Part shown: in pieces, positions 1 through 64,000 of the stretch
Layout of the letters: each line of letters begins with the position of its first letter
How positions within the stretch are numbered: the first letter of the stretch is position 1
Assembly (NCBI GenBank): GCA_041742965.1
Contig: JBGTNQ010000004.1
Span: 70,241 to 134,240, forward strand
Length of the DNA stretch: 64,000 nucleotides
Reading direction: 5' to 3'
DNA from: Minisyncoccia bacterium
GTDB lineage: Bacteria; Patescibacteriota; Minisyncoccia; Phycocordibacterales; Zambryskibacteraceae
The notes under the pieces: model-generated
The model's database searches: none
Told to the model about the DNA's origin: nothing
What the model saw: the letters and a program-made list of their open reading frames with translations, nothing else
Translations under genes and position numbers: made by a program

Positions 1-151
1 AGGAGTTTTTCCACCTCCTGTCTTTATACATCTTTGTCCCTTCTGTCCACCACAAAACCAAGCCTAAAGTTTTTCTTAAATTATCATTCATCAAAAAATA
101 ATATCATTCACATGTTATATAGCCAGTGTAAGATTTCACAAGTCAAAAACT

Positions 152-180
152 TTGCTTTTTAGACCATAATCACATAATAT
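152..180 (+). promoter_or_regulatory. sigma70-like promoter for tRNA-Pro
   Basis: TTGCTT (152-157), 17-nt spacer, TAATAT (175-180), about 15 nt upstream of the tRNA 5' end. Confidence 0.35.
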
Positions 181-194
181 TACACTCAACTAAA

Positions 195-268
195 CGGGGC
201 GTAGTATATCGGTAGTATATATGTTTTGGGAACATAAGGGCCGGGTTCGATTCCCGGCGCCCCGACCA
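195..268 (+). tRNA. tRNA-Pro (anticodon TGG), CCA encoded
   Basis: Cloverleaf read by eye: acceptor CGGGGCG/CGCCCCG (C1:G72 as in bacterial tRNA-Pro), anticodon stem TATGT/ACATA with loop TTTGGGA, T-arm CCGGG-TTCGATT-CCCGG, discriminator A then CCA. Confidence 0.8.
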
Positions 269-285
269 TTAGTGGTCTTTTGTTA

Positions 286-672
286 TTAAAGGACATTCTC
301 AATATAAGTCACTTTCGCTCGCCTGCTATCTTCGCTAATCATTACAATCACCGCATCCACTTGTATATTTTCTTCATCAAGACCGTGTTCTAAACAATAA
401 GTCTCTATTGCCCTATACATCCTCTCTAACTTCTTTGGATGTATATTCTCCTCGGGCCTAATAGTTTCATATGTAACATTTTTACTCGTTTCATATGAAA
501 CAGAAGACTTAACTTCTATAAAATGAGTAACTTTCCCCTTCTTTACAATAAGATCTATTTCTCCCCAGGGACGAAGATAATTAGCCTCTAGAAACTCGAA
601 GCTATGTTTCATGAGAAACTTCTTAGCTATGTTTTCTCCGAAATCACCGAATTTTCTCTTTTCTGTCTTCAT
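286..672 (-). CDS. YraN/UPF0102 family endonuclease-like protein
   Basis: 128 aa; the GEIDLI...HFIEVK core is typical of the YraN (restriction-endonuclease-like fold) family. Confidence 0.6.
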   Translation of the reverse strand: MKTEKRKFGDFGENIAKKFLMKHSFEFLEANYLRPWGEIDLIVKKGKVTHFIEVKSSVSYETSKNVTYETIRPEENIHPKKLERMYRAIETYCLEHGLDEENIQVDAVIVMISEDSRRAKVTYIENVL

Positions 673-1074
673 TTCTGATAAAAAGATGAATATTTTGATT
701 AATTACAATGTTTCCCGTGTAACACACCTAAATTCAAATAAAGTGTTTCACGTGAAACATATTTAATATCATTTTTATTAAAATAAGGCTTAAATTAGCC
801 ATTTAACGGGCAAAACAAAGATATTACAAGGACAAGAAAAACATGTCTTTAACACAGCTTTCCACAAGGTTATCCACATTTTCGTTCATTTTTTTATAAT
901 TTATGGTCAAGTAAACTATAAAATTAGGGCTTTTTTACAAAAGATCCATTTTATTGCAAATGAACAAAAAGACTCTATAAGGACGTCTCAGTGACAATTG
1001 TACCAGAGAATTGAACTGCAGTTTACAGTAAAAACTTCATGAAAGATTGTCGAACACAAAATGGAGAATTTTGG

Positions 1075-1092
1075 TGCGGGTAGGGAGAATCG
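1075..1092. repeat. 18-nt direct duplicate of the tRNA-Gly 3' end (TGCGGGTAGGGAGAATCG)
   Basis: Identical to 1211-1228 (3' acceptor/T-stem strand of the minus-strand tRNA-Gly); lies 118 bp downstream of the tRNA. Confidence 0.8.
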
Positions 1093-1210
1093 GTCACAAC
1101 TACTAGCTCGTCGTCACTCGCCAATGTTGCGACCCCGCCTCGCGGTTTCGCCCACTGGCAAAACATCGCTCCGGCCTTCGATTCTCCACGCAAAATAAGA
1201 AGTTATTTTG
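1093..1210. repeat. tRNA-linked repeat, copy A (GC-rich core GCGACCCCGCCTCGCGGTTTCG)
   Basis: GC-rich insert between tRNA-Gly and its 3' duplicate; the core matches copies at 1391-1408, 46447-46465 and 51573-51596. Confidence 0.6.
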
Positions 1211-1281
1211 TGCGGGTAGGGAGAATCGAACTCCCGTATACTGCTTGGAAGGCAGTCATTCTACCACTAAACTATACCCGC
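1211..1281 (-). tRNA. tRNA-Gly (anticodon TCC)
   Basis: Reverse complement GCGGGTATAGTTTAGTGGTAGAATGACTGCCTTCCAAGCAGTATACGGGAGTTCGATTCTCCCTACCCGCA; anticodon stem ACTGC/GCAGT with loop CTTCCAA. Confidence 0.8.
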
Positions 1282-1384
1282 AAATGTTTATGTATTGTAT
1301 ATCACGTGATTGTGCAGTCAATTCAAATAAAATAAAGAGATTTATTAAATTGTGGTCAGGAGTATTTTTCTTGTCGCCACAAGA

Positions 1385-1448
1385 AAAATCTCACGACCCT
1401 GGCTCGCCATTTTTTCTACTGAAAAAATATGGCTCCGCCCTGCACAAA
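1385..1448. repeat. tRNA-linked repeat, copy D (core TCACGACCCTGGCTCGCC, 1391-1408)
   Basis: Downstream of tRNA-Arg(TCG) and its terminator; its reverse complement aligns with copy C (CGAGCC(A/G)GGGTCG(T/C)GAGATTTTTC). Confidence 0.5.
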
Positions 1449-1482
1449 CCCCAAAAAAGCAAAGAAATTTGCTTTTTTGGGG
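1449..1482. terminator. bidirectional intrinsic terminator after tRNA-Arg(TCG)
   Basis: Perfect 15-bp stem CCCCAAAAAAGCAAA/TTTGCTTTTTTGGGG with GAAA loop, U-runs on both sides. Confidence 0.6.
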
Positions 1483-1486
1483 TTTG

Positions 1487-1558
1487 TGCACCCGGAGGGA
1501 CTCGAACCCCCAACGACAGTTCCGAAGACTGTTGTGATATCCATTTCACTACGGGTGC
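1487..1558 (-). tRNA. tRNA-Arg (anticodon TCG)
   Basis: Reverse complement GCACCCGTAGTGAAATGGATATCACAACAGTCTTCGGAACTGTCGTTGGGGGTTCGAGTCCCTCCGGGTGCA; anticodon stem ACAGT/ACTGT with loop CTTCGGA. Confidence 0.75.
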
Positions 1559-1638
1559 AGTTGATACATCATACTGCTTTTCTCCCTTTATTCAAATTTT
1601 AAGCCATACATTATGAAAGAAAAGAGGGGAGTGATAGA

Positions 1639-3123
1639 ATGATATTCAAGATGAAAGACTTATTTCCCATACCAGAAACTGTTTCACGAGTAACAGAAAC
1701 CTTAGAAAAAGCGGGTTTTGAGGCATATCTCATAGGTGGATGTGTCCGTGACCTTTTTCTAGGTAAAACCCCAAAGGATTGGGATGTGACAACAAACGCC
1801 AAACCGGATGAAATAACAGGGTTGTTTCCAAAAACATTTTATGAAAATGAGTATGGGACAGTCGGGGTGGTAAACGAGGACGAAAAAGACCCAGCTTTAG
1901 AAATTGTTGAGGTAACCCCGTATCGCACAGAAAGTGAGTATAGCGACAGCCGAAGGCCAGATAGTGTATCCTTTGACGCCACCCTGGAAGACGACCTGAA
2001 GCGTAGGGATTTTACAATGAATGCCATAGCTTTAAACCTCTCAAAAAACAAGGTGGTGGATCCGTTTGGCGGGAGAGTAGACCTCCAAAAAGGGCTAATT
2101 AGGGCGGTGGGAGAGCCGAAAAAGCGTTTTAGTGAGGATGCGCTTAGAATGCTTCGGGCAATTAGACTTCACGCAGAACTTGGTTTTACTATAGAAGAAA
2201 AAACTAAAGAGGGAATAAAAGACAGTGCAGAGTTATTGAAAAAAATTGCAAAAGAAAGAATCAGGGATGAATTCATAAAAACCCTAATGTCGGAAAATCC
2301 AATGGAAGCCATCGCAGTGGCTCAAAATTTAGGTGTACTGGAGTTTGTGGTGCCTGAGCTACTAGATGCCATAGGCATAGAGCAAAATCAAGCTCATGCC
2401 TTTGATGTATGGACGCATCTTTTAAAATCCCTACAACATTCAGCGGATAAAAAATGGCCAATCCACATACGCTTAGCAGCTCTTTTCCATGATATTTCCA
2501 AACCAGAGACTCGTAGATGGTCAAAAGAGAAGGAAGAATGGACATTTTATGGCCACGAGGTTGTCGGTGCCAGAAAAACAGAGGCGATACTAAAAAATCT
2601 AAAATTTCCAAATGAACTTGTAACAACAGTAGTTAAACTCGTAAGGTGGCATATGTTTTTTTCCGACACTGAACAAATCACTCTTTCGGCAGTCAGGAGA
2701 CTAATATCAAATGTTGGTAAGGAAAATGTTTGGGACCTTATGAACCTACGAGTATGCGACCGTATAGGGACTGGAAGACCCAAAGAAAACCCATATCGCT
2801 TAAGAAAATACCAATCAATGGTGGAGGAGGCGATGAGAGACCCTGTTTCAGTAGGAATGCTAGCCATTGACGGCAAAGACATTATGGATATAGCCAAGAT
2901 ACCAGCAAGTCCCAAGATTGGCCAAATACTTCACGCACTTCTTGAAGAAGTTTTGGAAAACCCTGAGTTGAACAAAAAAGATATTTTATCCAAAAAAGCT
3001 ATAAAGCTGGCCATATTTTCAGAAGAAGAGCTAAAAGAAAGGGGGGATTCTGGGAAAGAAAAGAGGGAAGAGGAGGAGGAAAAGATACTCAAAACAATCA
3101 GAGGTAAGTACGGAGTTCAATAA
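1639..3123 (+). CDS. cca: CCA-adding tRNA nucleotidyltransferase (HD domain-containing)
   Basis: 494 aa; N-terminal GGCVRDLFLG...DWDVTT nucleotidyltransferase motif and HD-domain histidines; strong RBS AGAGGGGAG upstream. Confidence 0.85.
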   Translation: MIFKMKDLFPIPETVSRVTETLEKAGFEAYLIGGCVRDLFLGKTPKDWDVTTNAKPDEITGLFPKTFYENEYGTVGVVNEDEKDPALEIVEVTPYRTESEYSDSRRPDSVSFDATLEDDLKRRDFTMNAIALNLSKNKVVDPFGGRVDLQKGLIRAVGEPKKRFSEDALRMLRAIRLHAELGFTIEEKTKEGIKDSAELLKKIAKERIRDEFIKTLMSENPMEAIAVAQNLGVLEFVVPELLDAIGIEQNQAHAFDVWTHLLKSLQHSADKKWPIHIRLAALFHDISKPETRRWSKEKEEWTFYGHEVVGARKTEAILKNLKFPNELVTTVVKLVRWHMFFSDTEQITLSAVRRLISNVGKENVWDLMNLRVCDRIGTGRPKENPYRLRKYQSMVEEAMRDPVSVGMLAIDGKDIMDIAKIPASPKIGQILHALLEEVLENPELNKKDILSKKAIKLAIFSEEELKERGDSGKEKREEEEEKILKTIRGKYGVQ

Positions 3124-3183
3124 TCCGCACACCAACTTTCTCACGGTTTCTACAAAAATATAAGGACAAAGTTGGTGTGCGGA
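3124..3183. repeat. perfect 16-bp inverted repeat hairpin (TCCGCACACCAACTTT ... AAAGTTGGTGTGCGGA) right after the cca stop
   Basis: Read directly; 28-nt spacer; shares the CCGCACAC(C/T)AA(C/T)TT motif with 3471-3490, 3765-3784 and 5056-5068. Confidence 0.8.
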
Positions 3184-3470
3184 TAAACACAAAGACCGCA
3201 GAGCAGTTGCGGTGCTTGCGGCCTTAGGCGAAAGGGCCGCTCAGTTAGGAATGAAAAGGTGATATATCCGATAAAACAAAAAAATAACTAGGTTGGTGAT
3301 ATATGATTATCCTTCACGCTCCAGACCAAGCTGGTCTCTCGCAGAGTTCGAACTCTTGAAAGAACTATTGCTCAGAAATTTGTCCTTGAACTTCCTTCTG
3401 TGCTTCTGGTGAAAGTATATCACCTATAAAGGACATTGAAAATAAAACTGTGGATATCTAATTGTCCTTT

Positions 3471-3784
3471 ACCCGCACACTAACTTTATTCAAAGATACT
3501 TTTACTTTCTTTTATTCTCTCCATTAACTGCCTTCTGGCCTGCCCACGCAATTTAAGCATAGATTCCCTATGACGCGCATCATTTTCCGCAGAATAAGCT
3601 TCATAATAAACGAGGCAATACGGCCTTTTGTTTTTTGTAGAAACTACAAGCCCGCTGTTATGTTCTATTAATCGCCTTTTTAAGTTATTAGTTGAACCTA
3701 TATACAACTCGTTAACCTTTCTTGCTTTCAATACATATACATAGAACATAACAAAATAAAGTTAGTGTGCGGGTCAAGGCTATT
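3471..3784. mobile_element. GIY-YIG mini-element: 87-aa GIY-YIG gene bounded by perfect 20-bp inverted repeats ACCCGCACACTAACTTTATT (3471-3490) / AATAAAGTTAGTGTGCGGGT (3765-3784)
   Basis: The IRs are exact reverse complements and overlap the stop codons of the GIY-YIG gene and of xth. Confidence 0.5.
3486..3749 (-). CDS. GIY-YIG nuclease family protein (standalone, YhbQ-like)
   Basis: 87 aa; MFYVYVLKARKVNELYIGSTNNLKRRLIEHN is a canonical GIY-YIG motif. Confidence 0.8.
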   Translation of the reverse strand: MFYVYVLKARKVNELYIGSTNNLKRRLIEHNSGLVVSTKNKRPYCLVYYEAYSAENDARHRESMLKLRGQARRQLMERIKESKSIFE

Positions 3785-4541
3785 CAATTATAATCTCCAA
3801 AGGACAGTGGTCGGATCCGAAAACAGAGCTTAAAATATTGGCTTTTTTGAGCTTAGGGAGCATTTCTTTACTTATAAAAAAGTAGTCTATTCTCCAACCA
3901 ACATTCCTGTCTCTAGCAAATGTTTTCATATCCCAATATGTATATGCTTCTTTTTTTTCTGGGAAAAGGTGCCGAAAGGTGTCTATATATCCCTTATCAA
4001 CAACCTTATCAATCCAAGCTCTTTCCTCTGGCAAGAACCCAGTATTGGTCTCATTTTCTTTTGGTCTAGCTAGATCCATTTCCTGATGGGCAGTATTCAC
4101 ATCTCCACAAAATATAACTGGTTTATGTTTGCGTAGCTTTTCAATGAATTTTAAAAAATCGTCGTAAAACTTAAGTTTATAAGCCAGGCGCTCTGGTCCA
4201 CCGCCACCGTTAGGGAAATAGACATTTAATAGAAAAAAATTTTCAAACTCCAAACCCACGATTCTACCTTCTGGGTCTTTTTCTTTACCAATTCCATAAA
4301 AAACATCTAGTGGTTTCTCTTTTGTATAAATAGCTGTTCCGCTGTAGCCCTTTTTTACCTCTGAGTGATTGAAATATGAATAATAGCCTGCAGGGTTACG
4401 GACCTCCTCGGGCAACTGATCAGGATGTGCCTTGGTCTCTTGAATACAAAAGATATCTGAGCTGTCATTTACCAGCCACTCAAAGTGACCCTTTTTGTGC
4501 ACTGCTCGCAAGCCATTAACATTCCAACTGATGATACGCAT
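3780..4541 (-). CDS. xth: exodeoxyribonuclease III
   Basis: 253 aa; MRIISWNVNGLRA N-terminus and a C-terminal SDHCP motif typical of the ExoIII/APE family. Confidence 0.9.
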   Translation of the reverse strand: MRIISWNVNGLRAVHKKGHFEWLVNDSSDIFCIQETKAHPDQLPEEVRNPAGYYSYFNHSEVKKGYSGTAIYTKEKPLDVFYGIGKEKDPEGRIVGLEFENFFLLNVYFPNGGGGPERLAYKLKFYDDFLKFIEKLRKHKPVIFCGDVNTAHQEMDLARPKENETNTGFLPEERAWIDKVVDKGYIDTFRHLFPEKKEAYTYWDMKTFARDRNVGWRIDYFFISKEMLPKLKKANILSSVFGSDHCPLEIIIE

Positions 4542-4638
4542 TCCTATAGCTTATAGTCTTTGCTTATTGGATGCCAGCTACCGAAGCAAACAAAAAAACG
4601 CCCCTCGACAAGCTCAGGGCGTTTTTGAGAGAACCCTC

Positions 4639-4989
4639 TCAGGGGGCGGGAATCGAGGGGTTATAAGGAAGATACTTCCGGCCAATTGAGAACTCTTTCG
4701 TCTCAGCACTTGAATCAACCTCAGACAACAGGGAGACGAAAAACATTCTGAACCTACCACCCCGAGATGCGGGGACTCTTGGTTCGGTCTCCACTCGACA
4801 CCACCAAAAGTTGTGACCATCCTTGAGCATCCTCTCTTGGTGTGGAGTAAGTGAGTTCCGAAGAACAAGCAGGGTCTCACCATCTTCATCGTGGCACTTT
4901 GCTTGCCACTGCGTTTTGTTTGGGTGACTATGATTCACCCCGACCTCGAACTTCAGGGCGATGGTCATGCCTTTGTATACAATCGGCAT
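4639..4989 (-). CDS. hypothetical protein in a locally GC-elevated segment
   Basis: 116-aa ORF with no recognisable motifs; surrounding sequence (about 4560-4990) is visibly GC-richer than its neighbours. Confidence 0.3.
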   Translation of the reverse strand: MPIVYKGMTIALKFEVGVNHSHPNKTQWQAKCHDEDGETLLVLRNSLTPHQERMLKDGHNFWWCRVETEPRVPASRGGRFRMFFVSLLSEVDSSAETKEFSIGRKYLPYNPSIPAP

Positions 4990-5064
4990 AAATTAACTCC
5001 TCTGTATAGATGAACTGTCTCTACATAGAGACTCTCACGAAGAGACTATTTGTCAACCCGCACA

Positions 5065-5982
5065 CTAATTTCTCTTATTGTGAAATCTTTTGTGAACATC
5101 TTTCAAATGCCTGTCAGTGACATGCGTATAAATCTGAGTAGTAGCAATATTGGCGTGGCCTAAAAGCATTTGAACGGAGCGTAAATCGGCTCCATTTTGC
5201 AAAAGATCGGTGGCGAAGCTGTGACGAATAACATGTGGTGTAACTTTTTTTGAAATACCAGCCTTTATTGCGTATTTTGCCACCAATCGCTCAATCGAGC
5301 GTGGGGTGAGGCGCTTTTCTCCCTCTTGGTTTTTATTTTTGCCGAGATTTACAAACATCGGGTCATCCATATCTGTGCGTTTTGCCAAATATTCCCTAAT
5401 CGCTTCCTTGGCTTCTTCTGATAAAAATACAACCCTCACCTTGTCTCCTTTTCCTCGCACAGAAAATTCATCGCGAGAGAGGTCTAGCTCTCGGGATAGA
5501 GAACAGAGCTCTGAAACACGAAGTCCTGTCGAGAAAAAAAGTTCTAAAATAGCCCTATCTCTAAGACCCTGAATGGCTGTTGTATCTGGGGCCTTCATAA
5601 TACGAGAAAGTTCTTCAGAGGTAATGAGGTCCAGAGATCGCTCAGGCACTTTAGCAAGCTCAATTCTGTCTGGGGGAAGAGAGTCTATATTTCTTTTTGC
5701 CAAATATTTGAGAAAAGCGCGTAAAGCAATGAGATAGTAATTCTGAGTTCTTTTTTTTATGGTTTCTTTTCGTCCACCAATAAAAGCTCCTGACTCTTTA
5801 CGATTAAGCCATAGACGATACTCGCGAATACGGTCGTCGGTAATATCTTTTGGGTCAGTGAGCTCTGTATTATTGAGAAAAGTAGTGAGATATCTGTCGT
5901 AATTCTCAATTGTTTTGAGACTTCGCCCACGAGAAACCTCCATATCTTCTAAAAATTGACGTTTAAGTTCAGGAAGTTTCAT
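5065..5982 (-). CDS. xerC: tyrosine recombinase XerC/XerD family
   Basis: 305 aa; N-terminal core-binding domain and C-terminal HVIRHSFAT...LLGH...TQIYTH catalytic motifs (R..HxxR..Y). Confidence 0.8.
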   Translation of the reverse strand: MKLPELKRQFLEDMEVSRGRSLKTIENYDRYLTTFLNNTELTDPKDITDDRIREYRLWLNRKESGAFIGGRKETIKKRTQNYYLIALRAFLKYLAKRNIDSLPPDRIELAKVPERSLDLITSEELSRIMKAPDTTAIQGLRDRAILELFFSTGLRVSELCSLSRELDLSRDEFSVRGKGDKVRVVFLSEEAKEAIREYLAKRTDMDDPMFVNLGKNKNQEGEKRLTPRSIERLVAKYAIKAGISKKVTPHVIRHSFATDLLQNGADLRSVQMLLGHANIATTQIYTHVTDRHLKDVHKRFHNKRN

Positions 5983-6077
5983 AAAGTAGAGTTAAATACA
6001 GGGTCGCACAATATTATACCAGAAAAAGGCCTATTTATTGTCTTTATTTGGGTCTAAATGACGGTGGCCAAAATAGG

Positions 6078-6106
6078 TTGCAAAAATAAGGGTTTTGTGC
6101 TATTAT
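6078..6106 (+). promoter_or_regulatory. sigma70-like promoter for rpsO
   Basis: TTGCAA (6078-6083), 17-nt spacer, TATTAT (6101-6106). Confidence 0.4.
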
Positions 6107-6115
6107 TAAAGGATA

Positions 6116-6388
6116 ATGATAACGAAAACAAAGAAAACAAAAATTATAAAAGAAGCCAAGGTCCATGACGCTGATACAGGGTCACCGGAAGTTCAGATTT
6201 CACTTTTAACAAAAAGGATAGAGGAACTTGCTTCTCATTTGAAAAAAAACCAAAAAGACCATCATTCTAGGAGGGGACTTCTCGGCATGGTGTCTGACAG
6301 GCAGTCACATATGAACTATCTTCAGAAAAAAGACACCAAGCGTTTCAATGCTTTGATGAAAAAACTCAACCTGAAGAAAAGGGCGTAA
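6116..6388 (+). CDS. rpsO: 30S ribosomal protein S15
   Basis: 90 aa; TGSPEVQISLLTKRIEELASHLKKNQKDHHSRRGLLGMV matches the S15 consensus. Confidence 0.9.
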   Translation: MITKTKKTKIIKEAKVHDADTGSPEVQISLLTKRIEELASHLKKNQKDHHSRRGLLGMVSDRQSHMNYLQKKDTKRFNALMKKLNLKKRA

Positions 6389-6418
6389 TTTAGTAAGTAT
6401 CCTACCTCATTAACAACA

Positions 6419-6970
6419 ATGACAGTTATAAAACACAAAGATCAACGCGTCGGCATTTTTATTGATGCCCAAAATCTATACCATAGCGGTAAAAATCTAT
6501 ACCATTCAAGGGTAAACTTCGGTCAAATAGTCAAAGACGCTTTAGTAAATCGCTTTCTAATCCGTGCAGTTGCTTATGTCATAACCACAGAAGGTGGTGA
6601 AGAAAAAAGCTTTTTTGAGGCGCTAGAAAAGGCGGGGATTGAAACAAAAACAAAAAATCTTCAAATATTTTTGGGAGGCTCTAAAAAGGCCGACTGGGAT
6701 GTTGGTATGGCTATGGACGCTGTAAAAATGGCGCCAAAACTAGACACTATAATCCTAGTATCTGGGGACGGAGATTTTGTTCCACTAGTAGAATACCTGA
6801 AAAACACTCACGGATGCCAAGTAGAAGTGGTGGCCTTTGGAAAATCTTCATCAAGTAGACTAATTGAAATCGCTGACGACTTTTTAGATTTGGATAAAAA
6901 TCATAAAAAATATCTTTTAGGTAGATCTGCTCAACAAAAGACGGGCCGAAACACTAAGTCTAGGGAATAG
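6419..6970 (+). CDS. NYN domain (LabA-like/DUF88) protein
   Basis: 183 aa; GIFIDAQNLYHS ... ILVSGDGDF motifs of the NYN/LabA family. Confidence 0.65.
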   Translation: MTVIKHKDQRVGIFIDAQNLYHSGKNLYHSRVNFGQIVKDALVNRFLIRAVAYVITTEGGEEKSFFEALEKAGIETKTKNLQIFLGGSKKADWDVGMAMDAVKMAPKLDTIILVSGDGDFVPLVEYLKNTHGCQVEVVAFGKSSSSRLIEIADDFLDLDKNHKKYLLGRSAQQKTGRNTKSRE

Positions 6971-7001
6971 GTGCAAAGTATTTATATAAGCCAGAGTCTC
7001 T

Positions 7002-8399
7002 GTGATAGAATTAAATCGCAAACGCATTTTTCTTATGCCTGAAGAAAAAGAAACAAAAAACTATATTCCTGAAGAAGCCCTAAAAGGGGGGACGGAAAAT
7101 TTGGCTAACACTGAAAGTGGCGCCGTAGAAAGCCCGGAAGAAGCATTCGAGAGGATTAACGGAAAGGGTAGCCTCCCAACCCCCGAAGAAGAGCCTCAAG
7201 ATCCTGGGGTGGTGATCAAAAGTTTGCGCACATTTCAGGGCGATGTGGCTGAAGCCATAAAGAACCAGAATGAATCGGTTATTTCTATAGCTATAGCTGA
7301 ACAAAACAGACAACCTAGAACAGAGAGAAGTTTCGAGAAAAAAGAATCTATAGAAATACCTTCACACAGTATTGTAGACAGGGTTTTGGGTGCAAAAAAA
7401 CAAGAACGAATCAATGTCCCGACTTTCAACAGAACCCCCGCACCAAGGCAGGAAGAATCGGAACAAATTCGACCAAGACAAACCGAGCCAGAACAAGTTG
7501 AAAAGAAGGTAGAAAAAAAAGTCATAGAAAAAATTAGCATTCAGGAACAGCCGAAGATCAGCTCTAGAGTCGTCTTTAGTCCAGCAAAAAAAGATAAGCT
7601 CGGACCGGATTTCAAAAAAAATGCACTGACCATAGTTTTCAGCATTATTCTCATCCTCTCAGGTATTGGTGTTGTTATTGGGCTTTACATTATTCAAAGC
7701 AAGGAACCGACAATCATCGGCACACCATCAAATTCTCAAACACTATTGGCATTTAATAAACAGGAAAAAATCTCTGTAAATAACTTGGACAGAGATGGTC
7801 TAATAGGGCGTCTAAACGAAATCAAAAGAGGGGAATCTCTCTCAAGCAATGATCTCTTATTTATTTCTCTAGAGGAGACTTTGGTTGAAGAGGCTAGACC
7901 CATAGCAACCCAAAGATTTTTTGAAATTTTAAAAACCGAAATACCGCCGGCGACACTTAGATCATTTGATAGAGCTTTCATGCTTGGAATGTATGGTCTG
8001 AGCGGAAACCAACCATTCCTTATTATAAAAATATCTTCCTTTGGAAACGCTTTTGATGGGATGCTCCAGTGGGAAAAAACCCTGAACAGAGACCTTGGAT
8101 CAATCTTTTCTCCAAGAGCAGTAACCATTACTGAATTTGGATCAACAGAAAGCGGCCCCTCAAACCCAAATAGCACAAGTACCGCCACCACCAGAATAGT
8201 AAATGTGGATATAGGTATAAACGAAAACTTTGAAGACATAACGACAAGAAACAAAGATGCTAGAATCCTAAAAAATGCGAGGGGGGACACGATACTTCTT
8301 TATTCTTTTCTTGACCAACAAACACTACTCATAACCTCTGGTGAAGCTACTTTGAGAGAAATTATAAACAAGTTTAATGCCTCAAAACTCATACGATAG
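7002..8399 (+). CDS. hypothetical membrane-anchored protein
   Basis: 465 aa; low-complexity charged N-terminus, one TM helix (ALTIVFSIILILSGIGVVIGLYII), large C-terminal domain. Confidence 0.5.
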   Translation: MIELNRKRIFLMPEEKETKNYIPEEALKGGTENLANTESGAVESPEEAFERINGKGSLPTPEEEPQDPGVVIKSLRTFQGDVAEAIKNQNESVISIAIAEQNRQPRTERSFEKKESIEIPSHSIVDRVLGAKKQERINVPTFNRTPAPRQEESEQIRPRQTEPEQVEKKVEKKVIEKISIQEQPKISSRVVFSPAKKDKLGPDFKKNALTIVFSIILILSGIGVVIGLYIIQSKEPTIIGTPSNSQTLLAFNKQEKISVNNLDRDGLIGRLNEIKRGESLSSNDLLFISLEETLVEEARPIATQRFFEILKTEIPPATLRSFDRAFMLGMYGLSGNQPFLIIKISSFGNAFDGMLQWEKTLNRDLGSIFSPRAVTITEFGSTESGPSNPNSTSTATTRIVNVDIGINENFEDITTRNKDARILKNARGDTILLYSFLDQQTLLITSGEATLREIINKFNASKLIR

Positions 8400-8439
8400 G
8401 ACATATTGCATAACTTCCCTTGCCTGATATCATAAACAC

Positions 8440-8802
8440 ATGACACCAGAACAACTGAAAAAATTTGAGGAAAAACTGAAAACAGAGAAAGAGCTTTTAG
8501 AGAAAGAGCTTGGGACGATTGGTAGAAGGAACCCGGAAAACCCCGTTGATTGGGAAGCTGTTCCAGCAGATATGGGAGAGGCCAGTGCTGATGAAAACGA
8601 AGTGGCAGACACAATAGAGGAGTTCGAAGCCAACACTGCTGTACTTAAACAACTAGAGATTAGATATAACGAAGTATCTGAAGCCTTAAAAAGAATGGCC
8701 GACGGAACTTACGGAAAATGTGAAGTTGATGGTGAACCAATAGAAATAGACAGACTAGAAGCAAATCCTGCGTCAAAAACCTGCAAAGAACATATGAGTT
8801 AG
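8440..8802 (+). CDS. DksA/TraR family C4-type zinc-finger protein
   Basis: 120 aa; coiled-coil N-terminus and C-terminal C-x2-D...C-x2-H finger (GKCEVDGEPIE...KTCKEH). Confidence 0.6.
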   Translation: MTPEQLKKFEEKLKTEKELLEKELGTIGRRNPENPVDWEAVPADMGEASADENEVADTIEEFEANTAVLKQLEIRYNEVSEALKRMADGTYGKCEVDGEPIEIDRLEANPASKTCKEHMS

Positions 8803-8846
8803 AAAGTTTCGTGTGAGTGCTCAGTTGTAAGTTGTTAGTCATTTTC

Positions 8847-10379
8847 ATGGCATTCGCAAAAGTACATAGCGCCCAAACATCGCTTCTCTCTGCACATATA
8901 GTCGACATAGAAGTTGACCTTTCTAAAGGACTCAATGCTTTTACTTTAGTTGGACTTCCTGACAAAGCGGTGGAAGAATCGCGTGACAGAGTTTCTTCTG
9001 CTATTAAACATAGCGGTTTTACTTCTCCTAAAAGCACCAAACAAAAAATAGTGATTGCTCTGGCCCCAGCTGACCTGAAGAAAGAGGGGCCTATTTTTGA
9101 TTTGGGTATCGCTATTGCCTATCTAATCGCAGGTGAAAATGTAAAAGCTGATACAGAAAAAACTCTCTTTCTTGGAGAATTATCTCTCGATGGTAAACTT
9201 CGACCAATACGAGGAGCCCTACCTATAGTACTCGAAGCAAAAAAGAAAGGTTTTAATGAGGTGTTTCTGCCGAGAGAAAACGCGGAGGAGGGGGCACTCG
9301 TAGAGGGAATTGAAATATTTGGCGCAGGGTCACTGGGCGAAGTAGTGGAACATATACAAAAAGAAAGTGACAAAAAAATAGTGTCTCAACCAAAAACAGA
9401 ATTACCAAAAAATACCAACCACGAAGAGAGGGTGAGTTTCCAAGATGTTAGAGGTCAAGAACATGTAAAGAGGGGTTTGGAAATTGCCGCTGCTGGAGGT
9501 CACAATATTGCTCTTTACGGTCCACCGGGAACTGGGAAAACGATGCTTGCAAAGGCATTTGTGCATATTCTGCCTCCACTTTCTTTTGATGAAACATTAG
9601 AAGTAACTGCTATCCATTCCGTAGCCGGACTTTTGAAGGGGCCACTTGTTACAGACCCGCCCCTTCGCTCCCCACACCATACAGCTTCATATGTGGCTAT
9701 TGTTGGAGGTGGGGCGACTCCAAAACCGGGAGAAATTACTTTGGCACACAGGGGAGTTCTCTTTTTAGATGAATTTCCTGAATTTGAAAGACGGGTTATT
9801 GATTCTTTAAGACAGCCCCTCGAAGACAGAGTGGTTTCTGTTACCCGAGCAAAAGGAAGTGCTCATTTTCCTACAAATTTTATTCTTATAGCAGCCATGA
9901 ATCCATGTCCTTGCGGAAATTATGGCTTTAGAGGAAAAGAATGTGTCTGTAACCCCGCAGAGCTTTTGCGTTACCAAAAGAAAATTTCTGGACCAATACT
10001 AGAACGCATAGATCTCTGGCTAGATGTTCCGCGTATTGAACATGAGAAGCTCTCTGGAATGCCAACTGGTGAAAATTCAGAAGTGGTAAAAGAGAGGGTA
10101 ATAAAAGCTAGAAATATTCAACGCAAGAGATTAAAAAAACATGGAAGCAACTCAACATTCAACGGCGAAATGAATGTGCGTGATTTAGTCGCCACTGTAG
10201 ATATACCAGAAGAAGCAAAAGAGCTTCTCAATAGCTCAGCAAAATCTCTAGGCCTGTCTCCGCGTGTATATCATAAAGTTATAAAAGTGGCACGCACTAT
10301 TGCAGACTTAGCAGAAAGTGACACTCTCTTACCTGCTCACATACTTGAAGCACTGCAATACAGGCCAAAGAAACAATGA
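8847..10379 (+). CDS. comM: YifB/ComM family Mg-chelatase-like AAA+ ATPase
   Basis: Start taken at MAFAKVHS (ORF track extends to 8817); Lon-like N-domain, Walker A GPPGTGKT, Walker B LFLDEF, C-terminal ComM domain. Confidence 0.8.
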
Positions 10380-10391
10380 ACGGAGATTAAT

Positions 10392-10420
10392 AAAAAACCG
10401 CCCATAAGGGCAGTTTTTTA
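10392..10420. terminator. bidirectional intrinsic terminator between convergent comM and the M23 peptidase gene
   Basis: AAAAACCGCCCATAAGGGCAGTTTTTT: GC stem with flanking A/T runs. Confidence 0.5.
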
Positions 10421-10468
10421 TTGCGTCCCTCGACTTCGCTCGGGACATTCTAATAACACAAGGTGTTA

Positions 10469-11425
10469 TTAGAATGGATTCTTTGCTCCACGAATCTCAA
10501 AGTGTAGGTGGGCGCCAGTAGCTTTACCAGTAGAGCCAACATATCCGATAAGATCACCTTGATCTACAAACGAGCCCTGAGAAATCGCTGTGCTACTCAT
10601 ATGGGCGTAAAGAGTTTGCGTGTCGTTACCATGTTCAATAACCACATAACTTCCATATCCACCATTCCATCCACCATTTCGACTTATAATAACTTTTCCT
10701 GAAGCAGAGGCCACGATCGAAGTGCCAGCCGGCGGGGCAATATCAACAGCGTTATATCCATGAATTCCCTGAGTCTTCACACCGCTCGTAGGCCTAATAT
10801 AGTAACCACCAGATACTGAAACTTGGGTGACGGAGCCAGACGATGAACGAGCCGCGCTTTGAGAAGAGCTTGTTGGTTGAGCCAAAACAGAGCCATTTGG
10901 AACAATAATTATATCTCCAATGGAAAGAACGGAGCCCTCCGTAACGTCGTTATATTTCATAATCTCATCGATATCCCCTTTATATATTTTAGCGATGGAC
11001 TGAAGTGTATCCTTTGCTTTTACCGTATGACGAACACCTGATACTGGCAATATAACGAGTGTTTGGCCCGGACTAATCGTAGAGCCAGATATGTCATTGC
11101 TCCAACGAATCGTATTTATAGAAACATCAAACATGTCTGCAATTTGTGAAAGTGTGTCTCCTTCGCGAACGACATAAACACTAATTTGATCTGAAGAGAA
11201 ACTACTTTTACTACCGACAAGTTCACCAAAAGGACTGCTATCGGGCAAAAGGGCGCTACCCTCAACAATTGTAATTTCGGCCCCGCCTTGAAATGGGTTT
11301 GGGTCTACGCTCAAAGAAGCCTGTAAAAGGGGTATCGTCTGAGAGTTATAAACTTTAGGAGTAATTTGATTTTCTTTAGGAGAGGATATTCCTGAAACAA
11401 AAGACAATAAGCCCGCCTGAACCAA
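10469..11425 (-). CDS. LysM-domain M23 family metallopeptidase
   Basis: 318 aa; two LysM repeats (GDTLSQIADMF..., KDTLQSIAKIY...) and a C-terminal M23 motif (HMSS...GYVGSTGKATGAHLHFEI). Confidence 0.8.
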   Translation of the reverse strand: MVQAGLLSFVSGISSPKENQITPKVYNSQTIPLLQASLSVDPNPFQGGAEITIVEGSALLPDSSPFGELVGSKSSFSSDQISVYVVREGDTLSQIADMFDVSINTIRWSNDISGSTISPGQTLVILPVSGVRHTVKAKDTLQSIAKIYKGDIDEIMKYNDVTEGSVLSIGDIIIVPNGSVLAQPTSSSQSAARSSSGSVTQVSVSGGYYIRPTSGVKTQGIHGYNAVDIAPPAGTSIVASASGKVIISRNGGWNGGYGSYVVIEHGNDTQTLYAHMSSTAISQGSFVDQGDLIGYVGSTGKATGAHLHFEIRGAKNPF

Positions 11426-11752
11426 AATAGGGGTAGACAGAATAATGAGCGTAATTATGAGGTTTTTGACACGGAATCCGGTATGAATTTGGACGGTTCT
11501 GGGAAGACTTCTTAAGCTACGAAGTTTCGATGCTATCGATTTAAGTAAAATAGGCCTAAGATTAATGATAATTCTGGAGCTCTGAAGAAAATATGGCTCA
11601 ACAGAGCCAAAAATTTGTCTTCAGATAATCTGTAATATTTTTCGAGTACCCGATAAGTATATCAAAAATGACCTTGCGGTCAATCAACATTACATGGTCT
11701 TGTGGATACTGAAATGAGCTTAAAACAGAGCCTATTTTGACCTTGTGATATA

Positions 11753-13708
11753 GTGTTCTCAATGAATAAACTCCCTCAATTAAATCCCGCCCAAATGGAA
11801 GCGGTAACTTCAACCAACGGACCACTTTTAATACTGGCTGGAGCTGGAGCTGGAAAAACAAAAACGCTAACAGAGAGGGTTGTTGAGATTGTAAAAGGCG
11901 GAGTGTCTCCATCACAAATTTTGGCAATCACTTTTACCAATAAAGCTGCCAATGAAATGCGAGAAAGGATTTTTCAAAGACTTTCAGGTGAAGAGACGCT
12001 CAATAATCCAATTTCATCTGACGAAAGACCATTCGTAAGCACATTTCATTCACTTGGAGTACATATAATTAAAGAGAATTCCCATTTTCTTGGACTTCCG
12101 AGGTTTTTTGGAATTTTTGACAAGGGAGATTCAAAACGCGCAGTCAAAAAGGCCGTTCAAGACATTGGACTAGACCCCAAACAATACGATCCGGGTAAAA
12201 TCATGAACATAATATCTAAAGAAAAAGGCTCTGGTCAGACACTTGAAGAATTTGAATCTAAAACAGAAGGTGAATTTTTCCCAACAATAGTAGCGAAAGT
12301 ATGGAGAAAATATGAGGAAACCCTGAAAGAAGAAAAGGCCTTGGACTTTGATGATTTACTGTTGTACACCGTTAAACTTTTGGATAATGAAAAAATAAGA
12401 GAGCACTATCACGGGGTATGGAAATATATTCATATAGACGAGTATCAAGACACAAACGGTGCTCAGTATCACATTGCAAAAAGATTGGCCGAGGGGGGGC
12501 GTAATATTTGTGTTGTGGGAGACGCTGACCAAAATATTTATAGTTGGAGAGGGGCTCAAATAAAAAATATACTAAATTTCGAAAAGGACTATCCGGATGC
12601 AAAAATAATCATCCTAGAAGAAAACTATCGCTCAACCCAAAAGATTCTCCTTGCAGCTAATCAAATTATTGCAAAAAATACCTTCAGAAAAGAAAAAAAC
12701 TTATTCACAAAAAACGAAGAAGGAGAACATATTTCTCTCTTTGAAGGATTCGACGAAGCCAGTGAAGCTGAGTTTGTGGCAACTCAATCAGAAAAATTAA
12801 TTGCCGGTGGAGTAAAGCCAGAAGAAATCGCTGTTCTTTATAGAGCCAACTTTCAATCGAGGGCTATTGAGGAAGCTTTTTTGGCATATGATGTTTCATA
12901 CCAGCTTATCGGTACGAAGTTTTTTGAAAGAAAAGAAGTAAGAGACATACTCTCTTATATAAGAGCGGGACTTGAACCAGAATCACTTTCTGACATAAAA
13001 CGCATTATAAATGTTCCAGCCAGAGGAATCGGCAAAGTGACTATTTTAAAAATATTTGAAGGAAAGGCCCCCACTTTGCCGAAAGCCACTCTTCTAAAAT
13101 ATCAATCTTTCCAAAAGCTTCTTGAGAAAATAGGCGAATATGCCAGAGAAAAAAAGCCAAGTGAAACAGTAAAGTTCGTTATGAAAGAAGCGGGACTTGA
13201 AGAAATGTTAAAGAGCGGAGGAGAGGAGGATATAGAAAGATTGGAAAATATGCGCGAACTTGTCACCTTAGCCACCAGATATGATGGCTTACCTGTCCCA
13301 GAAGGAATAGAGCAATTCCTGACAAATGCGGCCCTACAAAGCGACCAAGACGAACTTGAAAAGCCGACAAATGGTGTAAAACTTATGACGGTCCACGCAT
13401 CAAAAGGTCTTGAATTTGACTATGTATTTATTACTGGTCTTGAGGATAATTTATTTCCACACAAAAGGATTGAGGAAAGTGCAATAGCAAATGAAGACGA
13501 CGAGGAGGAAAGAAGGCTTTTTTATGTCGCTCTTACTCGTGCAAGAAAAAAAATATTTCTCTCATATGCCCAAATGCGTACAATTTTCGGATCTAAACAA
13601 GTAAATATCCCTTCCGAATTTATCTTTGATATGCCAGAAGAAATTCTTGTCAGAGAAGAGGGGACTTATGGACTTCTGCGCAAACCACTGTTTAGCATTG
13701 ATTTTTAA
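11753..13708 (+). CDS. pcrA: ATP-dependent DNA helicase PcrA/UvrD family
   Basis: Motif I GAGAGKT, TFHS, DEYQDTN and the VHASKGLEFD motif; true start possibly at MNKLPQ (11762). Confidence 0.85.
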   Translation: MFSMNKLPQLNPAQMEAVTSTNGPLLILAGAGAGKTKTLTERVVEIVKGGVSPSQILAITFTNKAANEMRERIFQRLSGEETLNNPISSDERPFVSTFHSLGVHIIKENSHFLGLPRFFGIFDKGDSKRAVKKAVQDIGLDPKQYDPGKIMNIISKEKGSGQTLEEFESKTEGEFFPTIVAKVWRKYEETLKEEKALDFDDLLLYTVKLLDNEKIREHYHGVWKYIHIDEYQDTNGAQYHIAKRLAEGGRNICVVGDADQNIYSWRGAQIKNILNFEKDYPDAKIIILEENYRSTQKILLAANQIIAKNTFRKEKNLFTKNEEGEHISLFEGFDEASEAEFVATQSEKLIAGGVKPEEIAVLYRANFQSRAIEEAFLAYDVSYQLIGTKFFERKEVRDILSYIRAGLEPESLSDIKRIINVPARGIGKVTILKIFEGKAPTLPKATLLKYQSFQKLLEKIGEYAREKKPSETVKFVMKEAGLEEMLKSGGEEDIERLENMRELVTLATRYDGLPVPEGIEQFLTNAALQSDQDELEKPTNGVKLMTVHASKGLEFDYVFITGLEDNLFPHKRIEESAIANEDDEEERRLFYVALTRARKKIFLSYAQMRTIFGSKQVNIPSEFIFDMPEEILVREEGTYGLLRKPLFSIDF

Positions 13709-13720
13709 ATAAAAATAATT

Positions 13721-14551
13721 ATGGAAGGATATTTTAGAAAAAAGAAATCTCTCGGGCAAAATTTTTTGAAAAGCAGGGGCGCCGTAAAAAACATTGTGAT
13801 CTCTGGAGATATAAAAGATGGAGATATGGTGCTAGAAATCGGTCCCGGCAAGGGAGTGCTCACAGAGGCATTACTCGCAACTCCGGCCAAAGTTATTGCT
13901 GTTGAGAAAGACAATCGCTTAATACCAGTGCTTGAAAAAAAATTTGAAAAAGAAATTCAAGAAAAAAAACTTATTCTTTTACATGGAGATATATTAGAAA
14001 CGCCAATAGAGGACATCATAAAAGGAGGTGAGTACAAAGTTATTGCAAATATACCCTACTACATTACTGGGGCCTTGTTTAGGCTTTTTCTTGAGAATGA
14101 AAATCCTCCGTCAAGAATGGTGGTGCTTGTGCAAAAAGAGGTAGCCCAAAGAATCGTAGCCAAGGACAAAAAAGAAAGTCTACTTTCGCTCAGTATAAAA
14201 GCTTATGGAAAGCCGAAGATTATAGACAAGGTCAGTAAAAAAATGTTTAGTCCGCAACCAAAAGTTGACTCGGCAATACTGCTCGTATCTGATATAAACA
14301 AAAGCTTTTTTTCCACACAAAATAGATCTGTATCGGACGAACAAAGCTTAAGTGAACAAGAGTTTTTCAAATTGCTTCGCGCGGGTTTTTCTCAAAAAAG
14401 AAAAAAGTTAATACGCAATCTAGAAGCAGTTGCTCAAAAAGAAAATTTGGAGAGAATATTTCTAGAAAATAAACTAGACCCAAATTCTAGGGCCGAAGAT
14501 TTATCTTTAGAGCAGTGGAGAAATCTATATAATGTGACCAGGAAAACTTGA
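13721..14551 (+). CDS. rsmA: 16S rRNA (adenine1518/1519-N6)-dimethyltransferase
   Basis: 276 aa; SLGQNFL, EIGPGKG and NIPY motifs of KsgA. Confidence 0.9.
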   Translation: MEGYFRKKKSLGQNFLKSRGAVKNIVISGDIKDGDMVLEIGPGKGVLTEALLATPAKVIAVEKDNRLIPVLEKKFEKEIQEKKLILLHGDILETPIEDIIKGGEYKVIANIPYYITGALFRLFLENENPPSRMVVLVQKEVAQRIVAKDKKESLLSLSIKAYGKPKIIDKVSKKMFSPQPKVDSAILLVSDINKSFFSTQNRSVSDEQSLSEQEFFKLLRAGFSQKRKKLIRNLEAVAQKENLERIFLENKLDPNSRAEDLSLEQWRNLYNVTRKT

Positions 14552-14926
14552 ACCGACATCAAATATAACTCCGTCAGTAAAAAGGGGAACACATGCCGGT
14601 GGAACCCCAACCATACACGGCACTGGACCAGGAATAAACTTACCAAGATTCCACGCCGTTGGTGGCGGAAGAATTAAAAATTGCTGGTAAGCATATCTAA
14701 TAGTCACTGGAGTTAAAAGTAGGGCGTGGAAAACAAAAGGATACTGAACTGGATGAAGAATTATCGGCATATATTGCACCCTTACAGTACCAGGCAACAT
14801 ACAAGTACACGGAACTGAAAGCACAACATAACCACCAAATGGAAGACCGGCAAGCTGAGCAAACGAAAAAGCCGGTTGAAATAAAAAAGCCGCCAAAATT
14901 AAGAATGAAAATAAGATTTTTTTCAT
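14525..14926 (-). CDS. small secreted hypothetical protein (signal peptide, Cys/Pro-rich)
   Basis: 133 aa; N-terminal MKKILFSFLILAAFLFQPAFSFA signal-like segment. Confidence 0.4.
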   Translation of the reverse strand: MKKILFSFLILAAFLFQPAFSFAQLAGLPFGGYVVLSVPCTCMLPGTVRVQYMPIILHPVQYPFVFHALLLTPVTIRYAYQQFLILPPPTAWNLGKFIPGPVPCMVGVPPACVPLFTDGVIFDVGSSFPGHII

Positions 14927-14942
14927 ATATCTTTATACTAAC

Positions 14943-15986
14943 CTAAAACTCTAAACTTATTGGTTGGCCCTGTGAAGAGAGACCCACGCTCGTTTGAACA
15001 TTTAGAAAAATGTTCAATGAATAATTACTCGTTTTTATATTTCTATATATATTCTCTACTTGTGAAAATGATGGAAAATGCCTTAAATTTATTTTTATAG
15101 TTTTTCCATCTGTTGATGGAATATTCTCTATAAGACCTAGTTCAGAAAATACTCTGTTATTTTCTTTGTCAAAATTTTCTCCTTTTATAACTATAATCTG
15201 TTCGCTAGAAATACTTAGGGAGCTCGGCTCAACAGACATCACCTTCGGCAAATCTTTTGTTTTTTCTGAAACAGAAAAATAATTTCCAAAAGAGCGGTCA
15301 AAACTATTTCCATTTTTATTTAGAATAGACAAATTATATGAACCGTAAGGAAGCCACTCCGGAACCGTAAAAGAAAGTGTTGCCCCATCTTTACTAGAGA
15401 CAGAATCGATTGTTTTGGTGACCCCAAGAAAGTAAATAGAGTTATCAGAGTAATCAAAATTACTACCAAAGACAGTTACATCTGACCCCCTAGACACATT
15501 GTATCTAGAAAGTCCCAAAACCTTTGGGGCTGAATTATTTGTGGTTATGTTCGGAACGCTCATATCCAAAGCAGATATAGTAGATTGTGGAACCGCACCG
15601 TCTGGAATATCAGACGCAACTAAATTTATACTATTCTGAGGATTTGATACTACAGACTCAGAAATCTTATTTAACTTCGCCAAGGTGTATTGGCCAATAA
15701 AGCCCGTGCCCTTGTATAAACCTATAGGGAAAAGAACCTCTGGGGCATAAAGTTCTTGAAATTTAATAACTGCTGTTCTGGTCATTTGACCGAAGTAGTT
15801 TGTTTCACTCCCAAGGGAACCGGGGCCAGATACCGCCACACGAGTAATAGGATTTTTATTCAAAATCCTCTGAAGCTCTCTGACATCCTCACCCTGAAGA
15901 CCAAATGATAAATTCCTATCGAAAACGAGAGCGCTAACAAATAGTGGCAAAAATATGGTAATTATTAAAAAAAAAGACTTGTTCAT
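14943..15986 (-). CDS. secreted protein with peptidoglycan-binding (PG_binding_1-like) domain
   Basis: 347 aa; signal peptide, then GEDVRELQRILNK...TAVIKFQ as in PG-binding domain 1. Confidence 0.5.
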   Translation of the reverse strand: MNKSFFLIITIFLPLFVSALVFDRNLSFGLQGEDVRELQRILNKNPITRVAVSGPGSLGSETNYFGQMTRTAVIKFQELYAPEVLFPIGLYKGTGFIGQYTLAKLNKISESVVSNPQNSINLVASDIPDGAVPQSTISALDMSVPNITTNNSAPKVLGLSRYNVSRGSDVTVFGSNFDYSDNSIYFLGVTKTIDSVSSKDGATLSFTVPEWLPYGSYNLSILNKNGNSFDRSFGNYFSVSEKTKDLPKVMSVEPSSLSISSEQIIVIKGENFDKENNRVFSELGLIENIPSTDGKTIKINLRHFPSFSQVENIYRNIKTSNYSLNIFLNVQTSVGLSSQGQPISLEF

Positions 15987-16092
15987 TCATTACATTATAC
16001 ACGAATGCATTCTCGTATATTTTGTCCACACACTAAAAACAAAAGGTGGAGTAAATTAGCTTTATTTATTGCTATAATAAATCTACAAAACC

Positions 16093-17001
16093 TTGAATCT
16101 TCCTTCTAAAAAGCTTTTTTTGTTTGCTATGCCCATTATTATAATAATCGGAGTTTTTGTGTTGGTGAAAGAACCAACTACGGACAGCGGGCAACAGACA
16201 ACGAAGGCGGGTCCTGAGGTAGTGGATATACAAAACTCAATCATAAATGAAGTGGATACAGACGGAGATGGTTTGAAAGATTGGGAAGAATTAATATGGA
16301 AAACGGATCCAAATAATCCTAAAACTCATGAGGGTTACGAGAATGACTCTGCCTATGTTAGTGCACAACTCGCATTGATGAAAAATAATCCAAGCGTGTA
16401 TGCCGGAATGGGCCCGATTGAAACCACGGAAGACTTGAGCAAACAACTATTTGAAGAATATCTGTTATTAAAACAGACCGGCAATCTAACTCCGGATGAC
16501 ATAGCGAGATTAACCCAAAGGATCAGGCTGAATATAGAGTCTTCGACGGATATTTCTTTTTATTCTGCTGATAAGTTAAAAACTTTCCCATCATCAGACA
16601 AACAAAAACTCCAAAAATACGCAGACGAATTGTCTAATACTATCAACCAATATACAACTCTGTACATGCAACAAGTACAGAACAGCAACATAACAAACAC
16701 CACTGTATTAAATGAAATTGTAGGCCTGGGTGCCGATATCTACCTAAGACTGTCTGAATCAATTATGAAAATGGAAGTTCCGATTGAATTGGCGTCGACT
16801 CATACACAATACGCAAACGATCTCAGAAAAAGCTCCGTTTCATTGGACGGTTTGCTCAGCCAATCAAAAGACCCACTCCAATCAATAGTAGGCCTACAAA
16901 AACACACCGACGCACAAAATTCGAGACAGGGAACAGCGAATACGATAAGTAATTTTTTAATTCAAAATGGTATAATGTCTTTTAATATGTTAGCGCTCTA
17001 A
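16093..17001 (+). CDS. membrane-anchored hypothetical protein with a DxDGDG calcium-binding-like motif
   Basis: 302 aa; N-terminal TM helix; VDTDGDGLKDWEEL motif. Confidence 0.4.
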   Translation: MNLPSKKLFLFAMPIIIIIGVFVLVKEPTTDSGQQTTKAGPEVVDIQNSIINEVDTDGDGLKDWEELIWKTDPNNPKTHEGYENDSAYVSAQLALMKNNPSVYAGMGPIETTEDLSKQLFEEYLLLKQTGNLTPDDIARLTQRIRLNIESSTDISFYSADKLKTFPSSDKQKLQKYADELSNTINQYTTLYMQQVQNSNITNTTVLNEIVGLGADIYLRLSESIMKMEVPIELASTHTQYANDLRKSSVSLDGLLSQSKDPLQSIVGLQKHTDAQNSRQGTANTISNFLIQNGIMSFNMLAL

Positions 17002-17002
17002 T

Positions 17003-18613
17003 ATGAAAAAAATCAATCTGTTATTTAAGAAAATTTTTGCTGTAATTCTCCTCCTGTCTTTCATAATCCCGGTAAGTTTTGTGTCAGCGTTGGGTCCAAT
17101 TATACCAGGAATTGCAGGGGATATACTTCCTCCAGTTCCAACATCAGATGCAGCCATAAGAAACAAAGAAGTCGGTATAACAATATTAGGATTCACAATT
17201 CCGGGAGTCACACTAGATGGACTAATGATACTTTTCGTTCGAGAAATGATTGAAAAGCTTTCCGATGCCACTGTTGACTGGATAAATAACAGAGATACAG
17301 ATGAGGGGGGACCGGCCTTTGCAGTAGACCTTGAGGGATTTCTAAAAACCACGACGGATAAAATTGCAGGAAATATCATAGAAGGAGCTGGCCTTGGAGC
17401 GCTGTGTAGCCCTTTTCAAAACCAAGTAAGAGAAGCTTTGAGATTGTCTTATTCTTTCAACAAAAGAAACGCCGATGATATTGAACCTAGCTGTACACTC
17501 TCTCAAGTGACAAACAATATTGAAGGATTTTTTGCCGGAGACTTTATAGGGGGCGGAGGCTGGGACTCTTGGTTCGTGGTGAGCCAAGACCCAAACGGCA
17601 ACCCTTTTTCTGCAACACTCACCACCAAAGGCATAGTGGCTAGAAAGGTTTCTGAAGAATTAAATGTGGAAGACAAAAATTTAGCTTGGAGTGACGGGTT
17701 TTTCAACAGCAGAGACTGTATTAGATACCAAACATCAGATCCCACTGTTTGTGCCGAATTCGGTCCAACAAAAACCCCAGGAACACTTATAGAGGGGCAA
17801 TTGCAAAAAGTTTTGGGATCCGAAATAGACCAATTAAACTTGGCAGATGAGTTTGATGAAATCCTTGCTGCGTTGGCCGGAATGCTTATGAATAGCGTAT
17901 TTAATCGTGGAGGAATAATTGATAACAGTAGTTTATCGGGAAGAGCCACGACTGGTGGTATTAATAATCGACCCCTTGTCGGTGGATGTACGCCAAATAA
18001 GGCATCCACCGTTATTACTGATGCAGAAACGGTAATATGGGCTTATGTTGGCGGACAGAATGTATCTCTCGTTTGGAATGGAGAAGGAATAAGTGGATTA
18101 ACAGATAGAAGTGTCAGTGTCGTATACACAACCCCCGGAACAAAAACAGTTACTGTGCAAGTGACGAGACTAGATGCTAATGGAGCCCCTGTAGGGGCAC
18201 CAGAAACTATACAATGTAGTCAATCTGTGAGAGTTGATAAATTTGCACCACTTGCAGTAAGTTGTGCCATAAGTTCCCCACAGGTGAAAATTGGCGAAAT
18301 TGGCACTTGGACAATAACAATAACCGGCGGATCTGGAAGTATAGCCAATGTAATCTTGGGTGGCGATGTCCTGCACGATATCAACCCCCAACCCTATGAC
18401 GTTAAAATATTGCCTTGGCCAGTCCAAACTCAAGCAAACGGCGTAACAACATTGGTTTACAACATTAGATACTTTTTCCCTATTCCAGTTCTTGCTGACG
18501 GAGGAAATAGGATTGGCTCAAGAACATTTACTCTAACTGTCATAGACGCTGACACATCAGTTCCTGTATTAAATGAGTTTCGATGTCCATTCCAAATTGC
18601 AATTGTTCCATAA
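17003..18613 (+). CDS. large secreted hypothetical protein (first gene of the T4SS-like operon)
   Basis: 536 aa; cleavable-looking signal peptide, Gly/Thr-rich beta-type C-terminal half. Confidence 0.45.
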   Translation: MKKINLLFKKIFAVILLLSFIIPVSFVSALGPIIPGIAGDILPPVPTSDAAIRNKEVGITILGFTIPGVTLDGLMILFVREMIEKLSDATVDWINNRDTDEGGPAFAVDLEGFLKTTTDKIAGNIIEGAGLGALCSPFQNQVREALRLSYSFNKRNADDIEPSCTLSQVTNNIEGFFAGDFIGGGGWDSWFVVSQDPNGNPFSATLTTKGIVARKVSEELNVEDKNLAWSDGFFNSRDCIRYQTSDPTVCAEFGPTKTPGTLIEGQLQKVLGSEIDQLNLADEFDEILAALAGMLMNSVFNRGGIIDNSSLSGRATTGGINNRPLVGGCTPNKASTVITDAETVIWAYVGGQNVSLVWNGEGISGLTDRSVSVVYTTPGTKTVTVQVTRLDANGAPVGAPETIQCSQSVRVDKFAPLAVSCAISSPQVKIGEIGTWTITITGGSGSIANVILGGDVLHDINPQPYDVKILPWPVQTQANGVTTLVYNIRYFFPIPVLADGGNRIGSRTFTLTVIDADTSVPVLNEFRCPFQIAIVP

Positions 18614-18620
18614 AAATTAA

Positions 18621-21059
18621 ATGCTTCGAGGATTTTTACAAAAAAAGAAGTTTGTGTTTGTCGGACTTGGGGTATTGATATTACTTCTAACTTTCTTTTT
18701 TATTGCGCCAGATAAAGCAAGAGCTGGGGAAGTAAGTGGTTCTTGCACTGGAGTGGTTGGCAACGACGGTGCCTGCTATCCGTTAGGAAGTCCAATAAAC
18801 TCATCGAATTGCGAATCTGCCTTTGGTGGTTCTTGGAATGACAGAAATAGTGTTTGTAGAATTAGCGGTATGGTTGTCACGGTGGTTGAGGCGGGACAAC
18901 TAGGTTCTGACAGTCGAAGTGGAGTTGGGGTCACACCTGTTCAAGATCCTGGTGTATGTGGTATTCCAGTGTTTGGCAAGGTTATGTGTGGGATTGCGGC
19001 TTCACTCCTAATGCTACCACTTGGCTTTGCTTCTTTTCTCCTATTTGTCGCCGGCTCACTTCTTGATTTTGTTCTTCAATATACGGTCGTCTCTATGTCA
19101 AAAAATATCGGCTCAGTTTCGGGTATTAATATTGCCTGGGCTGTTATTCGTGACCTTGTAAATATATCCTTTATATTTATTCTCCTTTATTCTGCAATAA
19201 ATCTGATAATAGGTAGGGGCGGGGATATGAAAAGGGTGATTGTTGGAGTGGTGATGGCGGCGATACTTGTAAACTTCAGTTTGTTTTTTGCGAAAGTAAT
19301 CATAGACGCGTCCAACACAGTAGCGCTAACCTTTTATAACACAACCATACAAAGCTGTGACCCCGGTGGTAAAGCGAGACTTTCTGCCTGTTTTTCAAAC
19401 CCTCTTGGTGTATCAACTATTTTTAGCCCTACTGATAATCAACAATTTTTACAAGATATAGACTACAACTTCTTGAAGGTTATTGTTATATCGCTCGGCG
19501 GTTCAATATTTCTTCTAATCACTACATTTGTCTTCTTGGCAATAGCGGTAATGTTCATAATCCGTTTTATAACTATTATTTTTCTATTAATACTTTCGCC
19601 AATAATGGTGATGGGTAGCATAATTCCAAAGCTCTCCGAACATACGAACAAATGGTGGAAAGATATGACAGAACAGGCAATATTCGCTCCAATATTTATG
19701 GTGATGATATGGGTTGTTCTGTCTATATTAAATAGCCCTGGATTTATCACTAATAACCTGTCTCTCGTTGCTGGAGACCAACGCCTCTCTGCTCTATACG
19801 AGGGTGATTTTCCTGGATCACAGGCCTTACTCTTAAATTTTGTGGTTGCTATAGCGCTGATTATAGGTACACTCACAATTTCAAAAAGTTTTTCTTCAAA
19901 AGGTGGAGCTATGGGTGGAAAATTTGCTGGAGCTGTACTGGGTGGAGGGCTTGGACTAGCAGGAAGAAAGACTCTTGGAAGTTTTAGTCGTAAAGTTGCC
20001 GATAGTGAAACCTTGAAAGCGCAGGCAGCAAATGAGGGTGGAAAATATTCTAGACTCCAACAGATGAAAGCAAAAGCCTATTTGAAAACAGCTCAAGGTG
20101 GCGCAAAGTCTAGCTTTGATCTTCGGGGGGCAAATACCGGCTTAAGCAAAACACTCGGAGCAGGTTCTGCCACTGGTAAAGGAGGTTATGATGAAGCGGT
20201 CAAAAAGAAAACTGAAGCGTACAAAAAATTTGGAGAATCTTTAAAACCTTCTGATATCATTGTAGAAGACGCTGAACGAGAACTAAAGGCAGCAGAGAGT
20301 AGCGGTGATCCAGTAAGAATAGCTAAAGCCAAAGCAAAACTGTCAAATCTCAAAGGAAACAAAAAGGATGTTGACGCAGAAATAGCGAGACTAGAGGAGG
20401 AGAGGAAAACTGTATCTAATTCCAGAAAAGCAGCGACTAGCGAGGCAACGGCACTCAAGGAAGCCGAAACAAAGCTAGAGTCAGCAAAAAATGCCGAAAG
20501 GTCAGCTGAAGACACTTACAGAAGACTCGAAATTGAAGCTGACACCGCGGTTGGTACCGCTCGTATTGAAAAAATTAGGCAAGTTGTTTTGGCTAAAAAC
20601 AACTTGGACGCAGCAAAATTAGAAACTGGGGACGCCAGAAGAGCCCTTGAATCAGCGAAAGAGGTTCATAACGCAGTGAGTGCTAATATTGATAATGAGA
20701 CAACAAGAACTTACGATGGAATGAAAAGGGCGGCCAGAGACGCAGAAATTAAAAGTGCTGGAGAAAAAAGAAAGGCCGGTTATGCTGATGCTATTACGAA
20801 CCCCGGCTCATCCTTAAATGTATTGGGATATGACCTTGGTGTTGGGGTAAACAGGGTCGGTTTTGTTGGACCAATCTCAAGAGAGAGGAGGCAAGCAGCG
20901 ATTGAACTTAGAAAAACAGAAAATAAGAAAGACAAGTTAGCAAAAGCAGTTAAAGAATACACAGAAGAAGAGAGCCCAACACCGACCACAGCAGACCCTT
21001 CAACCACACAATCCGCCACCCCGCCGCCAGCAACGCCTACGCCGCCAGCAACACCATAA
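18621..21059 (+). CDS. VirB6/TrbL-like polytopic membrane protein with a C-terminal coiled-coil and Pro/Thr-rich tail
   Basis: 812 aa; Cys-rich secreted N-domain, at least 6 predicted TM helices (300-600), then about 330 aa Ala/Lys/Glu-rich coiled-coil ending PTPTTADPSTTQSATPPPATPTPPATP. Confidence 0.45.
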   Translation: MLRGFLQKKKFVFVGLGVLILLLTFFFIAPDKARAGEVSGSCTGVVGNDGACYPLGSPINSSNCESAFGGSWNDRNSVCRISGMVVTVVEAGQLGSDSRSGVGVTPVQDPGVCGIPVFGKVMCGIAASLLMLPLGFASFLLFVAGSLLDFVLQYTVVSMSKNIGSVSGINIAWAVIRDLVNISFIFILLYSAINLIIGRGGDMKRVIVGVVMAAILVNFSLFFAKVIIDASNTVALTFYNTTIQSCDPGGKARLSACFSNPLGVSTIFSPTDNQQFLQDIDYNFLKVIVISLGGSIFLLITTFVFLAIAVMFIIRFITIIFLLILSPIMVMGSIIPKLSEHTNKWWKDMTEQAIFAPIFMVMIWVVLSILNSPGFITNNLSLVAGDQRLSALYEGDFPGSQALLLNFVVAIALIIGTLTISKSFSSKGGAMGGKFAGAVLGGGLGLAGRKTLGSFSRKVADSETLKAQAANEGGKYSRLQQMKAKAYLKTAQGGAKSSFDLRGANTGLSKTLGAGSATGKGGYDEAVKKKTEAYKKFGESLKPSDIIVEDAERELKAAESSGDPVRIAKAKAKLSNLKGNKKDVDAEIARLEEERKTVSNSRKAATSEATALKEAETKLESAKNAERSAEDTYRRLEIEADTAVGTARIEKIRQVVLAKNNLDAAKLETGDARRALESAKEVHNAVSANIDNETTRTYDGMKRAARDAEIKSAGEKRKAGYADAITNPGSSLNVLGYDLGVGVNRVGFVGPISRERRQAAIELRKTENKKDKLAKAVKEYTEEESPTPTTADPSTTQSATPPPATPTPPATP

Positions 21060-21066
21060 AAATACA

Positions 21067-21621
21067 ATGGACACTAACCAAATAATAAAAGAACAGCTTT
21101 CATTGGCTCCCAAAGAGCTTAAAGCTTATATTTCTGAAGAAAAGTGGTCTCTTGCAACACAGGAAGTTGCAAGAAACATTAACTGTTCTCAGGAACAGAC
21201 TGAGGCCATACAAAACGAGGTAATAATTACTCTTCTTGGATTAGACTTAAGGACCAATATTCCTAACAACTTAAAAGAAGTAGGGTTAAATGATTTACAG
21301 ATAAGACAGATTGTCAGTGAGTTGGATGAAAAGGTTTTTAAACCTGTCATTGAATTTTTACCAACAGAAACAGAAGCGGAAAATCCGGAAAATCTTATAC
21401 CCCAAGGTGACCATTTGATTGAGGACTCAGCGGGAAACAAAGATAATGTTTTGCCACCCATTCCACAAAAAACAACGCTAGAAAAGAAAATCGGACCAAT
21501 AATGAATGGCTCACCAGAAATTGACGCTAATTGGGAAAAGAGAAAAGAAACCCTAGGAGAACACCAAGTGGTGACAGAGACATACAAGGGGAGTGACCCG
21601 TACAGAGAACCTCTTAGTTAG
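21067..21621 (+). CDS. hypothetical acidic protein (operon member)
   Basis: 184-aa ORF translationally coupled to the upstream gene. Confidence 0.4.
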   Translation: MDTNQIIKEQLSLAPKELKAYISEEKWSLATQEVARNINCSQEQTEAIQNEVIITLLGLDLRTNIPNNLKEVGLNDLQIRQIVSELDEKVFKPVIEFLPTETEAENPENLIPQGDHLIEDSAGNKDNVLPPIPQKTTLEKKIGPIMNGSPEIDANWEKRKETLGEHQVVTETYKGSDPYREPLS

Positions 21622-21633
21622 TTTTAAGTTTAG

Positions 21634-22037
21634 AGTTTTAAGTTTTTAGTAAATGCAAGAACAAAGATCAAAATCTTACAAAGATTTGGTGGTTTGGAAA
21701 AAATCTTGTGATTTGGTTATTTTGATTTATAAACTATGTTCTAATTTCCCGAAAGAAGAGTTGTACGGCATTACATCTCAAATAAAAAGATCAGCGATTT
21801 CTATTCCATCCAATATTGCAGAAGGGAGTAGGCGAGGAACCAAAAAAGATTTTCATCACTTTTTGAACATCTCACTCGGATCTGCCGCTGAATTGGAGAC
21901 TCAGATTGAAATATCTAAAAAATTATCATTTGGAGAAAAAAGAGACTATAATGAAACGGAATCAATATTATTAGAGGTGACAAAAATGCTGTATAAACTG
22001 TCATCAACTCTAAACTGACTACTAAAAACTTAAAACT
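21634..22037. mobile_element. four-helix-bundle gene cassette bounded by a 17-bp perfect inverted repeat AGTTTTAAGTTTTTAGT (21634-21650) / ACTAAAAACTTAAAACT (22021-22037)
   Basis: IRs are exact reverse complements; adjacent tandem AGTTTTAAGTTT(A) units extend the stem imperfectly to about 30 bp. Confidence 0.55.
21653..22018 (+). CDS. four-helix-bundle protein (23S rRNA intervening-sequence protein family)
   Basis: 121 aa; YKDLVVWKKS...FPKEELYGITSQIKRSAISIPSNIAEGS...FLNISLGSAAELETQ matches the TIGR02436-type family. Confidence 0.7.
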   Translation: MQEQRSKSYKDLVVWKKSCDLVILIYKLCSNFPKEELYGITSQIKRSAISIPSNIAEGSRRGTKKDFHHFLNISLGSAAELETQIEISKKLSFGEKRDYNETESILLEVTKMLYKLSSTLN

Positions 22038-22041
22038 AATT

Positions 22042-22476
22042 ATGCGCTTTCAAGTACCACAATTCATAGAAGTAGAGGACAAAATATTCGGACCGCTAAC
22101 ATTTAAGCAGTTCATATACCTTGCCGGAGCAGGCGGTATAGCGGTGGCGGCGTTTAGTTTTTTACCAAAATTTTTCGCACTTCTCATAAGCGCCCCCGTA
22201 GTTATACTCGGGCTAGCTTTGGCTTTTTATAAGATAAACAACAGGCCTTTTATATTTATGGTTGAATCTTTTTTCAAATATTTCAGCAAGGAAAGATTAT
22301 ATATTTGGAAAAAGGCAGACAAAAAACCAATAAGAACAAAAGACGGGGACACAGCTAACCCAATGGTCTATATTCCAAAACTTTCTAACAGCAAACTAAA
22401 AGATTTGTCTTGGGAACTTGGAGTAAAAAAGACAGGACTTCAGGAAGAAGAAAAGGTTGGAGAAGAAAAGGAATAG
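22042..22476 (+). CDS. PrgI-family (VirB3-like) T4SS membrane protein
   Basis: 144 aa; MRFQVPQFIEVEDKIFGPLTFKQFIYLAGAGG N-terminus followed by two TM helices as in PrgI. Confidence 0.55.
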   Translation: MRFQVPQFIEVEDKIFGPLTFKQFIYLAGAGGIAVAAFSFLPKFFALLISAPVVILGLALAFYKINNRPFIFMVESFFKYFSKERLYIWKKADKKPIRTKDGDTANPMVYIPKLSNSKLKDLSWELGVKKTGLQEEEKVGEEKE

Positions 22477-22579
22477 GGAATGAGGAATAGGAAAAAATAA
22501 TCGATAAAATATTACTGTTTTCCACTTTTCTAAATAAATTTCATTATTCCTTATTCATTATTCGGTGTAGAATATAACC

Positions 22580-23218
22580 ATGGCTATAAAAGCGAGGGCT
22601 ACACAGGAGTTTGTACCAATCCAAGAAGTTCGTGACGGTGTCGTAGTGATGAAAGATGGCAGTATGCGAGCCATTATCATAGCTTCGTCCCTTAACTTTT
22701 CTCTAAAATCAGAGGATGAAAAAACCGCTGTTCTTCTACAGTTTCAGGATTTTCTAAATTCTTTAGATTTTCCGATACAGATTTTTGTTGAATCCAGACG
22801 ACTAGACATTAGACCTTATCTGGCACTACTTGAAGAACAGAAAAAAATACAGACGAATGACCTCATGAAAATACAGGTTGAGGAGTATATAGGTTTTGTT
22901 AGAACCTTTACTGAAAATAACAATATAATGACAAAAAGTTTCTTTGTGGTTATACCTTACTCACCAGCAATGCTTCAGGGGAAAACGGGGTCATTGAGTA
23001 GTCTGTTAGGAAAGAAAAATACTTCTAATGAGAGAGAATCTGTGGGCCTTCTCTTTGAAGAAAATCGAACTCAGTTAGAGCAAAGATTGTCTGTAGTAGA
23101 ACAAGGTCTCATGAGGTGTGGAGTTCGTGTCCAGAGATTAGGAAACGATGAAGTTATTGAGCTTTTCTATAAATTATTTAATCCGGGAGAAACAGAAAGA
23201 CCGATTGTTCAGGAGTAA
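22580..23218 (+). CDS. VirB4/TrsE-like N-terminal domain protein (encoded as a separate gene)
   Basis: 212 aa; QEFVPIQEVRDGVVVMKDGSMRAIIIASSLNFSLKSEDEK resembles the VirB4 N-domain. Confidence 0.5.
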   Translation: MAIKARATQEFVPIQEVRDGVVVMKDGSMRAIIIASSLNFSLKSEDEKTAVLLQFQDFLNSLDFPIQIFVESRRLDIRPYLALLEEQKKIQTNDLMKIQVEEYIGFVRTFTENNNIMTKSFFVVIPYSPAMLQGKTGSLSSLLGKKNTSNERESVGLLFEENRTQLEQRLSVVEQGLMRCGVRVQRLGNDEVIELFYKLFNPGETERPIVQE

Positions 23219-23228
23219 TTTCACAAAA

Positions 23229-25049
23229 ATGTCTATCTTTAATTTTTTAAAAGGGAAAAAAGGGGTGGCCGAAGAGGCGCAGGGAGTTTCTATCCTTCCC
23301 CATGAAATATACGAAGCGAATACCTTAGATTTAAAGGATATTATTGCCCCCAGTGCCCTAAAAGTTAGCCCGAAAGACCTAAATCTCGGAGAAAAAATAG
23401 TCAGAAGCTTTTTTGTCATTTCTTATCCAAGGTTTTTGGCAGAAAGCTGGTTTGCCCCAATCATAAACTTAGATAGAGTTTTTGATATTTCCATCTTTGT
23501 CCATCCGGTTGAAACTTCTCGCGTCTTAAAACAATTCCAAAAGAAAGTAGCTGAAGTTCAAAGTCAAATACACGAAAGAGAAGCCAAGGGGTTGGTAAGA
23601 GATCCAATGCTTGATGTTGCATATCAAGACCTTGAAAATCTCCGAGACAACCTACAGCAGGCTCAAGAAAAGCTATTTGATGTTGGTCTATATATATCTA
23701 TATACGCTGACAGTGTAGGAGAACTAGATAAAATAGAGTCAGAGATAAAATCTATTCTTGAATCAAAACTTGTATATATAAAGCCGGCCCTTTTCCAACA
23801 AGAAGAAGGCTTCAGAAGTATAGTGCCTCTAGGAACAGATTTGCTAGAAGTTCACTCAAAACTGAATTCTTCTCCGCTATCAAGTTTGTTCCCATTTATC
23901 TCTTTTGACCTAACCCAAGAAAAGGGAATCCTCTATGGTATCAACAGACACAACTCAAGCCTTGTGCTCTTTGACCGCTTTTCACTTGAAAACTACAACT
24001 CCATAACCTTTGCAAAATCTGGGTCTGGGAAATCATATGCCACAAAATTAGAGATACTGAGAACCCTTATGTTTGATACTGACGTTATGGTTATTGACCC
24101 AGAACAAGAGTATGAATATATGTCTGAGGCGGTGGGAGGAAGGTCTCTGAAAATTTCTCTAAATTCTGAGCATCACATAAACCCGTTTGAACTTCCAATT
24201 CCCGGAGAAGATGAATCTGCTGCCAATGTGCTTCGTTCAAATATCATAAACCTCGTTGGTCTATTTAGATTAATGTTGGGAGGACTTACATCCGAAGAAG
24301 ACGCCATCATAGACAGGGCAATCACCGAGACATATGCCCTGAAAGACATCACCGCTGAATCAGATTTTAAAAATATCGAGCCCCCACTGCTTTCTGACTT
24401 TGAGCTTGTTCTCTCTGGACTTGAGGGAGGAGAATCCTTGGCTCAGAGACTAACAAAATACACCAGAGGCACTTGGGCAGGGTTCATAAACAGGCCTACA
24501 AATATAGACATAAATAAAAAATTTGTAGTCTTCTCTTTGCGTGATATGGAGGATGAACTCAAGCCGATTGCCATGTATATTGTCACGCACTATATATGGA
24601 GTGCCATAAGAAAAGAGAAGAAGAAAAGACTTTTGGTCATAGATGAAGCTTGGTGGATGATGAAGTCTGAAGACACGGCTTCTTTCCTGCTAAACCTCGC
24701 TAAGCGAGGTAGGAAATATGGTCTAGGACTTGCTACTATCACTCAAGATGTGGATGACTTTCTTAAGTCTCCATATGGAACACCTATTATCACGAACTCT
24801 TCGATACAAATTCTTCTAAAACAGTCCCCGACAACCATTGATAAACTTCAACAGGTCTTTAATCTGACAGACGAGGAGAAATATCTACTATTAGAATCTG
24901 GAGTGGGAGAAGGAATATTTTTTGCAGGACTCAAACATGTGGCAATCAAAATAGAAGCATCGTACACGGAAGACCAGATTATTACATCAGACCCATTTCA
25001 AATTCTGGCTATTCAGAAAGCCAAGAAAGAATTAAGTGACTCTACATAA
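23229..25049 (+). CDS. VirB4/TraE-like T4SS ATPase (C-terminal ATPase part)
   Basis: Own start MSIFNF preceded by AGGAG; Walker A AKSGSGKS, Walker B LLVIDEAWWMM; ORF track extends upstream to 23148 in this frame. Confidence 0.7.
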   Translation: MSIFNFLKGKKGVAEEAQGVSILPHEIYEANTLDLKDIIAPSALKVSPKDLNLGEKIVRSFFVISYPRFLAESWFAPIINLDRVFDISIFVHPVETSRVLKQFQKKVAEVQSQIHEREAKGLVRDPMLDVAYQDLENLRDNLQQAQEKLFDVGLYISIYADSVGELDKIESEIKSILESKLVYIKPALFQQEEGFRSIVPLGTDLLEVHSKLNSSPLSSLFPFISFDLTQEKGILYGINRHNSSLVLFDRFSLENYNSITFAKSGSGKSYATKLEILRTLMFDTDVMVIDPEQEYEYMSEAVGGRSLKISLNSEHHINPFELPIPGEDESAANVLRSNIINLVGLFRLMLGGLTSEEDAIIDRAITETYALKDITAESDFKNIEPPLLSDFELVLSGLEGGESLAQRLTKYTRGTWAGFINRPTNIDINKKFVVFSLRDMEDELKPIAMYIVTHYIWSAIRKEKKKRLLVIDEAWWMMKSEDTASFLLNLAKRGRKYGLGLATITQDVDDFLKSPYGTPIITNSSIQILLKQSPTTIDKLQQVFNLTDEEKYLLLESGVGEGIFFAGLKHVAIKIEASYTEDQIITSDPFQILAIQKAKKELSDST

Positions 25050-25055
25050 TAAATT

Positions 25056-25619
25056 ATGAGCAACCTGCTCGATTTAAAACAAAGGAAAGAAACCGAGGGG
25101 GGAAATCCTCAAAATATTAGGAGGATTGACCGCCCCCTGTCTTCGAATCAAAGGGAGTGGGTAGAGGATGAGGAAGAGATGACTCAAAAGCAAAACCTAT
25201 ACCAAAATAATTATACTGAAAATCGGAGTGGGCCCATAGAAAGCGAAACTGAGGAAGAGGGTATACCCAACACAACGCTTGGGTTAATGATTGGGACGGC
25301 CATTTTTTTTGACTTAACACAAGTTTTACTTGCATTTGTTGTTATGGACTGGCTTGTGAGCTGGTTTGCTTTTCTTACTTTCTGGCTTTGGTTCAAATTT
25401 CACAACAAAAGCTTCCTTAATCCCAAAAGATTGCCGGCAATAGGGGTGGGGGTGGTTATAGAAATGTTCCCGCTATTAGCAGCCCTTCCTGGATGGACAA
25501 TAGCTGTTATTTTGCTTGTTGGTATAGAAAGAGCGGAAAAAACAGCCAGAAAACTTTTGGGAGAAGGAACTTTGGGAAACAAGGCGATATCAAAAATCTC
25601 AAGATTTAGTAAGAAATAA
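25056..25619 (+). CDS. hypothetical membrane protein (acidic N-terminus, 3 TM helices)
   Basis: 187-aa ORF in the operon. Confidence 0.4.
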   Translation: MSNLLDLKQRKETEGGNPQNIRRIDRPLSSNQREWVEDEEEMTQKQNLYQNNYTENRSGPIESETEEEGIPNTTLGLMIGTAIFFDLTQVLLAFVVMDWLVSWFAFLTFWLWFKFHNKSFLNPKRLPAIGVGVVIEMFPLLAALPGWTIAVILLVGIERAEKTARKLLGEGTLGNKAISKISRFSKK

Positions 25620-25679
25620 GTTTGTGGAAATGTGACTTTGTCTGTTTTTTCTGAAGATAGGTGAGGTATAATAATAAAC

Positions 25680-26672
25680 ATGAGAACCTCTGTTTTTCTA
25701 ACAATACTTTCTTTTGTAATTTTTGGTTTACCGTTTTTTGCCATCGCTCAAATCTCTCCAAACGATTTGTCAAGCAATTTAACCGTTAGAATTATCCCCG
25801 AATTTCCAAAACCAAATGAATTTGTAAGTATCAGGATTAGTAGCTCATCATACAACCTAGACTCAGCATCAATAATTTGGACAGCAAATGGCCGAGAAGT
25901 GGCACGTGGCATAGGTCTAAAAGAGGCAACTTTGTTTTCTGGGGACATTGGTGAAACGACCAAACTTTTGATTTCGGTAAATCTGTTGAATGGGTCTTCA
26001 TTTGAAAGGGAAGTTGTAATCAGACCATCTTCGGTTAGCTTTGTGTGGGAAGCAAAAACATATACTCCTCCTTTTTACAAGGGGAAGTCCCTTTTCACCC
26101 CAGAATCTGAACTAGTGATTGTGGCCGTGCCAAATATGGTGGGCCCGAATGGTCCTATTAACCCAAATGATATTATTTATAAGTGGACCAGAAATAGACA
26201 GGTGTTAAATAATCAATCTGGGTATGGAAAACAAAGCCTATCCGTAATTGGTTCTTTTTGGGGAAGGGACGAGGTTGTCTCTGTAGAAGTAACCTCGCGT
26301 GAAGGTTCAATTAGCTCTAAAGGGGAACTGACCATACACCCGCAAAAACCAAAAGTATTTATATACGAAGACAGCCCCCTCTTGGGCATTCTCTTTAACA
26401 GAGCGGTTGGAATATTTAATATAAATCAGAACAATGAAGTATCATTTTTTGCCGCCCCCTTCTATTTTTCTTCTAATTCTTTGTCGGGCGGAAAAACACA
26501 ATATAACTGGAGTATGAATAGAAACCCGATTCAAGGAAATGAAAATGGAAACTCTATTACCTTCAGAGCAGAATCTGGCCAGTCTGGTACATCTCTGGTT
26601 GGAATCAAAATAGAACAAGACGGAAAAACCGACCAGCGTGGCGAAACACAGTTCTCTATAAACTTTAAATAA
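25680..26672 (+). CDS. secreted hypothetical protein
   Basis: 330 aa; signal peptide MRTSVFLTILSFVIFGLPFFAIAQ. Confidence 0.45.
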   Translation: MRTSVFLTILSFVIFGLPFFAIAQISPNDLSSNLTVRIIPEFPKPNEFVSIRISSSSYNLDSASIIWTANGREVARGIGLKEATLFSGDIGETTKLLISVNLLNGSSFEREVVIRPSSVSFVWEAKTYTPPFYKGKSLFTPESELVIVAVPNMVGPNGPINPNDIIYKWTRNRQVLNNQSGYGKQSLSVIGSFWGRDEVVSVEVTSREGSISSKGELTIHPQKPKVFIYEDSPLLGILFNRAVGIFNINQNNEVSFFAAPFYFSSNSLSGGKTQYNWSMNRNPIQGNENGNSITFRAESGQSGTSLVGIKIEQDGKTDQRGETQFSINFK

Positions 26673-27641
26673 ATGTCTTCAAAAACCTTAAAACAAAAGA
26701 GCGTGCTCGCTGTATTAGTCGGTTTCGTTTTTTGCTTTATGGTGGCGCCATCCACCCTTATGGCCGTCTATGAATACCAACCCTTAGCACCCATACCTGG
26801 AACAACGGTTGGAAACTGTGATCCGACAGTGGACCCGATGAATCCAAACTGCCGAATAGAAACGAGTTCTTATATACCAGCAATCGTAAAAATAATAATC
26901 CAAATAGCAGGAGGGTTAGCGGTCATTATGATAGTCATTGGCGGAATTCAATACATCACAACTGATGCCATACAAGGCAAAGAGGAGGGAAAAGATAAAA
27001 TACAAAAATCTGTATATGGACTACTGCTGGTCATTGCTAGTTTCATATTACTACAAACAATAAACCCGAAAACACTGGAACTAGAGCTAAGCATCACCCC
27101 AATAACGCCTATACAGATGGGGACAGGCACAAGCACAATCACTAGTGCGACAACAACTCCGACTGGCAACAATTCGCCTTGGCCCGACGACAGTGCGGAA
27201 AGAGCACAGCTTCAAGCAATAAGGGGGGTCTCCATAAACAGACCGGGAACCTGTACATTTGTGGGCGAACAATCGTGTACAAGTGTATATGGACTTGGAG
27301 CGAGGAGGCTGAATGGCATTACGGCATTATCAACTGCTTGTGGTGTTCAAAATTGCAGTATAGTCATAACCGGAGGAACGGAGTATTGGTTGCACGGAAA
27401 CAGAAGTACTTCAATACTTGCAAACAACACCTCGCACAAACCCGAAGCAAATGGAGGAAGGGCCTTGGATTTGTCAAAAAATAGTAATATTTTAAATAAT
27501 GTTATACAGAGCTTTCCTGAAATAGTGGGTGGAAGTAGTTGTGCTAATGGAAAGGCCTATCAAGGTCCTAATGGGGCTATATATGTTGATGAGGTTGGAT
27601 CGCTGGCATTTACTGGGGCACATTGGCATGTTTGCTTTTAA
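26673..27641 (+). CDS. TrbC/VirB2-like pilin domain fused to a LAS/M15-like zinc peptidase domain
   Basis: 322 aa; signal peptide, two hydrophobic helices (IIQIAGGLAVIMIVIGGIQYITT; VYGLLLVIASFILLQTI) split by a charged loop as in VirB2 pilins; C-terminal SHKPEANGGRALD and HWH motifs resemble the H..D / HxH zinc ligands of M15/LAS peptidases. Confidence 0.4.
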   Translation: MSSKTLKQKSVLAVLVGFVFCFMVAPSTLMAVYEYQPLAPIPGTTVGNCDPTVDPMNPNCRIETSSYIPAIVKIIIQIAGGLAVIMIVIGGIQYITTDAIQGKEEGKDKIQKSVYGLLLVIASFILLQTINPKTLELELSITPITPIQMGTGTSTITSATTTPTGNNSPWPDDSAERAQLQAIRGVSINRPGTCTFVGEQSCTSVYGLGARRLNGITALSTACGVQNCSIVITGGTEYWLHGNRSTSILANNTSHKPEANGGRALDLSKNSNILNNVIQSFPEIVGGSSCANGKAYQGPNGAIYVDEVGSLAFTGAHWHVCF

Positions 27642-27646
27642 ATAAA

Positions 27647-28879
27647 ATGAATAAAAAAATTCTAATCATCGCAGGAATTGTAACAATTTTAATAATCCTT
27701 GGGGGATTATTTATTGTCCTGTCAAAAAACACTGAGAGTGGTAGTGGTGGTTTTTGGGGAGGACTACCTTTTGGCAGTTCTGAAAATAGTAGTATACCGC
27801 CACCACAAACAAGTCCTGGCACAGTAGATCAAGTTGTGTTAACGGAACTTGATCCAAAAATAAGAGATGAAAACGGTCTCAAAAAAATAAGCGATGTTCC
27901 TGTCTCTGGCTCAACTTTTCTTCAATCTTCAACTTCTACTGAGCACAATGTTCGTTTTATAGAAAGAGCAACTGGTCACATATATGATGCAAATCTAGAA
28001 ACAGGAAACATCACTAGAGTTTCAAATACAACCATACCAAAAATTGAATTTGCTCTGTGGAGAGAGGGCGGTAATTCTTTCCTAGCTCAAACGATTGATT
28101 CTGGAATCCTCAAAACTAAAATTTATGAGATTGTAGAACCCACCGGGACAACAACCAGTGAAACTTTCGCAAGAATTGATGAATTTTCTCTTCAGGACAA
28201 TATTTTTTCTCCTACAATATCCTCACAAAATCAAATCTTCTACCTCGCACGAGGAATTAGTGGCATTGAAGGTTTCGTGGCAAATTCGCGAGGAGAAAAC
28301 CCTCGGAAAGTGTGGGAATTCCCAACATCGGAGTGGCTCTCACAAACTGCCACACAAAACATGATTGCTCTAACCAGTAAGGCGAGCAATTCTCTGGATG
28401 GGCTTTTGTATTTTGTTAACACCACGAATGGCGCGACATCTCTAATTATTTCTAATATTCCAGGATTAACGACTAAAGTATCGCCGTCTGGAGAAATTAT
28501 TCTATACAGTGGGTCTGAAGGAAGTTCTTCAGAAAATTATTTTTATAACCGCGTAGAAAAAACAGGATACAAAGCGCCGTTTGATACCCTTCCTGAAAAG
28601 TGCGTATGGACAGAAAATGAAACGGAATTATACTGCTTCCAACCAAAGACGCTCTTTTCGAATTTACCAGACTCTTGGTACCAAGGAGTAGTGAGTTTCA
28701 ATGACAGACTCTGGCAAACCAATGTGTCTACTGGGGAAACACGGCTGGTATCAGAGCTCCAAACATTATCTGGTCAATATGTTGATGCCATAAACCCGGC
28801 AATATCTTCGGATGGGAAATATATCTTATTTACAAACAAAAAAGATCTTACTTTGTGGGCAGTACCAACAGGGAAATAG
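27647..28879 (+). CDS. membrane-anchored beta-propeller-like (TolB/PD40-like) hypothetical protein
   Basis: Start taken at MNKKIL; N-terminal TM helix; C-terminal SSDGKYILFT PD40-like repeat signature. Confidence 0.35.
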   Translation: MNKKILIIAGIVTILIILGGLFIVLSKNTESGSGGFWGGLPFGSSENSSIPPPQTSPGTVDQVVLTELDPKIRDENGLKKISDVPVSGSTFLQSSTSTEHNVRFIERATGHIYDANLETGNITRVSNTTIPKIEFALWREGGNSFLAQTIDSGILKTKIYEIVEPTGTTTSETFARIDEFSLQDNIFSPTISSQNQIFYLARGISGIEGFVANSRGENPRKVWEFPTSEWLSQTATQNMIALTSKASNSLDGLLYFVNTTNGATSLIISNIPGLTTKVSPSGEIILYSGSEGSSSENYFYNRVEKTGYKAPFDTLPEKCVWTENETELYCFQPKTLFSNLPDSWYQGVVSFNDRLWQTNVSTGETRLVSELQTLSGQYVDAINPAISSDGKYILFTNKKDLTLWAVPTGK

Positions 28880-28927
28880 GAGGTGAGAAAGAATGAGGAG
28901 TAACGAATAGTAAATAAGGAATATCCT

Positions 28928-29659
28928 CTACTCGTTGTTTGCGACTTTATATTTTTTTCTGATTACCATTTCCTGGGCAAGGGTGAACAAGTTGCTGGTA
29001 GTCCAATATAGAGCGATAACTCCTGAAATAGAGAAGGAAATGAAGAAGACAATTACAGGGAAAACATATCTCATTTGCAAACTCATACTACGCGCCAAGT
29101 CATCCTTAAATGAAGGTGTAGCATTTTCCTTTTTTTTGTACGCGGGAACAGAAAATCTAATTTGAAAGAAACTAGAAATGCCAGCTAGCAAAGCCAAAGA
29201 AACGCTTTTACCTGTGATATTTAAAATGCCCAGAAAATCCATATTTATGTTTTCTGGCCTTGGCACAAAACTATATAAAAGTTCGCTATTGAGCTCTGGC
29301 AACCCTGACTTTAGGAAAACAAAGTATAGAGCAAATATAATTGGAAGTTGAATCAAGATAACCAAGAGACTAGAGAAGGGGTTAATCTTTTTCTCTTTAT
29401 AAAGATCCATCGTCTTCTTGGCCTGCTCTTGTTTATCATCCTTATATTTTTCACGAATGGCCGTCAGCTCTGGCTCAATCGCCTTGAGTTCCATTTGAGC
29501 GGTAACCGCCTTGCGAGAAAGAGGGAATATGGCGAATTTAATTATAATAGTGAAAAGTATGACAATTACCCCAGCGTCAAGCCAAGGCAGTAGGTCCATA
29601 AGCGCGATGAGCCCATTATACAGTGGCTTATAGAGGAATGTATTAAAAAGTCCAGACAT
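28928..29659 (-). CDS. yidC: membrane protein insertase YidC/Oxa1 family (short form)
   Basis: 243 aa; 5 TM helices; gene order rpmH-rnpA-yidC. Confidence 0.8.
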   Translation of the reverse strand: MSGLFNTFLYKPLYNGLIALMDLLPWLDAGVIVILFTIIIKFAIFPLSRKAVTAQMELKAIEPELTAIREKYKDDKQEQAKKTMDLYKEKKINPFSSLLVILIQLPIIFALYFVFLKSGLPELNSELLYSFVPRPENINMDFLGILNITGKSVSLALLAGISSFFQIRFSVPAYKKKENATPSFKDDLARSMSLQMRYVFPVIVFFISFSISGVIALYWTTSNLFTLAQEMVIRKKYKVANNE

Positions 29660-29703
29660 GGAAAATACTATATCTCTAAATTAAACACTTTGAAAGTCTT
29701 TTT

Positions 29704-30045
29704 CTATTTTGTTTTTATGGCACCAAAAACAACCTGCAAGGCTTCTTGAATTTCTTTCGGCTTACTTTCCAAGATTTCTTTTTTTGGATAAATAAAAAAC
29801 AAAAAACCAAAGCCCGAACCCTTGAGCCAAGTTGGATTTATTTGGCTATAAATTTTCCTTCTTATTTTATTTCGAGAGACAGCGGTTCGAGCTACTTTTT
29901 TTGAAACAATAATAGCAACACGACCTTCTTCTTGTAGTGAGTTATTTGTTATTCTCAGTGTAAAAATTGGGGTCGAAAAGTTTTTGCTTTCGCGCGAAAT
30001 ATTTTTGAAAGATCCCTTTGGTACTCTGTTCTTTCTTGGAAGCAT
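29704..30045 (-). CDS. rnpA: ribonuclease P protein component
   Basis: 113 aa; basic; KKVARTAVSRNKIRRKI RNR-type motif; immediately downstream of rpmH. Confidence 0.8.
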   Translation of the reverse strand: MLPRKNRVPKGSFKNISRESKNFSTPIFTLRITNNSLQEEGRVAIIVSKKVARTAVSRNKIRRKIYSQINPTWLKGSGFGFLFFIYPKKEILESKPKEIQEALQVVFGAIKTK

Positions 30046-30046
30046 T

Positions 30047-30181
30047 TTATAAGGCCACCTTTTTTCTACCCTTGGCTCGACGCCTTTTTAGAGTCTTCTT
30101 ACCTCCAGGGGAGCTGGACCGCTTTAAAAAACCGTGAGACCGTGCTCTCTTTCTTTTTTTTGGTTGATATGTTTGTGACAT
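30047..30181 (-). CDS. rpmH: 50S ribosomal protein L34
   Basis: Hand-translated (not in the 60-aa ORF track): [44 protein letters not shown], 44 aa, matches the L34 consensus. Confidence 0.85.
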
Positions 30182-30417
30182 GAGAAGCATTGTATATTAG
30201 TTTTGTTTTTTTTCAAGGGCGCATTGATTTTTAAATAACTTCAAACACACTATTCATAAAAATAATTTTTTATTTTGCAATAGACTTAAATGATAGTTTA
30301 TACACAAATAATCAACATTTTATCAACATAATTTCTGTTTTCTTTCAAGTTTTTTGACTTTGATTTAGGTATATACTACTTAACACAACCTTTATCCCTT
30401 TACCTCTTAAAACAACA
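30182..30417. other. AT-rich rpmH/dnaA intergenic region with DnaA-box-like 9-mers (candidate oriC part 1)
   Basis: TTATCAACA at about 30320, TTATCCCTT at about 30393, long A/T tracts. Confidence 0.4.
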
Positions 30418-31773
30418 ATGGATCTTAAACAACTTTGGGATAGCGTGCTGGTAGAAATGGAGTTAGCTGTGTCAAAGGCCAGTTTTAGTACCTGGTTTAG
30501 AGACACCTATATAGTAAAACATGAGGACGGGACCGCCCACCTTCATGTCCCGAACGCCTTTGTAAAGGAGTGGCTTATAAAGAAGTACCACGGGACAATT
30601 TTAAAGCATATAAGGGTGCATGCGCCAAATGTCCACTCCATTGAATACTCAGTCTCTAGGGACGACGGTAGGCCCAAGGAAAATCGCGATAGAGCCACAG
30701 ATGTCTCTTTGTCTTTACCAAACCACGAATTACCCCTCCAAGACTACTATATAAACAAAGAAGACAACCTTAATCCTCGTTACACCTTTGATACCATTGT
30801 TATTGGCCCCTTTAATGAGCTGGCCCACGCGGCGTCCCAAGCAATCATCAAAAAACCTGGAATTATATATAATCCTCTATTTATATACGGAAATACTGGG
30901 CATGGAAAAACGCACCTAATTCGAGCGATAGGGAACCACATAAAAAACACTAACAAAGAAAAGCGTGTCCTTTATGTGACATCAGAAAGGTTTGCGAACG
31001 ACATAATCAGTTCAATTCATAGTGGAAAAATAAGCCAAGTAAAAGAAAAGTACAGAAAATACGATGTTTTAATAATGGACGACATACAATTCCTTTCAAA
31101 CAAAGAAAAAACCCAGGAAGAGCTCTTTTTTCTATTCAACGCACTATATGAAAACAACAAACAAATTATCCTTTCTTCAGACAAGCACCCTAACCTCATT
31201 CCAAGCATTGAAGACCGCCTAAAGTCTCGTTTTGGGGCAGGAATGACCGTTGATATACCAGCGCCAGACCATGAATCCAGATCTGCGATTATAAAAGCCA
31301 AAGCATCTACACAGAATGTAGATTTAACACCAGAAATTATCGACTATATGGCAGAAACCATCGTAGGAAACATTAGAGACTTAGAAGGAGCATTGAACTC
31401 AGTCGTCTGCCAAATGCAACTGAAAGGAAAAGTTCTTTCTATAAATGAGATAAGGAACTTAATTAAACTGAGCACTAAGCCTAAAAAGGCCGTCTCTGTG
31501 AAAGAGGTGGTTAAGCTTGTTGCTGATTACTACAGAATAGAAGAAGAGAGCATTTACGAAAAAACGAGGAAAAAAGAGATTATAAAACCTAGGCAAGTCA
31601 CAATGTATATTCTTAGAGAAGACTTCGGTGTTTCTTATCCGTCCATAGGCCAAAAACTGGGAGGAAGAGACCACACGACAGTTATCCACTCGTGTGAAAA
31701 AATTAAAGAAGACATAAAACTCGACTCTCTTTTGGTCAGAGAGATTGGGGAAATACGGTCGATGCTTGTTTAA
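30418..31773 (+). CDS. dnaA: chromosomal replication initiator protein DnaA
   Basis: 451 aa; AAA+ Walker A GNTGHGKTHL and a C-terminal DNA-binding helix-turn-helix. Confidence 0.95.
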   Translation: MDLKQLWDSVLVEMELAVSKASFSTWFRDTYIVKHEDGTAHLHVPNAFVKEWLIKKYHGTILKHIRVHAPNVHSIEYSVSRDDGRPKENRDRATDVSLSLPNHELPLQDYYINKEDNLNPRYTFDTIVIGPFNELAHAASQAIIKKPGIIYNPLFIYGNTGHGKTHLIRAIGNHIKNTNKEKRVLYVTSERFANDIISSIHSGKISQVKEKYRKYDVLIMDDIQFLSNKEKTQEELFFLFNALYENNKQIILSSDKHPNLIPSIEDRLKSRFGAGMTVDIPAPDHESRSAIIKAKASTQNVDLTPEIIDYMAETIVGNIRDLEGALNSVVCQMQLKGKVLSINEIRNLIKLSTKPKKAVSVKEVVKLVADYYRIEEESIYEKTRKKEIIKPRQVTMYILREDFGVSYPSIGQKLGGRDHTTVIHSCEKIKEDIKLDSLLVREIGEIRSMLV

Positions 31774-32000
31774 AAGATGTTTATAACTCAAGGAAAACCC
31801 TGTGAACAAATGGCCCAAAACTCACCGTGTTATCAACACCCTCGAAACAGAAACTTCAATAGCCAACACTTTATGAAAAGCTATCCACAAAAAGAATGCT
31901 TAGCGAATGCCAAAAACACCTTATTATTCTTGGGTTTTTTAGCTTATCAACATTACCAACAGGCCTTATAATAATAATAATTTATATATAATAAAAACCT
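31774..32000. other. dnaA/dnaN intergenic region with a DnaA-box cluster (candidate oriC part 2)
   Basis: TGTTATCAACA (31838), CTATCCACA (31875), TTATCAACA (31939), followed by an AT-rich stretch. Confidence 0.45.
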
Positions 32001-33104
32001 ATGAAAATAGAATGTGTAAAAGAAAAATTTCTTGAGGCGGTACAAAAAGTAGAGAAAGTTACGGGTAAAAATGTTACCTTGCCAATCTTGTCCTGCATTC
32101 ACATAGAAGCGACTAATTCACAAGTTATTCTTAGAGCCACAAACTTGGACATAGGTATTGAAATATCTCTCCCAGTAAAAGTTATTGAACCAGGGTCAGT
32201 TGCGTTATCAGGAAATATTCTTTCTCAATTTCTTTTAAACCTACCAAAAAGCGAGAAGTGTACTTTGGAAACAGAAGAAGGGGTTGTTCTTGTTTCCACC
32301 GAACACACCACAGCAAAAATAAAAACACAAAACACAGAAGACTTTCCTCTCATACCAAAAACGTCCGATGGTGTATCAGTAAACATTGAGGCACAAAATT
32401 TTATTAAAGGACTTCGTTCGGTTTGGTACAGCGCAGCTGTTACAAGCATGAAGCCAGAGATTTCCAGCGTTTATGTTTATTATGATAATCAAGACTCTCT
32501 GTTTTTTGTGGCCACAGACTCGTTCAGGTTGGCAGAAAAGCAAATAAAAATAAAAAAAATAAAAGAATTCTCACCAATACTAATACCATTTAAAAATGTA
32601 ACAGAGATAATAAGGGCCTTAGAGGACGTTAGCTCTAGTATAGAGATTGTTATTGGACAAAACCAAATAGCTTTTTTGTGGGAGGGGGCATACATGGTTT
32701 CTCGTATAGTCGACGCTTCTTTCCCAGACTATAAACAGCTTATTTCTAAAGAAGAAAAAACAGAAGCCACTGTTTTGAAGCAAGATTTTTCTCAGGCACT
32801 AAAACTAGCCCATGTTTTTTCTGACTCATTTAATCAGGTAACTATAAAAATAGTTCCTGGGGACAAGGTTTTTGAAATTATTACCAGAAATAACGATGTT
32901 GGGGAAAACAAAAACAGTATAGACGCTGTTTTGAAGGGGGAAGATGTAACAATGAGCTTTAACCACAAGTATATAACTGACTGCCTACAATCTATCGCCG
33001 TTGACAGCCTAACCCTTTCTTTTAACGGCCAAGGGAGACCTTTGGTTATAAGGGGTGTTTCTGATACATCTTTTACATATATTGTTATGCCGATGAACAA
33101 ATAA
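32001..33104 (+). CDS. dnaN: DNA polymerase III subunit beta (sliding clamp)
   Basis: 367 aa; three-domain clamp architecture; sits directly after dnaA. Confidence 0.9.
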   Translation: MKIECVKEKFLEAVQKVEKVTGKNVTLPILSCIHIEATNSQVILRATNLDIGIEISLPVKVIEPGSVALSGNILSQFLLNLPKSEKCTLETEEGVVLVSTEHTTAKIKTQNTEDFPLIPKTSDGVSVNIEAQNFIKGLRSVWYSAAVTSMKPEISSVYVYYDNQDSLFFVATDSFRLAEKQIKIKKIKEFSPILIPFKNVTEIIRALEDVSSSIEIVIGQNQIAFLWEGAYMVSRIVDASFPDYKQLISKEEKTEATVLKQDFSQALKLAHVFSDSFNQVTIKIVPGDKVFEIITRNNDVGENKNSIDAVLKGEDVTMSFNHKYITDCLQSIAVDSLTLSFNGQGRPLVIRGVSDTSFTYIVMPMNK

Positions 33105-33356
33105 ATGGACAATCTTTCGTTTTTTCTAAAAAAGTTTCAAAAAATCATAGGCGATAAGTCCGAGGAAAAGATTGCCATAAAAGAGGCCGTAAAAACTTTT
33201 TGTAATCTAGATCTTGATATAAAAGGGATAAAGATTAGGGATGGAAACGTTTTATTGTCGGTTAGTCCGGTTTTTCGTAGCGAGATTTTTTTGAAAAAAC
33301 AAAAAATACTCCCATATTTAAAAAGCAGAGGCTTTATTTTTAGGGATTTTCAATAA
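33105..33356 (+). CDS. DUF721/DciA-like small protein
   Basis: 83 aa; immediately downstream of dnaN, the typical context for DUF721. Confidence 0.45.
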   Translation: MDNLSFFLKKFQKIIGDKSEEKIAIKEAVKTFCNLDLDIKGIKIRDGNVLLSVSPVFRSEIFLKKQKILPYLKSRGFIFRDFQ

Positions 33357-35883
33357 AAGTAAAATTTACCTCTGTTTCATTATTATTAAACACTGAGTCA
33401 TAAAGAACCACTTTCAAATTGTTTGATGACATTAGTGCTGGATTATCAGTTGCTATATTAAAATAGAAAGGCGGTTGTTCTGATTTGCCAATGTAGTTTC
33501 CATTTAAAAATACTCTAATTTCTTTCGCTGGGAAAGAGGTTGTGTATTCTACAGAAACATTAATGTTGTCGCCTTCATTGAAGGCGTCGCTTTCTTTTGG
33601 AGAGACGATTGCTATTAGTGGTTTTTCTCGTGCCGTGTGCACATCGTCGTATTCACTTGGAAGAGTGGGGTTTTCTGGCTGTGACATTCCTTGTGATCTC
33701 ATCCAGCGATCTATTCCGTATTCCCAATAACGAAATTGCGAATCCTCATTTGGATTGTTTGGAATTGGTCCTCTTGGGTTGCTACGGTCAACCCAGTAAA
33801 GTATTGAGTGAATGCCACCAGAAAGGTATTCAACCAATGTTTCTCTAGGTGTGTACTCAGTTGCCAGTTTTTGAGATACAGAGTCTACAAAATGAGAAAT
33901 GCCTCCCTGCCACTTTCCTCTCAAAGTTGGCTTAAGTTCGTACTGGTCTTCTGTTGCTGGAACGGGAAATTCCTCATTCGGAACACTTTTTAATATTTCA
34001 TCCATAAATGCTCGCCACATTGGCGCGACAATAAAACCAGCCACCCTTTTTTCCATAGGTGAATTATCATTGTTTCCTGCCCAGGCACCAAGGGCTACAG
34101 ACGGCGTATATCCTATAATCCAAGCGTCTCTGTAGTCGTTGGTCGTTCCTGTTTTTACGGCCACATCTCTATTTGAAAAATGTAGCTGTGAGGTTTGTCC
34201 AAAGGCAGGCGCTCGCGCAACGTTGTCAGAAAGTATGTCAGATATTTTTAAAGCAGTTTCTCTCGGTAAAACTTCTCGGGTTTCTTGTTTAATCTCCTCT
34301 AGAACCCTACCTGTTCTGTCTTTGATTTCTAATACTGCTGTATAAGGATTTCTTTGTCCTTCGTTTGCAAAAACACCATAAGAACTCACCATGTCTAAAA
34401 GAGAGACTTCTCCACCGCCCAAAACCAAAGTAAGACCATATTGTGCGGGATTTGTAAGACTTTTTATTCCCATATTTTCTGCTACCCCAATTGATTCTCT
34501 AATGCCGGCCAAATAAAGGGTTTTTACTGAGGTGATGTTTACTGACTGGGCTAGTGAGTTCCTCATGGTAATAGGCCCACGATAAGCACTGTCATAGTTT
34601 TCCGGAGAATAACATCCTCCGGTGCTCGTGGTGTTGTCTGGCGAGCACGATGTAGAAAACTGAGTTTTCACATCAAACAAAACTGTTTCCGGGGTGTATC
34701 CTTTATTAAACGCAGTTGCGTAAACAAAGGGCTTGAAGGTTGAACCTGGTTGTCTGTGTGCGGTAGCAATATTGAAGTTTCCCTCTATCTCTTCATCAAA
34801 ATAATCTCTAGACCCAATCATTGAAAGTATTTCTCCAGTTTTTGGATTAATGGCTACAAACGCAGCATTCTCTGCATTGAATTTCGTTTTATTTTCTTTG
34901 GCATACTTTTCTGCTATCTCCTGACCCTTTTCTTGCATCTCATAGTCAAGGGTTGTCTTTACCTTTAACCCCCCATTTCTTACTATTGATTCACCATATT
35001 TTTTTTCTAAATCTTCCAGAACGAAAAAGACAAAGTGCGGAGCTTTAATGCCACTCTCTTCTCTGGGTTTAAATGTTACAACCTCTTCTTTTGCCTGACG
35101 GTACTCTTCCTCAGTAATAAAATTGTTTTCTCTCATTTTATAAAGAACTAAGTTCTTTCTCTCCTCCAGCCTCTCTCTGTTTCTTCCATACGGAGAGTAG
35201 AAGGACGGAGCTTGGGGAAGGGCTGCTAGGTATGCAGACTCGGCAATTGATAGTTCGGATGAACTTTTGCCCAAGAACGTCTTACTGGCCTCTTCTACGC
35301 CATACAGGGCACCTCCATAAGGGATCTCGTTTAGATAAAGATTTAAAATTTCATCTTTTGATAAAAGCTTCTCAAGTTTAATGGCTAGAACCCACTCTTT
35401 CATTTTTCTAGATATTAATTTTTCAGAACTTAATACGGAGTTTTTTATAACTTGTTGGGTGATAGTGGATCCTCCCTGGCTAAAGCTCAAAGATAAAAGG
35501 TTTGCTAAAACAGCGCGAAGGAACGAGCTAGGTTTCACGCCTTTGTGTTCATAAAACCCCTCGTCTTCTATAGCAATGGTTGCGTTTTTTATATTCCTAG
35601 AGATTTCTTCAAAAGGAACCACTGTTCTTTTTGTCTCTTGGTTTACATCATAAAGGAGAATTTCTCCGGTTCGGTCATATATTTTTGTTGACTCCACCAC
35701 CTGTCTTTCACTGAATGAGTCTAAGGTTGGGATTTTGAAGGTGGAAATCCATATAATCATTGTCCCAAAGAGAAATATTCCTATTGCAAAGGCCAAAACG
35801 GCGTAATTTTTCCAGCGTTTTTTGCTAATAAGGCTTAATTTGGCGCCTAGTTTTCTGAGTGGTCTCAAAATTCGAGATTTCAT
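33340..35883 (-). CDS. mrcA: penicillin-binding protein 1A (bifunctional transglycosylase/transpeptidase)
   Basis: 847 aa; N-terminal TM helix, GT51 motifs (EDEGFYEHKG, GGSTITQQ), transpeptidase STFKP and KTGT motifs. Confidence 0.85.
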   Translation of the reverse strand: MKSRILRPLRKLGAKLSLISKKRWKNYAVLAFAIGIFLFGTMIIWISTFKIPTLDSFSERQVVESTKIYDRTGEILLYDVNQETKRTVVPFEEISRNIKNATIAIEDEGFYEHKGVKPSSFLRAVLANLLSLSFSQGGSTITQQVIKNSVLSSEKLISRKMKEWVLAIKLEKLLSKDEILNLYLNEIPYGGALYGVEEASKTFLGKSSSELSIAESAYLAALPQAPSFYSPYGRNRERLEERKNLVLYKMRENNFITEEEYRQAKEEVVTFKPREESGIKAPHFVFFVLEDLEKKYGESIVRNGGLKVKTTLDYEMQEKGQEIAEKYAKENKTKFNAENAAFVAINPKTGEILSMIGSRDYFDEEIEGNFNIATAHRQPGSTFKPFVYATAFNKGYTPETVLFDVKTQFSTSCSPDNTTSTGGCYSPENYDSAYRGPITMRNSLAQSVNITSVKTLYLAGIRESIGVAENMGIKSLTNPAQYGLTLVLGGGEVSLLDMVSSYGVFANEGQRNPYTAVLEIKDRTGRVLEEIKQETREVLPRETALKISDILSDNVARAPAFGQTSQLHFSNRDVAVKTGTTNDYRDAWIIGYTPSVALGAWAGNNDNSPMEKRVAGFIVAPMWRAFMDEILKSVPNEEFPVPATEDQYELKPTLRGKWQGGISHFVDSVSQKLATEYTPRETLVEYLSGGIHSILYWVDRSNPRGPIPNNPNEDSQFRYWEYGIDRWMRSQGMSQPENPTLPSEYDDVHTAREKPLIAIVSPKESDAFNEGDNINVSVEYTTSFPAKEIRVFLNGNYIGKSEQPPFYFNIATDNPALMSSNNLKVVLYDSVFNNNETEVNFTFIENP

Positions 35884-35968
35884 GGGTCAATCAGTTAATC
35901 ATACCATGACGAAGGAGTAAACTTTTTCTTTCTGTTCAGATTAGGGATAAGTATGTTAAATTAGTCTC

Positions 35969-37366
35969 ATGAGTAAAACCGAAAACGCCATATTAGAAGA
36001 TGATTTGCTCGTCAGGGGCGTAAAAGACCTAGTTGACCCGGAGGGGCATTTTAAGAAGAAACTTTCAGAAAACCCAAACCAAGTCGTTATTAAATTTGGT
36101 GTGGACCCCACTCGTCCAGATATTCACCTAGGGCACGCTGTGGTTTTTAGGAAGCTTAGAAAATTCCAAGATCTTGGGTGCAAGGTAATTTTTTTGGTGG
36201 GCGACTTCACCAGTCTCATAGGAGATCCAACAGGTAATAGTAAAGTCAGACCAGAGATTGAGCAAAAGGAGATAGAAGAGAATATGAAAACCTACCTCGA
36301 CCAAGTTGGCAAAATCCTTCTTACAGACCCAAAGGTTTTTGCTTGGATTAGAAATTCTGATTGGTATTACGGCGCCACCGATCTGGCTGAAGATCCGGAA
36401 AGAAAAGTAGAGATGAACATTGAGCAAGACGGGAAGTCATTGAAGGCCTCTCTTCCCGGTAATTCTTTTTTGGCGAAATCTATTGTTTACAACGAAACTA
36501 GAATGCAGAAAAAACTTTCTAGTTCCGGCAAAATTTGGGGCCTCACGGTTCTTGGGTTACTTTGGACCCTTAAACATGTTACACACAGTCGATTGATTGA
36601 AAGAGATATGTTTCAGGTTCGTATTAAGAATGGTGACGAACTTTATATGCACGAAATGCTATACCCCGTTCTACAAGGAGTAGATTCTTTCATGATTGCT
36701 AACATTTTTGGAGCATGTGATCTAGAGGTTGGGGGAAGTGACCAGACTTTCAACATGCTTATGGGCAGAGATGTTATGAAGATGAATAAGCAGGCCCCTC
36801 AAGCGGTTTTATCCTTTGAGATCCTTGAAGGCTTGGATGGTAAAGAGAAAATGAGCAAGAGCTTAGATAATTACATAGCTATTACCGACACCCCGGAAGA
36901 TATGTATGGAAAAATAATGTCCCTTCCAGACACTCTTATTTCCAAGTATTTTAAGCTTTGCACCTACACTCCAATGAGTGTTATTTCAGAAATAGAAAAA
37001 TCTATTGAAAGTGGAAAAGAAAATCCCAAGAATATAAAAATGAGATTGGCCAGAGAGATTGTGGAGATGTATCACGGCCGTGAAAAGGCAAATTTATCCG
37101 AAGAGTCTTTTGTAAAAACTTTTAGCGAGGGTGGTATACCGGACTCTATTACCGAGGTTTCTGTAAGCAAAGGGTCGTCACTGGTGGGTGTTTTGGTGGA
37201 ACAGGCCCTCGTTTCTTCAAAGAGTGACTTTAGAAGACTTGTTGAAGGTAAGGCGATTGAGCAAATGGAAAGAGGGGAGGTAGTGGAGTCAGTTGATAGT
37301 ATTATCAATGAATCTGGCACTTATCGTATTGGTAAAAAAAGATTTATAAAAATTACTGTCTTATAA
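35969..37366 (+). CDS. tyrS: tyrosine--tRNA ligase
   Basis: 465 aa; HIGH-type motif HLGH, KMSKS motif, C-terminal S4-like RNA-binding tail. Confidence 0.75.
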   Translation: MSKTENAILEDDLLVRGVKDLVDPEGHFKKKLSENPNQVVIKFGVDPTRPDIHLGHAVVFRKLRKFQDLGCKVIFLVGDFTSLIGDPTGNSKVRPEIEQKEIEENMKTYLDQVGKILLTDPKVFAWIRNSDWYYGATDLAEDPERKVEMNIEQDGKSLKASLPGNSFLAKSIVYNETRMQKKLSSSGKIWGLTVLGLLWTLKHVTHSRLIERDMFQVRIKNGDELYMHEMLYPVLQGVDSFMIANIFGACDLEVGGSDQTFNMLMGRDVMKMNKQAPQAVLSFEILEGLDGKEKMSKSLDNYIAITDTPEDMYGKIMSLPDTLISKYFKLCTYTPMSVISEIEKSIESGKENPKNIKMRLAREIVEMYHGREKANLSEESFVKTFSEGGIPDSITEVSVSKGSSLVGVLVEQALVSSKSDFRRLVEGKAIEQMERGEVVESVDSIINESGTYRIGKKRFIKITVL

Positions 37367-37369
37367 AAT

Positions 37370-37415
37370 AAAAACAGCCCCGCCCTGAGAAATTTCTCAG
37401 GGCGGGGCTGTTTTT
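37370..37415. terminator. strong bidirectional intrinsic terminator after tyrS
   Basis: AAAAACAGCCCCGCCCTGAGAAATTTCTCAGGGCGGGGCTGTTTTT: perfect 20-bp stem flanked by A5/T5. Confidence 0.8.
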
Positions 37416-37646
37416 ATTCATCCAAGTCTGCATCCACGCTATCATCTTCAAGCTCTTCTTCCACCGGACCGATCTCTCCGTCAAGAGAAGGCTCTACTTC
37501 ATCAAGGCCTTGTTCAAGGTCTCGCTCTTCATCTAACATATTTAGACTAAGGTTAAATTAGTAACAATCCTTTTTCAGGATTTTATATTTGTATCAAATC
37601 TTGTTTTGTTTGCAAAGCCCCCTAGTGCACCAGTGTGGATAACAAC

Positions 37647-38162
37647 TTATCTACCTTTCGTGCTTGCTAAGCAGGTTAGGGCTACGGCTATGGCATCGTA
37701 CTCATCGTCTATTAGTTTTTTTTCGTTTAACTTTATCAATCGAGGGATCATTGCCATCATTTGTTTCTTGTCCGCTCTGCCGTCGCCAGTCGTTGCCATT
37801 TTTATTTGGAGAGGCGTGTATTCATATACTGGAATGTTTTGTAGTGACGCCGATGTGATAATTACTCCGCGAGCCTCTGCTACAAGTAGGGCGGTTTTTT
37901 GATTAACATTAAAAAATAGAGTTTCGGCTGCAAACATTTTCGGTTTGTATTCCAAAATAACTCTTTGGAGTTCAATGGCGATCATTGCTAGGCGTTTTGA
38001 ATGAGGCAGTTTCTTATCTGTCCTTATGCAGTTAGAGTATAAAAGAGTTTCTTTTCCTTTTTCATCCTGCTCCACAACTGCCACACCAACTCTCTCATAC
38101 CCAGGGTCAACACCGAGCACCCTTGTTCCACTAGTAGGTTCTTTTGGTTTTTTTTTCATCAT
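37647..38162 (-). CDS. ruvC: crossover junction endodeoxyribonuclease RuvC
   Basis: 171 aa; LGVDPG...G N-terminal and DAIAVAL C-terminal motifs. Confidence 0.8.
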   Translation of the reverse strand: MMKKKPKEPTSGTRVLGVDPGYERVGVAVVEQDEKGKETLLYSNCIRTDKKLPHSKRLAMIAIELQRVILEYKPKMFAAETLFFNVNQKTALLVAEARGVIITSASLQNIPVYEYTPLQIKMATTGDGRADKKQMMAMIPRLIKLNEKKLIDDEYDAIAVALTCLASTKGR

Positions 38163-38686
38163 TCTGCATTAGTAAAAACATCCTGAACCTCATCATTTTC
38201 TTCTAAGTCGTCAATAAGCTGGGAGAGTTTCTCTCCATCTTCTTCTGAAATTGAAATGCTGGTTTTCGGTATCCATCCATCTAGGGTTTTTTCAAATGCC
38301 CAAGTGGCACTGCCAATTTGAGCCAAAGTTAAATTATGTTTTGAAAGAATATGCTTAACTTCCTGAGCAGCTTTATTGCGATTTGATGTCAATGATTCAA
38401 TTATTAAAGCACTACCTCCAGGTCCATACGCTTCATAGGTTATTGATTCCATAGCGCCATCAGCCTCACTAGCTTTTTTCACAGCTCTCTCTATATTGTC
38501 GCTTGGAACATTTGCTGTGCGCGCTTTTTCTATGGCGGTTCTGAGGTTTGGCGATGAAACATCCCCGTTGGCTTTACGAGCCTCAACACTTATTGAACGC
38601 AAAAGCTTTCCAAAAATTTTACTTTTCTGGGAATCAGTTTTTTCTTTTTGCCTTTTTATTTTTGACCATTTATTGTGTCCAGCCAT
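38159..38686 (-). CDS. YebC/PmpR family DNA-binding regulator (short form)
   Basis: 175 aa; MAGHNKWSKIKRQKE N-terminus and acidic C-terminus as in YebC; about 70 aa shorter than typical. Confidence 0.7.
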   Translation of the reverse strand: MAGHNKWSKIKRQKEKTDSQKSKIFGKLLRSISVEARKANGDVSSPNLRTAIEKARTANVPSDNIERAVKKASEADGAMESITYEAYGPGGSALIIESLTSNRNKAAQEVKHILSKHNLTLAQIGSATWAFEKTLDGWIPKTSISISEEDGEKLSQLIDDLEENDEVQDVFTNAE

Positions 38687-38701
38687 TGTTCTTTCTAATT
38701 T

Positions 38702-39745
38702 TTATAAAAGACTTTCTTGGGAATCTTTCGGTGGCTTTAGGCCCAGATGAGAGTATCCGTGGACAGTCACCGTTCTTCCCCTCGGCGTTCGCTCTATAAA
38801 CCCTATTTGTAATAAATATGGTTCATTAAATTCTTCTATTGTCCCTTCTTCCTCAGAAAGGGCGGCAGCTAAGGTGTTTAAACCAACAGGTCCTCCAGAA
38901 AACTTTTCAATAATGGTTTCTAAAATAGCCCTGTCAGAAGGGGCGAGCCCTTCTTTGTCTATACCAAGAAGATCTAGGGCCTCCGTAACGCTTTCTTGTT
39001 CAAATGTTTTTTTATGTACCTGAACATAGTCCCTAGCTCTCTTTAGAAGGTAATTTGCCGTTCTCGGTGTTCTTCGGCTTCTTTTGGCTATTTCTTTTAT
39101 GGCCCCCTCCTCTGCGCTTATGCCAAGTATTTTTGCGGAACGCAAAAGTATTTTTTCTATTTCATCAACAGAATAAAACTCTAATCGAAAAACTCCACCG
39201 GAAAATCTTGAACGGAGAGGAGAGGAAACGAGCCCGATCTTTGTGGTAGCAGCTAGCAAGGTAAACTGGGGGAGTTCAAGCTGTATGGTTCTTGCAGACG
39301 GACCTTTACCTATAATAATATCTAGAACGCCAGATTCCATAGCAGGATAAAGAACTTCCTCAATGGCCTTGTTTAGTCTGTGTATTTCATCCACAAAGAG
39401 AATATCTCCAGAAGAAAGGTTTGTGAGGATTGATGCGAGGTCACCAACTTTTTCTATGGCGGGCCCCGAAGTTATTTTTATTTGTGCACCCGTCTCTTTT
39501 GCTATCAAATGTGCAAGGGTTGTTTTGCCAAGTCCAGGTGGTCCATAAAAAAGAACATGTTCTGGGGGATGTTCTCTTTCTTTGGCGGCAGTAATAAGAA
39601 TGTGGAGATTATCTTTTATGTTTTTTTGACCCACATACTCATCCCAGCGAGAAGGTCTCAGTGTTTGATCAAGAAAACCAAAATCCTTCTCTTCCGTTTC
39701 TGATTTTTCAACATCCCCCTCTTTTTTTAGATGCTTTTTTGGCAT
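38702..39745 (-). CDS. ruvB: Holliday junction branch migration helicase RuvB
   Basis: 347 aa; LRPSRWDEYVGQ, GPPGLGKTTLA, DEIHRL. Confidence 0.9.
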   Translation of the reverse strand: MPKKHLKKEGDVEKSETEEKDFGFLDQTLRPSRWDEYVGQKNIKDNLHILITAAKEREHPPEHVLFYGPPGLGKTTLAHLIAKETGAQIKITSGPAIEKVGDLASILTNLSSGDILFVDEIHRLNKAIEEVLYPAMESGVLDIIIGKGPSARTIQLELPQFTLLAATTKIGLVSSPLRSRFSGGVFRLEFYSVDEIEKILLRSAKILGISAEEGAIKEIAKRSRRTPRTANYLLKRARDYVQVHKKTFEQESVTEALDLLGIDKEGLAPSDRAILETIIEKFSGGPVGLNTLAAALSEEEGTIEEFNEPYLLQIGFIERTPRGRTVTVHGYSHLGLKPPKDSQESLL

Positions 39746-39850
39746 ATTTCTTAGGTTTAGTATATCCCAAAACAGGGCTTCTCAAAGTAAAATTTTCTGT
39801 TATGATGATTGACCCCCGAAATCTATGTAAAAAGGAGAGTCTGGGCGGGA

Positions 39851-39879
39851 TTGACAAAAAAAGAATTATGTGCTAGACT
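39851..39879 (+). promoter_or_regulatory. sigma70-like promoter of the candidate ncRNA
   Basis: TTGACA (39851-39856), 17-nt spacer, TAGACT (39874-39879). Confidence 0.35.
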
Positions 39880-39885
39880 CTTTAT

Positions 39886-40111
39886 GTTCTAAATTTCTTT
39901 GGAATCAAAGATATAAATCTCTAAGCAACGAGGCTCTCCGGGCCTGTCAAGCGCTTCATCGAAGACGTTCTGGATGGATTTATTCCATTCTGGGACTATC
40001 TTTAGAGAATCGCGGAACTTTTGGTACGATTATTAAAAGTGTTGCTTAGAGATTTATGTTTTCGATTCCTACACCCTCCCCGACCCCCAAAGGTCGGGGA
40101 GGGTTCGTTTA
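39886..40111 (+). ncRNA. candidate structured ncRNA (about 225 nt) between ruvB and pilB
   Basis: 17-bp perfect long-range stem (39913-39929 with 40041-40057), internal hairpins, terminal 12-bp GC hairpin CCCTCCCCGACC/GGTCGGGGAGGG (40075-40104) followed by a T-rich run; the 410-bp gap has no ORF. Confidence 0.35.
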
Positions 40112-40159
40112 AATCTCTCTTCCCATTATTCATACTTATCGTTTCGTTGCAAGAATGGA

Positions 40160-41857
40160 CTAATCTGCTTTTTCAAGTTCTATTACACGACGCAATTCTG
40201 TGATAGAAGTAACACCTTGAAGCACTTTTATTATTCCATCTTGTTTCATATCTAATATATTTTGATCTCTGGCAGCGGTTTTTATCTCTCTTTCACTAGG
40301 ATTTTCTCTAACTATTTTTTCAATTTTCTCATCAGTGATTATCGCCTCATAAAGACCGATTCTTCCTAGGTATCCAGTCATATTGCATTTCTCACAACCA
40401 CCAGAAATCCAAACTTTTTCGGTTTGTAGGCCTTCTGTGTAACTTTTATCACTAATTTCATTTAGAGTTTCATCAATTATTTCTTTTTCCTTCACTTCAG
40501 GCGCCATTTCTTTTTTGCAGTGAGGACAAAGTGTTCTGACTAGTCTTTGTGCAATCGCCACATTAATCGCAGAGGTGATAATTTTTGGATTTACGCCAAG
40601 ATCAATGAGTCTGGGGAATGCACCAGCAGCATTGTTGGTGTGAAGTGTCGAGAAAACTAGATGTCCAGTCAAAGCAGAATTAATAGCAATTTCTGCTGTT
40701 TCATCATCTCTGATTTCTCCAACCATGATTACATCAGGGTCTTGTCTCAAAGCTGAGCGAAGTCCTTCGAGGAATGTATATCCTTTGTCTGGATCTGTTT
40801 GTGTCTGGACTATGCCGGGGAGGTGGTATTCTATCGGGTTTTCAATAGTTATGATTTTGATTTCTGGGGTATGGATTTTTTTCAAAAAAGCATAGAGAGT
40901 TGTGGTTTTTCCTGAACCTGTTGGGCCTGTGGTTAATATCATTCCTGTTGGCTTGGTTATTTCCTGCATAAGAATGTTTAAAAGTCTTGGGTGAATACCT
41001 AGTTTTTCTAGAGGAACAGAAATTGCATCCGGATTTAAGACACGAAGAACAATAGACTCATTGTAGGCGCCTGGTAGAAGCGATGTTCTTATTTCAGTAT
41101 CTCCTTCTTGAAGTTTAATTGAGAATCTCCCATCCTGTGCGCCCTTGAGGTTTAATTTTAAGTTTGAGATGAGTTTTACTCTTGAGAGAAGCAAAGAGTA
41201 TGTTTCTGTATCAAAAGAGAGAATGTCTGTTAAAACACCATCAAGTCGATATCTAAGACGAACATAAGATTCTTCTGGTTCAAGGTGTATGTCTGATGCT
41301 CCTGTGGCCAAAGCTCCCGCCACAATAATCTCAAGTATTTTTGATATGCGATATTGTTTTTTGAGAGATAGAACTGTTTGTATTTTTTCTTTTACTGCGT
41401 CAAGACTTTGAACTTCTTTGAGAAGGTCAGTAATTTCTTCGTTTGATATATCAAGCGCCCCACCCTTTGTTTCAAATGAGTAAGACAGTTCTTTATATAG
41501 GTTCCATACTTTGTTTAAGCTGTCGTGCGAAACCATAAAGATATTTGGGATAAATCCTTTTTTCTTTAAATCTTCTATTGCTTCAATAGTTTTTTCACTT
41601 TGTGGAGAGAGCACAGCTACATCAATTTTTTTATTTACTATATTAAAAACAGCCACACCAGAGCTTCTGGCGTCTTCTTCTTTTATGATTCGTATGGCGT
41701 CTATGTTTATAGGTACAGCACCGAGGTCAAGGTAGCCAACCCCGTATTTTTTTGAGAGTACCTTTGCCAAGTCTTCCTCCTCATGTCTTCTAAGCACATC
41801 CATTTTTTTATCCTGTTTTTCTTCGTTGAACTGTGTCATATGTATTGAAATGTTCAT
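40160..41857 (-). CDS. pilB: type IV pilus assembly ATPase PilB (GspE family)
   Basis: 565 aa; Walker A GPTGSGKTTT; Asp box, His box and tetracysteine motif of GspE/PilB. Confidence 0.85.
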   Translation of the reverse strand: MNISIHMTQFNEEKQDKKMDVLRRHEEEDLAKVLSKKYGVGYLDLGAVPINIDAIRIIKEEDARSSGVAVFNIVNKKIDVAVLSPQSEKTIEAIEDLKKKGFIPNIFMVSHDSLNKVWNLYKELSYSFETKGGALDISNEEITDLLKEVQSLDAVKEKIQTVLSLKKQYRISKILEIIVAGALATGASDIHLEPEESYVRLRYRLDGVLTDILSFDTETYSLLLSRVKLISNLKLNLKGAQDGRFSIKLQEGDTEIRTSLLPGAYNESIVLRVLNPDAISVPLEKLGIHPRLLNILMQEITKPTGMILTTGPTGSGKTTTLYAFLKKIHTPEIKIITIENPIEYHLPGIVQTQTDPDKGYTFLEGLRSALRQDPDVIMVGEIRDDETAEIAINSALTGHLVFSTLHTNNAAGAFPRLIDLGVNPKIITSAINVAIAQRLVRTLCPHCKKEMAPEVKEKEIIDETLNEISDKSYTEGLQTEKVWISGGCEKCNMTGYLGRIGLYEAIITDEKIEKIVRENPSEREIKTAARDQNILDMKQDGIIKVLQGVTSITELRRVIELEKAD

Positions 41858-41925
41858 TTATTGTAGCATTTCGCTATGTTTTTGGAGAGGGGAAAAGGGG
41901 GCTAAATAGGGCTCTATTTTACCTA

Positions 41926-41955
41926 TTGACAAATGGCTATCAAGTATGATATAAT
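41926..41955 (+). promoter_or_regulatory. sigma70-like promoter reading into the high-GC lipoprotein gene
   Basis: TTGACA (41926-41931), 18-nt spacer, TATAAT (41950-41955); a GGTGAAC/GTTCACC hairpin follows. Confidence 0.4.
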
Positions 41956-42023
41956 TAAGATAGAAGGGTGAACATTCGGTTCACCTCGACAAACATCGGT
42001 TTTCTTCTTCCGCGAGGTGTGCC

Positions 42024-42473
42024 ATGTTCCGGAATTCGCTCTTTGTCAGTCTGCTAGTGACTTTGACGGCTTGTCAGCCGTCGGTCACTCTCGCGCCGGT
42101 ACCGTGCCAGCCAAACACTGACTGCGTGGAAACCCCGCGCACGTCGGCGCGGATCTCCGGGATTCCCTCTCGGGGGATCCTGGATACCCGCACCTTCGTC
42201 ACCTTTGCCCATTTGGATGGGCAGGCGGTGACGATCGAAGTGTTGGCGAACGGGCGACCGTTCCTGACCCTTCGTCAAGGCGAGATTGCCCGTGCCCCCA
42301 TCTGGCCCGCAATGTACATGGGTCAGAGTGTGGAAACCGTGTTTTTCGCTCGCGGATACGATGCGAGCGGGAAGCTGGTGGGTACGGACAGTTGGTCCGT
42401 ACACATCTATGGCGGTGACCGGAGGGGTCGTGAGGAGGTTTGGGAGATTCGTAGACTCCAACCTCTGCGGTAG
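42024..42473 (+). CDS. lipoprotein of foreign (high-GC) origin, function unknown
   Basis: 149 aa; lipobox LTAC after a hydrophobic signal; GC-rich codon usage (GCC, CCG, GTG, CGC) unlike the rest of the window. Confidence 0.5.
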   Translation: MFRNSLFVSLLVTLTACQPSVTLAPVPCQPNTDCVETPRTSARISGIPSRGILDTRTFVTFAHLDGQAVTIEVLANGRPFLTLRQGEIARAPIWPAMYMGQSVETVFFARGYDASGKLVGTDSWSVHIYGGDRRGREEVWEIRRLQPLR

Positions 42474-42556
42474 TAGCAGACTGAGGAACGCGTCCATTGA
42501 TTTGGGCGCGTTTTTCTTTTGTCTGAATAGTTCTTGAAATAAGGTAAAATGGGGAA

Positions 42557-43018
42557 ATGGAAAAAGTCACCTCCCGAAGCATAGAAGAAACAGCTGGTTT
42601 CGCCAAAGACTTTATTTCCTCACTTGTCCCTGAGGACAAAGCGACCGTGGTGGCTTTGTCTGGAGACCTTGGTTCTGGTAAGACAGCTTTTACAAAAGAG
42701 ACAGCAAATATTTTGGGTATAAATCGAGACGAGGTAACCAGTCCAACATTTGTGATAATGAAAATGTATAAACTTAAATCCGCATCTGCTAACAAAAACT
42801 TTAAACATTTAGTTCACATTGACGCTTATAGACTTGAGTCAGAAAGTGAATTAGAAAAACTTGGTTGGGAAACACTCCTTGAAGATCAGGGTAATTTAAT
42901 ATTAATTGAGTGGCCAGAGATGGTGCCTCAATGTATTCCAAAAAGCGCATACAAGATAAATTTTAAATTTGTAGACGAAGAGACAAGGGAGATTGAGGTG
43001 GAGAGGGGAAAAGAATGA
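42557..43018 (+). CDS. tsaE: tRNA threonylcarbamoyladenosine biosynthesis protein TsaE
   Basis: 153 aa; GDLGSGKTAFTKE Walker A, SPTF and HIDAYRL motifs. Confidence 0.8.
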   Translation: MEKVTSRSIEETAGFAKDFISSLVPEDKATVVALSGDLGSGKTAFTKETANILGINRDEVTSPTFVIMKMYKLKSASANKNFKHLVHIDAYRLESESELEKLGWETLLEDQGNLILIEWPEMVPQCIPKSAYKINFKFVDEETREIEVERGKE

Positions 43019-43037
43019 GGAATGAGGAATAACGATT

Positions 43038-45461
43038 ATGGTAAAGACTAAAGAAAAAAAATCTGAAAAAGAAACGAAGAAGCTAGTGCTCTTAGATGCA
43101 CACGCCATACTTCATCGTGCTTATCACGCTCTTCCAGACTTCGCATCATCAAAAGGCGAGCCAACGGGGGCTTTATATGGTTTAGTGACAATGCTTATAA
43201 AGATAATTAGTGATTTAAAGCCAGACTATGTTGTGGCTTGCTACGACCTTGAGGGGAAGACTTATAGGCACGAAGCTTATGATGGCTATAAGGCCCAAAG
43301 AAAGAAAACAGACGACGATTTGGTAGCTCAGATTATTCGCTCCCAAGATATTTTCAGAGCATTTCATATTCCGATTTATTCTCATCCGGGATTTGAGGCA
43401 GATGACATGCTCGGCACTATTGTTGAACAGGTCAAAGGTGATAAGGGTACAGAAATTGTTATTGCTTCGGGTGACATGGATACACTGCAACTCGTAGATA
43501 ATGAAAAGGTAAAAGTTTACACACTTAAGAAAGGTATAAACGATACGGTCCTATATGATGAAAAGGCGGTTTTTTCTCGTTTTGGTTTTTCTCCAATCCT
43601 TCTCCCTGATTACAAAGGTCTTCGCGGTGACCCTTCTGACAATATTATCGGCATAAAGGGTATAGGGGAAAAAACGGCCACGACCCTTATACAAACATTC
43701 GGCTCCATTGAAGACATATATAAAGGATTAAAGAAAAATGATGAGCCGTTTACAAAGGCCGGTCTTTCTCCACGCATTATCGCTCTTCTCAAAGACAATG
43801 AAGAAGAGGCGGTATTTTCTAAAATGCTCGCCACTATTAGGAGAGATGCTCCTATAGAATTTTCATTACCCCAGAAGCCATGGAAGGAAGCCCTAGTTCT
43901 ATCGGATGTGGAGAATCTTTTTTTGGAATTAGACTTTAGAACTTTAAGCCAGAGACTCAAAGGGGTTTTGACTGGGAAAGAGATTTTGAAAGAAACTTCT
44001 AGGTCTAAAGAAACAAATCAGGCCTCTTTGAATATGGCATCAAATGATCCGATAGACGAGATTGAGCTCGAAGAAACATCTCTCGCTCTTTGGGTGGTGG
44101 ATTCCAATATTACAAATCCAACACTTGATGATATTTTGCGCTTTGCAAAAACAAGAGATTTTAAAAAGGCAAAAAATATTATTTTTGATGAACTAAAGAA
44201 AAGAAATGGCACATTTGTTTATGAAGAAATAGAAAAACCACTTTTACCTATAGTTAAGTCAATGGATGAAATTGGAGTCAAGATTGATAAGGCGTATCTC
44301 AAGGAGATTTCTAGAGACTACCACAAGACTCTTTCTCAGTTGGAGAAAGATATTTGGAAGGAAGTTGGAGAGGAGTTCAATATTAATTCGCCGAAACAAC
44401 TCGGCGTGGTCCTTTTTGACAAACTTAGTCTAGCTGGAAAGAATATGAAAAAAACCGCCGGCGGAGCGCAGTCAACACGAGAGTCTGAGCTTGAAAAAAT
44501 CCGTGACCTACATCCGGTGGTGCCTTTGGTACTTGAATATCGCGAATTTCAAAAGCTCCTCTCTACATACATAGATCCAATACCGACACTTTTAGATATA
44601 AATGATCGGCTACACACCAACCTTCGTCAGATGGGCACTACTACTGGGAGGATGTCTTCTACTAACCCAAATATTCAAAATATTCCGATTAAAACAGAGA
44701 GAGGAAGGGCCATTAGGAACGCTTTTATAGCTGAGAAAGGCTTTGCTTTTGTTTCTTTTGATTACTCTCAAATTGAACTTAGGGTCGCCGCTATTTTGTC
44801 AGGAGATGAAAAGTTGCTTGAAATTTTCAGGAAAGACGAAGATGTTCACGCTTCAGTGGCGTCTTATGTTTTTAATGTGCCACTGGAGTCAGTAGATAAA
44901 GAAATGCGCAGAAAGGCCAAAGTCATTAACTTCGGCATCCTCTACGGTATGGGGGTCAATGCTTTAAGGCAAAATTTGGGTGGAACCAGAGAAGAAGCTC
45001 AAAAGTTTTATAACGAATATTTTTCTGAATTCACTGGAATTACAGAATATCTAAATCAAACAAAAGCTAGCGCCTTGAGAAGTGGATATACAGAAACTCT
45101 TTTCAGTAGACGACGATATATGGAAGGCATAAAATCAAAAATTCCTTATATTAGGGCAGCCGCTGAAAGGATGGCGATCAATGCGCCGGTTCAGGGGACA
45201 GCCGCTGATATTATGAAGTTGGCAATGAAAAATATTTACCAATTTATTGAAAATAAAAAACTAAAGAAAGATGTTCGGATGTTGCTTCAGGTTCATGATG
45301 AATTGGTATTTGAAATCAAAGAAGAAAAACTCAAAACAGTTTTGCCTGAAATACAGAAAATAATGGAATCCGTTTTAACAGAGGAGCAGGCAAAGGGTGT
45401 AAAATTATCCACTAACGCTGTAGTGGGCACAAATTGGGGGGATGGTAAAGAAGTTAAATAA
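43038..45461 (+). CDS. polA: DNA polymerase I
   Basis: 807 aa; 5'-3' exonuclease domain and polymerase motifs (DYSQIELR, QVHDELVFE). Confidence 0.9.
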   Translation: MVKTKEKKSEKETKKLVLLDAHAILHRAYHALPDFASSKGEPTGALYGLVTMLIKIISDLKPDYVVACYDLEGKTYRHEAYDGYKAQRKKTDDDLVAQIIRSQDIFRAFHIPIYSHPGFEADDMLGTIVEQVKGDKGTEIVIASGDMDTLQLVDNEKVKVYTLKKGINDTVLYDEKAVFSRFGFSPILLPDYKGLRGDPSDNIIGIKGIGEKTATTLIQTFGSIEDIYKGLKKNDEPFTKAGLSPRIIALLKDNEEEAVFSKMLATIRRDAPIEFSLPQKPWKEALVLSDVENLFLELDFRTLSQRLKGVLTGKEILKETSRSKETNQASLNMASNDPIDEIELEETSLALWVVDSNITNPTLDDILRFAKTRDFKKAKNIIFDELKKRNGTFVYEEIEKPLLPIVKSMDEIGVKIDKAYLKEISRDYHKTLSQLEKDIWKEVGEEFNINSPKQLGVVLFDKLSLAGKNMKKTAGGAQSTRESELEKIRDLHPVVPLVLEYREFQKLLSTYIDPIPTLLDINDRLHTNLRQMGTTTGRMSSTNPNIQNIPIKTERGRAIRNAFIAEKGFAFVSFDYSQIELRVAAILSGDEKLLEIFRKDEDVHASVASYVFNVPLESVDKEMRRKAKVINFGILYGMGVNALRQNLGGTREEAQKFYNEYFSEFTGITEYLNQTKASALRSGYTETLFSRRRYMEGIKSKIPYIRAAAERMAINAPVQGTAADIMKLAMKNIYQFIENKKLKKDVRMLLQVHDELVFEIKEEKLKTVLPEIQKIMESVLTEEQAKGVKLSTNAVVGTNWGDGKEVK

Positions 45462-45463
45462 AA

Positions 45464-46180
45464 ATGATTTACCTTATTTATGGCAATAATAGTGACAAGG
45501 CTCGCGAAAAAGTTCGCTCTTTAGTTGATGCTCAAATTGCTAAAAAACCAGATGCTCTTCACTTTAGAATTAATTCTCAAAATTGGGCGAATACGAATTT
45601 AGAAGAACTCATACAAAGCCAAGGGCTATTTGTAAATAAATATATTGTTGTTTTTGACCATCTTCTTCGGGATAAAGAGGCTGGAGAAATTTTGATTTCT
45701 TCATTGTTAGAACTCGGGGAATCAGAGCATATATTTATTTTTTTAGAGGGAGAGCTAACAAAAGAGATTCTCAAAAAAGTAGAAAAAAGAGCTGAAAAAG
45801 TTCAAGAGATTTCTCAAGCAGAGAAACAGTCAGTAAAAGAATTTAATATTTTTGTTTTGACAGACGCCTTAGGTATGAAGAATAAGAAAGACTTATGGGT
45901 GCTTTATCAGAGGGCTATTGAAGAAGGTAGTGAGCCGGAAGAAATTCACGGTATTTTGTTTTGGCAGGTTAAGGCAATGCTCGCTTCTTTAAACGCATCT
46001 TCTCCGGAGGAGGCAGGACTCAAACCCTTTGTTTATCAAAAGTCCTCTAGGTTTGCCAAGAATTTTAAAAAAGAAGAACTGCACGCTATGGCATCTCGTC
46101 TTGTAGAAATTTATCACGATGCTCGGCGAGGGATTGTCGAGTTCGACACTGCTCTTGAGAGATTTATTCTGACTATTTAG
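45464..46180 (+). CDS. holA: DNA polymerase III delta subunit-like protein
   Basis: 238 aa; MIYLIYGNNS start typical of HolA; short for the family, so tentative. Confidence 0.5.
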   Translation: MIYLIYGNNSDKAREKVRSLVDAQIAKKPDALHFRINSQNWANTNLEELIQSQGLFVNKYIVVFDHLLRDKEAGEILISSLLELGESEHIFIFLEGELTKEILKKVEKRAEKVQEISQAEKQSVKEFNIFVLTDALGMKNKKDLWVLYQRAIEEGSEPEEIHGILFWQVKAMLASLNASSPEEAGLKPFVYQKSSRFAKNFKKEELHAMASRLVEIYHDARRGIVEFDTALERFILTI

Positions 46181-46282
46181 ATCTAGTTTGTTTGTTGTCC
46201 TGAATACAGTAATATCGACAAACACAACCATTTTCGCTATAGTTTCCTGCAGTTTTCGATTTAGTTTTTAGATAAATGATAT

Positions 46283-46355
46283 GCGCCCATAGCTCAGTTG
46301 GTAGAGCACCTGCCTTTTAAGCAGAGGGTCGTAGGTTCAATTCCTACTGGGCGCA
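46283..46355 (+). tRNA. tRNA-Lys (anticodon TTT)
   Basis: GCGCCCATAGCTCAGTTGGTAGAGCACCTGCCTTTTAAGCAGAGGGTCGTAGGTTCAATTCCTACTGGGCGCA; anticodon loop CTTTTAA. Confidence 0.85.
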
Positions 46356-46368
46356 CAAAGCGTGAAGA

Positions 46369-46393
46369 AAATCTCCCCTGCGGGAGATTTTTA
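46369..46393 (+). terminator. intrinsic terminator after tRNA-Lys
   Basis: AAAATCTCCC-CTGC-GGGAGATTTT: perfect 10-bp stem with A/T flanks. Confidence 0.7.
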
Positions 46394-46475
46394 GCTTTTG
46401 CGAGGCGCAGTGATGTTTTTGTTTGAGCGAAGCTCAAGGCAAAAACCACGAGCCGGGGTCGCGAGATTTTTCCGT
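46394..46475. repeat. tRNA-linked repeat, copy C (core CACGAGCCGGGGTCGCGAG, 46447-46465)
   Basis: Its reverse complement aligns over about 100 nt with copy B (51540-51668), including the terminator-proximal part. Confidence 0.6.
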
Positions 46476-46564
46476 TAGGAAAAATACTTGTGACCACACT
46501 TCGACTCGTTTCTCCGAAACTCGCTCAGTGTAAACAGTGTGGACCAGAGTTACGTTACTCACAC

Positions 46565-46969
46565 TTAAAGAGGAAGGTCAAAGGCGAAAAATCCCGCTCC
46601 AGAGAAAAGAAGTGAAAGGGCAATCACAAACATTACCGTGTAGAACACAATGTCACGCTTCATTAGGGTCGCCTCTCTTTTTTCTATAAAAAACTCAATT
46701 CCAAAGAGGATAACAAATACCAGAGCTGCGATTTGTGTATAGAATCCCGCTATAAGAGCGATACCGCCAACTATTTCTACTGAAGCAAGGATTTTAGTAG
46801 CCAGAGATTTTTCTTTGACATGAAGCATTTCAAAGATAATTTCCCATCTAGATTTTTCTGATTTGAATTTTAGATACCCGAGATTTACTAGTATAAAACC
46901 CAAGGTTACTCGCAGTATAAATGGGGCGAGAAGGGAATATGTTAAAAGCTCTGGAAATGGATTAAGCAT
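46565..46969 (-). CDS. DoxX family membrane protein
   Basis: 134 aa; 4 TM helices; DoxX-like pattern. Confidence 0.5.
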   Translation of the reverse strand: MLNPFPELLTYSLLAPFILRVTLGFILVNLGYLKFKSEKSRWEIIFEMLHVKEKSLATKILASVEIVGGIALIAGFYTQIAALVFVILFGIEFFIEKREATLMKRDIVFYTVMFVIALSLLFSGAGFFAFDLPL

Positions 46970-47174
46970 CTCGTTAGAAGCAGGTCGCGATCAAAATGAT
47001 CTGCCTTAAACTATTCGAGTAATCGATTGTTTTCATATTGTAAATACATTCTCAGCAAGAAACCGTGACTGCAGCTTCTAACGGAAAGCATGGGAAAAGA
47101 ATAGCATATGAATAACGAATAATGAATATGGAATAAGACCCATTCTATATTCGCCATTCGACATTCAGGCCACC

Positions 47175-47663
47175 TTGCTATATATTCAAAAAATGAAGAA
47201 AGATATTCAACTCATTCTCCACGATATTCGTAGCGCCCAGAATGTGGGGTCGATTTTTCGGACCGCAGACGCTTGTGGCGTATCCAAAATTTATCTTACT
47301 GGATATACCCCGGCGCCATTGGATAGATTTAATAGACCTGTAAAAGAGATTGCCAAAACAGCACTTGGGGCGGAGAAAAATATTCTCTGGGAGAAGGTCA
47401 CAATCGGAAAGTGCTTAGAAAAACTGAAAAGTGATGGGTTTTATATTATTGCCCTTGAGCAAAATAAAAAATCAGTTGATTACAAAAAAATAAAACCCAA
47501 ATCCAAAACAGCCATCTTGGTGGGCAATGAAGTGCTCGGTATTTCGGAGGCGGTACTTAAGCGGGTGGATATAATTGGGGAGATACCAATGAAAGGGAAA
47601 AAAGAATCTCTCAATGTTTCTGTTGCTCTGGGGGTAGCCCTGTTTCGGATTCTTGATCTTTAG
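47175..47663 (+). CDS. SpoU/TrmH family RNA 2'-O-methyltransferase
   Basis: 162 aa; HDIRSAQNVGSIFRTADACG, LVGNEVLGIS and NVSVALGVAL (SPOUT) motifs. Confidence 0.7.
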   Translation: MLYIQKMKKDIQLILHDIRSAQNVGSIFRTADACGVSKIYLTGYTPAPLDRFNRPVKEIAKTALGAEKNILWEKVTIGKCLEKLKSDGFYIIALEQNKKSVDYKKIKPKSKTAILVGNEVLGISEAVLKRVDIIGEIPMKGKKESLNVSVALGVALFRILDL

Positions 47664-48207
47664 ACCCAAGGAATTTTTTTATATATTTTTTTGCCCAGAT
47701 TTCAAAAAACAAGACGATACCAAAAAAGACCAAGAACACAATTTCACCCCTGAATACATATAGCCTTAATTCTTCTGCGGAGACATCAAGGGTAAATGCC
47801 AGTCCAGATATCAGCATAAGCCATATGGCTGATCCCAATATATTTATATTTATAAATGTTCGAAATGGTAAACCTTCCATGCCGTAAAGCACTCTTACCG
47901 GCACACGGATGCCGTATAGAAATTTTGATAAAAAAAGTATTTTGTCAGCTTTTTGGCGAAAAGAGATAAAAAACTCAGGGTTTTTTTGTTGCAGTTTGTC
48001 TATTTTGAAAAAACGATATACTGATCCTTTTCCAAAAATTTTTCCTGTCCAATACCACATTGTGTCTGCGACTGTGCTTCCTAGAAACCCCACAAGAAGA
48101 ACGCTTGGTAAGGACAGTGAATTTGTAACAGCAAAGTAAATCAGGGGCACCAACATAATGTCCCCGAGGAGGACAATGCCGATGAAAAATAAAAAATATT
48201 CAATCAT
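47611..48207 (-). CDS. DedA/SNARE-associated family membrane protein
   Basis: Start taken at MIEYF just after the mutM stop; GSTVADTMWYWTGKIFGK motif. Confidence 0.5.
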   Translation of the reverse strand: MIEYFLFFIGIVLLGDIMLVPLIYFAVTNSLSLPSVLLVGFLGSTVADTMWYWTGKIFGKGSVYRFFKIDKLQQKNPEFFISFRQKADKILFLSKFLYGIRVPVRVLYGMEGLPFRTFININILGSAIWLMLISGLAFTLDVSAEELRLYVFRGEIVFLVFFGIVLFFEIWAKKYIKKFLGSKDQESETGLPPEQQKH

Positions 48208-49112
48208 AGAAAAATTTGGTGTGTGGGGCAGTAGTGGGCACTCCGTCCACCGACGACCGTCCTCTCTATAGTACCCCCGCAACCTTTCTTTGGACAAGGT
48301 TTGCCCTTTTGTCTATACGCCTTGTGGTGGTATTGAAATTCACCTCTTAGGCCGTCTATATTTCTATAGTCTGACATTGAGTCGCCACCGAAATCGATGC
48401 CTTTATAGAGCAGTAGTTTGGTATTTTTCCATAGAGTTTTCATTTTGGATTCGGATATGTTGGAAACGATTGTGAGCGGATGGATATTTGAAGCCCAAAG
48501 GATTTCATCAGAGTAGATGTTTCCTATTCCAGCTACGAGCGTCTGGTCCAAGAGCGCTTGTTTGATTTTCGCTCTCGGCCTTTTCCGGAGTCTTGCAGAA
48601 AAAATTTTAGCCGAAAAGCTTTTTGTCAGAGGTTCCGGCCCTAGATGTGAAATTTCAGGACTGCTCCTTATTTCTTCTGATGGTATTAAGGTTACTTTGG
48701 CAAATTTTCTCATATCTGAGAGGACCAAATGTTTTTTGTTAGAAAGAGAAAAGACCAATCTTATGTGTTGGTTGAATGGGTCTTCTAATGCTTTGTTTGA
48801 GCTGTCTGAAATCCACTTTGAACCCGATTTTTTATATTTTCCATACAAAACATGCCCAGTCATTTTCATGTGAATCAAAATACTCTCTCCATTTGATAGA
48901 TGAATGATAATGTTTTTTCCTCGTCTTTCTGCTTTTAGTATTTTTGCTTCGACGACACTCCTTTTGAATTTTTTAAAGAATGCTGGATTTTTTATTTGAT
49001 TTTTATTGTGTTTTGTCGATTTGTAATTTGTCCACACATCAACAATGGAGAGATTTTTAACTCTCTTGTTTATACCGTTTACAGTTGTTTGCACCTCTGG
49101 AAGTTCAGGCAT
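48204..49112 (-). CDS. mutM: formamidopyrimidine-DNA glycosylase (Fpg/Nei family)
   Basis: 302 aa; MPELPEV N-terminus; C-terminal zinc finger CPKKGCGG...CPTHQ. Confidence 0.85.
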   Translation of the reverse strand: MPELPEVQTTVNGINKRVKNLSIVDVWTNYKSTKHNKNQIKNPAFFKKFKRSVVEAKILKAERRGKNIIIHLSNGESILIHMKMTGHVLYGKYKKSGSKWISDSSNKALEDPFNQHIRLVFSLSNKKHLVLSDMRKFAKVTLIPSEEIRSSPEISHLGPEPLTKSFSAKIFSARLRKRPRAKIKQALLDQTLVAGIGNIYSDEILWASNIHPLTIVSNISESKMKTLWKNTKLLLYKGIDFGGDSMSDYRNIDGLRGEFQYHHKAYRQKGKPCPKKGCGGTIERTVVGGRSAHYCPTHQIFL

Positions 49113-49130
49113 ACAAACAGCTTATAGCTT

Positions 49131-50420
49131 TTAGCTTTTAGGTGCTAGCCTCCTTTCAATCTCCTCACGCATCACACCTGCGTCGTCCCAGGGGATTTTT
49201 TTGCCACCCGTGATACACATATATTGTTGAGAGCCCATGCCTGTGGCTAAGATAACATCACCGTCTTTTGCATTCCTTATAGCCTCGCGCATTGCTTCTC
49301 TTCTGTCCACGACCACTTTCGGTGTGTGTTTTTTGATACCTTCTTTCATATCTTCAATTATTTTCATTGGGTCCTCGTCATAGGGGTCCTCTGTTGTGAG
49401 GATTATCTCGTCACAGTGCGTGTCAGCCACTTCGGCCATACCTGCTCTTTTCCAAGTGTCTCTGCCTCCTCCGGTATTTCCTAACACACAAATTTTTCTT
49501 TGATTAGGAAATGTTCTATAGAGTGCTTCAAGTGATTCTATGGTGTGAGCATAGTCGACTATGGCAGTAAATTTCTGCTTGTCGTGAAGCGGGTGATTTT
49601 GAGGGAGGGTAATATGTTCCACTCTACCTCTAATAGAAGAAAGTTTGGAAAACGCCCTTACAATGACTGGGGTTTCTATGCCGAAACTTTGCGCGAAGGC
49701 ACAGGCCTCAAGGGCGTTTATGATATTAAATTCTCCTTTGAGGGGCGAATGTATTGTTGCTCCGTTAAATGAAAAAGTTATTCCATTGTTGTCGGAAGTC
49801 CAAGGTTCTCCATCTTTGAGACTCACCTTTATAACCCCCGTGGCTTTTTTGGGTATAAAATTTGAAAAGTTTTTATCATCCGCATTTACCACAGCAACTT
49901 TTCTCTTTTTAGGAGAGTCGCTAAGTAGTTTGGCTATTCTTTTTTTGTGAGCAAGATATTTTTCAAATGAGCCGTGTGATTCAATGTGTTCTGGTGCTAA
50001 GTTTGTAAATATCAAAGCATCTAAAAAAACAAATTTATGTCTAAACTGTTTTGCCCCTTCGGATGTCATCTCAAGTATTACCCAGTCGCATCCCTTTTTT
50101 ACAGCTTTCCTTATAAAAGATTGAATAAATGCACGCCCAGGCATACTCATACCATAGGGGTTCAGTTTTGACTCATCTGCGATTTTAAAACGAAGCGAAC
50201 CACCGAGGGCTGTTTTTTGCCCAGCTTCTTCGAGGATAGCATTTACCATTTCTGATGTGCTTGTTTTTCCTTTGGTTCCAGTAATGGCCACCACGCGAAT
50301 GTTTCGTGAAGGTAGTCCATATATCAATGCTCCTACTATAGCTAAAAGAAAGTGATATATCGGTTGTCCGGCTCGATATAATTTCTTTGGAATTATTTTT
50401 TCTATTTTTCTAAGAATCAT
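49131..50420 (-). CDS. Mur ligase family protein (MurE-like)
   Basis: 429 aa; ATP-binding AITGTKGKTST and Mur ligase middle/C-terminal domains; exact specificity not determinable. Confidence 0.55.
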   Translation of the reverse strand: MILRKIEKIIPKKLYRAGQPIYHFLLAIVGALIYGLPSRNIRVVAITGTKGKTSTSEMVNAILEEAGQKTALGGSLRFKIADESKLNPYGMSMPGRAFIQSFIRKAVKKGCDWVILEMTSEGAKQFRHKFVFLDALIFTNLAPEHIESHGSFEKYLAHKKRIAKLLSDSPKKRKVAVVNADDKNFSNFIPKKATGVIKVSLKDGEPWTSDNNGITFSFNGATIHSPLKGEFNIINALEACAFAQSFGIETPVIVRAFSKLSSIRGRVEHITLPQNHPLHDKQKFTAIVDYAHTIESLEALYRTFPNQRKICVLGNTGGGRDTWKRAGMAEVADTHCDEIILTTEDPYDEDPMKIIEDMKEGIKKHTPKVVVDRREAMREAIRNAKDGDVILATGMGSQQYMCITGGKKIPWDDAGVMREEIERRLAPKS

Positions 50421-50993
50421 TTAATTATTATTTCCGAGAATCTTTAGTGCTTGTTTGACCCTGTCTGATGGGGAAGTAAGTTCTGTTGGAACTTTCTTCA
50501 GAGCATCCCTAGCTTCTTTTTGAGAATACCCAAGAGAAGTTAGGGCCTCTATCGCGTCGCTGTCGTTTGGGACACCGTCAACTTCCTCATATTCACCCAC
50601 GAGCTTCCCGCGAAGTTCAATAACTATTTTTTCCGCATTCTTTTTTCCAATTCCAGCGACTTTTGTCAGGTGTGCGGTGTTTTCTGTAAAGACGGCTTGC
50701 CTGAGGAGTGATACGGGGGCGACATTCAATATTCCAAGAGCTGTTTTTGGACCAATGCCGGATATGGTGATGAGGAGCTCGAAAAAAGAAAGCTCATCTT
50801 GGCTTTTAAAGCCATATAGGTCCAAGGCGTTTTCTCTGACGGCTAAATGGGTGAAGACTGAAGCAGAAGTACCTTCTCTTAGTTCTGCCAAATTTTGTCC
50901 GGTCATAAAAACTTTATATCCAATTCCTCCTACATCAATAAGAGCGTACATTTCAGAAATTGCTATAACTTTGCCCGAAAGATGAGAAATCAT
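50421..50993 (-). CDS. ruvA: Holliday junction DNA helicase RuvA
   Basis: 190 aa; MISHLSGKV N-terminus and helix-hairpin-helix motifs (ISGIGPKTA, VAGIGKKNAEKI). Confidence 0.85.
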   Translation of the reverse strand: MISHLSGKVIAISEMYALIDVGGIGYKVFMTGQNLAELREGTSASVFTHLAVRENALDLYGFKSQDELSFFELLITISGIGPKTALGILNVAPVSLLRQAVFTENTAHLTKVAGIGKKNAEKIVIELRGKLVGEYEEVDGVPNDSDAIEALTSLGYSQKEARDALKKVPTELTSPSDRVKQALKILGNNN

Positions 50994-51141
50994 AAGGATA
51001 TAATACCAGAATAGCGGATAGTATGTAGCATGCGGAATATGTATATATAAACCCGTTTTCCTAATCGGCTAATTCGCACGAATTAGCCGATTAGGAAAAG
51101 AAACCTTGCGTGTTTGTGAGGTTTAAGCTAGTATACGCCTC

Positions 51142-51405
51142 ATGCCAATAACCAAATCAGCCAAAAAGGCCCTGAGAGGATCTCGCCGAAAACGAGAGGT
51201 TAATCTAGTTCAGAAAAAGACCATAACTGACACAATTAAAAAGTTTAGAAAGTTAGTTGCTGAGAAAAATGTTAAGGAAGCAAGCGCTCTTCTCCCGCAG
51301 GTTCAGAAAGTTTTGGACAAAGGTGCCAAGCGTGGAATTATGAAAAAGAATACTGCTTCTCGGAAAAAGTCTCGTTTTGTGAAAATGATTAAGGGTGCGA
51401 AATAA
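51142..51405 (+). CDS. rpsT: 30S ribosomal protein S20
   Basis: 87 aa; MPITKSAKKALRGSRRKREVN matches S20. Confidence 0.85.
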   Translation: MPITKSAKKALRGSRRKREVNLVQKKTITDTIKKFRKLVAEKNVKEASALLPQVQKVLDKGAKRGIMKKNTASRKKSRFVKMIKGAK

Positions 51406-51406
51406 C

Positions 51407-51437
51407 AAAACCCCCGCCTAGGCGGGGGTTTTGTTTT
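51407..51437. terminator. intrinsic terminator after rpsT
   Basis: AAAACCCCCGCC-TA-GGCGGGGGTTTTGTTTT. Confidence 0.8.
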
Positions 51438-51539
51438 AGCACTGGGAGTCTTTTTCTTCAATCTTTTTGTGGCCACAAATATTTTACTCCGCTCAAATTG
51501 TGCTTCCAGTAGGAACCTTTCCCTACGGGAACAGTAGAC

Positions 51540-51668
51540 CTTTTGGCTAAAATTTTCGCAAGGGGTGGGGTTTCGCGACCCCGGCTCGCGGTTTCGTGTG
51601 CTCACGAAACAACGCTCCGCCCAGCACAAAAGCAAAAAATCCCGCGCAGGCGGAATGTTTTACTTTTG
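51540..51668. repeat. tRNA-linked repeat, copy B (core TCGCGACCCCGGCTCGCGGTTTCG, 51573-51596) plus a terminator-like hairpin next to the tRNA
   Basis: Downstream of the minus-strand tRNA-Arg(GCG); aligns with reverse-complemented copy C. Confidence 0.6.
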
Positions 51669-51740
51669 TGCTCCCAGTAGGAATCGAACCTACATTTTAA
51701 CTTCCGCAAAGTTATGTCCTATCCATTGAACGATGGGAGC
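51669..51740 (-). tRNA. tRNA-Arg (anticodon GCG)
   Basis: Reverse complement GCTCCCATCGTTCAATGGATAGGACATAACTTTGCGGAAGTTAAAATGTAGGTTCGATTCCTACTGGGAGCA; anticodon stem TAACT/AGTTA with loop TTGCGGA. Confidence 0.65.
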
Positions 51741-51745
51741 GAAGT

Positions 51746-52009
51746 TTACTTGGCTATTTTAACATAACCATCTAAAATCATTTTTTCTATATAATCCTTC
51801 CTTTTCAGCTTTTTAAGGCGGTTTTCAATTTGTCTAGCAACCCCAAGGGAGGCGACTTCTTGTTTTAATACTAATCTTGGTTCGTGCATATTTCTTGTTG
51901 TTTGCGTGTGTCCGTTTAGGTGTTGTTTTAATCTTCGTTCCAAATTAGAGGTGCTTCCAATATAAAGCTTACCACTCTTGTCTCTAAGTATATAAATGTA
52001 TGACTTCAT
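51746..52009 (-). CDS. GIY-YIG nuclease family protein (second copy)
   Basis: MKSYIYILRDKSGKLYIGSTSNLERRLKQH; the ORF track extends to an upstream in-frame Met at 52027. Confidence 0.75.
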   Translation of the reverse strand: MKSYIYILRDKSGKLYIGSTSNLERRLKQHLNGHTQTTRNMHEPRLVLKQEVASLGVARQIENRLKKLKRKDYIEKMILDGYVKIAK

Positions 52010-52017
52010 GTTTGTTA

Positions 52018-52081
52018 TCCTATCCACCCCGACGTTAAAGTCGGGGAGCCGACCACGGCGTCGGCTTTGAACGATGGGAGC
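52018..52081. repeat. degenerate duplicate of the tRNA-Arg(GCG) 5' segment, interrupted by a 39-nt GC-rich double hairpin
   Basis: TCCTATCCA + [CCCCGACGTTAAAGTCGGGG AGCCGACCACGGCGTCGGC] + TTTGAACGATGGGAGC versus the tRNA region TCCTATCCATTGAACGATGGGAGC (51717-51740). Confidence 0.7.
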
Positions 52082-52171
52082 AATTTGGTGAACTAAAACT
52101 TATCTTACTTATGACAAAAATACAATCGCATCAAAAAAGCTACAAGCTAACAGCTGTAAGCTGAAAGCTAA

Positions 52172-52630
52172 CTAAAATCCCAATCTATCCATCAATTTGT
52201 GCAGATTTGATTCCACATGAAATACTTCTTGAAGATGTCGAGAAAGGTATTGATGAACTTTTTCAAGATCCGCATCTCCAAGAGGAACTATGATATAGGG
52301 CATAATAAAGCGTGCTGATTTTATAATAATCTTATGTTCGTCTTCATCAATCCAAAATGATTCTAAGCTATGAAATGGGTAAAAGGTTTTATCAGTTCTT
52401 ATTCCTCGGTTGTCTATGATGACATCAATTTCCTTTGGTGGCCTGGCGGCATAGAGTGAAAGCACAAAGCCAGACAAAATTATGACAAAGGCGAACAGTA
52501 CATTGTTTAAAATAATAGCTGTGACAGAGAGAGCTACAGTGATGATTCCAACAGCCCAAAACCAGTCGGGAGTTTGTTCTCTATGTTCATACTCGTGTGT
52601 TTGCCAGTGAAGAGGAGAAATTTGTTTCAT
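52172..52630 (-). CDS. hypothetical membrane protein
   Basis: 152 aa; two TM helices. Confidence 0.4.
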   Translation of the reverse strand: MKQISPLHWQTHEYEHREQTPDWFWAVGIITVALSVTAIILNNVLFAFVIILSGFVLSLYAARPPKEIDVIIDNRGIRTDKTFYPFHSLESFWIDEDEHKIIIKSARFIMPYIIVPLGDADLEKVHQYLSRHLQEVFHVESNLHKLMDRLGF

Positions 52631-52670
52631 ATTTCTACTTTTATCCTATCACGAAAATAAAGCAGAGTGT

Positions 52671-53120
52671 CTAGAGAAGTGAACTCAAAAGTTCTACTGC
52701 TTTCGCGTTTGCTATAAGAAAAGCTAGTATAAAAATAATTGTACATATTCCTGCTGAAAATAGGCACCATGTACACCACTGTTTCAGTACTAGCGCTTGA
52801 ATAGCTGTGAGGTAAACAGAAAACAAGAAGGCTGTAATCGTGAGGCCCAAGACTGCATATGAGGCGAAAATTGGCAAAACAAGTGGGAAAAATGCAAAGC
52901 AAACATAAAGAACAACCATTATTCCGTAATAAAGAAGCCCCAATATTTCTACGGGGATACCAAGTAGCTTTGAATAATCACTGTGCACCACTTGTTCACA
53001 ATTTCCTTCTAGTGGACATACGAGCGGGGTAGCGTTTCTTTTGGTCCTGTATATATAGAGGGCGAGCATAAACCCAGTGCCAGCAAACAGCGCAACGAAT
53101 ATTTTAAGTATTAGAATCAT
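52671..53120 (-). CDS. vitamin K epoxide reductase (VKOR)/DsbB-like family membrane protein
   Basis: 149 aa; 4-5 TM helices; CPLEGNC and CTWC cysteine pairs resembling the VKOR CxxC active site. Confidence 0.45.
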   Translation of the reverse strand: MILILKIFVALFAGTGFMLALYIYRTKRNATPLVCPLEGNCEQVVHSDYSKLLGIPVEILGLLYYGIMVVLYVCFAFFPLVLPIFASYAVLGLTITAFLFSVYLTAIQALVLKQWCTWCLFSAGICTIIFILAFLIANAKAVELLSSLL

Positions 53121-53142
53121 AAATAAATTGTATCACGAAGCA

Positions 53143-53688
53143 TTAAATAACAATGTTTCTTGCAAGTAACACCATAATAAATATTCCTATTGAGTGAATA
53201 ATAAATAAAAGCGGAGCAAGTTTTTTGTAAGAGGTATTGGAAAATCCTAACAAAAATAAACCAGCTTCATCAGGTAGTGGGGTGGCTATCATTATAGTCC
53301 CGATAATGGGGTTAAGAAACTTCAATGTTTCAAGGTGTAAAAATCCCCAAGGTTTTTTCTTTACTTCCGAGAGTGTTAACTGTACCTCTCTTACTATCCT
53401 TTTTTTGATAAACAAGAGAATAAAAAGGTCACTCACTACAGCACCCAGTCCTGCAACAAGGCCGATAAGTATGGGAGACTCTGTGACCGCCATTTCTCCG
53501 AGCACAGCAGCTGCGGGGACAATCGTGAATATTGAAGTGAAGAAAAATCCCGCAATAAAAATACCTAGTATCTCAAGGTTTTGAGTTTCTTCTAACAAAA
53601 GTTCTATGACCCCGATTTTTGAAAGCCATACAGTGATTCCGATTGCTAGAATCAATATTGCAAGGTCTCTTAGTAGGTTATATTTCAC
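53143..53688 (-). CDS. hypothetical polytopic membrane protein
   Basis: 181 aa; 5-6 TM helices. Confidence 0.4.
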   Translation of the reverse strand: MKYNLLRDLAILILAIGITVWLSKIGVIELLLEETQNLEILGIFIAGFFFTSIFTIVPAAAVLGEMAVTESPILIGLVAGLGAVVSDLFILLFIKKRIVREVQLTLSEVKKKPWGFLHLETLKFLNPIIGTIMIATPLPDEAGLFLLGFSNTSYKKLAPLLFIIHSIGIFIMVLLARNIVI

Positions 53689-53792
53689 TATTTATCATTA
53701 TATCGAACTCGCAGAATTATTGTTCGTAATAATGTGGTAAATCTGGCAATAAAGGAATATTCTGCTAGTATGGTCAGGTAGGAAATATTAAC

Positions 53793-53879
53793 GGAGAGGT
53801 GGCAGAGTGGTCGATTGCACCAGTCTTGAAAACTGGAGGGCTCGTAAGGGTCCCGAGAGTTCGAATCTCTCCCTCTCCG
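53793..53879 (+). tRNA. tRNA-Ser (anticodon TGA)
   Basis: GGAGAGGTGGCAGAGTGGTCGATTGCACCAGTCTTGAAAACTGGAGGGCTCGTAAGGGTCCCGAGAGTTCGAATCTCTCCCTCTCCG; long variable arm; anticodon loop CTTGAAA. Confidence 0.85.
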
Positions 53880-53958
53880 CAAAATAATGAACCTGTGAAT
53901 ATATTTTTCGATAGTGCTGAGCATTTGGCGAAGTGCCCCGCAACGATTTTAAGTTAGG

Positions 53959-54708
53959 TTATCTTATCTCCTCTATTTTTATTATTGAACCAAGTTCAGT
54001 AAATGGAATCTGGACATCTACAGTACCGATAGCATAAGGTCCAACCGCATAGGAAGAAAATACGAAGCCGATAGCTGTATCGGTGAGATAGAAGTTTTCT
54101 ATATAATCTTCAAGAGCTGTTCCACCCTCTATGGCGTTTTTTGTGGAGTTGTCCCCCAGCTTTTCCGTGAGTTTAGCTCGAAGTTCTTCACGAAGGTTTG
54201 TAAAAAATTCAGGGACGAAGATATCCCTCAATCTTAGCTGTTCTCCTGTCTCAATATCATAAACTCTCGTGACCATACTGGTCACTCCGTGAGCTCCGCC
54301 ACTATATGAATAGATACTAAAAACATATGAAACTGTTTTCTGTGATTCAGTCACTGAATAATTAATACCCAAAGTGCTTTGAAACCCATCTTCTAAAACA
54401 ATTCCAAAATCGTTTTCTTTAAAATCAGTGATAATTTTTCGGACCGTATCTTCCACCGATGAAGATATAGTCACATTACTTGAAACAGGATATGTTGCAT
54501 TGATAAGCCACCCGTCTTCATTTTCTGTGATTGTGCGTTCTGATTCCTTGGCATTAAAAGTTCTCTCTTTGGTTTCTTCGACCATTTCTTCTGTTGGTGG
54601 GGGAATATTTTTATCCTCAGATTTTTTAGATAATAAAAAAGCCAGAATGATAACTAATATAATGACAGCTAAAATCAGGATTTTTCTCATATTTTCATTA
54701 TATCTCAT
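53959..54708 (-). CDS. membrane-anchored DUF3298/DUF4163-like (RsiV-like) protein
   Basis: 249 aa; N-terminal TM helix; GGAHGVTSMVTRVYDIETGEQL motif typical of DUF3298. Confidence 0.45.
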   Translation of the reverse strand: MRYNENMRKILILAVIILVIILAFLLSKKSEDKNIPPPTEEMVEETKERTFNAKESERTITENEDGWLINATYPVSSNVTISSSVEDTVRKIITDFKENDFGIVLEDGFQSTLGINYSVTESQKTVSYVFSIYSYSGGAHGVTSMVTRVYDIETGEQLRLRDIFVPEFFTNLREELRAKLTEKLGDNSTKNAIEGGTALEDYIENFYLTDTAIGFVFSSYAVGPYAIGTVDVQIPFTELGSIIKIEEIR

Positions 54709-54747
54709 TGGTTTCTCAAAAACCGCCCTTTCCCGTATAGTAGGTGT

Positions 54748-55143
54748 ATGAAATATATGGGGATCGATTTTGGCTTGAAACGCACTGGCATAGCCCTTTC
54801 TGACGAAGAAGGCAAAATAGCTTTTCCTAAGGCCGTTCTTCTCTCTAAGAAAGATCTTTTAGAAGAGGTGGTAGATATCTTTAAAACAGAAGGGGTAAGC
54901 ATTATCATTTTAGGAGAATCAAAAGATTTTCTGGGCAAAGATAATCCAGTAATGTCAGAAATAAATATATTTAAAAAAAAATTAGAAGATGAACTTGGTA
55001 TAAATGTGATTTTGGAACCAGAGTTTATGACCAGTATGGAAGCGGAGCATATACAAGGAAAAGGGAATATGCATGATGCCTCTGCGGCCACGATAATATT
55101 ACAAAGCTATTTAGATAAAAAACAAAATGAGCATACCTTATGA
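54748..55143 (+). CDS. ruvX: Holliday junction resolvase-like protein RuvX/YqgF
   Basis: 131 aa; MKYMGIDFGLKRTGIALSD. Confidence 0.8.
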   Translation: MKYMGIDFGLKRTGIALSDEEGKIAFPKAVLLSKKDLLEEVVDIFKTEGVSIIILGESKDFLGKDNPVMSEINIFKKKLEDELGINVILEPEFMTSMEAEHIQGKGNMHDASAATIILQSYLDKKQNEHTL

Positions 55144-55453
55144 GGATTTTAAAAAAGTAGAAATGCGCGTTGGGAAAGTTGTTTCCGCGGAACGCGTTGA
55201 GGGTTCGGATAAGCTACTAAAATTATCTGTTGATTTTGGTGAGGACTCACCTCGTCAGGTGGTCTCTGGTATCGGAAAATATTTTTCTGATTTGAATGAT
55301 TTGGTCAATCACAAGTACGTTTTTGTAACAAACCTTGAATCTAGGGAAATTTTTGGCTTAGAGAGTCAGGCCATGATTATTGCCACAGGGGATGAAGAGA
55401 TAGCTTTCTTTTCTGTACCAGACAATATTTCTGTCGGCTCTCTGGTTAGGTAG
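55127..55453 (+). CDS. csaA: tRNA-binding domain protein (CsaA/Trbp111-like, EMAP fold)
   Basis: 108 aa; DFKKVEMRVGKVVSAERVEGSDKLLKLSVDFGE is the MetRS-C/EMAP tRNA-binding signature. Confidence 0.7.
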   Translation: MSIPYEDFKKVEMRVGKVVSAERVEGSDKLLKLSVDFGEDSPRQVVSGIGKYFSDLNDLVNHKYVFVTNLESREIFGLESQAMIIATGDEEIAFFSVPDNISVGSLVR

Positions 55454-55608
55454 TTATATCAATATTTTTTTATATATCTGATGGTATATAATAAATATAA
55501 TGAATCCCGTTAGAAGTTCACTTAAACCCAATGGACGTTATTTTGGTCGAAAACATCCTCGCCTAACGGATTTTTGTTTGCTATTTAATTCAGTTAACTT
55601 ATAACGGG

Positions 55609-56640
55609 ATGAAGCATAAAAGTTTCTTTGACTTTTTTCCAACTCCAAAGTTTATGGATATGCCGGCACCCGGTCTGTCCCTTAACGACTCTGGCCTTCG
55701 TTATGTTGAGTTTACTCCAAGTGCTCACGGAATATCTATAGGTCACTACGGAAAAGCTATTTTACCATCGGGTATTATTGAAGCTGGAATAATAAAGGAC
55801 CCAGAGAGCTTAATGCACGCCCTTGAAAATTTTCGTAAGAGTTTTAACTTGAGGTATATTCGCACATCACTTCCAGAAGAAAGGGCCTATTTGTTTAATA
55901 CTAAAATTGCCAAAGTTGCCGAGAAAGAACTTAGAACGGCAGTAGAGTTTACCATCGAGGAAAATGTACCGCTGTCTGTGTCAGAGGTGGTGTTTGACTA
56001 TGTCGTTCTTCCCAAAAAGGAAAACAATAGAGATGAGATAGAGGTTTCGGTGTCCGTGGTTCCGGAGGCGGTGGTTCTTGAATACTTAGAAATTTTTCGT
56101 AAGGCGGGATTTGTACCACTTCATTTTGATGTTGAGTCTCAGGCTATAACAAAATCGCTTATATCAAGGCGCGATCATGGGGTATCTCTGGTGGTTAATT
56201 GGGATTTGTCCAAGGTTGGTTTGTATATTTCATCTTTCAATTCTGTCCACTTTACATCTACCATTCCCATTTCTTCTCAGCGTAATAAAGATATGCCAGC
56301 AGGTGGAATAAATGAAGAGTGGTTAAAATCACCAGATATCCTATTTCTTAAAGATGAGATAAAAAAAGTTTTGCTTTATTGGCAGACACAAGCAGATAAG
56401 ACAGGGAAGGTGGCGGAGTCAATAGAGAGAATTGTTTTATGTGGGGAGGGGGTTGGGAAAAAAGAGCTGGCTGTAGAACTTTCTCGAACTTTTAGTATTA
56501 AAGCTGAGCTTGGTAATGTTTGGGCTAATGCTTTTTCTTTTGATGACTATATTCCTGAGATATCAATAGAAGAGTCTTTGGCTTATGCTGGAGCAGTAGG
56601 CCTCGCTATTCCTCAGCAGATGTTAGATTTAAATATATAA
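55609..56640 (+). CDS. pilM: type IV pilus assembly protein PilM (actin-like ATPase fold)
   Basis: 343 aa; PilM-like segments (AVVLEYLEIFRKAGFVPLHFDVESQAI); followed by pilN/pilO-like genes. Confidence 0.6.
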   Translation: MKHKSFFDFFPTPKFMDMPAPGLSLNDSGLRYVEFTPSAHGISIGHYGKAILPSGIIEAGIIKDPESLMHALENFRKSFNLRYIRTSLPEERAYLFNTKIAKVAEKELRTAVEFTIEENVPLSVSEVVFDYVVLPKKENNRDEIEVSVSVVPEAVVLEYLEIFRKAGFVPLHFDVESQAITKSLISRRDHGVSLVVNWDLSKVGLYISSFNSVHFTSTIPISSQRNKDMPAGGINEEWLKSPDILFLKDEIKKVLLYWQTQADKTGKVAESIERIVLCGEGVGKKELAVELSRTFSIKAELGNVWANAFSFDDYIPEISIEESLAYAGAVGLAIPQQMLDLNI

Positions 56641-56642
56641 CA

Positions 56643-57179
56643 ATGTTTAACCTACTTCCAGAAATTGAAAAAAAGCAAATTATGAGCGAATACAATATTC
56701 GACGTACGATTGTCGCTCTAATTTTTCTTTTTATCGCAGGGCTCTTTTCTGTTATTTCTATAATTCCTTCTTTCATACTCTCGTCTTTTAAGATTTCTCA
56801 AGTATCAGAAGATATATTAGCGATACAACAGTCAGATATTTTTAGAGAAGAGGCCGAGCTTATGGCGTCCCTTTCGAATACAAATTCAAAGATTTCTACG
56901 CTTCTTCCTAAAGAACAAAATATATATATAGCAGACCTTTTCGATAAACTTCTTTCTCATAGAACTTCCAATATCAGGATAAATGGCATTGCTTATCGTG
57001 CCAGTGAAACGGGGGGTAGTGTGGCTGTAAATGGGGTTGCTCAGAGTCGGGAAAATTTATCCTCTTTTGTGGAAGATTTGAGAAAAAATCCTCTATTTAC
57101 AGAAGTTAATTTGCCGGTTTCCAATTTTGCCAAAGACCGAAACGCCGATTTCACTCTAAATATAAAGGGTAATTTTTAA
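56643..57179 (+). CDS. pilN: type IV pilus assembly protein PilN-like
   Basis: 178 aa; MFNLLPE N-terminus (PilN INLLP signature) followed by one TM helix. Confidence 0.55.
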   Translation: MFNLLPEIEKKQIMSEYNIRRTIVALIFLFIAGLFSVISIIPSFILSSFKISQVSEDILAIQQSDIFREEAELMASLSNTNSKISTLLPKEQNIYIADLFDKLLSHRTSNIRINGIAYRASETGGSVAVNGVAQSRENLSSFVEDLRKNPLFTEVNLPVSNFAKDRNADFTLNIKGNF

Positions 57180-57182
57180 GAG

Positions 57183-57767
57183 ATGAAAAAAATCACCAGA
57201 ATAAAAAAAATATTTATCTTGTGTGTCATCATGAATGTGGTTGTGTTTGGTGTTTACACCTTTCTCTTTTTGGATATCAAGGCGAAAAACGAGAAAGTGT
57301 ATGATCTCTTGTCAGAGGCTGATCGGGATATCAAAAAAGACGAAACTTTGAGGGCTGTGAAGTATTCTCTCAGTGAAAATAAGAACTTCATTTCTCAAAT
57401 AGATTCATTTTTTGTACCTCAAGACGGAGTCGTCTCTTTTATAGATACTCTAGAAAGATTGGAACTCAATAGTGGTATTGATCTTGGAATAAGCTATGTA
57501 TCGGTAGAGACTAATACGAAAAATAAGAATGATTTTAAAGAAGTTCTTAACTTAAGATTAGATGGGGAAGGTTCATGGCAGAATCTTTTTCACTTCCTTT
57601 CTTTGCTTGAAAACTTACCGTATCGTATTGAGTTTAATTCAGTTTCTTTTGTTCTTTCTGGGGCTTCAGATTCTATTTTGTTTTCGGGATCTGATGGTTT
57701 AAGGGTGAGAGCTCCCAGTGAATTCTGGAAAGGGTCATTTGAAGTCCTTGTGTATAAACTCAAATAA
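57183..57767 (+). CDS. PilO-like membrane-anchored protein
   Basis: 194 aa; TM helix then coiled-coil/periplasmic domain; position after pilN. Confidence 0.4.
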   Translation: MKKITRIKKIFILCVIMNVVVFGVYTFLFLDIKAKNEKVYDLLSEADRDIKKDETLRAVKYSLSENKNFISQIDSFFVPQDGVVSFIDTLERLELNSGIDLGISYVSVETNTKNKNDFKEVLNLRLDGEGSWQNLFHFLSLLENLPYRIEFNSVSFVLSGASDSILFSGSDGLRVRAPSEFWKGSFEVLVYKLK

Positions 57768-57770
57768 AAT

Positions 57771-58103
57771 ATGAAATCGATAGATTTTAAAAAAATATTT
57801 TTAAAAATAAAAGCGCCCAAGAGAAAGGAGTTTCGCACAATAAGCTCAAAGGCGCACCATGATTGGAAGTTCATTCTTATTTCTTTTTTCATCCTCTCTA
57901 CACTTGTTGTTTCTTTAAATACCTATATTTTTTTTGAAATAAGTAAGGGTGAAATTTTTGTAAAAGAAATCGAGAGTGGTTTAGGTAGTGAGGTTATAAG
58001 TGAAAAGAATCTTGAAAATGCAGTAAGGTTTTTCGAAGAAAGACAAATTCGCTTTGACAGGCTACAAATAGAAAAGCCGGTGATCCCCGATCCATCTCTT
58101 TAG
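57771..58103 (+). CDS. small membrane-anchored protein (PilP-like position)
   Basis: 110 aa; one TM helix. Confidence 0.3.
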   Translation: MKSIDFKKIFLKIKAPKRKEFRTISSKAHHDWKFILISFFILSTLVVSLNTYIFFEISKGEIFVKEIESGLGSEVISEKNLENAVRFFEERQIRFDRLQIEKPVIPDPSL

Positions 58104-58107
58104 TCTT

Positions 58108-58129
58108 TTTTGTGCCCTCGCGAGGAATC
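58108..58129. repeat. 22-nt direct duplicate of the tRNA-Arg(TCT) 3' end (TTTTGTGCCCTCGCGAGGAATC)
   Basis: Identical to 58269-58290; lies about 140 bp downstream of the tRNA. Confidence 0.8.
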
Positions 58130-58273
58130 AAAACTTACAGTTTCAGTACCCGTTGCGGATATTTTATTTGGCTTCGCCTCTAAAGTACCTCGCAACAGCT
58201 TCGATTCTTCTCTCAGGCCAAAACAATAGTCAGCAAAAAGCTCCAGGTCTTCGCTTTTACTTCGTTTATTTTG

Positions 58274-58345
58274 TGCCCTCGCGAGGAATCGAACCTCGAA
58301 TAGCGGCTTAGAAGTCCGCAGTTATATCCATTTAACTACAAGGGC
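58274..58345 (-). tRNA. tRNA-Arg (anticodon TCT)
   Basis: Reverse complement GCCCTTGTAGTTAAATGGATATAACTGCGGACTTCTAAGCCGCTATTCGAGGTTCGATTCCTCGCGAGGGCA; loop CTTCTAA; A31:G39 mismatch at the base of the anticodon stem. Confidence 0.65.
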
Positions 58346-58401
58346 AATTCATACATATTACCTCGCTCTTTTGGTTTTGTCTTAACTAAAAACTCAGACT
58401 C

Positions 58402-58477
58402 TGGTGCGCGATACAGGACTCGAACCTATGACCTTCCCGGTGTAAACGGGTTGCTCTACCAACTGAGCTAATCGCGC
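58402..58477 (-). tRNA. tRNA-Val (anticodon TAC), CCA encoded
   Basis: Reverse complement GCGCGATTAGCTCAGTTGGTAGAGCAACCCGTTTACACCGGGAAGGTCATAGGTTCGAGTCCTGTATCGCGCACCA. Confidence 0.8.
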
Positions 58478-58540
58478 AAAATATATAAACTGACAACTAA
58501 CAACCCGCAACTAACTAACCGGCCCAATACCTACCAAGAC

Positions 58541-58553
58541 AGCTAATCGCGCA
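58541..58553. repeat. 13-nt duplicate of the tRNA-Val 5' end (AGCTAATCGCGCA) about 65 bp upstream of the tRNA
   Basis: Identical to 58465-58477. Confidence 0.6.
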
Positions 58554-58603
58554 TGTGTATTACAACCTACAACAAATAGGAAATAAATTCCAGTGATAAA
58601 GGG

Positions 58604-59380
58604 ATGCCAAAATATTGCTCAAATCCACCTTTCTTATATAGTGGAGCTGTGTCTATACTTAAAGATATTTCAATTATATATGAAGATGAGCATATCCTGG
58701 TGATTAACAAGCCGGCAGGTATTGCCGTCCACCCAGATGGTCGGACCACGGAAGAAACTTTGGTTGACTGGATTTTGTCCAAATATCCTGAGATTAAGGG
58801 AGTAGGTGAACCCCTAACCCTTAGTTCTGGGGTTTTGATAGAGAGGCCGGGTATAGTGCACCGTCTTGATAGGGAAACCACAGGGGCTCTCATTATTACT
58901 AAAACAGCAAAATCTTTTAAATATTTTAAAAAACTTTTTAGCGATAGGAAAATCTTAAAGGAATATCACGCCTTTGTTTATGGGAGTTTACCTAGGGACT
59001 TTGGAACTATAGATAGGCCAATTGGTCGTAGCCGTACAGATTTTAGAAAGTGGTCTGCCGAACCAAAGGCGAGGGGAGAGCTGAGAGAAGCAAAGACATA
59101 TTATGAAGTTATGGGCCGTGGCGAAGACTCTACTTTTGTAAGGGCTCTTCCAAAGACAGGAAGGACACACCAGATACGAGTTCATTTTAAAGCTATTAGT
59201 CACCCCATTGTTTCTGATCCACTGTATGCCCCTAAAAGGGAAAAGATTTTAGGATTCAAGCGTACGGCTTTGCATGCTTTTTCTCTAGAATTTATCCATA
59301 TAAATGGAGAAACTCTGGTTTTGAAGGCGTCTTATCCGCAAGATTTTGAAAGTGCCATAAAGGTTTTTAAATCTAGTTAA
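58604..59380 (+). CDS. RluA family pseudouridine synthase
   Basis: 258 aa; HRLDRETTGALIITKT catalytic motif. Confidence 0.8.
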   Translation: MPKYCSNPPFLYSGAVSILKDISIIYEDEHILVINKPAGIAVHPDGRTTEETLVDWILSKYPEIKGVGEPLTLSSGVLIERPGIVHRLDRETTGALIITKTAKSFKYFKKLFSDRKILKEYHAFVYGSLPRDFGTIDRPIGRSRTDFRKWSAEPKARGELREAKTYYEVMGRGEDSTFVRALPKTGRTHQIRVHFKAISHPIVSDPLYAPKREKILGFKRTALHAFSLEFIHINGETLVLKASYPQDFESAIKVFKSS

Positions 59381-59426
59381 TATTGCGGTTTTTTACTCCC
59401 TATGATAGAGTTTTTGGCACTCTATT

Positions 59427-59882
59427 ATGAATACAAAAGCTATAGCATATACTCCTGTTGATATGACCGAGCGAAAAAAGCTCGGTATTCGTGCTGGTGA
59501 TACTGTGAAAGTTTGGCAAAAGATTCAAGAGAAAGGCAAAACTCGCCTTCAGGTATTTGAAGGTCTCGTCCTAGCTGTTAAGCATGGAGGTGAACCAGGT
59601 GCAACTTTTACTGTTCGTCGTGTGGCTAGTGGTGTAGGTGTAGAGAAAATATTCCCCCTTTATTCTCCTATGATTGATAAGATTTCTATTACAAAAAGTG
59701 CTAAGGTTCGTCGAGCTAAGCTTTACCACATTCGTGACAAAGCCGCCAAGGAGATCAAGCGTCAAATGAGAAATACTCGGCTTGTCTCAGCTAAGGATGA
59801 GACACCAGCAGAGTCCGACCCAGTCCCAGAGACAGACGACAAAGTAGAAGTGGCAGAAGAGACAGAAAAAGCAGAAGCATAA
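59427..59882 (+). CDS. rplS: 50S ribosomal protein L19 (with acidic C-terminal extension)
   Basis: 151 aa; GDTVKVWQKIQEKGKTRLQVFEGLVLAVKHGG...FTVRRV matches L19. Confidence 0.85.
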   Translation: MNTKAIAYTPVDMTERKKLGIRAGDTVKVWQKIQEKGKTRLQVFEGLVLAVKHGGEPGATFTVRRVASGVGVEKIFPLYSPMIDKISITKSAKVRRAKLYHIRDKAAKEIKRQMRNTRLVSAKDETPAESDPVPETDDKVEVAEETEKAEA

Positions 59883-59971
59883 AAAAGATCCTCCACATAT
59901 CGAAGGATCTTTTTTCTTAGGCTTGGTTGAAAATAGGTATAGCTTTAGCTATAGTGGGTGAGCATTTTAAT

Positions 59972-60053
59972 GCCCGGGTGGAGAAATTGGTAGACTTACT
60001 ACCTTGAGGTGGTAGCGCCGAAAGGCATGCAGGTTCAAATCCTGTCCCGGGCA
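59972..60053 (+). tRNA. tRNA-Leu (anticodon GAG)
   Basis: GCCCGGGTGGAGAAATTGGTAGACTTACTACCTTGAGGTGGTAGCGCCGAAAGGCATGCAGGTTCAAATCCTGTCCCGGGCA; long variable arm. Confidence 0.8.
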
Positions 60054-60084
60054 CAAGATAAAAATGAAAGTTTTTATTTTACAT

Positions 60085-60160
60085 GGTGCCTATGGTGTAA
60101 TGGTTAGCACTGAAGTTTGTGGAACTTCCAGTTCGGGTTCAAATCCCGATAGGCACCCCA
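60085..60160 (+). tRNA. tRNA-His (anticodon GTG) with genome-encoded G-1 and CCA
   Basis: G-1 then GTGCCTA...TAGGCAC, discriminator C, CCA; anticodon stem GAAGT/ACTTC with loop TTGTGGA. Confidence 0.8.
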
Positions 60161-61735
60161 TTCGAGAATCAGTTGTTGAAAAGCGACATTTCGCGCGTCA
60201 ACAGAACTGTATTCTCTCAGTCCTAACCTCTCAAATTCAGCCCTAAATTCAGGGTATGCTTCTTTGATTGGCTGGAGCCATTCGTTGGCTGTGATAAAGA
60301 CTTTCCCATGTTTTATGTAGAAGTTCTGACCGAGTGCCGAGAATATCTCACGTTTTCTTTGAAGATTACCCATAACGAATTCCTTTCTAGCAAAGCATGC
60401 AAAGCTAAATACCTGCTCTGTAAGATCTAGCCACTTTGAAGCACGTCCCTCGGTTTCCCGGAGTTTCGCTTGTAATCGGGCGATTTTATCTTTGAGTACG
60501 TCGCGCTCTTTAACAAAGCCCTCATCATCGATAAGATCGCGGTAGCGCATCTTTGTCAGGTTATCGAGCTCGGTCTGTGACTCGACGACAGTCTTGTGCT
60601 GCATTTCGTAAATCTTGGTACGTTCCTCAATTTCTTTATCATTGTTGCGATTCAAAGCTTCAATAGCCCAAGTTTGAAACTCGGGGAGGATGGTGTACTC
60701 CTCAAGCAAAAGCTCGATCTGCTGTTCGAGATCAATGAGGTTGATTGGGTTTCGCTTAGGACATGGCACACCTTTCTTGTGGCCTGAACAATGGTAGTAA
60801 GTATATGTTTTTAAGTTGCCAGTTTTCTTTATGGTTTTGGTCTTTTCCGTTCCGGTATACATCGCACCACATAAGCCGCAGCGAATAAGTCCAGTGAATG
60901 CGAACTCGTGTGTTTGACCTCTCGGCTTTCCAGTCCTGCCGAAGATAGCCTGGACCCGATCGTACTCCTCGAGGGTGATCATCGGCTTATGATTTCCTTT
61001 ATAGACTTTCTTACCCCACTCGAACATTCCTGTATAGAAAATATTCTTAAACATTTTATAAATCACGCTCGAAGCCATTTCAACTCCACCGCTTCGCTTA
61101 CTTTTCAAGGACCGATAGCCCCATTCCTTACTTGCAATCTCGGCGATACTTACCGGTGTATAGTTTCCGGTAAGCATAAGGTCCCACATCTTTCGGATGA
61201 GGTCGAAGCGTTCAGGATCAGGTTGAATCGTATGTTCAAGTCTCTCGTTGATATAACCAGCCGGAGCCTTTGAGGGAAACCATCCGCGATCAGCTTTGCC
61301 ATGCATGCCGCGCTTTGTGTTCTTGCGAAGCTCGATGATGAACTGATTTGCCATTCCGCTCTCAACACTGAACAAGAGAACATTGTCGTCAGGCAGATAC
61401 TCACGCTCCATTGTTTGAATGGATTCGATGATTCCTTTCTGAAGCATCCAGCTTAACTTTCCACTATCGATAGGATTACGCGCTAAGCGATTGATTTGCC
61501 AACAAAGGATTCCTTTCGCTTCGCCTTTCTCAATGCGCTTGAGCATGTCATTGAAGATAGGACGGCCCGGCTGTTTTGCCGACTTTGCTTCGGTCAGGAT
61601 TTCTTTGACTGAAATACCTAGGGAATTAGCTCGCTCTTTGAGGCGGTTTATCTGGTCTTCGATTGACTGCTCCTGTCGATCCTCGGACCCAGAGGATTTG
61701 CGGGCGTACATGAAATATTCAACGTTTGTAGCCAT
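60104..61735 (-). CDS. large serine recombinase (resolvase/invertase N-domain, recombinase domain, zinc ribbon)
   Basis: 543 aa; N-terminal YARKSSGSEDRQEQSIEDQ catalytic-serine motif; C-terminal CGLCG...HCSGHKKGVPCPK zinc ribbon; last 14 codons lie inside tRNA-His. Confidence 0.85.
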   Translation of the reverse strand: MATNVEYFMYARKSSGSEDRQEQSIEDQINRLKERANSLGISVKEILTEAKSAKQPGRPIFNDMLKRIEKGEAKGILCWQINRLARNPIDSGKLSWMLQKGIIESIQTMEREYLPDDNVLLFSVESGMANQFIIELRKNTKRGMHGKADRGWFPSKAPAGYINERLEHTIQPDPERFDLIRKMWDLMLTGNYTPVSIAEIASKEWGYRSLKSKRSGGVEMASSVIYKMFKNIFYTGMFEWGKKVYKGNHKPMITLEEYDRVQAIFGRTGKPRGQTHEFAFTGLIRCGLCGAMYTGTEKTKTIKKTGNLKTYTYYHCSGHKKGVPCPKRNPINLIDLEQQIELLLEEYTILPEFQTWAIEALNRNNDKEIEERTKIYEMQHKTVVESQTELDNLTKMRYRDLIDDEGFVKERDVLKDKIARLQAKLRETEGRASKWLDLTEQVFSFACFARKEFVMGNLQRKREIFSALGQNFYIKHGKVFITANEWLQPIKEAYPEFRAEFERLGLREYSSVDARNVAFQQLILEWGAYRDLNPNWKFHKLQC

Positions 61736-61804
61736 ATAATTGGGTAATGTTAATGCTAAGGGGTGTTGCTGTGTTACCTTCTTCGTGGGGTAATTGCAAG
61801 TCCC

Positions 61805-63166
61805 TTAGAACGGAACATCCTCAGCCTTTATCTCGTTTTCATTGTTAGTAACATTTACCCCCGGTTCGTATGCACTATTTATTTCTTCCGTTTTCTCAAG
61901 CCTTTTAGCTGCGATAGTCGGGTACGTCAGGAGTTGTCGCCGATCGTTAGAGTCAGGTTCCTGGAAGATAAGGCCAGCAGATTCGATGTTCGGCAGGTAG
62001 TCATAGCGAAGCCTGAACATGCCGAGGTTTCCGCCATAGATGTGGGCATATTGTTTGAGCATGTCTTGTCTAGTAACGCCTATTTTCTTTTCTTCAGGCA
62101 CAGGATCGCCAAACTCATCGGTTTGGTCCCGATTCCAGAGGGGAAGAATGATCTGCGAGTAGAATTCATAAAGGTATGGCGAAATCTCAAGCTCCTGAAA
62201 GAGTGATATCTTATCCCAAATCTCAAAGCCGGTATCGATGTCTAATTCAGATGCGTAGAGTGTTGTGCCTTGGCGCTTGCGATGCCAGACATTCAAAAGA
62301 GCAACTGATTTGATGATTGAATAAATGCGTTTGATGTCTCGCTGATTTCTCGGTTGCGGATTTTGTATGTGAGCGAGAAATCTTTGCTGAACGCCTTTCT
62401 CGTCCTCAATGATAATCTCGTCGACACCGGCAGCCTTGATTAAAGCGATGCGCTCGATCAGCGCTTTACGCAGAGGATTCTCATTGAGCTCTTTATAATA
62501 CTTCTTCTTGTCGGATTCCTTGCGAGAGGACTGGTGGATTCCGGCAAGTATCTTCTCCTGATTTATTTCAGGACTGAGAAGCAGGAAGCGGGTCATTTCT
62601 TGCTGGTCCATTTTTGCATTGGCTGAGCAGAATATGACTGATGGGAAGCCTCTGATGACGGCGGTCTTTGTGCGTGTGCCGCCTTTCTCCGTTTTGTCAG
62701 TTATTTTGTGCCTCGTTTCTTTCTCGTCGTGAGACAAGAGAGATCGGAGCTTTGTTAAAAGCGTTGCATGCGGCATATCAAGAAAGATAATAATTTTCCT
62801 TGATAGGTCGATAAAGCGTTCGTTCGTTTCCTTTTTGTACACGCCGCTCTCGTGGAGAAATGACGTAGGCGATGCCCCGGCGAGCTTCATTACATCTTCC
62901 TGTGGAAAGAGATTTGAGATCTCGAGAGGGATGAAGCTCTTGCCGGATGACGATGGAGCATTAAAACTGATATTAAATTGCGCGTTGTCGGTGTACGCAG
63001 CAAGCATGGCGAGAAACGTAATGATTTTATTTCCATCATCTTTTTTGATGGTGAGGTCCAGGACCTGCCGGACCTGATCAAGGGTAATAGGTTCAGGCGG
63101 GGTGATCCGCTCCTTAATTTTGTCGAGCTCTTCTTTGATCGTAAGTGACTCTAGATTCTGATTCAT
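61805..63166 (-). CDS. P-loop NTPase of the element (possible replication/helicase-type protein)
   Basis: 453 aa; Walker A APSSSGKSF; Walker B-like IIIFLDM. Confidence 0.35.
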   Translation of the reverse strand: MNQNLESLTIKEELDKIKERITPPEPITLDQVRQVLDLTIKKDDGNKIITFLAMLAAYTDNAQFNISFNAPSSSGKSFIPLEISNLFPQEDVMKLAGASPTSFLHESGVYKKETNERFIDLSRKIIIFLDMPHATLLTKLRSLLSHDEKETRHKITDKTEKGGTRTKTAVIRGFPSVIFCSANAKMDQQEMTRFLLLSPEINQEKILAGIHQSSRKESDKKKYYKELNENPLRKALIERIALIKAAGVDEIIIEDEKGVQQRFLAHIQNPQPRNQRDIKRIYSIIKSVALLNVWHRKRQGTTLYASELDIDTGFEIWDKISLFQELEISPYLYEFYSQIILPLWNRDQTDEFGDPVPEEKKIGVTRQDMLKQYAHIYGGNLGMFRLRYDYLPNIESAGLIFQEPDSNDRRQLLTYPTIAAKRLEKTEEINSAYEPGVNVTNNENEIKAEDVPF

Positions 63167-63380
63167 GATTTTGTAATTTATGTGCTAGTAAGGGAAGCGT
63201 TTCGTGACGACGCTTTTGAATGAGTTCATGTTCTTCTTGAGACATCGGCTTGTAGACGAGCTCCATCAGGCGCAGAAGTTTTGTCCCTTTATCAAGGGCT
63301 TCCTTCTGGTTTATGTCTATTCCAAAGCGACTCTTGTAGAGAGATTGGAACTTCTTGATGTCCTCGTCTAAGAGCTGCAT
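63114..63380 (-). CDS. hypothetical small protein of the element
   Basis: 88 aa ORF. Confidence 0.3.
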   Translation of the reverse strand: MQLLDEDIKKFQSLYKSRFGIDINQKEALDKGTKLLRLMELVYKPMSQEEHELIQKRRHETLPLLAHKLQNHESESRVTYDQRRARQN

Positions 63381-63382
63381 GG

Positions 63383-63661
63383 CTACTCGGAATAAAGCTT
63401 ATTCTTGAGCGCCTTGATGCTGTCAAAGAACGACCGAGCTTTGACTTTCAGCTGATCTGAAAAGTATTGATTGGCGTGACCATCTATTTCCGCATCTTTT
63501 TTGAATACGAAAAGAGCCTTGCGAGGATCGTTACGGTCCAAGCGTATTAGCTTGTACCCGAGGCACAAGAGTGCCGCCGATACTCCAAGGTCATAGGTTG
63601 TGAACACTTCGGACGGCTTATCAGTCTCGGACTGTGGCCATCCCTGTTTTTTCTTGATCAT
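63383..63661 (-). CDS. small phage-associated protein (DUF5659-like, from memory)
   Basis: 92 aa; TTYDLGVSAALLCLGYKLIRLDRNDPRKALFVFK resembles small phage proteins with a (S/T)xDL(Y/G)LAAFL...G.KL motif. Confidence 0.35.
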   Translation of the reverse strand: MIKKKQGWPQSETDKPSEVFTTYDLGVSAALLCLGYKLIRLDRNDPRKALFVFKKDAEIDGHANQYFSDQLKVKARSFFDSIKALKNKLYSE

Positions 63662-63798
63662 GGGTAATGATAATTATTGGTAATGAATGCTCTAAACAAA
63701 AAAGCCAAAGCATCGTGCTCTGACTTTATTCGTTTGCGACCGAGAAGTGGACGGAACGATTATGGGTTTAATGTGGCATCAGTGTGCCGAGTGTGCGC

Positions 63799-64000
63799 TC
63801 ATGTAATCAGTTTGTAGCCCAAACCTTTGATGTTCTTGATTATGTCCTTATTCTTGGCTTTCTTTGCAGGCAGAATAGAAAGTGCTTCTTTGAGATTGCG
63901 GATAACAAAAGTGAGATTTCGCTTTGTTGTTTTTGAAAGAGACTCGCCGAGAATACTGGTGTAGGTGATCTGATGGTTTTTTGCAGTAGCGAGTTTTGAA
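63799..64000 (-). CDS. C-terminal part of a winged-helix (OmpR/PhoB trans_reg_C-like) DNA-binding protein, truncated by the window edge
   Basis: Hand-translated: ...LTFVIRNLKEALSILPAKKAKNKDIIKNIKGLGYKLIT*; a (I/V)xGxGY(K/R)(L/F) ending is typical of OmpR-family winged helices. Confidence 0.4.
   Translation of the reverse strand, partial: SKLATAKNHQITYTSILGESLSKTTKRNLTFVIRNLKEALSILPAKKAKNKDIIKNIKGLGYKLIT

What the first reader, a model, noticed from the sequence alone, without database searches (positions are those of the whole stretch)
21622..22041. Four-helix-bundle (rRNA-IVS-type) gene bracketed by perfect 17-bp inverted repeats, inserted inside the T4SS-like operon
Four-helix-bundle (TIGR02436-type) proteins are classically encoded within 23S rRNA intervening sequences, which are stem-loop elements excised by RNase III. 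Here the same kind of gene sits between two operon genes. It is flanked by AGTTTTAAGTTTTTAGT / ACTAAAAACTTAAAACT, extended by tandem AGTTTTAAGTTT units into an imperfect stem of about 30 bp. This suggests an IVS-like, possibly mobile or RNase-III-processed cassette that has jumped into a protein-coding operon.
Basis: partly seen in the sequence, partly recalled or inferred. Interest (0 to 1): 0.6.

Follow-up and report, generated by a model that had tools for sequence, protein, structure and literature searches.

The report
Mobile hairpin-enclosed gene inside an operon
A small four-helix-bundle gene of the kind known from ribosomal-RNA "intervening sequences" sits inside a long hairpin between two genes of a secretion-system operon, and comparison with about 180 related loci shows that such hairpin cassettes come and go between operon genes in many bacteria.

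Summary
Window 21653..22018 (+) encodes a 121-aa PF05635/TIGR02436 four-helix-bundle (4HB) protein. A perfect 18-bp inverted repeat (21634-21651 / 22020-22037) brackets it and extends to a ~28-bp stem built from two tandem 14-nt units. The 420-nt cassette fills the whole gap between the upstream stop codon and the prgI-like start codon.

It behaves as a mobile cassette, not a fixed operon gene. In 80 orthologous operons, most species have an empty junction of 4-10 nt. 4HB cassettes occur sporadically at three different junctions. ORF-less hairpins and one truncated remnant also occur.

About 70% of 103 4HB genes from unrelated operons (rplM|rpsI, sdhA|sdhB, gmk|nadD) have their own bracketing repeat, against 4% of control ORFs. 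Arm sequences differ between cassettes and are often tandem heptamers, as in the Coxiella 23S rRNA IVS.

The cassette diverges far less between relatives than its flanks (3-5% vs 15-27% nt; dS 0.24 vs 0.9-1.5), which indicates recent lateral exchange into the same site. The ORF is under purifying selection (dN/dS 0.04-0.17).

RNase III processing remains untested, and a G·U-wobble test gave no sign of selection specific to the sense RNA. I found no description of this outside rRNA in the searchable literature.

The parts
21067..21621 (+). Upstream operon gene (184 aa, no Pfam family, ends ...DPYREPLS). Its TAG stop codon (21619-21621) lies in the base of the cassette stem.
   Evidence: the conserved DPYRE C-terminus was used to locate orthologues
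21615..21651 (+). Left (5') arm of the hairpin. It holds two tandem 14-nt units (21620-21633, 21634-21647). The perfect 18-nt core is 21634-21651. The arm has stop codons in several frames and ends 1 nt before the ATG.
   Evidence: 0 substitutions against L001 over 21619-21652
21653..22018 (+). 121-aa four-helix-bundle protein gene (PF05635 / TIGR02436), under purifying selection.
   Evidence: dN/dS 0.04 (vs L001) and 0.17 (vs L008)
22002..22042 (+). Right (3') arm. The perfect core is 22020-22037. The inner part overlaps the last codons of the ORF. The arm ends 4 nt before the prgI-like ATG, or reaches that ATG's first base (22042) in the RNAfold register.
21622..22041 (+). The whole 420-nt cassette, which is the entire spacer between the two operon genes.
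   Evidence: orthologous junctions without a cassette have a median of 10 nt
21607..22086 (+). Low-divergence tract against relative L001: 3-5% nt differences (one 60-nt bin at 12%), compared with 15-27% in the adjacent flanks. It covers the cassette plus about 45 nt of the prgI-like gene.
22042..22476 (+). PrgI-family gene immediately downstream (144 aa).
   Evidence: PF12666, E 1.1e-11
22477..22579 (+). ORF-less hairpin filling the PrgI|VirB4N spacer (arms about 22478-22494 / 22539-22556, RNAfold -17.7 kcal/mol). It has the same build as the cassette but no gene. L001 keeps only the right arm.
22580..23218 (+). N-terminal VirB4 fragment gene (212 aa, TraC-like).
23219..23228 (+). Empty junction (10 nt) between VirB4N and VirB4C. 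In relative L008/L002 this junction holds a second 4HB cassette with different arms (AGTAATCAGTAAA / TTTACTGATTACT).
23229..25049 (+). C-terminal VirB4 ATPase gene (606 aa).

Best explanation
This is an intervening-sequence-type hairpin cassette living in an mRNA operon instead of an rRNA gene.

Anatomy (shown). The element is a small gene for a four-helix-bundle, Avd-like protein. No promoter-like site was found directly upstream of it. It sits in the loop of a roughly 30-bp stem whose arms are tandem 7/14-nt units. It occupies exactly the stop-to-start junction between two co-transcribed genes and points the same way as the operon.

Evolution (shown).
- Such cassettes are gained, lost, truncated and reduced to ORF-less hairpins at several junctions of this conserved operon and of many unrelated operons.
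- Each cassette keeps complementary arms, although arm sequences differ between cassettes.
- This particular cassette has been exchanged between related lineages more recently than its flanking genes diverged.
- The protein is under purifying selection.

Mechanism (inferred, by analogy with rRNA IVSs cleaved by RNase III). In the polycistronic transcript the arms pair. This extrudes the inserted ORF and brings the upstream stop codon next to the downstream start codon. The double-stranded stem is probably an RNase III substrate, or is opened by translating ribosomes. Either way the insertion would do little harm to the operon.

Spread (inferred). Transfer between relatives most likely uses recombination through the conserved flanking genes, which would explain why cassettes collect at junctions of highly conserved genes. 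The 4HB protein probably binds nucleic acid and helps the element persist or move. Its exact role is not shown.
For: Protein family and repeat.

Presence/absence in 80 one-per-species orthologous operons.
- Site 1: 37 empty, 10 with 4HB, about 14 ORF-less hairpins, of 67.
- PrgI|VirB4N: 39 empty, 13 hairpins, 4-5 with 4HB.
- VirB4N|VirB4C: 63 empty (median 4 nt), 8 hairpins, 6 with 4HB, of 78.
- One truncated 4HB remnant, L038 4937-5062.

Bracketing repeat as a family property.
- In the operon set, 80% of 20 cassettes score >=11, against 4.4% of 390 control ORFs (Mann-Whitney p 1.3e-10).
- Mismatched upstream/downstream flank pairs score at control level, mean 7.1.
- Across all 103 cassettes, including 81 from a metagenome scan, 72% score >=11.
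- Tandem 7/8/14-nt periodicity occurs in 35% of arms, against 2.4% of random windows.

Orientation: 45 cassettes are co-directional and 3 anti-directional between co-oriented neighbours. No promoter-like or terminator-like site lies just upstream of the ORF.

Host contexts are diverse: rplM|rpsI, sdhA|sdhB, gmk|nadD, pyk|ppsA, x|rsmA. gmk|nadD is also occupied in Flavobacterium columnare (PMC5524665), and cmr3|cmr2 in a cas operon (PMC3936711).

The 4HB tree does not follow site or host. Nearest relatives sit at other junctions or in other operons, and the nearest hosts of occupied loci are mostly empty.

Within a genome, neighbouring junctions carry hairpins with the same arms (L011, L033, L012, L019, L053, L032, L069).

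Divergence trough.
- Window vs L001: 3-5% nt divergence across 21607-22086 against 15-27% in the adjacent flanks.
- Window vs L001: dS 0.24 for 4HB against 1.06 (PrgI), 1.48 (VirB4N) and 0.91 (upstream gene); Fisher p 2.8e-10.
- Window vs L008: dS 0.56 against 1.58 and saturated.

Arm co-evolution. The arms are identical or nearly so between window and L001 (0 of 34 and 1 of 40 differences). Window and L008 differ by a matched 7-nt indel in both arms, and the stem base is TTAG/CTAA in one and GGGC/GCCC in the other.

dN/dS is 0.04-0.17.

rRNA precedent: Coxiella IVS, 428-444 nt, 28-bp stem, heptamer repeats, RNase III cleavage inside the stem (PMC4990558).
Against: - There is no direct evidence for RNA-level function. 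Mismatches in the stems are not enriched for G·U (49 G·U-type against 68 A·C-type). Sense and antisense duplex energies do not differ (p 0.88). The stem could equally matter in DNA.
- The fold of the whole 461-nt region is not exceptional (z -1.59).
- No nuclease, recombinase or reverse transcriptase is encoded in the cassette, and no target-site duplication was seen. The movement mechanism is therefore unknown.
- About 30% of 4HB genes show no clear bracketing repeat with my ungapped scoring.
- The divergence trough rests on short metagenome contigs (L001 is 2.5 kb). The six independent L008-type assemblies show the same direction.
- Unusually strong constraint on synonymous sites cannot be formally excluded.
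- None of the 20 metagenome loci tested lay in an rRNA gene. The link to rRNA IVSs in these lineages therefore rests on the literature.
Confidence: 0.72

Rival explanations
1. DNA-level element. The inverted repeats are terminal repeats or hairpins that act in DNA, as cruciforms or single-strand hairpins used by a transposase or recombinase supplied in trans, like a MITE. Alternatively they are hairpin targets into which small genes insert. The RNA stem would be a by-product. This overlaps with the best explanation on mobility and differs only on where the stem acts.
For: There is no G·U excess and no sense/antisense energy difference. ORF-less copies with the same arms occur at neighbouring junctions of one genome, as with non-autonomous derivatives. 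The same hairpin build carries other cargos that are nucleases: GIY-YIG at window 3466-3779 and GxxExxY/PD-(D/E)xK at L064. Matched 7-nt indels in both arms could arise from arm-to-arm copying in DNA.
Against: Arm sequences are unrelated between cassettes whose proteins are 50-70% identical, which fits poorly with a sequence-specific transposase. No target-site duplication was seen and no transposase lies nearby. The strong co-orientation with host operons (45 vs 3) points to dependence on host transcription. The homologous rRNA elements are demonstrably processed as RNA.
Confidence: 0.2
2. Resident accessory gene. The 4HB protein is a genuine, if dispensable, component or regulator of the T4SS-like operon. 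The repeats are ordinary intercistronic stem-loops that stabilise or process the mRNA, and there is no mobility.
For: In 80 loci of about 12 kb, every 4HB gene found lies next to prgI or virB4N and none elsewhere. The gene is under purifying selection. Within the window's clade it is inherited at the same site (window, L001, L008, L009).
Against: It is absent from most orthologous operons, and its position varies among three junctions. Its closest relatives lie in unrelated operons such as x|rsmA and rplM|rpsI. The cassette is 4-6 times less diverged at synonymous sites than its flanks. The same junctions also collect toxin-antitoxin pairs and other accessory ORFs, so they act as a general insertion hot spot.
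Confidence: 0.06
3. Remnant of a diversity-generating retroelement. The gene is an Avd accessory protein left behind by a DGR.
For: Weak similarity to bAvd (PF22296, E 7e-4, 20.5 bits) and to NF033474 DGR Avd (E 8.8e-5). PF05635 and Avd are homologous folds (PMC10053308).
Against: Both scores are far below the curated cutoffs (20.5 vs 40; 22.8 vs 80). No reverse-transcriptase domain appears among the precomputed Pfam hits for the called genes within about 10 kb in the relative or 3 kb in the window's own contig. The gene matches the IVP family strongly instead.
Confidence: 0.02

Closest known systems
ORF-bearing intervening sequences (IVS) of 23S rRNA genes (Leptospira, Coxiella burnetii, Brucella, Xanthomonas; also reported in CPR 16S/23S rRNA insertions)
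   Same: The ORF belongs to the same protein family (PF05635, 'S23p'). Size is similar (420 nt here, 428-444 nt in Coxiella). Both have a terminal-inverted-repeat stem of about 28 bp enclosing the ORF, and tandem short repeats (heptamers) just before the ATG. Both are distributed sporadically among relatives, and ORF-less versions exist.
   Different: The host is a protein-coding operon junction rather than an rRNA helix. Here the ORF is intact and under purifying selection, whereas the Coxiella ORF is decaying and probably untranslated. RNase III excision is demonstrated for rRNA IVSs and untested here.
Free-standing homing-endonuclease genes, and intron/intein-borne ones, at conserved sites
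   Same: They sit at junctions of highly conserved genes and show patchy presence/absence. The element is less diverged than its flanks, with a short possible co-conversion tract (about 45 nt of prgI). Sister cassettes with the same hairpin build carry GIY-YIG or PD-(D/E)xK-type ORFs.
   Different: The 4HB protein has no known nuclease fold or catalytic motif. There is no splicing, and the element stays in the transcript unless it is cleaved.
MITEs / REP-type palindromic intergenic repeats
   Same: Inverted-repeat ends, ORF-less copies, several copies with the same arms within one genome, and intergenic location.
   Different: Arms are not conserved across the family. No target-site duplication or cognate transposase was found. 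Many copies carry a conserved, selected ORF in the loop.
DGR accessory protein Avd (bAvd, PDB 4DWL)
   Same: Homologous four-helix-bundle fold. The solved relatives form pentamers, per PMC4990558 and PMC10053308.
   Different: No reverse transcriptase or template/variable repeats nearby, and scores are below the Avd family cutoffs.

Membership tests
PF05635 / TIGR02436 four-helix-bundle (23S rRNA IVS protein) family | Profile score above the curated cutoff | tested here: met
   PF05635 134.9 bits (cutoff 33.8); TIGR02436 130 bits (cutoff 24)
PF05635 / TIGR02436 four-helix-bundle (23S rRNA IVS protein) family | Conserved R-x3-S-x3-N-x2-E motif (part of the GxxRxxxSxxxNxxE motif quoted in PMC3936711) | tested here: met
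   R46-S50-N54-E57 in ...IKRSAISIPSNIAEG... S50, N54 and E57 are invariant and R46 nearly invariant in alignment A2. The leading G of the published motif is not at the stated spacing.
PF05635 / TIGR02436 four-helix-bundle (23S rRNA IVS protein) family | Four-helix-bundle fold assembling into a pentamer | not tested
   Only sequence similarity to 2gsc (E 3e-24) and 2rld. No structure prediction or oligomer test was run.
rRNA intervening sequence (IVS) | Inserted in a helix of a 16S/23S rRNA gene | tested here: not met
   It lies between two protein-coding genes. Rfam finds only tRNAs in the window.
rRNA intervening sequence (IVS) | Terminal inverted repeats forming a long (>=20 bp) stem that encloses the element | tested here: met
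   18-bp perfect core, about 28-bp stem; 0 of 2000 shuffles reach it
rRNA intervening sequence (IVS) | Excision from the transcript by RNase III without religation | not testable with these tools
   The stem is long enough for RNase III (established knowledge: about two helical turns are needed). No transcript data. The wobble test gave no RNA-specific signal.
rRNA intervening sequence (IVS) | Sporadic presence/absence among close relatives, and ORF-less variants | tested here: met
DGR Avd | NF033474 / PF22296 score above cutoff, and an adjacent reverse transcriptase with TR/VR repeats | tested here: not met
   22.8 bits vs cutoff 80; 20.5 bits vs cutoff 40. No RT domain among the precomputed Pfam hits for neighbouring called genes. 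TR/VR repeats were not searched for.
MITE / IS with terminal inverted repeats | Family-specific conserved terminal repeats, target-site duplication, cognate transposase | tested here: not met
   Arms differ between cassettes: mismatched flank pairs score like controls and the arm sequences are listed. No duplication is visible at the junctions. No transposase in the neighbourhood.
Integron gene cassette | A single attC recombination site at the 3' end, arrays next to an integrase | tested here: not met
   The two arms lie on opposite sides of the ORF. These are single cassettes inside housekeeping operons, with no integrase in the neighbourhood.
T4SS-like operon (host context) | VirB4-family ATPase and PrgI-family protein in one co-directional cluster | tested here: met
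   NF045971 380.6 bits (cutoff 325); PF12666 45.6 bits (cutoff 27). A T4SS pilin domain lies downstream in relatives.

The most novel reading that the evidence does not exclude
The very large PF05635 four-helix-bundle family (more than 21,000 clusters at 50% identity) would be mostly the cargo of one unrecognised class of mobile 'hairpin-loop cassettes'. These would colonise stop/start junctions of conserved operons across bacterial phyla as well as rRNA helices, so the classical rRNA IVS would be just the special case first noticed. The same chassis would carry alternative cargos (GIY-YIG, GxxExxY/PD-(D/E)xK). The Avd-like 4HB protein would be the element's own nucleic-acid-binding mobility or maintenance factor, possibly acting on the hairpin RNA or DNA.
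Probability: 0.3. Interest if true: 0.85.

Novelty: new variant of a known kind. Interest (0 to 1): 0.68.

Why it matters

If the same hairpin-enclosed cassette routinely sits between genes of ordinary operons, three things follow.

1. Many 'four helix bundle protein' genes reported as associated with CRISPR, restriction or secretion operons may be selfish passengers rather than functional partners.
2. There would be a simple, widespread way for a gene to insert into an operon without breaking it, by self-insulating with a stem. This is testable with reporter operons.
3. The origin and mobility of rRNA IVSs could be studied by comparative genomics, because occupied, empty, ORF-less and decaying sites are all available in one conserved operon.

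It also matters for annotating and assembling CPR genomes, since at least one contig (L038) ends within such an arm.

Tried and rejected
- G·U wobble test for sense-RNA selection. Mismatch types (49 G·U-type vs 68 A·C-type) and sense vs antisense duplex energies (p 0.88) gave no signal. It neither supports nor excludes an RNA role.
- Idea that the G-rich 5' arm hides a Shine-Dalgarno site for the 4HB gene. SD-like cores are not enriched (17% vs 12% for other ORFs). Rejected.
- Own promoter or terminator. No promoter-like site lies just upstream and there is no terminator. The best promoter-like match lies inside the ORF and coincides with conserved DYN codons. Not pursued.
- Rfam. Only tRNAs in the window. 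No hit in 20 metagenome loci chosen because they lacked flanking ORFs, so none of those cassettes is in an rRNA gene.
- PADLOC defence models: no hit for the 4HB protein.
- Exact-sequence lookup of the window protein found nothing, although a later lookup (L168) shows a 121-aa PF05635 gene at the same position on a contig carrying the identical VirB4N.
- My first VirB4C query was off by one base, so site-2 calls were mostly 'NA'. This was corrected.
- My first site-1 classification mistook undetected upstream genes for long spacers. It was redone with the DPYRE motif. Four 'long hairpins' turned out to contain other ORFs.
- Target-site duplication: none is visible at the junctions.
- Literature searches found no description of IVS-type cassettes in protein-coding operons. 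They found only incidental listings of the gene between operon genes. The original 1993 PNAS paper is not held.

Full report
**1. What is in the window**

Window 21653..22018 (+) is a 121-aa ORF. It matches PF05635 '23S rRNA-intervening sequence protein' (E 1.5e-39) and TIGR02436 'four helix bundle protein' (E 3.9e-38), both far above the curated cutoffs. By sequence it resembles the solved pentameric four-helix-bundle protein XCC0516, PDB 2gsc (E 3e-24).

The ORF is bracketed by a perfect 18-bp inverted repeat, 21634-21651 / 22020-22037. The left arm is made of two tandem 14-nt units.

RNAfold pairs 21615-21631 with 22026-22042 plus three inner helices, about 28 bp. The perfect 18-mer gives an alternative register.

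The arms leave no free spacer:
- The upstream gene's TAG (21619-21621) is in the stem base.
- The left arm ends 1 nt before the ATG.
- The right arm starts 1 nt after the TGA and ends 4 nt before the ATG of the next gene.

None of 2000 flank shuffles reaches the observed repeat.

The neighbours are a conserved 184-aa protein, a PrgI-family protein, and a VirB4 ATPase split into a 212-aa N-terminal ORF and a 606-aa C-terminal ORF.

**2. Orthologous operons: occupied, empty and decayed sites**

The closest relative (4HB 83% identical; L002-L008) has the same cassette at the same junction. It also has a second 4HB cassette, with different arms, between the two VirB4 ORFs. At that junction the window has only 10 nt.

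A scan of one genome per species with a VirB4N alignment returned 80 orthologous operons from Paceibacteria-type CPR bacteria. The gene order is conserved, but the 4HB gene is sporadic and sits at three different junctions.

| Junction | Loci scored | Empty | 4HB cassette | ORF-less hairpin | Other |
|---|---|---|---|---|---|
| Upstream gene \| PrgI (the window's site) | 67 | 37 (median 10 nt) | 10 (406-459 nt) | about 14 | 4 with other inserted ORFs, 2 weak spacers |
| PrgI \| VirB4N | 69 | 39 | 4-5 | 13 | 13 weakly structured spacers |
| VirB4N \| VirB4C | 78 | 63 (median 4 nt) | 6 | 8 | 1 spacer |

The inserted ORFs at the first junction include a RelB/RelE pair. One locus (L038) keeps only a C-terminal fragment of a 4HB gene.

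The window's own PrgI|VirB4N spacer (22477-22579) is an ORF-less hairpin. Relative L001 has lost its left arm.

Within one genome, hairpins at neighbouring junctions share arm sequence, with or without the ORF. Between genomes the arms are unrelated.

**3. The bracketing repeat is a property of the gene family**

In the operon set, 80% of 20 cassettes have a bracketing-repeat score of at least 11, against 4.4% of 390 control ORFs (p 1.3e-10). Pairing the upstream flank of one cassette with the downstream flank of another gives control-level scores. The highest-scoring 'controls' turned out to be further cassettes or genes lying between two hairpins.

A metagenome scan with a 4HB alignment added 80 loci from unrelated contexts. 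Over all 103 cassettes:
- 72% have a clear repeat.
- 35% of arms show tandem periodicity of 7, 8 or 14 nt, against 2.4% of random windows.
- The 5' arm is G-rich and C-poor and enriched in stop trinucleotides, and the 3' arm mirrors it.

Where both neighbours point the same way, the cassette points with them 45 times and against them 3 times.

Host junctions include rplM|rpsI, sdhA|sdhB, gmk|nadD, pyk|ppsA and x|rsmA. Published gene tables show the same gene at gmk|nadD in Flavobacterium columnare and between cmr3 and cmr2 in a cas operon. In neither case was it recognised as an insertion.

The family is very large: 21,433 clusters at 50% identity with E <= 1e-3.

**4. Evidence for movement**

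The 4HB proteins at the operon junctions fall into several divergent subfamilies. Their nearest relatives often sit at a different junction or in a different operon, while the host VirB4N proteins are uniformly about 65% identical. The nearest hosts of occupied loci are mostly unoccupied.

The strongest result concerns this cassette itself, in the comparison of window with L001:

| Region | nt divergence | dS |
|---|---|---|
| Flanking genes | 15-27% next to the cassette (8-43% over the whole contig) | PrgI 1.06, VirB4N 1.48, upstream gene 0.91 |
| Cassette (21607-22086) | 3-5% (one bin 12%) | 4HB 0.24 |

The synonymous-site difference gives Fisher p 2.8e-10. Window against L008 shows the same pattern: dS 0.56 against 1.58 and saturated.

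The left edge of the low-divergence tract is sharp and coincides with the upstream stop codon. The right edge lies about 45 nt into the prgI-like gene.

The simplest reading is that the cassette was exchanged between these lineages, into the same site, after the flanks diverged. This is what is seen for homing elements.

The ORF is under purifying selection (dN/dS 0.04-0.17), so the protein matters.

The arms co-evolve:
- They are identical or nearly so between window and L001.
- Between window and L008, both arms differ by one 7-nt unit.
- The base of the stem changes from TTAG/CTAA to GGGC/GCCC.

**5. How it probably works**

The build matches the ORF-bearing 23S rRNA IVS. The Coxiella IVS is 428-444 nt with a 28-bp terminal-repeat stem, tandem heptamers before the ATG and an ORF of the same family, and RNase III cuts inside the stem (PMC4990558). 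ORFs of this Pfam family are also reported in CPR 16S and 23S rRNA insertions (PMC11270868).

By analogy, I infer that in the operon transcript the arms pair, extrude the ORF, and bring the upstream stop next to the downstream start. RNase III, or translating ribosomes, would then resolve the stem. The result would be that the insertion costs the operon little.

This step is inference. The wobble test found no excess of G·U over A·C mismatches and no sense/antisense energy difference. A role for the hairpin in DNA is therefore not excluded.

How the element moves is unknown. It encodes no recognisable nuclease or recombinase, no target-site duplication is visible, and no transposase or reverse transcriptase lies nearby.

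Recombination through conserved flanking genes would explain both the divergence trough and the preference for junctions of highly conserved genes. This too is inference.

The same hairpin build carries other small ORFs: a GIY-YIG gene at window 3466-3779 and a GxxExxY (TIGR04256) gene at L064. This hints at a common chassis with alternative cargos, two of them nuclease-like.

**6. Comparison with known systems and novelty**

The element works like an rRNA IVS but fails the defining location test, because it is not in an rRNA gene. I therefore file it as a variant of that kind rather than a member.

It is not a DGR Avd: scores are below cutoff and there is no reverse transcriptase. It is not a MITE/IS, because the arms are not conserved and there is no target-site duplication or transposase. 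It is not an integron cassette.

In the searchable literature I found no description of IVS-type, repeat-bracketed 4HB cassettes in protein-coding operons. That library is incomplete, and the 1993 founding paper could not be read.

From memory only, and unverified: curators of TIGR02436 and TIGR04256 may have remarked that these families are multi-copy and behave like selfish insertions.

**7. Verdict**

RNase III processing remains open.

Interest is fairly high, because one window finding generalises to a family-wide pattern and makes the old question of what rRNA IVSs and their ORFs are directly testable.

Noticed in passing
window 3466-3779 (arms 3466-3490 / 3755-3779; ORF 3486..3749, minus strand); also 3123-3184: A second repeat-bracketed cassette. 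A 25-nt, 96% inverted repeat encloses an 87-aa GIY-YIG gene (Pfam E 4e-13) directly downstream of a 253-aa minus-strand gene that looks like exodeoxyribonuclease III (by eye, not scanned). An ORF-less hairpin with related arms (ATCCGCACACCAACTTTCTC) lies about 300 nt away. It has the best bracketing repeat of any ORF in the window.
   Followed up: partly
window 22477-22579: The PrgI|VirB4N spacer is an ORF-less hairpin (arms GGAATGAGGAATAGGAAA / TTTCATTATTCCTTATTCATT, -17.7 kcal/mol). Relative L001 keeps the right arm but has a different left side, so ORF-less hairpins seem to decay quickly.
   Followed up: partly
window 22580-25049; L008-L087: VirB4 is split into an N-terminal ORF of about 212 aa and a C-terminal ATPase ORF of about 606 aa in essentially all 80 species sampled. 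The spacer is usually only about 4 nt. This is a conserved gene fission rather than a frameshift error.
   Followed up: partly
L064 6610-7169: At the VirB4N|VirB4C junction, one species carries a repeat-bracketed cassette whose cargo is a 137-aa GxxExxY protein (TIGR04256, 63.5 bits, cutoff 35) instead of a 4HB gene. The arms are ATACGAAAATTATGCGAA / TTCGCATAATTTTCGTAT.
   Followed up: partly
L038 4937-5062 and contig end at 6706: A truncated 4HB remnant (C-terminal 42 aa) sits at site 1 of a genome that also has an intact cassette at site 1b. The contig ends inside a third copy of the same arm after VirB4N, which suggests the repeats break assemblies.
   Followed up: no
L048 5002-5535; L032 4928-5452; L069 4845-5369: The same junction upstream of prgI holds other accessory ORFs without bracketing repeats in some species: a RelB/RelE toxin-antitoxin pair, a 174-aa ORF with no NCBIfam match, and a 174-aa cysteine-rich ORF that looks like a zinc ribbon. 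The junction is a general insertion hot spot.
   Followed up: partly
window 39901-40069: A 169-nt element with 29-nt, 90% complementary ends folds very stably: RNAfold -75.8 kcal/mol for the 211-nt stretch 39880-40090. It lies in a 414-nt spacer between two minus-strand genes and has no Rfam match.
   Followed up: no
window 8823-8839 and 58489-58512: Solo tandem-heptamer tracts that resemble cassette arms. AGTTGTA AGTTGTT AGT lies in a spacer between two + strand genes, with no complementary partner found. ACTGACA ACTAACA ACCCGCA ACT lies next to the tRNA at 58405-58477. They may be scars of lost cassettes, or chance.
   Followed up: no
window 21923-21952: The best sigma-70-like match in the 8-kb region (TTATCA-18-TATAAT, 10 of 12) lies inside the 4HB ORF facing the prgI-like gene. 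The -10 box coincides with conserved Asp-Tyr-Asn codons. It could in principle drive the downstream gene, but it may be incidental in AT-rich DNA.
   Followed up: no
proteins P0255, P0263, P0269, P0274, P0306, P0321, P0327, P0337: Some family members in the representative library are 260-630 aa long with the 4HB domain at the extreme N-terminus. They may be read-through fusions of a cassette ORF to the downstream host gene, or gene-calling errors.
   Followed up: no
L083 9580-9707; L074 8996-9106; L086 8549-8657: Further ORF-less hairpins lie 2-3.5 kb downstream of VirB4N, apparently beyond the VirB4C gene. In L083 the arms match the 4HB cassette at the VirB4N|VirB4C junction. More junctions of the operon than the three analysed are therefore colonised.
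   Followed up: no

What the first reader, a model, noticed from the sequence alone, without database searches (positions are those of the whole stretch)
51540..51668. Family of conserved GC-rich repeats located just downstream of tRNA genes (four copies in 64 kb)
A core of about 20 nt (consensus roughly GCGACCCCGGCTCGCGGTTTCG, or its reverse complement CGAGCCGGGGTCGCGAG) with up to 100 nt of alignable flank occurs downstream of tRNA-Arg(TCG) (1391-1408), tRNA-Gly (1129-1150), tRNA-Lys (46447-46465) and tRNA-Arg(GCG) (51573-51596). Each copy has the same orientation relative to its tRNA and follows the tRNA terminator hairpin. Copies B and C align over about 100 nt. The repeats are much GC-richer than the genome. 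Candidate roles: integrase attachment or recognition sequence, a MITE-like tRNA-targeting element, or a processing/antitermination signal.
Basis: seen in the sequence. Interest (0 to 1): 0.7.

Follow-up and report, generated by a model that had tools for sequence, protein, structure and literature searches.

The report
Guide-carrying mini-elements inserted in tRNA genes
The GC-rich repeats are copies of a roughly 130-170-base, protein-less mobile element of Patescibacteria that inserts into the end or the T-loop of tRNA genes, restores the gene end it displaces, and carries a conserved folded RNA preceded by a 5-base guide matching its insertion site; no such element turned up in Rfam or in the papers searched.

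Summary
The window holds exactly four copies of the core (0.13 expected by chance), each downstream of a tRNA and in the tRNA's orientation.

The core belongs to an 84-110-nt three-helix scaffold. Covariation is strong: 94% of cells are paired, 31 of 32 pairs show compensatory changes, and G.U pairs are conserved on the tRNA-sense strand. Rfam has no match.

A pattern scan found at least 117 loci carrying it, nearly all in Patescibacteria. 107 of 141 model hits follow a tRNA, a tmRNA or another copy.

The copies behave as insertions:
- A relative has an empty tRNA-Gly site that equals the window's displaced copy plus flank.
- Other relatives hold truncated remnants or tandem arrays.
- The displaced native gene end lies just after the element.
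- In topA insertions the element-borne gene end differs from the displaced one only synonymously over the ten shared codons.

The 5 nt lying one spacer base 5' of the scaffold pair with 2 nt to the left and 3 nt to the right of the insertion point. That point is tRNA position 71|72 or 55|56.

No protein is linked in cis.

My best reading is a non-autonomous element that is guide-directed and restores the gene end. The insertion chemistry is unknown. It could be an RNA-guided enzyme or intron-like reverse splicing.

The parts
1211..1281 (-). tRNA-Gly(TCC), the target gene. Its last 18 nt (1211-1228, positions C56-A73) are the copy carried in by the element (S1). This copy lacks the encoded CCA.
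   Evidence: The direct repeat with 1055-1092 is family D13.
1176..1210 (-). Leader of the tRNA-Gly copy (long class): C74, a trailer hairpin, a short anti-acceptor (GCG), the anti-T segment GGAGAAUCGAA whose last 5 nt (UCGAA) form the guide to T54-A58, and a spacer G.
1093..1175 (-). Type A scaffold with helices Pa, Pb and Pc. It ends in ...GUGAC.
   Evidence: Covariance-model hit of 96.9 bits, E = 1.3e-20. The minimum-free-energy fold reproduces the model helices.
1072..1092 (-). Displaced native 3' end of tRNA-Gly (S2: C56 to A73 plus the encoded CCA). The orthologous flank follows it.
   Evidence: (D13). It equals the empty site of relative L124.
1440..1488 (-). Leader of the tRNA-Arg(TCG) copy (short class). 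The element starts at C72 (1488). A perfect 23-bp hairpin spans 1441-1490. The guide GUGCA lies at 1441-1445 and the spacer G at 1440.
   Evidence: (I17).
1355..1439 (-). Type A scaffold of the tRNA-Arg(TCG) copy, of the 'CCAGGGUCGUGA...UCCUGAC' variant. The displaced triplet CAC follows at 1352-1354.
   Evidence: Covariance-model hit of 82.4 bits.
46354..46403 (+). Leader of the tRNA-Lys(TTT) copy (short class): C72-A73-C74, a trailer, hairpin hp0 with a CUGC loop and a T-run, the guide UUGCG at 46398-46402 (4 of 5 pairs with positions 70-74) and a spacer A at 46403.
46404..46494 (+). Type A scaffold of the tRNA-Lys copy, with the long form of hairpin 1. The displaced triplet CAC follows at 46495-46497.
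   Evidence: Covariance-model hit of 65.9 bits.
51622..51670 (-). Leader of the tRNA-Arg(GCG) copy, the copy named in the finding (short class). The element starts at C72 (51670). The terminator-like hairpin hp0 spans 51639-51656. The guide GUGCU lies at 51623-51627 and the spacer G at 51622.
51554..51621 (-). Type A scaffold of the tRNA-Arg(GCG) copy. Pa and Pb are intact; the 3' helix Pc is degenerate or truncated.
   Evidence: Covariance-model hit of 52.4 bits with 27 model positions missing. The orthologous copy is further truncated in L127 and intact in L128.
51496..51553 (-). Older remnant distal to the type A copy: the 3' part of a type-B-like scaffold (CUACUGUUCCCGUAGGGAAAG) followed by a decayed displaced copy of the tRNA-Arg T-arm and acceptor (51496-51523).
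   Evidence: (D1, 71% identity). It resembles the type B element at tRNA-Lys in L126.
58108..58273 (-). A related but different scaffold family (type B) inserted in tRNA-Arg(TCT). It has a leader, an anti-T segment, a covarying stem, a GUAC-N7-GUA hairpin, and then the displaced T-arm and acceptor copy at 58108-58135.
   Evidence: (D14, 86% identity).

Best explanation
The repeats are copies of a non-autonomous, site-specific insertion element, here called type A, that is widespread in Patescibacteria. One unit reads, on the tRNA-sense strand: (1) a replacement copy of the target gene from the insertion point to its end. This is 2-3 nt when the insertion is at tRNA position 71|72, about 18-21 nt when it is in the T-loop at 55|56, and 69 nt in a topA case. 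(2) A leader hairpin that looks like a terminator. (3) The 3' arm of that hairpin, whose last 5 nt pair with 2 nt left and 3 nt right of the insertion point, followed by one purine spacer. (4) A conserved three-helix scaffold of 84-110 nt ending in ...GUGAC. The displaced native gene end follows directly. What is shown: the family, its fold, its strand specificity, its status as an insertion, its gene-end restoration, the fixed register between guide and junction, and the lack of a linked protein. What is inferred: the folded scaffold places a catalytic centre at the phosphodiester defined by the guide, at a fixed distance from helix Pa and next to the element's own 3' end. The catalytic centre could be a trans-acting enzyme or the RNA itself. 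Under this reading, insertion is guide-directed, in the manner of an intron's internal guide sequence or a bridge RNA. Carrying the gene end plus a terminator makes each insertion harmless to the host.
For: Fold. 94.3% of 4246 cells are paired, against 71.5% in shuffles and 35-46% in slid controls. 31 of 32 pairs show compensatory changes. One G.U pair is kept in 132 of 139 sequences (seed alignment).

Distribution. At least 119 loci matched the pattern. Two are chance matches in non-Patescibacteria and have no model hit. 89 of 141 model hits lie within 130 nt after a tRNA, 4 after a tmRNA, and 14 are in tandem with another copy. The tRNAs carry 31 different anticodons.

Insertion. The tRNA-Gly(TCC) site in L124 is empty and matches the window's displaced copy plus flank. 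L120 and L127 hold truncated orthologous remnants. L126 carries a different element at an identical tRNA-Lys. L080 and L128 carry tandem arrays. About 20 loci have a near-perfect repeat of the tRNA 3' end directly after ...GUGAC.

Gene end travels with the element. In topA insertions, the element-borne and displaced ends encode the same peptide and differ only synonymously over the ten codons they share. Between two species the element-borne end and the element are 93% identical, against 79% for the gene body and 66% for the displaced end.

Guide rule. 55 of 71 first-position copies have a perfect 5/5 match with exactly one spacer nucleotide: 42 to positions 70-74 and 13 to positions 54-58. 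Shuffled guides give 12% against 59% observed for the short class. In 86 of 130 copies the 3 nt after the element equal the complement of the first 3 guide nt, against 18% when shuffled; this holds across 7 different triplets and includes tmRNA and topA cases.

Strand. Guide-to-target duplexes hold 76 G.U pairs on the sense strand against 21 on the antisense strand (p = 7e-5). Mean duplex energy is -18.1 kcal/mol with the element's own tRNA against -12.2 with other tRNAs.

Retargeting. Scaffolds 93-98% identical sit at different tRNA types. The leaders of L067 and L068 differ only in the 4-5 nt that pair with the acceptor end.

Non-autonomy. No protein family recurs next to the copies.
Against: No enzyme has been identified. 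The window holds no reverse transcriptase or transposase, only a syntenic Xer-like tyrosine recombinase and an unrelated large serine recombinase. A terminator-like hairpin with a T-run lies between the tRNA and the scaffold. If the active species is RNA, its expression would therefore depend on read-through. No transcript data were available. The guide rule is partly a restatement of two other facts: the leader hairpin extends 2 bp into the flank, and the element begins with the same 3 nt as the displaced end. That is compatible with selection for the hairpin after insertion as well as with targeting. How long-class and topA copies obtain a matched gene end together with a matching antisense arm is unexplained. 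Loci were collected with a 22-nt pattern taken from the element itself, so family-wide frequencies are biased towards conserved copies.
Confidence: 0.6

Rival explanations
1. The units are satellite or cis-mobilisable integrative elements moved in trans by a tyrosine or other site-specific recombinase. The inverted pair formed by the element-borne gene end and its antisense arm folds in single-stranded DNA, taken up by transformation or conjugation, into a duplex that mimics the target site. This would resemble the folded attP of CTX phage or integron attC sites. On this reading the scaffold is a structure-specific recombinase site, and nothing needs to be transcribed.
For: The targets are the classical integrase sublocations: the T-loop and the 3' end of tRNA and tmRNA genes. 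The gene end is restored and direct repeats flank the insert. The tandem arrays resemble att-flanked islands. The antisense arm recreates the target duplex. A terminator-like hairpin precedes the scaffold. These genomes encode Xer-like recombinases, type IV pili and T4SS-like genes. Preference for G.T on one strand would also fit a single-stranded DNA fold.
Against: More than 31 tRNA types, tmRNA and topA are hit by elements with near-identical scaffolds. That is hard to reconcile with protein-read core sites. The junction tracks the 5-nt guide even when the register shifts by one base. No integrase is linked in 119 loci. The switching among G.U, G-C and A-U pairs and the tandem G.A pairs are typical of RNA helices. 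No copy was found in viral contigs, phage records or plasmid records.
Confidence: 0.2
2. There is no dedicated machinery. The module spreads passively by DNA uptake and homologous recombination, using the conserved tRNA body and the duplicated gene end as homology arms. The scaffold is kept because it serves the host or the module as an RNA of unknown function.
For: The flanking repeats, together with the highly conserved tRNA body, could act as homology arms. The element-borne gene end is foreign in the topA cases. Copies decay by deletion, as neutral DNA does.
Against: Short-class copies share only 3-5 nt with the distal flank, which is far below any homologous-recombination requirement, yet they are the majority. 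Near-identical scaffolds occur at different tRNA types within and between genomes. This model does not explain the fixed one-nucleotide spacer or the 5-nt register.
Confidence: 0.1
3. The repeat is a vertically inherited cis-acting RNA of tRNA operons, serving as a 3'-processing, stability, termination or antitermination signal, or as a small regulatory RNA. It would not be mobile.
For: It is always co-oriented with and close to a tRNA. The leader looks like a terminator and pairs with the tRNA 3' end. The RNA structure is strongly conserved.
Against: Orthologous tRNAs in close relatives lack it or carry a different insert. The model does not account for the displaced gene ends, the tandem arrays or the topA insertions. 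Copies decay by truncation. Encoded CCA is not significantly depleted at tRNAs that carry the element (p = 0.11).
Confidence: 0.07

Closest known systems
Integrase-mediated genomic islands, prophages and their satellites or cis-mobilisable elements that insert in tRNA and tmRNA genes. The T-loop and 3'-end sublocation classes and the tycheposon-type arrays are cited from my own knowledge.
   Same: They share the targets: the T-loop or the extreme 3' end of tRNA and tmRNA genes, and occasionally the 3' end of a protein gene. The incoming element carries a replacement gene end. The displaced end remains as a direct repeat. Tandem arrays and decayed remnants accumulate at the same tRNA.
   Different: The unit is only about 130-170 nt. 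No integrase is present in cis or recurrently nearby. The conserved part is a strand-specific folded structure with G.U pairs rather than arm or core binding sites. One scaffold type serves more than 31 targets. The junction follows a 5-nt complementary guide.
IS110/IS1111 bridge RNA (seekRNA) systems, cited from my own knowledge.
   Same: A structured non-coding RNA encoded by the element holds short segments of 4-7 nt complementary to the target. Target choice can be reprogrammed by changing a few nucleotides.
   Different: No DEDD recombinase gene is in the element or nearby. There is one guide segment 5' of the scaffold rather than two internal loops with split target and donor guides. I saw no donor-binding guide, but did not search for one systematically. 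The element restores the gene end, which IS110 elements do not. Rfam gave no match.
[quoted passage not shown] A review of bacterial group I introns is PMC3984707, seen only as a search-list entry (title and start of abstract) and not read. Group I introns in Patescibacteria tRNA genes are described in PMC13011429, of which only the abstract and outline were read.
   Same: A 5' hairpin contains the left junction and pairs with a guide that sits just upstream of a conserved core. The same guide can pair with the start of the downstream 'exon'. The element's 3' end abuts that helix. The targets are tRNA genes, and insertion is phenotypically neutral.
   Different: The core is only about 85 nt. 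There is no U.G pair at the left junction, no terminal G, no GUGYG start and no domain V. Rfam gave no intron hit. Neutrality comes from carrying a spare gene end and a terminator, not from splicing. In-silico excision is never required to obtain a tRNA. The known Patescibacteria tRNA introns sit in the anticodon loop.
MITEs and other non-autonomous bacterial repeats.
   Same: They are short, non-coding, multi-copy, intergenic in appearance and lack a transposase of their own.
   Different: There are no terminal inverted repeats and no fixed-length target duplication: the repeats are 3-5 nt, about 21 nt or 69 nt, and in topA they are not identical. No parent insertion sequence was found. Site and orientation specificity are extreme.

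Membership tests
Any Rfam 15 RNA family | A covariance-model score at or above the family's gathering threshold | tested here: not met
   The gathering-threshold search of the whole window returns only the 10 tRNAs. The E-value search of 1000-1600, which holds two copies, gives nothing on the scaffolds above noise; the best is Burkholderiales-2 at 17 bits, E = 2.9.
MITE | Short and non-autonomous, with no coding capacity | tested here: met
   Units are about 130-170 nt. No ORF family recurs next to the copies in 119 loci.
MITE | Terminal inverted repeats that belong to the element | tested here: not met
   The 5' end is target-derived sequence and the 3' end is ...GUGAC. The only inverted repeat is the gene end paired with its antisense arm, and it changes with the target.
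MITE | A target-site duplication of fixed short length | tested here: not met
   The repeat is 3-5 nt in the short class, about 18-25 nt in the long class and 69 nt in topA. In topA the two copies differ only synonymously over the ten shared codons, so they are not a duplication made at insertion.
Integrase-type integrative element or its satellite | Insertion in the 3' part of a tRNA or tmRNA gene with restoration of the gene and flanking direct repeats | tested here: met
   (D1, D13).
Integrase-type integrative element or its satellite | A tyrosine or serine recombinase encoded in the element, or a cognate one shown to act on it | tested here: not met
   None is found in cis. The window's Xer-like gene at 5065-5982 is syntenic housekeeping in relatives. 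Action in trans cannot be tested with these tools.
IS110 bridge-RNA element | A DEDD/IS110 recombinase gene next to the RNA | tested here: not met
   Pfam scans of window ORFs and of recurrent neighbours show none.
IS110 bridge-RNA element | Two internal loops, each with split guides to target and to donor | tested here: not met
   The covariation-supported structure is Pa enclosing Pb, followed by Pc, with a single 5' guide.
Group I intron | A P1 helix with an internal guide that contains the 5' junction | tested here: inconclusive
   An analogous hairpin exists, with 2 nt of upstream flank and the element's start paired to the guide. Homology is not shown.
Group I intron | A U.G pair at the 5' splice site, a terminal G and a conserved P3-P9 core | tested here: not met
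   T55 pairs with A. The short-class junction follows N71. The element ends in C. The core is about 85 nt. Rfam Intron_gpI gives no hit.
Group II intron | A 5' GUGYG start, domain V and a size of several hundred nt or more | tested here: not met
   The sequences and Rfam show none of these.
Intrinsic terminator or tRNA 3'-processing signal | A G+C-rich hairpin plus a T-run directly after the tRNA, which would explain the whole conserved unit | tested here: not met
   The leader hairpin fits. The conserved scaffold lies beyond it, and the unit is absent from orthologous tRNAs.

The most novel reading that the evidence does not exclude
The scaffold may be a new, very small ribozyme class, a 'mini-intron' with a core of about 85 nt. 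It would use a 5-nt internal guide to reverse-splice its own 3' end into the accessible T-loop or 3' end of tRNA and tmRNA transcripts or genes. It would escape selection by carrying a spare gene end and a terminator rather than by having to splice out. An equally novel alternative is that it is the guide RNA of an unknown trans-encoded RNA-guided DNA insertion enzyme specific to Patescibacteria.
Probability: 0.2. Interest if true: 0.95.

Novelty: categorically new. Interest (0 to 1): 0.85.

Why it matters
If this holds, Patescibacteria, whose genomes are among the most reduced known, carry a large and previously unnoticed population of protein-less mobile elements in which target choice is written in five nucleotides next to a conserved RNA fold.

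- It would add a new structured RNA family.
- It would be a new way for a selfish element to be harmless, by bringing a spare gene end and a terminator.
- It could point to a new programmable insertion chemistry, either a ribozyme or an RNA-guided enzyme.

It also has practical consequences. About half of the tRNA genes in the sampled loci have remodelled 3' flanks. Encoded CCA can be lost: in the window's tRNA-Gly, the element-borne copy lacks it while the displaced native copy has it. The tandem copies also break assemblies, as the runs of N in L042 and L108 show.

Tried and rejected
- **Rfam.** Gathering and E-value searches found no family.
- **Carriers.** A viral-contig pattern scan gave 0 hits. 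BLAST of one copy against phage and plasmid records gave no match. No carrier replicon was found.
- **Linked protein.** I ran all-against-all clustering of 1497 open frames (stop-to-stop, at least 120 codons) from 119 loci. The largest clusters are Mur ligase, SpoU, RluD, RuvA, the CCA-adding enzyme, FtsH and PolA, which is ordinary synteny around tRNA genes. Pfam scans of window ORFs found no reverse transcriptase, IS110 or TnpB.
- **Release by RNase Z.** The idea was that element-borne gene ends lack CCA so that RNase Z can release the RNA. CCA is encoded at 13 of 104 tRNAs with the element and 24 of 115 without (p = 0.11), so this is not supported.
- **Native terminator arm.** The idea was that the antisense arm is just the native terminator. 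A 12-nt complementarity score across the tRNA end was inconclusive, because tRNAs scored as element-free often carry other element types. The one-spacer guide register and the leader comparisons argue against it.
- **Obligatory splicing.** In-silico excision never creates a tRNA call that the unspliced gene lacks (0 cases).
- **By-eye checks.** Hammerhead, HDV-like, hairpin-ribozyme, K-turn and dif-like motifs are not met. These were judged from the sequences and my own knowledge, not from a tool.
- **Literature.** Six full-text searches found nothing describing the element. The closest were papers on group I introns in the anticodon loops of Patescibacteria tRNAs.
Full report
**1. Observation**

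The core CGAGCCGGGGTCGCG, with up to 3 mismatches, occurs four times in the window. The sites are 1128-1142(-), 1392-1406(-), 46449-46463(+) and 51574-51588(-). Shuffles give 0.13 matches on average.

Each site lies downstream of a tRNA on the tRNA's strand. The tRNAs are Gly(TCC), Arg(TCG), Lys(TTT) and Arg(GCG).

The window is about 40% G+C. Its genes include a CCA-adding enzyme, PolA, a Mur ligase, DnaA and DnaN, type IV pilus genes and T4SS-like genes. Its closest relatives are Patescibacteria, mostly of the Parcubacteria/Paceibacterota type.

**2.

Repeat finding showed a duplicated tRNA 3' end, covering the T-arm and acceptor strand, beyond the insert at three tRNAs:
- tRNA-Gly: 1055-1092 repeats 1191-1228.
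- tRNA-Arg(GCG): 51496-51523 repeats 51664-51691.
- tRNA-Arg(TCT): 58100-58135 repeats 58261-58296. This insert lacks the GC-rich core.

Just 5' of the conserved core there is also an antisense copy of the tRNA 3' end.

**3. The family**

I scanned one genome per species with the pattern AAAYSRCGAGSCRGGGTCGYRA. The two clear outsiders, Salinicola and Syntrophothermus, have no model hit and are chance matches.

Of 125 pattern matches (121 in the fetched loci plus the window's own four), 93 have a same-strand tRNA within 250 nt upstream. The modal distance is 73 nt and 31 anticodons are represented.

A covariance model (R1, 84 positions) was built from 14 gapless copies. It finds exactly four copies in the window. 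It finds 141 copies in 99 sources, meaning the window plus 98 loci, and 31 more in the remaining loci.

The 141 hits fall as follows:

| Context | Hits |
|---|---|
| Within 130 nt after a tRNA | 89 |
| Within 130 nt after a tmRNA | 4 |
| In tandem, within 150 nt after another copy | 14 |
| 131-400 nt after a tRNA or tmRNA | 6 |
| Too close to a locus edge to tell | 10 |
| No tRNA or tmRNA called upstream | 18 |

The last group includes three copies in the 3' end of topA. It also includes several copies after tmRNA-like ends that ARAGORN did not call.

**4. The fold**

The scaffold reads GSC-RSA-[GYG AU GUUU...hairpin 1...AAAC CRC]-GA-GSC-RG-[GGUCGYGAG...hairpin 2...(A)CUUGUGAC].

- On the seed alignment, 92% of cells pair and 15 pairs change on both sides.
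- On 139 distinct sequences, 94.3% of cells pair, against 71.5% in shuffles and 35-46% in slid registers. 31 of 32 pairs show compensatory change. The covariation score is 0.546 against 0.162. This alignment was fitted to the model, which inflates pairing somewhat. The slid controls and the seed result argue that the signal is real.
- One G.U pair is kept in 132 of 139 sequences. Another alternates among G.U, G-C and A-U. The structure therefore forms on the tRNA-sense strand.
- The near-invariant unpaired nucleotides are A6, U11, G35, A36, G41 and A75.
- Minimum-free-energy folds reproduce the helices. They also close them with a stem between the antisense segment and the displaced gene end (z = -4.4 and -6.9).
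- Rfam has no match.

**5. They are insertions**

I found relatives through homologues of the CCA-adding enzyme and of holA.

- L124 has an empty tRNA-Gly(TCC) site...GATTCTCCCATCCCGCACCAGAAT...TTTGGTACAATTGTCC. This matches the window's displaced copy and flank: GATTCTCCCTACCCGCACCAAAAT...CTCTGGTACAATTGTCAC. The native end encodes CCA. The element-borne end does not.
- L120, whose CCA-adding enzyme is 88% identical to the window's, keeps only a truncated 5' part of the same insertion.
- L126 has a tRNA-Lys identical to the window's but carries a different element, of type B.
- L127 keeps a remnant of the tRNA-Arg(GCG) copy with the core deleted. L128 has that copy intact, and has three tandem copies after its tRNA-Lys.
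- L080 shows tandem units directly after tRNA-Arg(GCG).

**6. The gene end travels with the element**

In L062, L079 and L041 the element sits in the 3' end of topA, identified by Pfam.

- The proximal end encodes ...KTIPERCSDKKCPNHRPDKVAK*.
- The displaced end still reads in frame as KTIPERCSDKTCPMHNPHKL... in L062 and KTIPERCSDKKCPNHNPHKL... in L079.
- Over the ten shared codons in L062, all nucleotide differences between the two ends are synonymous. I counted these by hand from the sequences printed. The two ends therefore evolved as functional genes in different lineages. They are not a target duplication made at insertion.

Identity between L062 and L079:

| Segment | Identity |
|---|---|
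| topA gene body | 79% |
| Element-borne gene end | 93% |
| Leader plus scaffold | 93% |
| Displaced gene end | 66% |
| Further downstream | 55% |

**7. The guide rule**

I examined 71 copies that sit first after a tRNA.

- The 5 nt that lie exactly one nucleotide 5' of the scaffold are perfectly complementary to tRNA positions 70-74 in 42 copies (short class).
- They are perfectly complementary to positions 54-58 in 13 copies (long class).
- Shuffled guides give 12% against the 59% observed for the short class.
- The 3 nt after the terminal ...GAC equal N72-A73-C74 in 36 copies, all with short-class guides. They equal C56-R57-A58 in 15 copies, 12 of them with long-class guides.

Over all 130 usable model hits, the 3 nt after the element equal the complement of the first three guide nucleotides in 86. 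The shuffled figure is 18%. The match holds across seven different triplets, and the spacer is a purine in 126 of 130.

The rule also holds where the register shifts by one base, and outside tRNAs:
- tmRNA loci L006 and L098 have guide UGAAC and junction 54|55, with the displaced end starting TCA.
- topA has guide UUGUG and target CA|CAA.

The insertion point is therefore set by the guide, two pairs plus one spacer away from helix Pa.

The window copies obey the rule:

| tRNA | Guide + spacer | 3 nt after the element | Class |
|---|---|---|---|
| Gly(TCC) | UCGAA + G | CGA | long |
| Arg(TCG) | GUGCA + G | CAC | short |
| Arg(GCG) | GUGCU + G | not readable, 3' end degenerate | short |
| Lys(TTT) | UUGCG + A (4 of 5 pairs) | CAC | short |

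**8. Strand and specificity of the guide**

Duplexes between the 22 nt upstream of the scaffold and the element's own tRNA end average -18.1 kcal/mol. With other tRNA types they average -12.2. They hold 76 G.U pairs on the sense strand against 21 when both strands are complemented (p = 7e-5). Some long-class guides read GAGAA. Read against the T-loop, this gives tandem G.A pairs with UUCGA.

**9. Retargeting**

Scaffolds 93-98% identical sit at different tRNA types, while their leaders are only 30-72% identical and keep the hairpin by compensatory change. The leaders of L067 and L068 are identical except for the 4-5 nt that pair with the acceptor end. For the short class, a new tRNA target therefore needs only a few nucleotide changes.

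**10. Non-autonomy**

No protein family recurs beside the copies. The window holds no reverse transcriptase or transposase. No copy is found in viral contigs or in phage or plasmid records.

**11. Interpretation**

What is shown: a new structured nucleic-acid family; its status as an insertion; gene-end restoration; the register between guide and junction; and the lack of a linked protein.

What is inferred: the scaffold positions a catalytic activity at the guide-defined phosphodiester, next to the element's own 3' end. This topology resembles the P1/P10 arrangement of group I introns, and the 5-nt guide is a typical length for an intron guide or a bridge-RNA guide. Membership in either family fails on their defining features.

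Rivals:
- A trans-acting recombinase that reads a folded single-stranded DNA mimic of the target. This is the strongest rival.
- Passive spread by homologous recombination.
- A host cis-acting RNA.

Unexplained:
- The enzyme.
- The origin of matched long gene ends together with their antisense arms.
- A three-way covariation that leaves a U x C mismatch in 27 copies.
- The conserved CUGC loop of the leader hairpin.
- Whether the terminator-like leader lets enough transcript through.

Tests that came out negative: CCA depletion at tRNAs carrying the element, and any need for excision to restore a tRNA.

**12. Novelty**

Nothing comparable appears in Rfam, in the phage and plasmid collections, or in six full-text literature searches. 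The nearest paper concerns group I introns in the anticodon loops of Patescibacteria tRNAs. I rate the element as a kind not yet described. The caveat is that its mechanism rests on inference.

Noticed in passing
window 58108-58345 (-); also L018, L048, L093, L120 (2085-2225), L124 (2697-2862), L126 (7455-7620): A second scaffold family, type B, has the same architecture but a different fold. After tRNA-Arg(TCT) come a leader, an anti-T segment, two nucleotides, a stem that covaries (GGUU/AACC, CCUU/AAGG, UGUUGCG/CGCAACG) and encloses a UGAG...CGAA motif, then U, then a GUAC-N5-7-GUA hairpin, then the displaced tRNA end starting at T54. The covariation was seen by eye only.
   Followed up: partly
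window 51496-51553 (-): Distal to the type A copy at tRNA-Arg(GCG) lies the 3' part of a type-B-like scaffold and a decayed displaced T-arm copy. This locus therefore records at least two successive insertions. The same composite, further deleted, is present in relative L127.
   Followed up: partly
window 60086-64000: A large serine recombinase ORF (60104-61735, minus strand; Resolvase, Recombinase and Zn-ribbon domains) overlaps the 3' end of tRNA-His (60086-60160). G+C rises to about 0.45 from 60 kb to the end of the window. This looks like a separate, conventional integrated island at a tRNA gene.
   Followed up: no
all tRNA genes of the window and of loci L001-L128: Most tRNA genes lack an encoded CCA. 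Even so, 95-98% have C at position +1, and the trailer usually reads CAA. In the window, Pro, Val and His encode CCA and the other seven do not. A CCA-adding enzyme gene lies at 1639-3123.
   Followed up: partly
L042 (about 6990-7420), L108, L080 (3030-3480), L095 (660-1640), L128 (7580-7910): Tandem arrays of two to five units follow a single tRNA or tmRNA. In L042 and L108 the arrays coincide with runs of N, so these repeats seem to break short-read assemblies.
   Followed up: partly
L020 and L103 (MAGs labelled Elusimicrobiaceae); L063 (labelled Gammaproteobacteria): Type A scaffolds with good model scores occur on contigs binned to non-Patescibacteria MAGs. Either the contigs are misbinned or the element has a wider range.
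   Followed up: no
window 37367-37418: A perfect 26 + 26 nt palindrome (AATAAAAACAGCCCCGCCCTGAGAAA / TTTCTCAGGGCGGGGCTGTTTTTATT) lies between convergent genes, a class I aminoacyl-tRNA synthetase and ruvC. It is probably a bidirectional terminator.
   Followed up: no
window 3466-3490 and 3755-3779: A 25-nt inverted repeat, 96% complementary, has arms 264 nt apart between the CCA-adding enzyme gene and an Exo_endo_phos gene. It may be another small element.
   Followed up: no
window 21000-29000 and 30418-33104: A T4SS-like cluster (TraG/VirB4-type ATPase at 23148-25049 and T4SS pilin at 26673-27641), together with several ORFs that have no Pfam match, lies next to dnaA and dnaN.
   Followed up: no

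What the first reader, a model, noticed from the sequence alone, without database searches (positions are those of the whole stretch)
51669..52081. Second GIY-YIG gene inserted between tRNA-Arg(GCG) and a duplicated, hairpin-interrupted copy of the tRNA 5' segment
On the minus strand the order is: degenerate copy of tRNA positions 1-24 (split by a 39-nt double GC hairpin), GIY-YIG ORF, intact tRNA-Arg. Target duplication of a tRNA 5' segment around a GIY-YIG ORF is the pattern expected for a homing-endonuclease-type insertion. Two different GIY-YIG genes with two different boundary structures in one window suggest an active family of small nuclease-associated elements.
Basis: seen in the sequence. 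Interest (0 to 1): 0.6.

Follow-up and report, generated by a model that had tools for sequence, protein, structure and literature searches.

The report
Mobile GIY-YIG cassette inside tRNA gene
A tiny nuclease gene, led by a conserved double hairpin, has inserted into an arginine tRNA gene and re-supplies the tRNA's first 15 bases so the tRNA stays whole; the same design recurs at many tRNA genes across Parcubacteria and looks like an undescribed family of selfish DNA.

Summary
On the minus strand the order is: an exact copy of tRNA-Arg(GCG) nt 1-15, a 40-nt double hairpin (H), an exact copy of nt 16-24, an 87-aa GIY-YIG ORF, a 5-nt gap, then the intact tRNA.

The three closest syntenic relatives lack all of this. 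The alignment shows one clean 341-nt gap exactly between tRNA nt 15 and 16.

The design recurs:
- Of 80 genome loci encoding homologues, 72 have a same-strand tRNA just downstream, covering 16 anticodons.
- 71 of 80 carry H just upstream of the ORF.
- 43 of 60 analysable leaders copy the local tRNA 5' end, split by H at nt 15/16, 10/11 or 33/34.

Only about 7% of sampled tRNA-Arg(GCG) genes are occupied, and some of those copies are decayed.

One element copy is 89% identical in DNA to the window's, although its host's flanking genes are only about 60% identical. This indicates horizontal spread into the same site.

I read it as a homing-type selfish cassette built on a minimal Slx1/UPF0213-like nuclease. 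Insertion and mobility are well supported. The cutting step and the role of H are inferred. I found no published description.

The parts
52082..52127 (-). Ancestral upstream flank of the tRNA (GATTGTATTTTTGTCATAAGTAAGATAAGTTTTAGTTCACCAAATT). It is the probable native tRNA promoter region and now lies upstream of the displaced tRNA 5' segment.
   Evidence: The flank is nearly identical in the empty-site relative L240 and similar in L246, where it directly abuts the intact tRNA. The promoter role is inferred; the sigma-70 consensus scan found nothing here.
52067..52081 (-). Displaced copy of tRNA-Arg(GCG) nt 1-15 ('A'). This is the original 5' end of the host tRNA gene.
   Evidence: It matches the tRNA at 15 of 15 bases, and the 15-mer occurs only twice in the window, against 0.03 expected. 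It sits where the tRNA 5' end lies at empty sites. In relatives this segment follows the local tRNA.
52027..52066 (-). H: a 40-nt conserved double hairpin at the left edge of the inserted DNA, at the tRNA 15/16 junction. Hairpin 1 is 52066..52047 (AGCCGAC G..G GTCGGCT). Hairpin 2 is 52046..52027 (CCCCGAC ..C GTCGGGG).
   Evidence: Folding. It is the only such motif pair in the 64-kb window. The motif occurs in 78 of 81 fetched loci and within 170 nt upstream of the ORF in 71 of 80. On an 18-sequence alignment, 98.8% of cells are paired, with 35 double-change cells against 9.4 in shuffles, 0 of 500 shuffles as high.
52018..52026 (-). B': a copy of tRNA nt 16-24 (TGGATAGGA) carried inside the element. 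It overlaps a possible Shine-Dalgarno-like AGGA.
   Evidence: 9 of 9 bases match here. In relatives only the first 5-6 nt stay tRNA-like. It follows the element rather than the local tRNA: L203 has T16 against a tRNA C16, and L067 has CTCAT against a tRNA CTCAG.
52010..52017 (-). Spacer TAACAAAC between B' and the start codon.
   Evidence: Sequence. It is identical in the 87%-identical relative L203.
51746..52009 (-). GIY-YIG nuclease gene, 87 aa, consisting of the catalytic domain only.
   Evidence: Pfam GIY-YIG, E = 7e-14. Y6, Y16, G18, R26, H30 and E62 are invariant in 37 homologues. The AF2 model has pLDDT 89. The nearest solved folds are UPF0213 BH0048 and EF2693, then Slx1.
51741..51745 (-). 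5-nt gap (ACTTC) between the stop codon and the tRNA. This is the right edge of the element-specific DNA.
   Evidence: Sequence. It is conserved as ACTTT in L203. In 65 of 80 homologous loci the tRNA starts no more than 35 nt after the end of the protein match.
51668..51740 (-). Intact tRNA-Arg(GCG). Its nt 1-15 (51740..51726) are the second copy of 'A', supplied by the insertion. From nt 16 onward it is the original gene.
   Evidence: ARAGORN and Rfam, 62.9 bits. It is identical to the tRNA at the empty sites L139 and L246.
51629..51656 (-). Terminator-like hairpin plus T-run following the tRNA. It is the probable end of the transcription unit.
   Evidence: Terminator scan and a long inverted repeat that includes the tRNA 3' end (I2).

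Best explanation
The region is a small selfish DNA cassette of 341 nt. It consists of the double hairpin H, 9 nt of tRNA-like sequence (B'), a short spacer, an 87-aa GIY-YIG nuclease gene, a 5-nt gap, and a fresh copy of tRNA nt 1-15. It is inserted in the D-loop of the tRNA-Arg(GCG) gene between nt 15 and 16. Because the cassette ends with its own copy of nt 1-15, an intact tRNA gene is rebuilt downstream. The original nt 1-15 are left upstream, directly abutting H.

The most likely mode of spread is homing (inferred). The nuclease breaks or nicks an unoccupied tRNA gene at the D-loop junction, and the break is repaired from an occupied copy. The displaced 5' segment serves as the left homology arm and the tRNA body as the right arm. 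This copies H and the ORF, and sometimes part or all of the donor tRNA, into the new gene.

The ORF probably rides on the tRNA's own promoter and is released from the tRNA by RNase P (inferred).

H is an integral cis element that always marks the junction. Its role is not established. Possibilities are a nuclease binding or cleavage structure, a blocker of the old target site, or a clamp next to the short homology arm.
For: **Shown: it is an insertion.** The three closest syntenic relatives, whose adjacent 152-aa gene is 80%, 77% and 74% identical, have the tRNA directly after the same conserved upstream flank. They have no GIY-YIG gene and no H. The alignment gives one 341-nt gap exactly at nt 15|16.

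**Shown: the architecture recurs.**
- 72 of 80 homologous loci have a same-strand tRNA downstream, 65 of them within 35 nt, covering 16 anticodons.
- H lies upstream of the ORF in 71 of 80.
- 43 of 60 analysable leaders copy the local tRNA 5' end, split by H at 15/16 (34 loci), 10/11 (8) or 33/34 (1).

**Shown: sporadic distribution and decay.** Of 99 sampled tRNA-Arg(GCG) loci with enough upstream sequence:
- 4 carry an intact element.
- 3 carry remnants: an ORF with an internal deletion (L132), a 5'-truncated ORF (L125), and a locus where the ORF is gone but A-H-B' remains (L181).
- 1 carries a different GIY-YIG subfamily.
Sources.

**Shown: horizontal transfer.** Between the window and L203 the ORF is 87% identical in protein and 88.6% in DNA, and the leader is 96% identical. 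The flanking p152, rpsT and ruvA genes are only 58-60% identical in protein and 61-65% in DNA, and the 80 nt upstream of the relic are 58% identical.

**Shown: which parts belong to host and which to element.** The segment 5' of H follows the local tRNA: position 7 is A in the window and G in L203, matching each host's own tRNA. B' follows the element.

**Shown: co-conversion of flanking tRNA sequence.**
- L179 has a chimeric tRNA. Its 5' strand mispairs with its own 3' strand, whereas the upstream relic pairs perfectly with that 3' strand.
- In L002, L010, L013 and L019 the relic is a different allele from the resident tRNA.

**Shown: target switching.** The junction class follows the protein clade across Thr, Val, Phe and Ala tRNAs. 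L067 (Val) keeps the B' of an Ala tRNA.

**Shown: H is a real structure**.

**Precedent.** The T4 GIY-YIG endonuclease SegB recognises a conserved tRNA T-psi-C motif and drives inheritance of a tRNA gene region (PMC2330249).
Against: - No cleavage activity or cut site has been shown for this nuclease.
- The protein has no DNA-binding domain. Its nearest characterised fold relative, Slx1, is structure-specific rather than sequence-specific.
- The rebuilt tRNA retains the presumed target site, so the element has no obvious self-immunity. Tandem and degenerate second copies (L010, L073) suggest occupied loci are re-invaded.
- A 15-nt left arm is short for RecA-type repair.
- Identical proteins were always found in the same genomic context, so no very recent jump was caught.
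- No presence/absence polymorphism within a single population was found.
- A simple protective-insertion role would not require the strong sequence conservation of H (CCGACG...GTCGG / CCGAC...CGTCGG) or the conserved first 5-6 nt of B'.
Confidence: 0.6

Rival explanations
1. This is a structure-directed transposon-like element. The Slx1-like nuclease does not read the tRNA sequence. Instead it acts on the branched DNA formed when H folds, as a cruciform or in single-stranded DNA. It cuts at the element boundary, and the cassette is excised or copied and re-integrated by recombination through the short tRNA-derived repeats that flank H. This could be Campbell-type or 'ends-in' integration, or homology-facilitated illegitimate recombination during natural transformation.
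For: - The nearest characterised fold is Slx1, a branched-DNA nuclease (rmsd 2.4 A over about 70 residues), and the protein lacks a DNA-binding domain.
- H is two-fold pseudo-symmetric: hairpin 1 is the reverse-complement type of hairpin 2. It tolerates loops of 5 to over 30 nt, as expected for a folded rather than linear site.
- In about a quarter of loci, H copies flank the whole cassette, each embedded in a full target-site context. H copies within one locus are nearly identical (L013, L076, L073).
- Hairpins nested inside hairpin loops occur (L022, L017, L054).
Against: - The minimal form, including the window, has only one H.
- No circular or excised form has been seen.
- The junction sites are conserved tRNA motifs (TCAR|YKGRTA and TAG|CTCAG), which fits sequence recognition at least as well.
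- Co-conversion tracts of variable length inside the tRNA (L179) are typical of break repair from a donor.
Confidence: 0.2
2. H is an independent miniature hairpin element that merely landed in a neutral relic left by an ordinary free-standing homing endonuclease gene. It has no role in the cassette.
For: - Nested and multiple H copies suggest H can spread on its own.
- H-interrupted pseudo-tRNAs without an adjacent ORF occur downstream of intact tRNAs in 17 of 66 loci.
Against: - H is present in 71-78 of 80 elements, always at the junction. The junction position follows the protein clade.
- H is almost absent elsewhere: one copy in the 64-kb window.
- Elements with an uninterrupted relic were essentially not seen.
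- H and the ORF were transferred together between the hosts of the window and L203.
Confidence: 0.07
3. This is an RNA-guided or RNA-scaffolded nuclease. The transcript segment A-H-B' would act as a bipartite guide, with tRNA nt 1-15 and 16-21 flanking a two-hairpin protein-binding scaffold. It would position the minimal nuclease at the 15/16 junction of the complementary strand of empty tRNA genes.
For: - Both flanks of H are kept tRNA-identical right up to H: at least 93% identity at positions -8 to -1 and 86-98% at +1 to +6. Identity then decays to background 3' of +6.
- The 5' flank lies outside the transferred DNA and so automatically matches each new host. This recalls the IscB omega-RNA guide (comparison from my own knowledge).
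- An 87-aa protein without a DNA-binding domain needs some source of specificity.
Against: - The same pattern is predicted by simple homology arms and by refreshment of the 5' flank at each homing event.
- An 87-aa protein is far smaller than any known RNA-guided nuclease, and H is only 40 nt.
- The reverse-complement relation between the two hairpin loops points to DNA-level symmetry.
- No expression data are available.
- Dead elements (L132, L181) still have perfect flanks.
Confidence: 0.08
4. This is a stable host operon rather than a mobile element. The small nuclease is a housekeeping partner co-transcribed with the tRNA, and the tRNA-like leader is a regulatory element.
For: - The protein family is well conserved, at 60-70% identity across many Parcubacteria lineages with an intact catalytic motif.
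- Identical proteins always sit in the same context.
Against: - The element is absent from the three closest relatives and from about 92% of sampled tRNA-Arg(GCG) genes.
- It sits next to 16 different tRNA species.
- Decayed copies exist.
- Element identity far exceeds host identity.
Confidence: 0.03

Closest known systems
Phage T4 SegB, and free-standing Seg/Mob homing endonucleases in general
   Same: SegB is a free-standing GIY-YIG nuclease gene located among tRNA genes. It recognises a conserved tRNA-gene motif (the T-psi-C stem-loop) and drives non-reciprocal inheritance of itself together with flanking tRNA sequence (PMC2330249). Here the targets are conserved D-arm motifs, and flanking tRNA sequence is co-converted.
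   Different: SegB is a two-domain protein of about 220 aa in a phage genome. It lies between genes, makes no target duplication and has no hairpin element. The protein here is 87 aa (catalytic domain only) and chromosomal in CPR bacteria, with none found in IMG/VR. It sits inside a tRNA gene that it rebuilds, and it always comes with H.
Free-standing endonuclease genes in fungal mitochondria that carry a replacement piece of the host gene and leave the old piece as a relic (for example Allomyces atp6; my own knowledge, paper not read here), and 'fractured genes' (PMC2677866)
   Same: In these cases an endonuclease ORF is inserted into an essential gene. Gene function is preserved because the element brings a duplicate of the disrupted part, and the displaced fragment remains beside it.
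   Different: In those cases the 3' part of a protein gene is duplicated, or a split intein is used. Here the 5' 7-33 nt of a tRNA gene are duplicated, the relic is kept exact, and a conserved double hairpin marks the junction.
UPF0213 (BH0048, EF2693) stand-alone GIY-YIG proteins and the Slx1 nuclease domain
   Same: These are the best sequence and fold matches. They share the same size class and a catalytic domain without a DNA-binding module.
   Different: UPF0213 proteins have no known mobility or tRNA linkage. Slx1 needs Slx4 and acts in DNA repair. This subfamily has its own conserved motifs (GHTQTTRNM, KLKRKDYIEK).
Double-hairpin elements and GC clusters of fungal mitochondria, and REP/REPIN doublets (my own knowledge)
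   Same: All are short GC-rich palindromic doublets in AT-rich genomes that can nest and spread.
   Different: H is not dispersed through the genome. It is tied to one nuclease gene family and to specific positions inside tRNA-derived sequence.
IscB/TnpB (OMEGA) elements with an RNA at the element boundary (my own knowledge; review PMC13565253 was listed but not read)
   Same: A structured, conserved non-coding element lies at the 5' boundary of a nuclease ORF. It is directly adjacent to flanking target-derived sequence that changes with each host site.
   Different: There is no RuvC or HNH domain. The protein is 4-5 times smaller, H is 40 nt against more than 100-200 nt, and there is no IS200/605 transposase context. 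RNA guidance is not shown here.
Integrase-mediated genomic islands at tRNA genes
   Same: Both target a tRNA gene, preserve it, and leave a direct repeat of tRNA sequence.
   Different: Islands duplicate the tRNA 3' end, encode a tyrosine integrase and span kilobases. Here the 5' end is duplicated, there is no integrase, and the whole insertion is 341 nt.

Membership tests
GIY-YIG nuclease superfamily | GIY...YIG motifs, a conserved Arg, His/Tyr and Glu, and the alpha/beta fold | tested here: met
   Pfam PF01541, E = 7e-14. Y6, Y16, G18, R26, H30 and E62 are invariant in 37 sequences. The AF2 model has pLDDT 89 with a beta-beta-alpha-beta-alpha-alpha order. Fold matches to UPF0213, Slx1, I-TevI and UvrC.
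Canonical GIY-YIG homing endonucleases (I-TevI, I-BmoI, Seg proteins) | Two-domain build: an N-terminal catalytic domain plus a linker and a C-terminal DNA-binding domain | tested here: not met
   The protein is 87 aa and the catalytic domain fills it. NCBIfam grpIintron_endo matches only residues 2-47, at 34.6 bits against a cut-off of 56.
Canonical GIY-YIG homing endonucleases (I-TevI, I-BmoI, Seg proteins) | Site-specific cleavage of the allele that lacks the element | not testable with these tools
   This requires purified protein and substrates.
Homing-type selfish elements (behavioural definition) | Sporadic presence at one defined site, with precise empty sites in close relatives | tested here: met
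   Empty sites in L240-L246, L139, L172 and L118. About 92% of 99 sampled tRNA-Arg(GCG) loci are empty.
Homing-type selfish elements (behavioural definition) | Horizontal spread into the same site, and co-conversion of flanking target sequence | tested here: met
   The element is 89% identical in DNA while host genes are 61-65% identical. L179 has a chimeric tRNA, and the relic allele differs from the resident tRNA in L002, L010, L013 and L019.
Homing-type selfish elements (behavioural definition) | Insertion destroys the recognition site, giving self-immunity | tested here: inconclusive
   H splits the old site, but the rebuilt tRNA carries an intact one. Tandem copies suggest re-invasion.
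UPF0213 / Slx1-like stand-alone GIY-YIG cluster | Closest sequence and fold similarity, with a single-domain protein of about 90-100 aa | tested here: met
   Profile search against PDB: 1zg2 at 1.2e-11, 1ywl at 5.7e-9, Slx1 at 6e-4. Foldseek ranks 1-5.
Insertion sequences / MITEs | Terminal inverted repeats, a transposase of a known class, and a short target duplication of fixed length | tested here: not met
   The element has no terminal inverted repeats. H is a single internal doublet in the minimal form. The duplication length equals the junction position (7, 10, 15 or 33 nt). No transposase family matched.
tRNA introns (group I, or bulge-helix-bulge type) | An intervening sequence inside the functional tRNA gene that is removed from the transcript | tested here: not met
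   The functional tRNA is uninterrupted. The interrupted copy lacks nt 25-76. No intron family matched in Rfam at E up to 10.
Integrase-type tRNA-targeting islands | A tyrosine or serine recombinase gene and duplication of the tRNA 3' end | tested here: not met
   The only ORF is GIY-YIG, and the duplicated segment is nt 1-15/24 of the 5' end.
OMEGA / RNA-guided nucleases (IscB, TnpB) | A RuvC (with or without HNH) nuclease of at least about 350 aa, plus a long structured guide RNA | tested here: not met
   The protein is an 87-aa GIY-YIG domain and H is 40 nt. No Rfam match, including HEARO.

The most novel reading that the evidence does not exclude
The 87-aa GIY-YIG protein may get its specificity not from a protein DNA-binding domain but from the nucleic-acid element it travels with. 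In this reading the two-hairpin H is the protein-binding scaffold. The tRNA-identical segments on either side (nt 1-15 from the host, nt 16-21 from the element) pair with the target across the 15/16 junction, as RNA or as folded single-stranded DNA. That would make this the smallest known guide- or structure-programmed nuclease, and one that re-targets itself automatically at each new tRNA.
Probability: 0.1. Interest if true: 0.95.

Novelty: new variant of a known kind. Interest (0 to 1): 0.75.

Why it matters
If this reading is right, Parcubacteria (CPR bacteria with tiny genomes and mostly single-copy tRNA genes) host a widespread, undescribed family of selfish elements. These elements live inside essential tRNA genes without killing them.

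- The element moves tRNA sequence between lineages, producing chimeric and replaced tRNAs. This is a previously unnoticed route of tRNA gene evolution and a source of pseudo-tRNA arrays that confuse annotation and break assemblies.
- It pairs a minimal 87-aa nuclease with a conserved 40-nt double hairpin at a defined target junction. This gives a compact, experimentally tractable system for asking how a domain-only GIY-YIG enzyme achieves site choice, whether by sequence, DNA structure or guide.
- Gene callers often extend the ORF upstream through H (110-140 aa calls), so current annotations hide the element.

Tried and rejected
- **Rfam.** The gathering search of the whole window found only tRNAs. 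The search at E up to 10 over 51380-52200 found no family for H, the leader or the downstream region.
- **Promoter scan.** No sigma-70 consensus lies upstream of the relic. The promoter claim therefore rests only on flank conservation.
- **Chance or promoter explanation for the upstream copy.** Rejected and by recurrence at 16 tRNA species.
- **Alternative single long-hairpin fold of H.** Not supported. The closing pairs pair less often than in shuffles.
- **G-T versus A-C mismatch bias,** used to tell RNA from DNA structure. Confounded by the symmetry of H and too few mismatches, so inconclusive.
- **Pairing between A and B' closing a three-way junction**. It is present in the window, but the B' positions involved are the poorly conserved ones, so it was not pursued.
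- **Phage origin.** There are no full-length relatives in IMG/VR, only N-terminal motif matches.
- **Defence-system membership.** PADLOC gave only weak N-terminal motif hits.
- **Very recent transposition.** Contexts of the identical proteins P0012 and P0065 were always the same locus.
- **The T-arm/acceptor-like fragment downstream of the tRNA as the other half of a split old tRNA.** Rejected for this window, because the same fragment is present at the empty sites L240 and L246.
- **Literature.** Seven full-text searches found no description of this architecture.
Full report
**1. What is in the window**

Reading the minus strand from 52127 down to 51629 gives the following order:
- a 46-nt flank;
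- GCTCCCATCGTTCAA (52081..52067);
- a 40-nt GC-rich insert (52066..52027);
- TGGATAGGA (52026..52018);
- the spacer TAACAAAC;
- an 87-codon ORF (ATG 52009, stop 51746);
- the gap ACTTC;
- tRNA-Arg(GCG) (51740..51668; ARAGORN, Rfam 62.9 bits);
- a terminator-like hairpin with a T-run.

The two short segments are exact copies of tRNA nt 1-15 and 16-24. The 15-mer occurs nowhere else in the 64 kb, where 0.03 matches are expected by chance. The insert, which I call H, folds into two adjacent 7-bp hairpins. The ORF is a GIY-YIG domain (Pfam E = 7e-14).

**2. It is an insertion**

The 152-aa gene upstream (52172-52630) is syntenic with this tRNA in many relatives. I searched for its closest homologues and fetched the loci of the three closest, at 80%, 77% and 74% identity. 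All three have tRNA-Arg(GCG) directly after that gene. None has a GIY-YIG gene or an H motif.

Aligning the window with L240 and L246 gives a single 341-nt gap placed exactly between tRNA nt 15 and 16. The 46 nt upstream are nearly identical between the occupied and the empty sites. More distant syntenic relatives (L139, L172, L118) are also empty. L139 carries a tRNA identical to the window's over its full length, and the part of the L172 tRNA that lies on its contig is also identical.

The upstream 15-nt copy is therefore the original 5' end of the gene. The copy next to the ORF came with the insertion.

**3. The design is recurrent**

A protein search found 409 homologues, most 86-91 aa long and 55-70% identical, from Parcubacteria/Paceibacterota genomes. 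The catalytic residues are invariant.

A scan of one genome per species returned 80 loci:
- In 72, a same-strand tRNA follows the ORF; in 65 it starts within 35 nt of the end of the protein match. Of the other eight loci, four end at the contig edge too close to the ORF to hold a tRNA. Together the tRNAs cover 16 anticodons of Arg, Thr, Val, Ala, His, Ile and Phe.
- An H motif lies within 170 nt upstream of the ORF in 71 of 80.
- In 43 of 60 analysable leaders, the sequence on both sides of H is a copy of the local tRNA. It is split at nt 15/16 (34 loci), 10/11 (8 loci) or 33/34 (1 locus).

On the 5' side of H, identity to the local tRNA holds all the way back to nt 1, at 79-100% per position. 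On the 3' side it is 86-98% for six positions and then falls to background.

**4. H is a conserved structure**

H has the form xxCCGAC-G...-GTCGGx'x' followed by yyCCGAC-...C-GTCGGy'y'. The two closing base pairs of each hairpin covary among CC/GG, AG/CT, CT/AG, TC/GA and TT/AA; 188 of 196 cells are Watson-Crick pairs.

On an 18-sequence alignment, 98.8% of cells pair. There are 35 double-change cells against 9.4 in shuffles, with 0 of 500 shuffles as high. A rival single long-hairpin fold is not supported.

Hairpin 1 is the reverse-complement type of hairpin 2, so H is two-fold pseudo-symmetric. Loops range from 5 to over 30 nt and sometimes contain further hairpins of the same kind. The window holds only this one H. 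Rfam has no matching family.

**5. It is sporadic, it decays and it moves**

A metagenome scan with a tRNA-Arg(GCG) pattern gave 120 loci, of which 99 have at least 450 nt of upstream sequence. Among those 99:
- four carry an intact element;
- three carry remnants (L132 with an internally deleted ORF, L125 with a 5'-truncated ORF, and L181 where A-H-B' remains but the ORF is gone);
- one carries an unrelated GIY-YIG subfamily.

The closest element copy is P0002 in L203. It sits at the same tRNA in a host whose flanking genes are only 58-60% identical in protein and 61-65% in DNA. Yet the ORF is 87% identical in protein and 88.6% in DNA, and the leader is 96% identical. Similarity stops sharply at the 5' end of the displaced tRNA segment. 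This is horizontal transfer into the same site.

Three further observations define what belongs to the host and what to the element:
- In this pair, the segment 5' of H matches each host's own tRNA (A7 in the window, G7 in L203). B' keeps the element's T16 even though the L203 tRNA has C16.
- L067 (tRNA-Val) and L078 (tRNA-Ala) have proteins 76% identical. Each has a locally derived 5' segment, but both carry the Ala-type B' CTCAT. On a neighbour-joining tree, the 10/11 junction class forms one protein clade spanning Thr, Val, Phe and Ala tRNAs. Elements therefore switch tRNA species, and the junction position follows the nuclease lineage.
- L179 has a chimeric tRNA. Its 5' strand is the type seen in L195 and mispairs (G2-G71) with its own 3' strand, while the upstream relic pairs perfectly with that 3' strand. 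In L002, L010, L013 and L019 the relic is a different allele from a self-consistent resident tRNA. Variable co-conversion of the flanking target is a hallmark of break-repair homing.

**6. Variants seen in relatives**

- In 17 of 66 loci, H-interrupted pseudo-tRNAs, usually lacking nt 1-7, follow the intact tRNA.
- In L013, the 3' acceptor strand of the downstream relic matches the upstream relic rather than the intact tRNA. There a cassette of ORF plus a whole replacement tRNA, bounded by near-identical H copies, sits inside an older tRNA.
- One clade has the order tRNA-ORF-H-relic (L040, L053, L063, L076).
- Tandem second copies with deleted ORFs occur (L010, L073). This suggests that occupied loci can be invaded again and that the element has no strict self-immunity.

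**7. The protein**

- The AF2 model has pLDDT 89.
- The nearest solved relatives are the uncharacterised UPF0213 proteins BH0048 and EF2693. Next comes the Slx1 nuclease domain (rmsd 2.4 A over about 70 residues), then the I-TevI and UvrC catalytic domains.
- The protein has no DNA-binding domain. It is therefore not a canonical two-domain GIY-YIG homing endonuclease, although the element behaves like a homing element.
- No full-length relatives occur in viral contigs, and there is no meaningful defence-system match.
- The subfamily comprises 89 clusters (at 50% identity) with E no higher than 1e-10.

**8. Interpretation**

*Shown:*
- a 341-nt insertion at nt 15/16 that rebuilds the tRNA;
- recurrence at many tRNAs;
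- a sporadic and decaying distribution;
- horizontal transfer;
- the host origin of the 5' segment and the element origin of H-B'-ORF;
- co-conversion of tRNA sequence.

*Inferred:*
- the nuclease breaks or nicks empty tRNA genes at the junction, and repair from an occupied allele copies the element, with the displaced 5' segment as the left arm and the tRNA as the right arm;
- the ORF is expressed from the conserved tRNA upstream region and separated from the tRNA by RNase P.

*Unresolved:*
- what H does;
- how an 87-aa enzyme finds its site;
- how the rebuilt target is tolerated.

The main rivals are a structure-directed, transposon-like mechanism acting on H, and a guide or scaffold role for A-H-B'.

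**9. Comparison with known systems and novelty**

The nearest known system is T4 SegB, a GIY-YIG homing endonuclease that recognises a conserved tRNA motif and spreads a tRNA gene region (PMC2330249). Also close are endonuclease ORFs that carry a replacement piece of the gene they interrupt (my own knowledge; compare the fractured genes of PMC2677866).

Seven full-text searches found no description of this architecture. I rate it a new variant of a known kind. It is a homing-type selfish element with three unusual features: a domain-only nuclease, duplication of the tRNA 5' segment, and an obligatory conserved double hairpin at the junction.

**10.

The other GIY-YIG gene in the window (3489-3749) is 31% identical to this one. 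It is not next to a tRNA and is bounded by a 25-nt inverted repeat whose core motif recurs nearby. It belongs to a different subfamily with a different architecture. The two genes should not be counted as one active family.

Noticed in passing
window about 51498-51625 (-), about 46357-46520 (+), about 1330-1485 (-); also L135, L152, L070, L025, L014, L244: A second conserved element ('E2', about 110 nt) lies 80-110 nt downstream of tRNAs. It follows a long terminator-like hairpin that includes the tRNA 3' end. Its core reads GGGCGGAG-hairpin-GAGCCGGGGTCG[A/C]GAGA-hairpin-ACTCGTGACCAC, and the hairpins show compensatory changes. The core motif has 13 hits in 1.08 Mb, 12 of them 80-270 nt after a same-strand tRNA. 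Three of the ten tRNAs in the window have it. It has no Rfam match and is independent of the GIY-YIG element, since it also occurs at empty sites.
   Followed up: partly
window 51498-51535 (-): A T-arm plus acceptor-like fragment, GTAGGgaaaggttCCTACTGGAAGCACAA, resembles the 3' end of the tRNA-Arg(GCG) about 150 nt upstream (D1). A related fragment is present at the empty sites L240 and L246, so it predates the GIY-YIG insertion. In some relatives, E2-type inserts are flanked by exact copies, sense or antisense, of the local tRNA 3' end (L014, L070, L064).
   Followed up: partly
window 3466-3779 (-), 3124-3183, 5057-5071: The other GIY-YIG gene (3489-3749, 87 aa, 31% identical) is enclosed by a 25-nt inverted repeat with 96% complementarity. 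The repeat's core, CCGCACAC[T/C]AACTT, recurs as a hairpin pair at 3124-3183 and once at 5057. That makes 5 matches against 0.07 expected. It may be a different small element. Relatives were not examined.
   Followed up: partly
L179 (tRNA about 2327-2400), L195: L179 has a chimeric tRNA-Arg(GCG). Its 5' acceptor strand, GGTCCCG, is the type found in L195 and gives a G2-G71 mismatch with its own 3' strand, CGGGGGC. The displaced upstream fragment, GCCCTCG, pairs perfectly with that 3' strand. The element therefore appears to have imported part of a foreign tRNA.
   Followed up: yes
L019 about 1846-2050, L018 about 1831-1950, L013 about 1842-2030, L076, L053: Arrays of pseudo-tRNAs interrupted by H at the same junction lie downstream of the intact tRNA. 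Their acceptor and T-stems are of other lineages' alleles; for example, one relic in L019 has the window's GCTCCCA/TGGGAGC type. Some are nearly full length, and ARAGORN mis-calls one of them (L053). Many contigs that carry the identical protein P0065 end just after the ORF, about 110-130 nt beyond it, which suggests assembly breaks at such repeats.
   Followed up: partly
L198 (ORF about 490-860), L005 247-441, L046 278-505: Other, more distant small GIY-YIG subfamilies (33-41% identical) also sit immediately upstream of tRNA genes (Arg-GCG, Ser-GCT, Ala-TGC). L198 has no H or tRNA relic upstream of its ORF; the L005 and L046 leaders were not examined. Adjacency to tRNAs may therefore be a broader habit of stand-alone GIY-YIG genes in these bacteria.
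   Followed up: no
window 51668-51740, 1486-1558, 58273-58345: The genome decodes CGN arginine codons with tRNA-Arg(GCG) plus tRNA-Arg(TCG) rather than the usual bacterial tRNA-Arg(ACG). No ACG tRNA lies in this 64-kb window.
   Followed up: no
proteins P0124-P0141 and others: Many database homologues are called as proteins of 110-147 aa, with the GIY-YIG domain at the C-terminal end. Gene callers are probably starting upstream and reading through H and the tRNA relic. The window itself has an in-frame GTG at 52027 that would do this.
   Followed up: no
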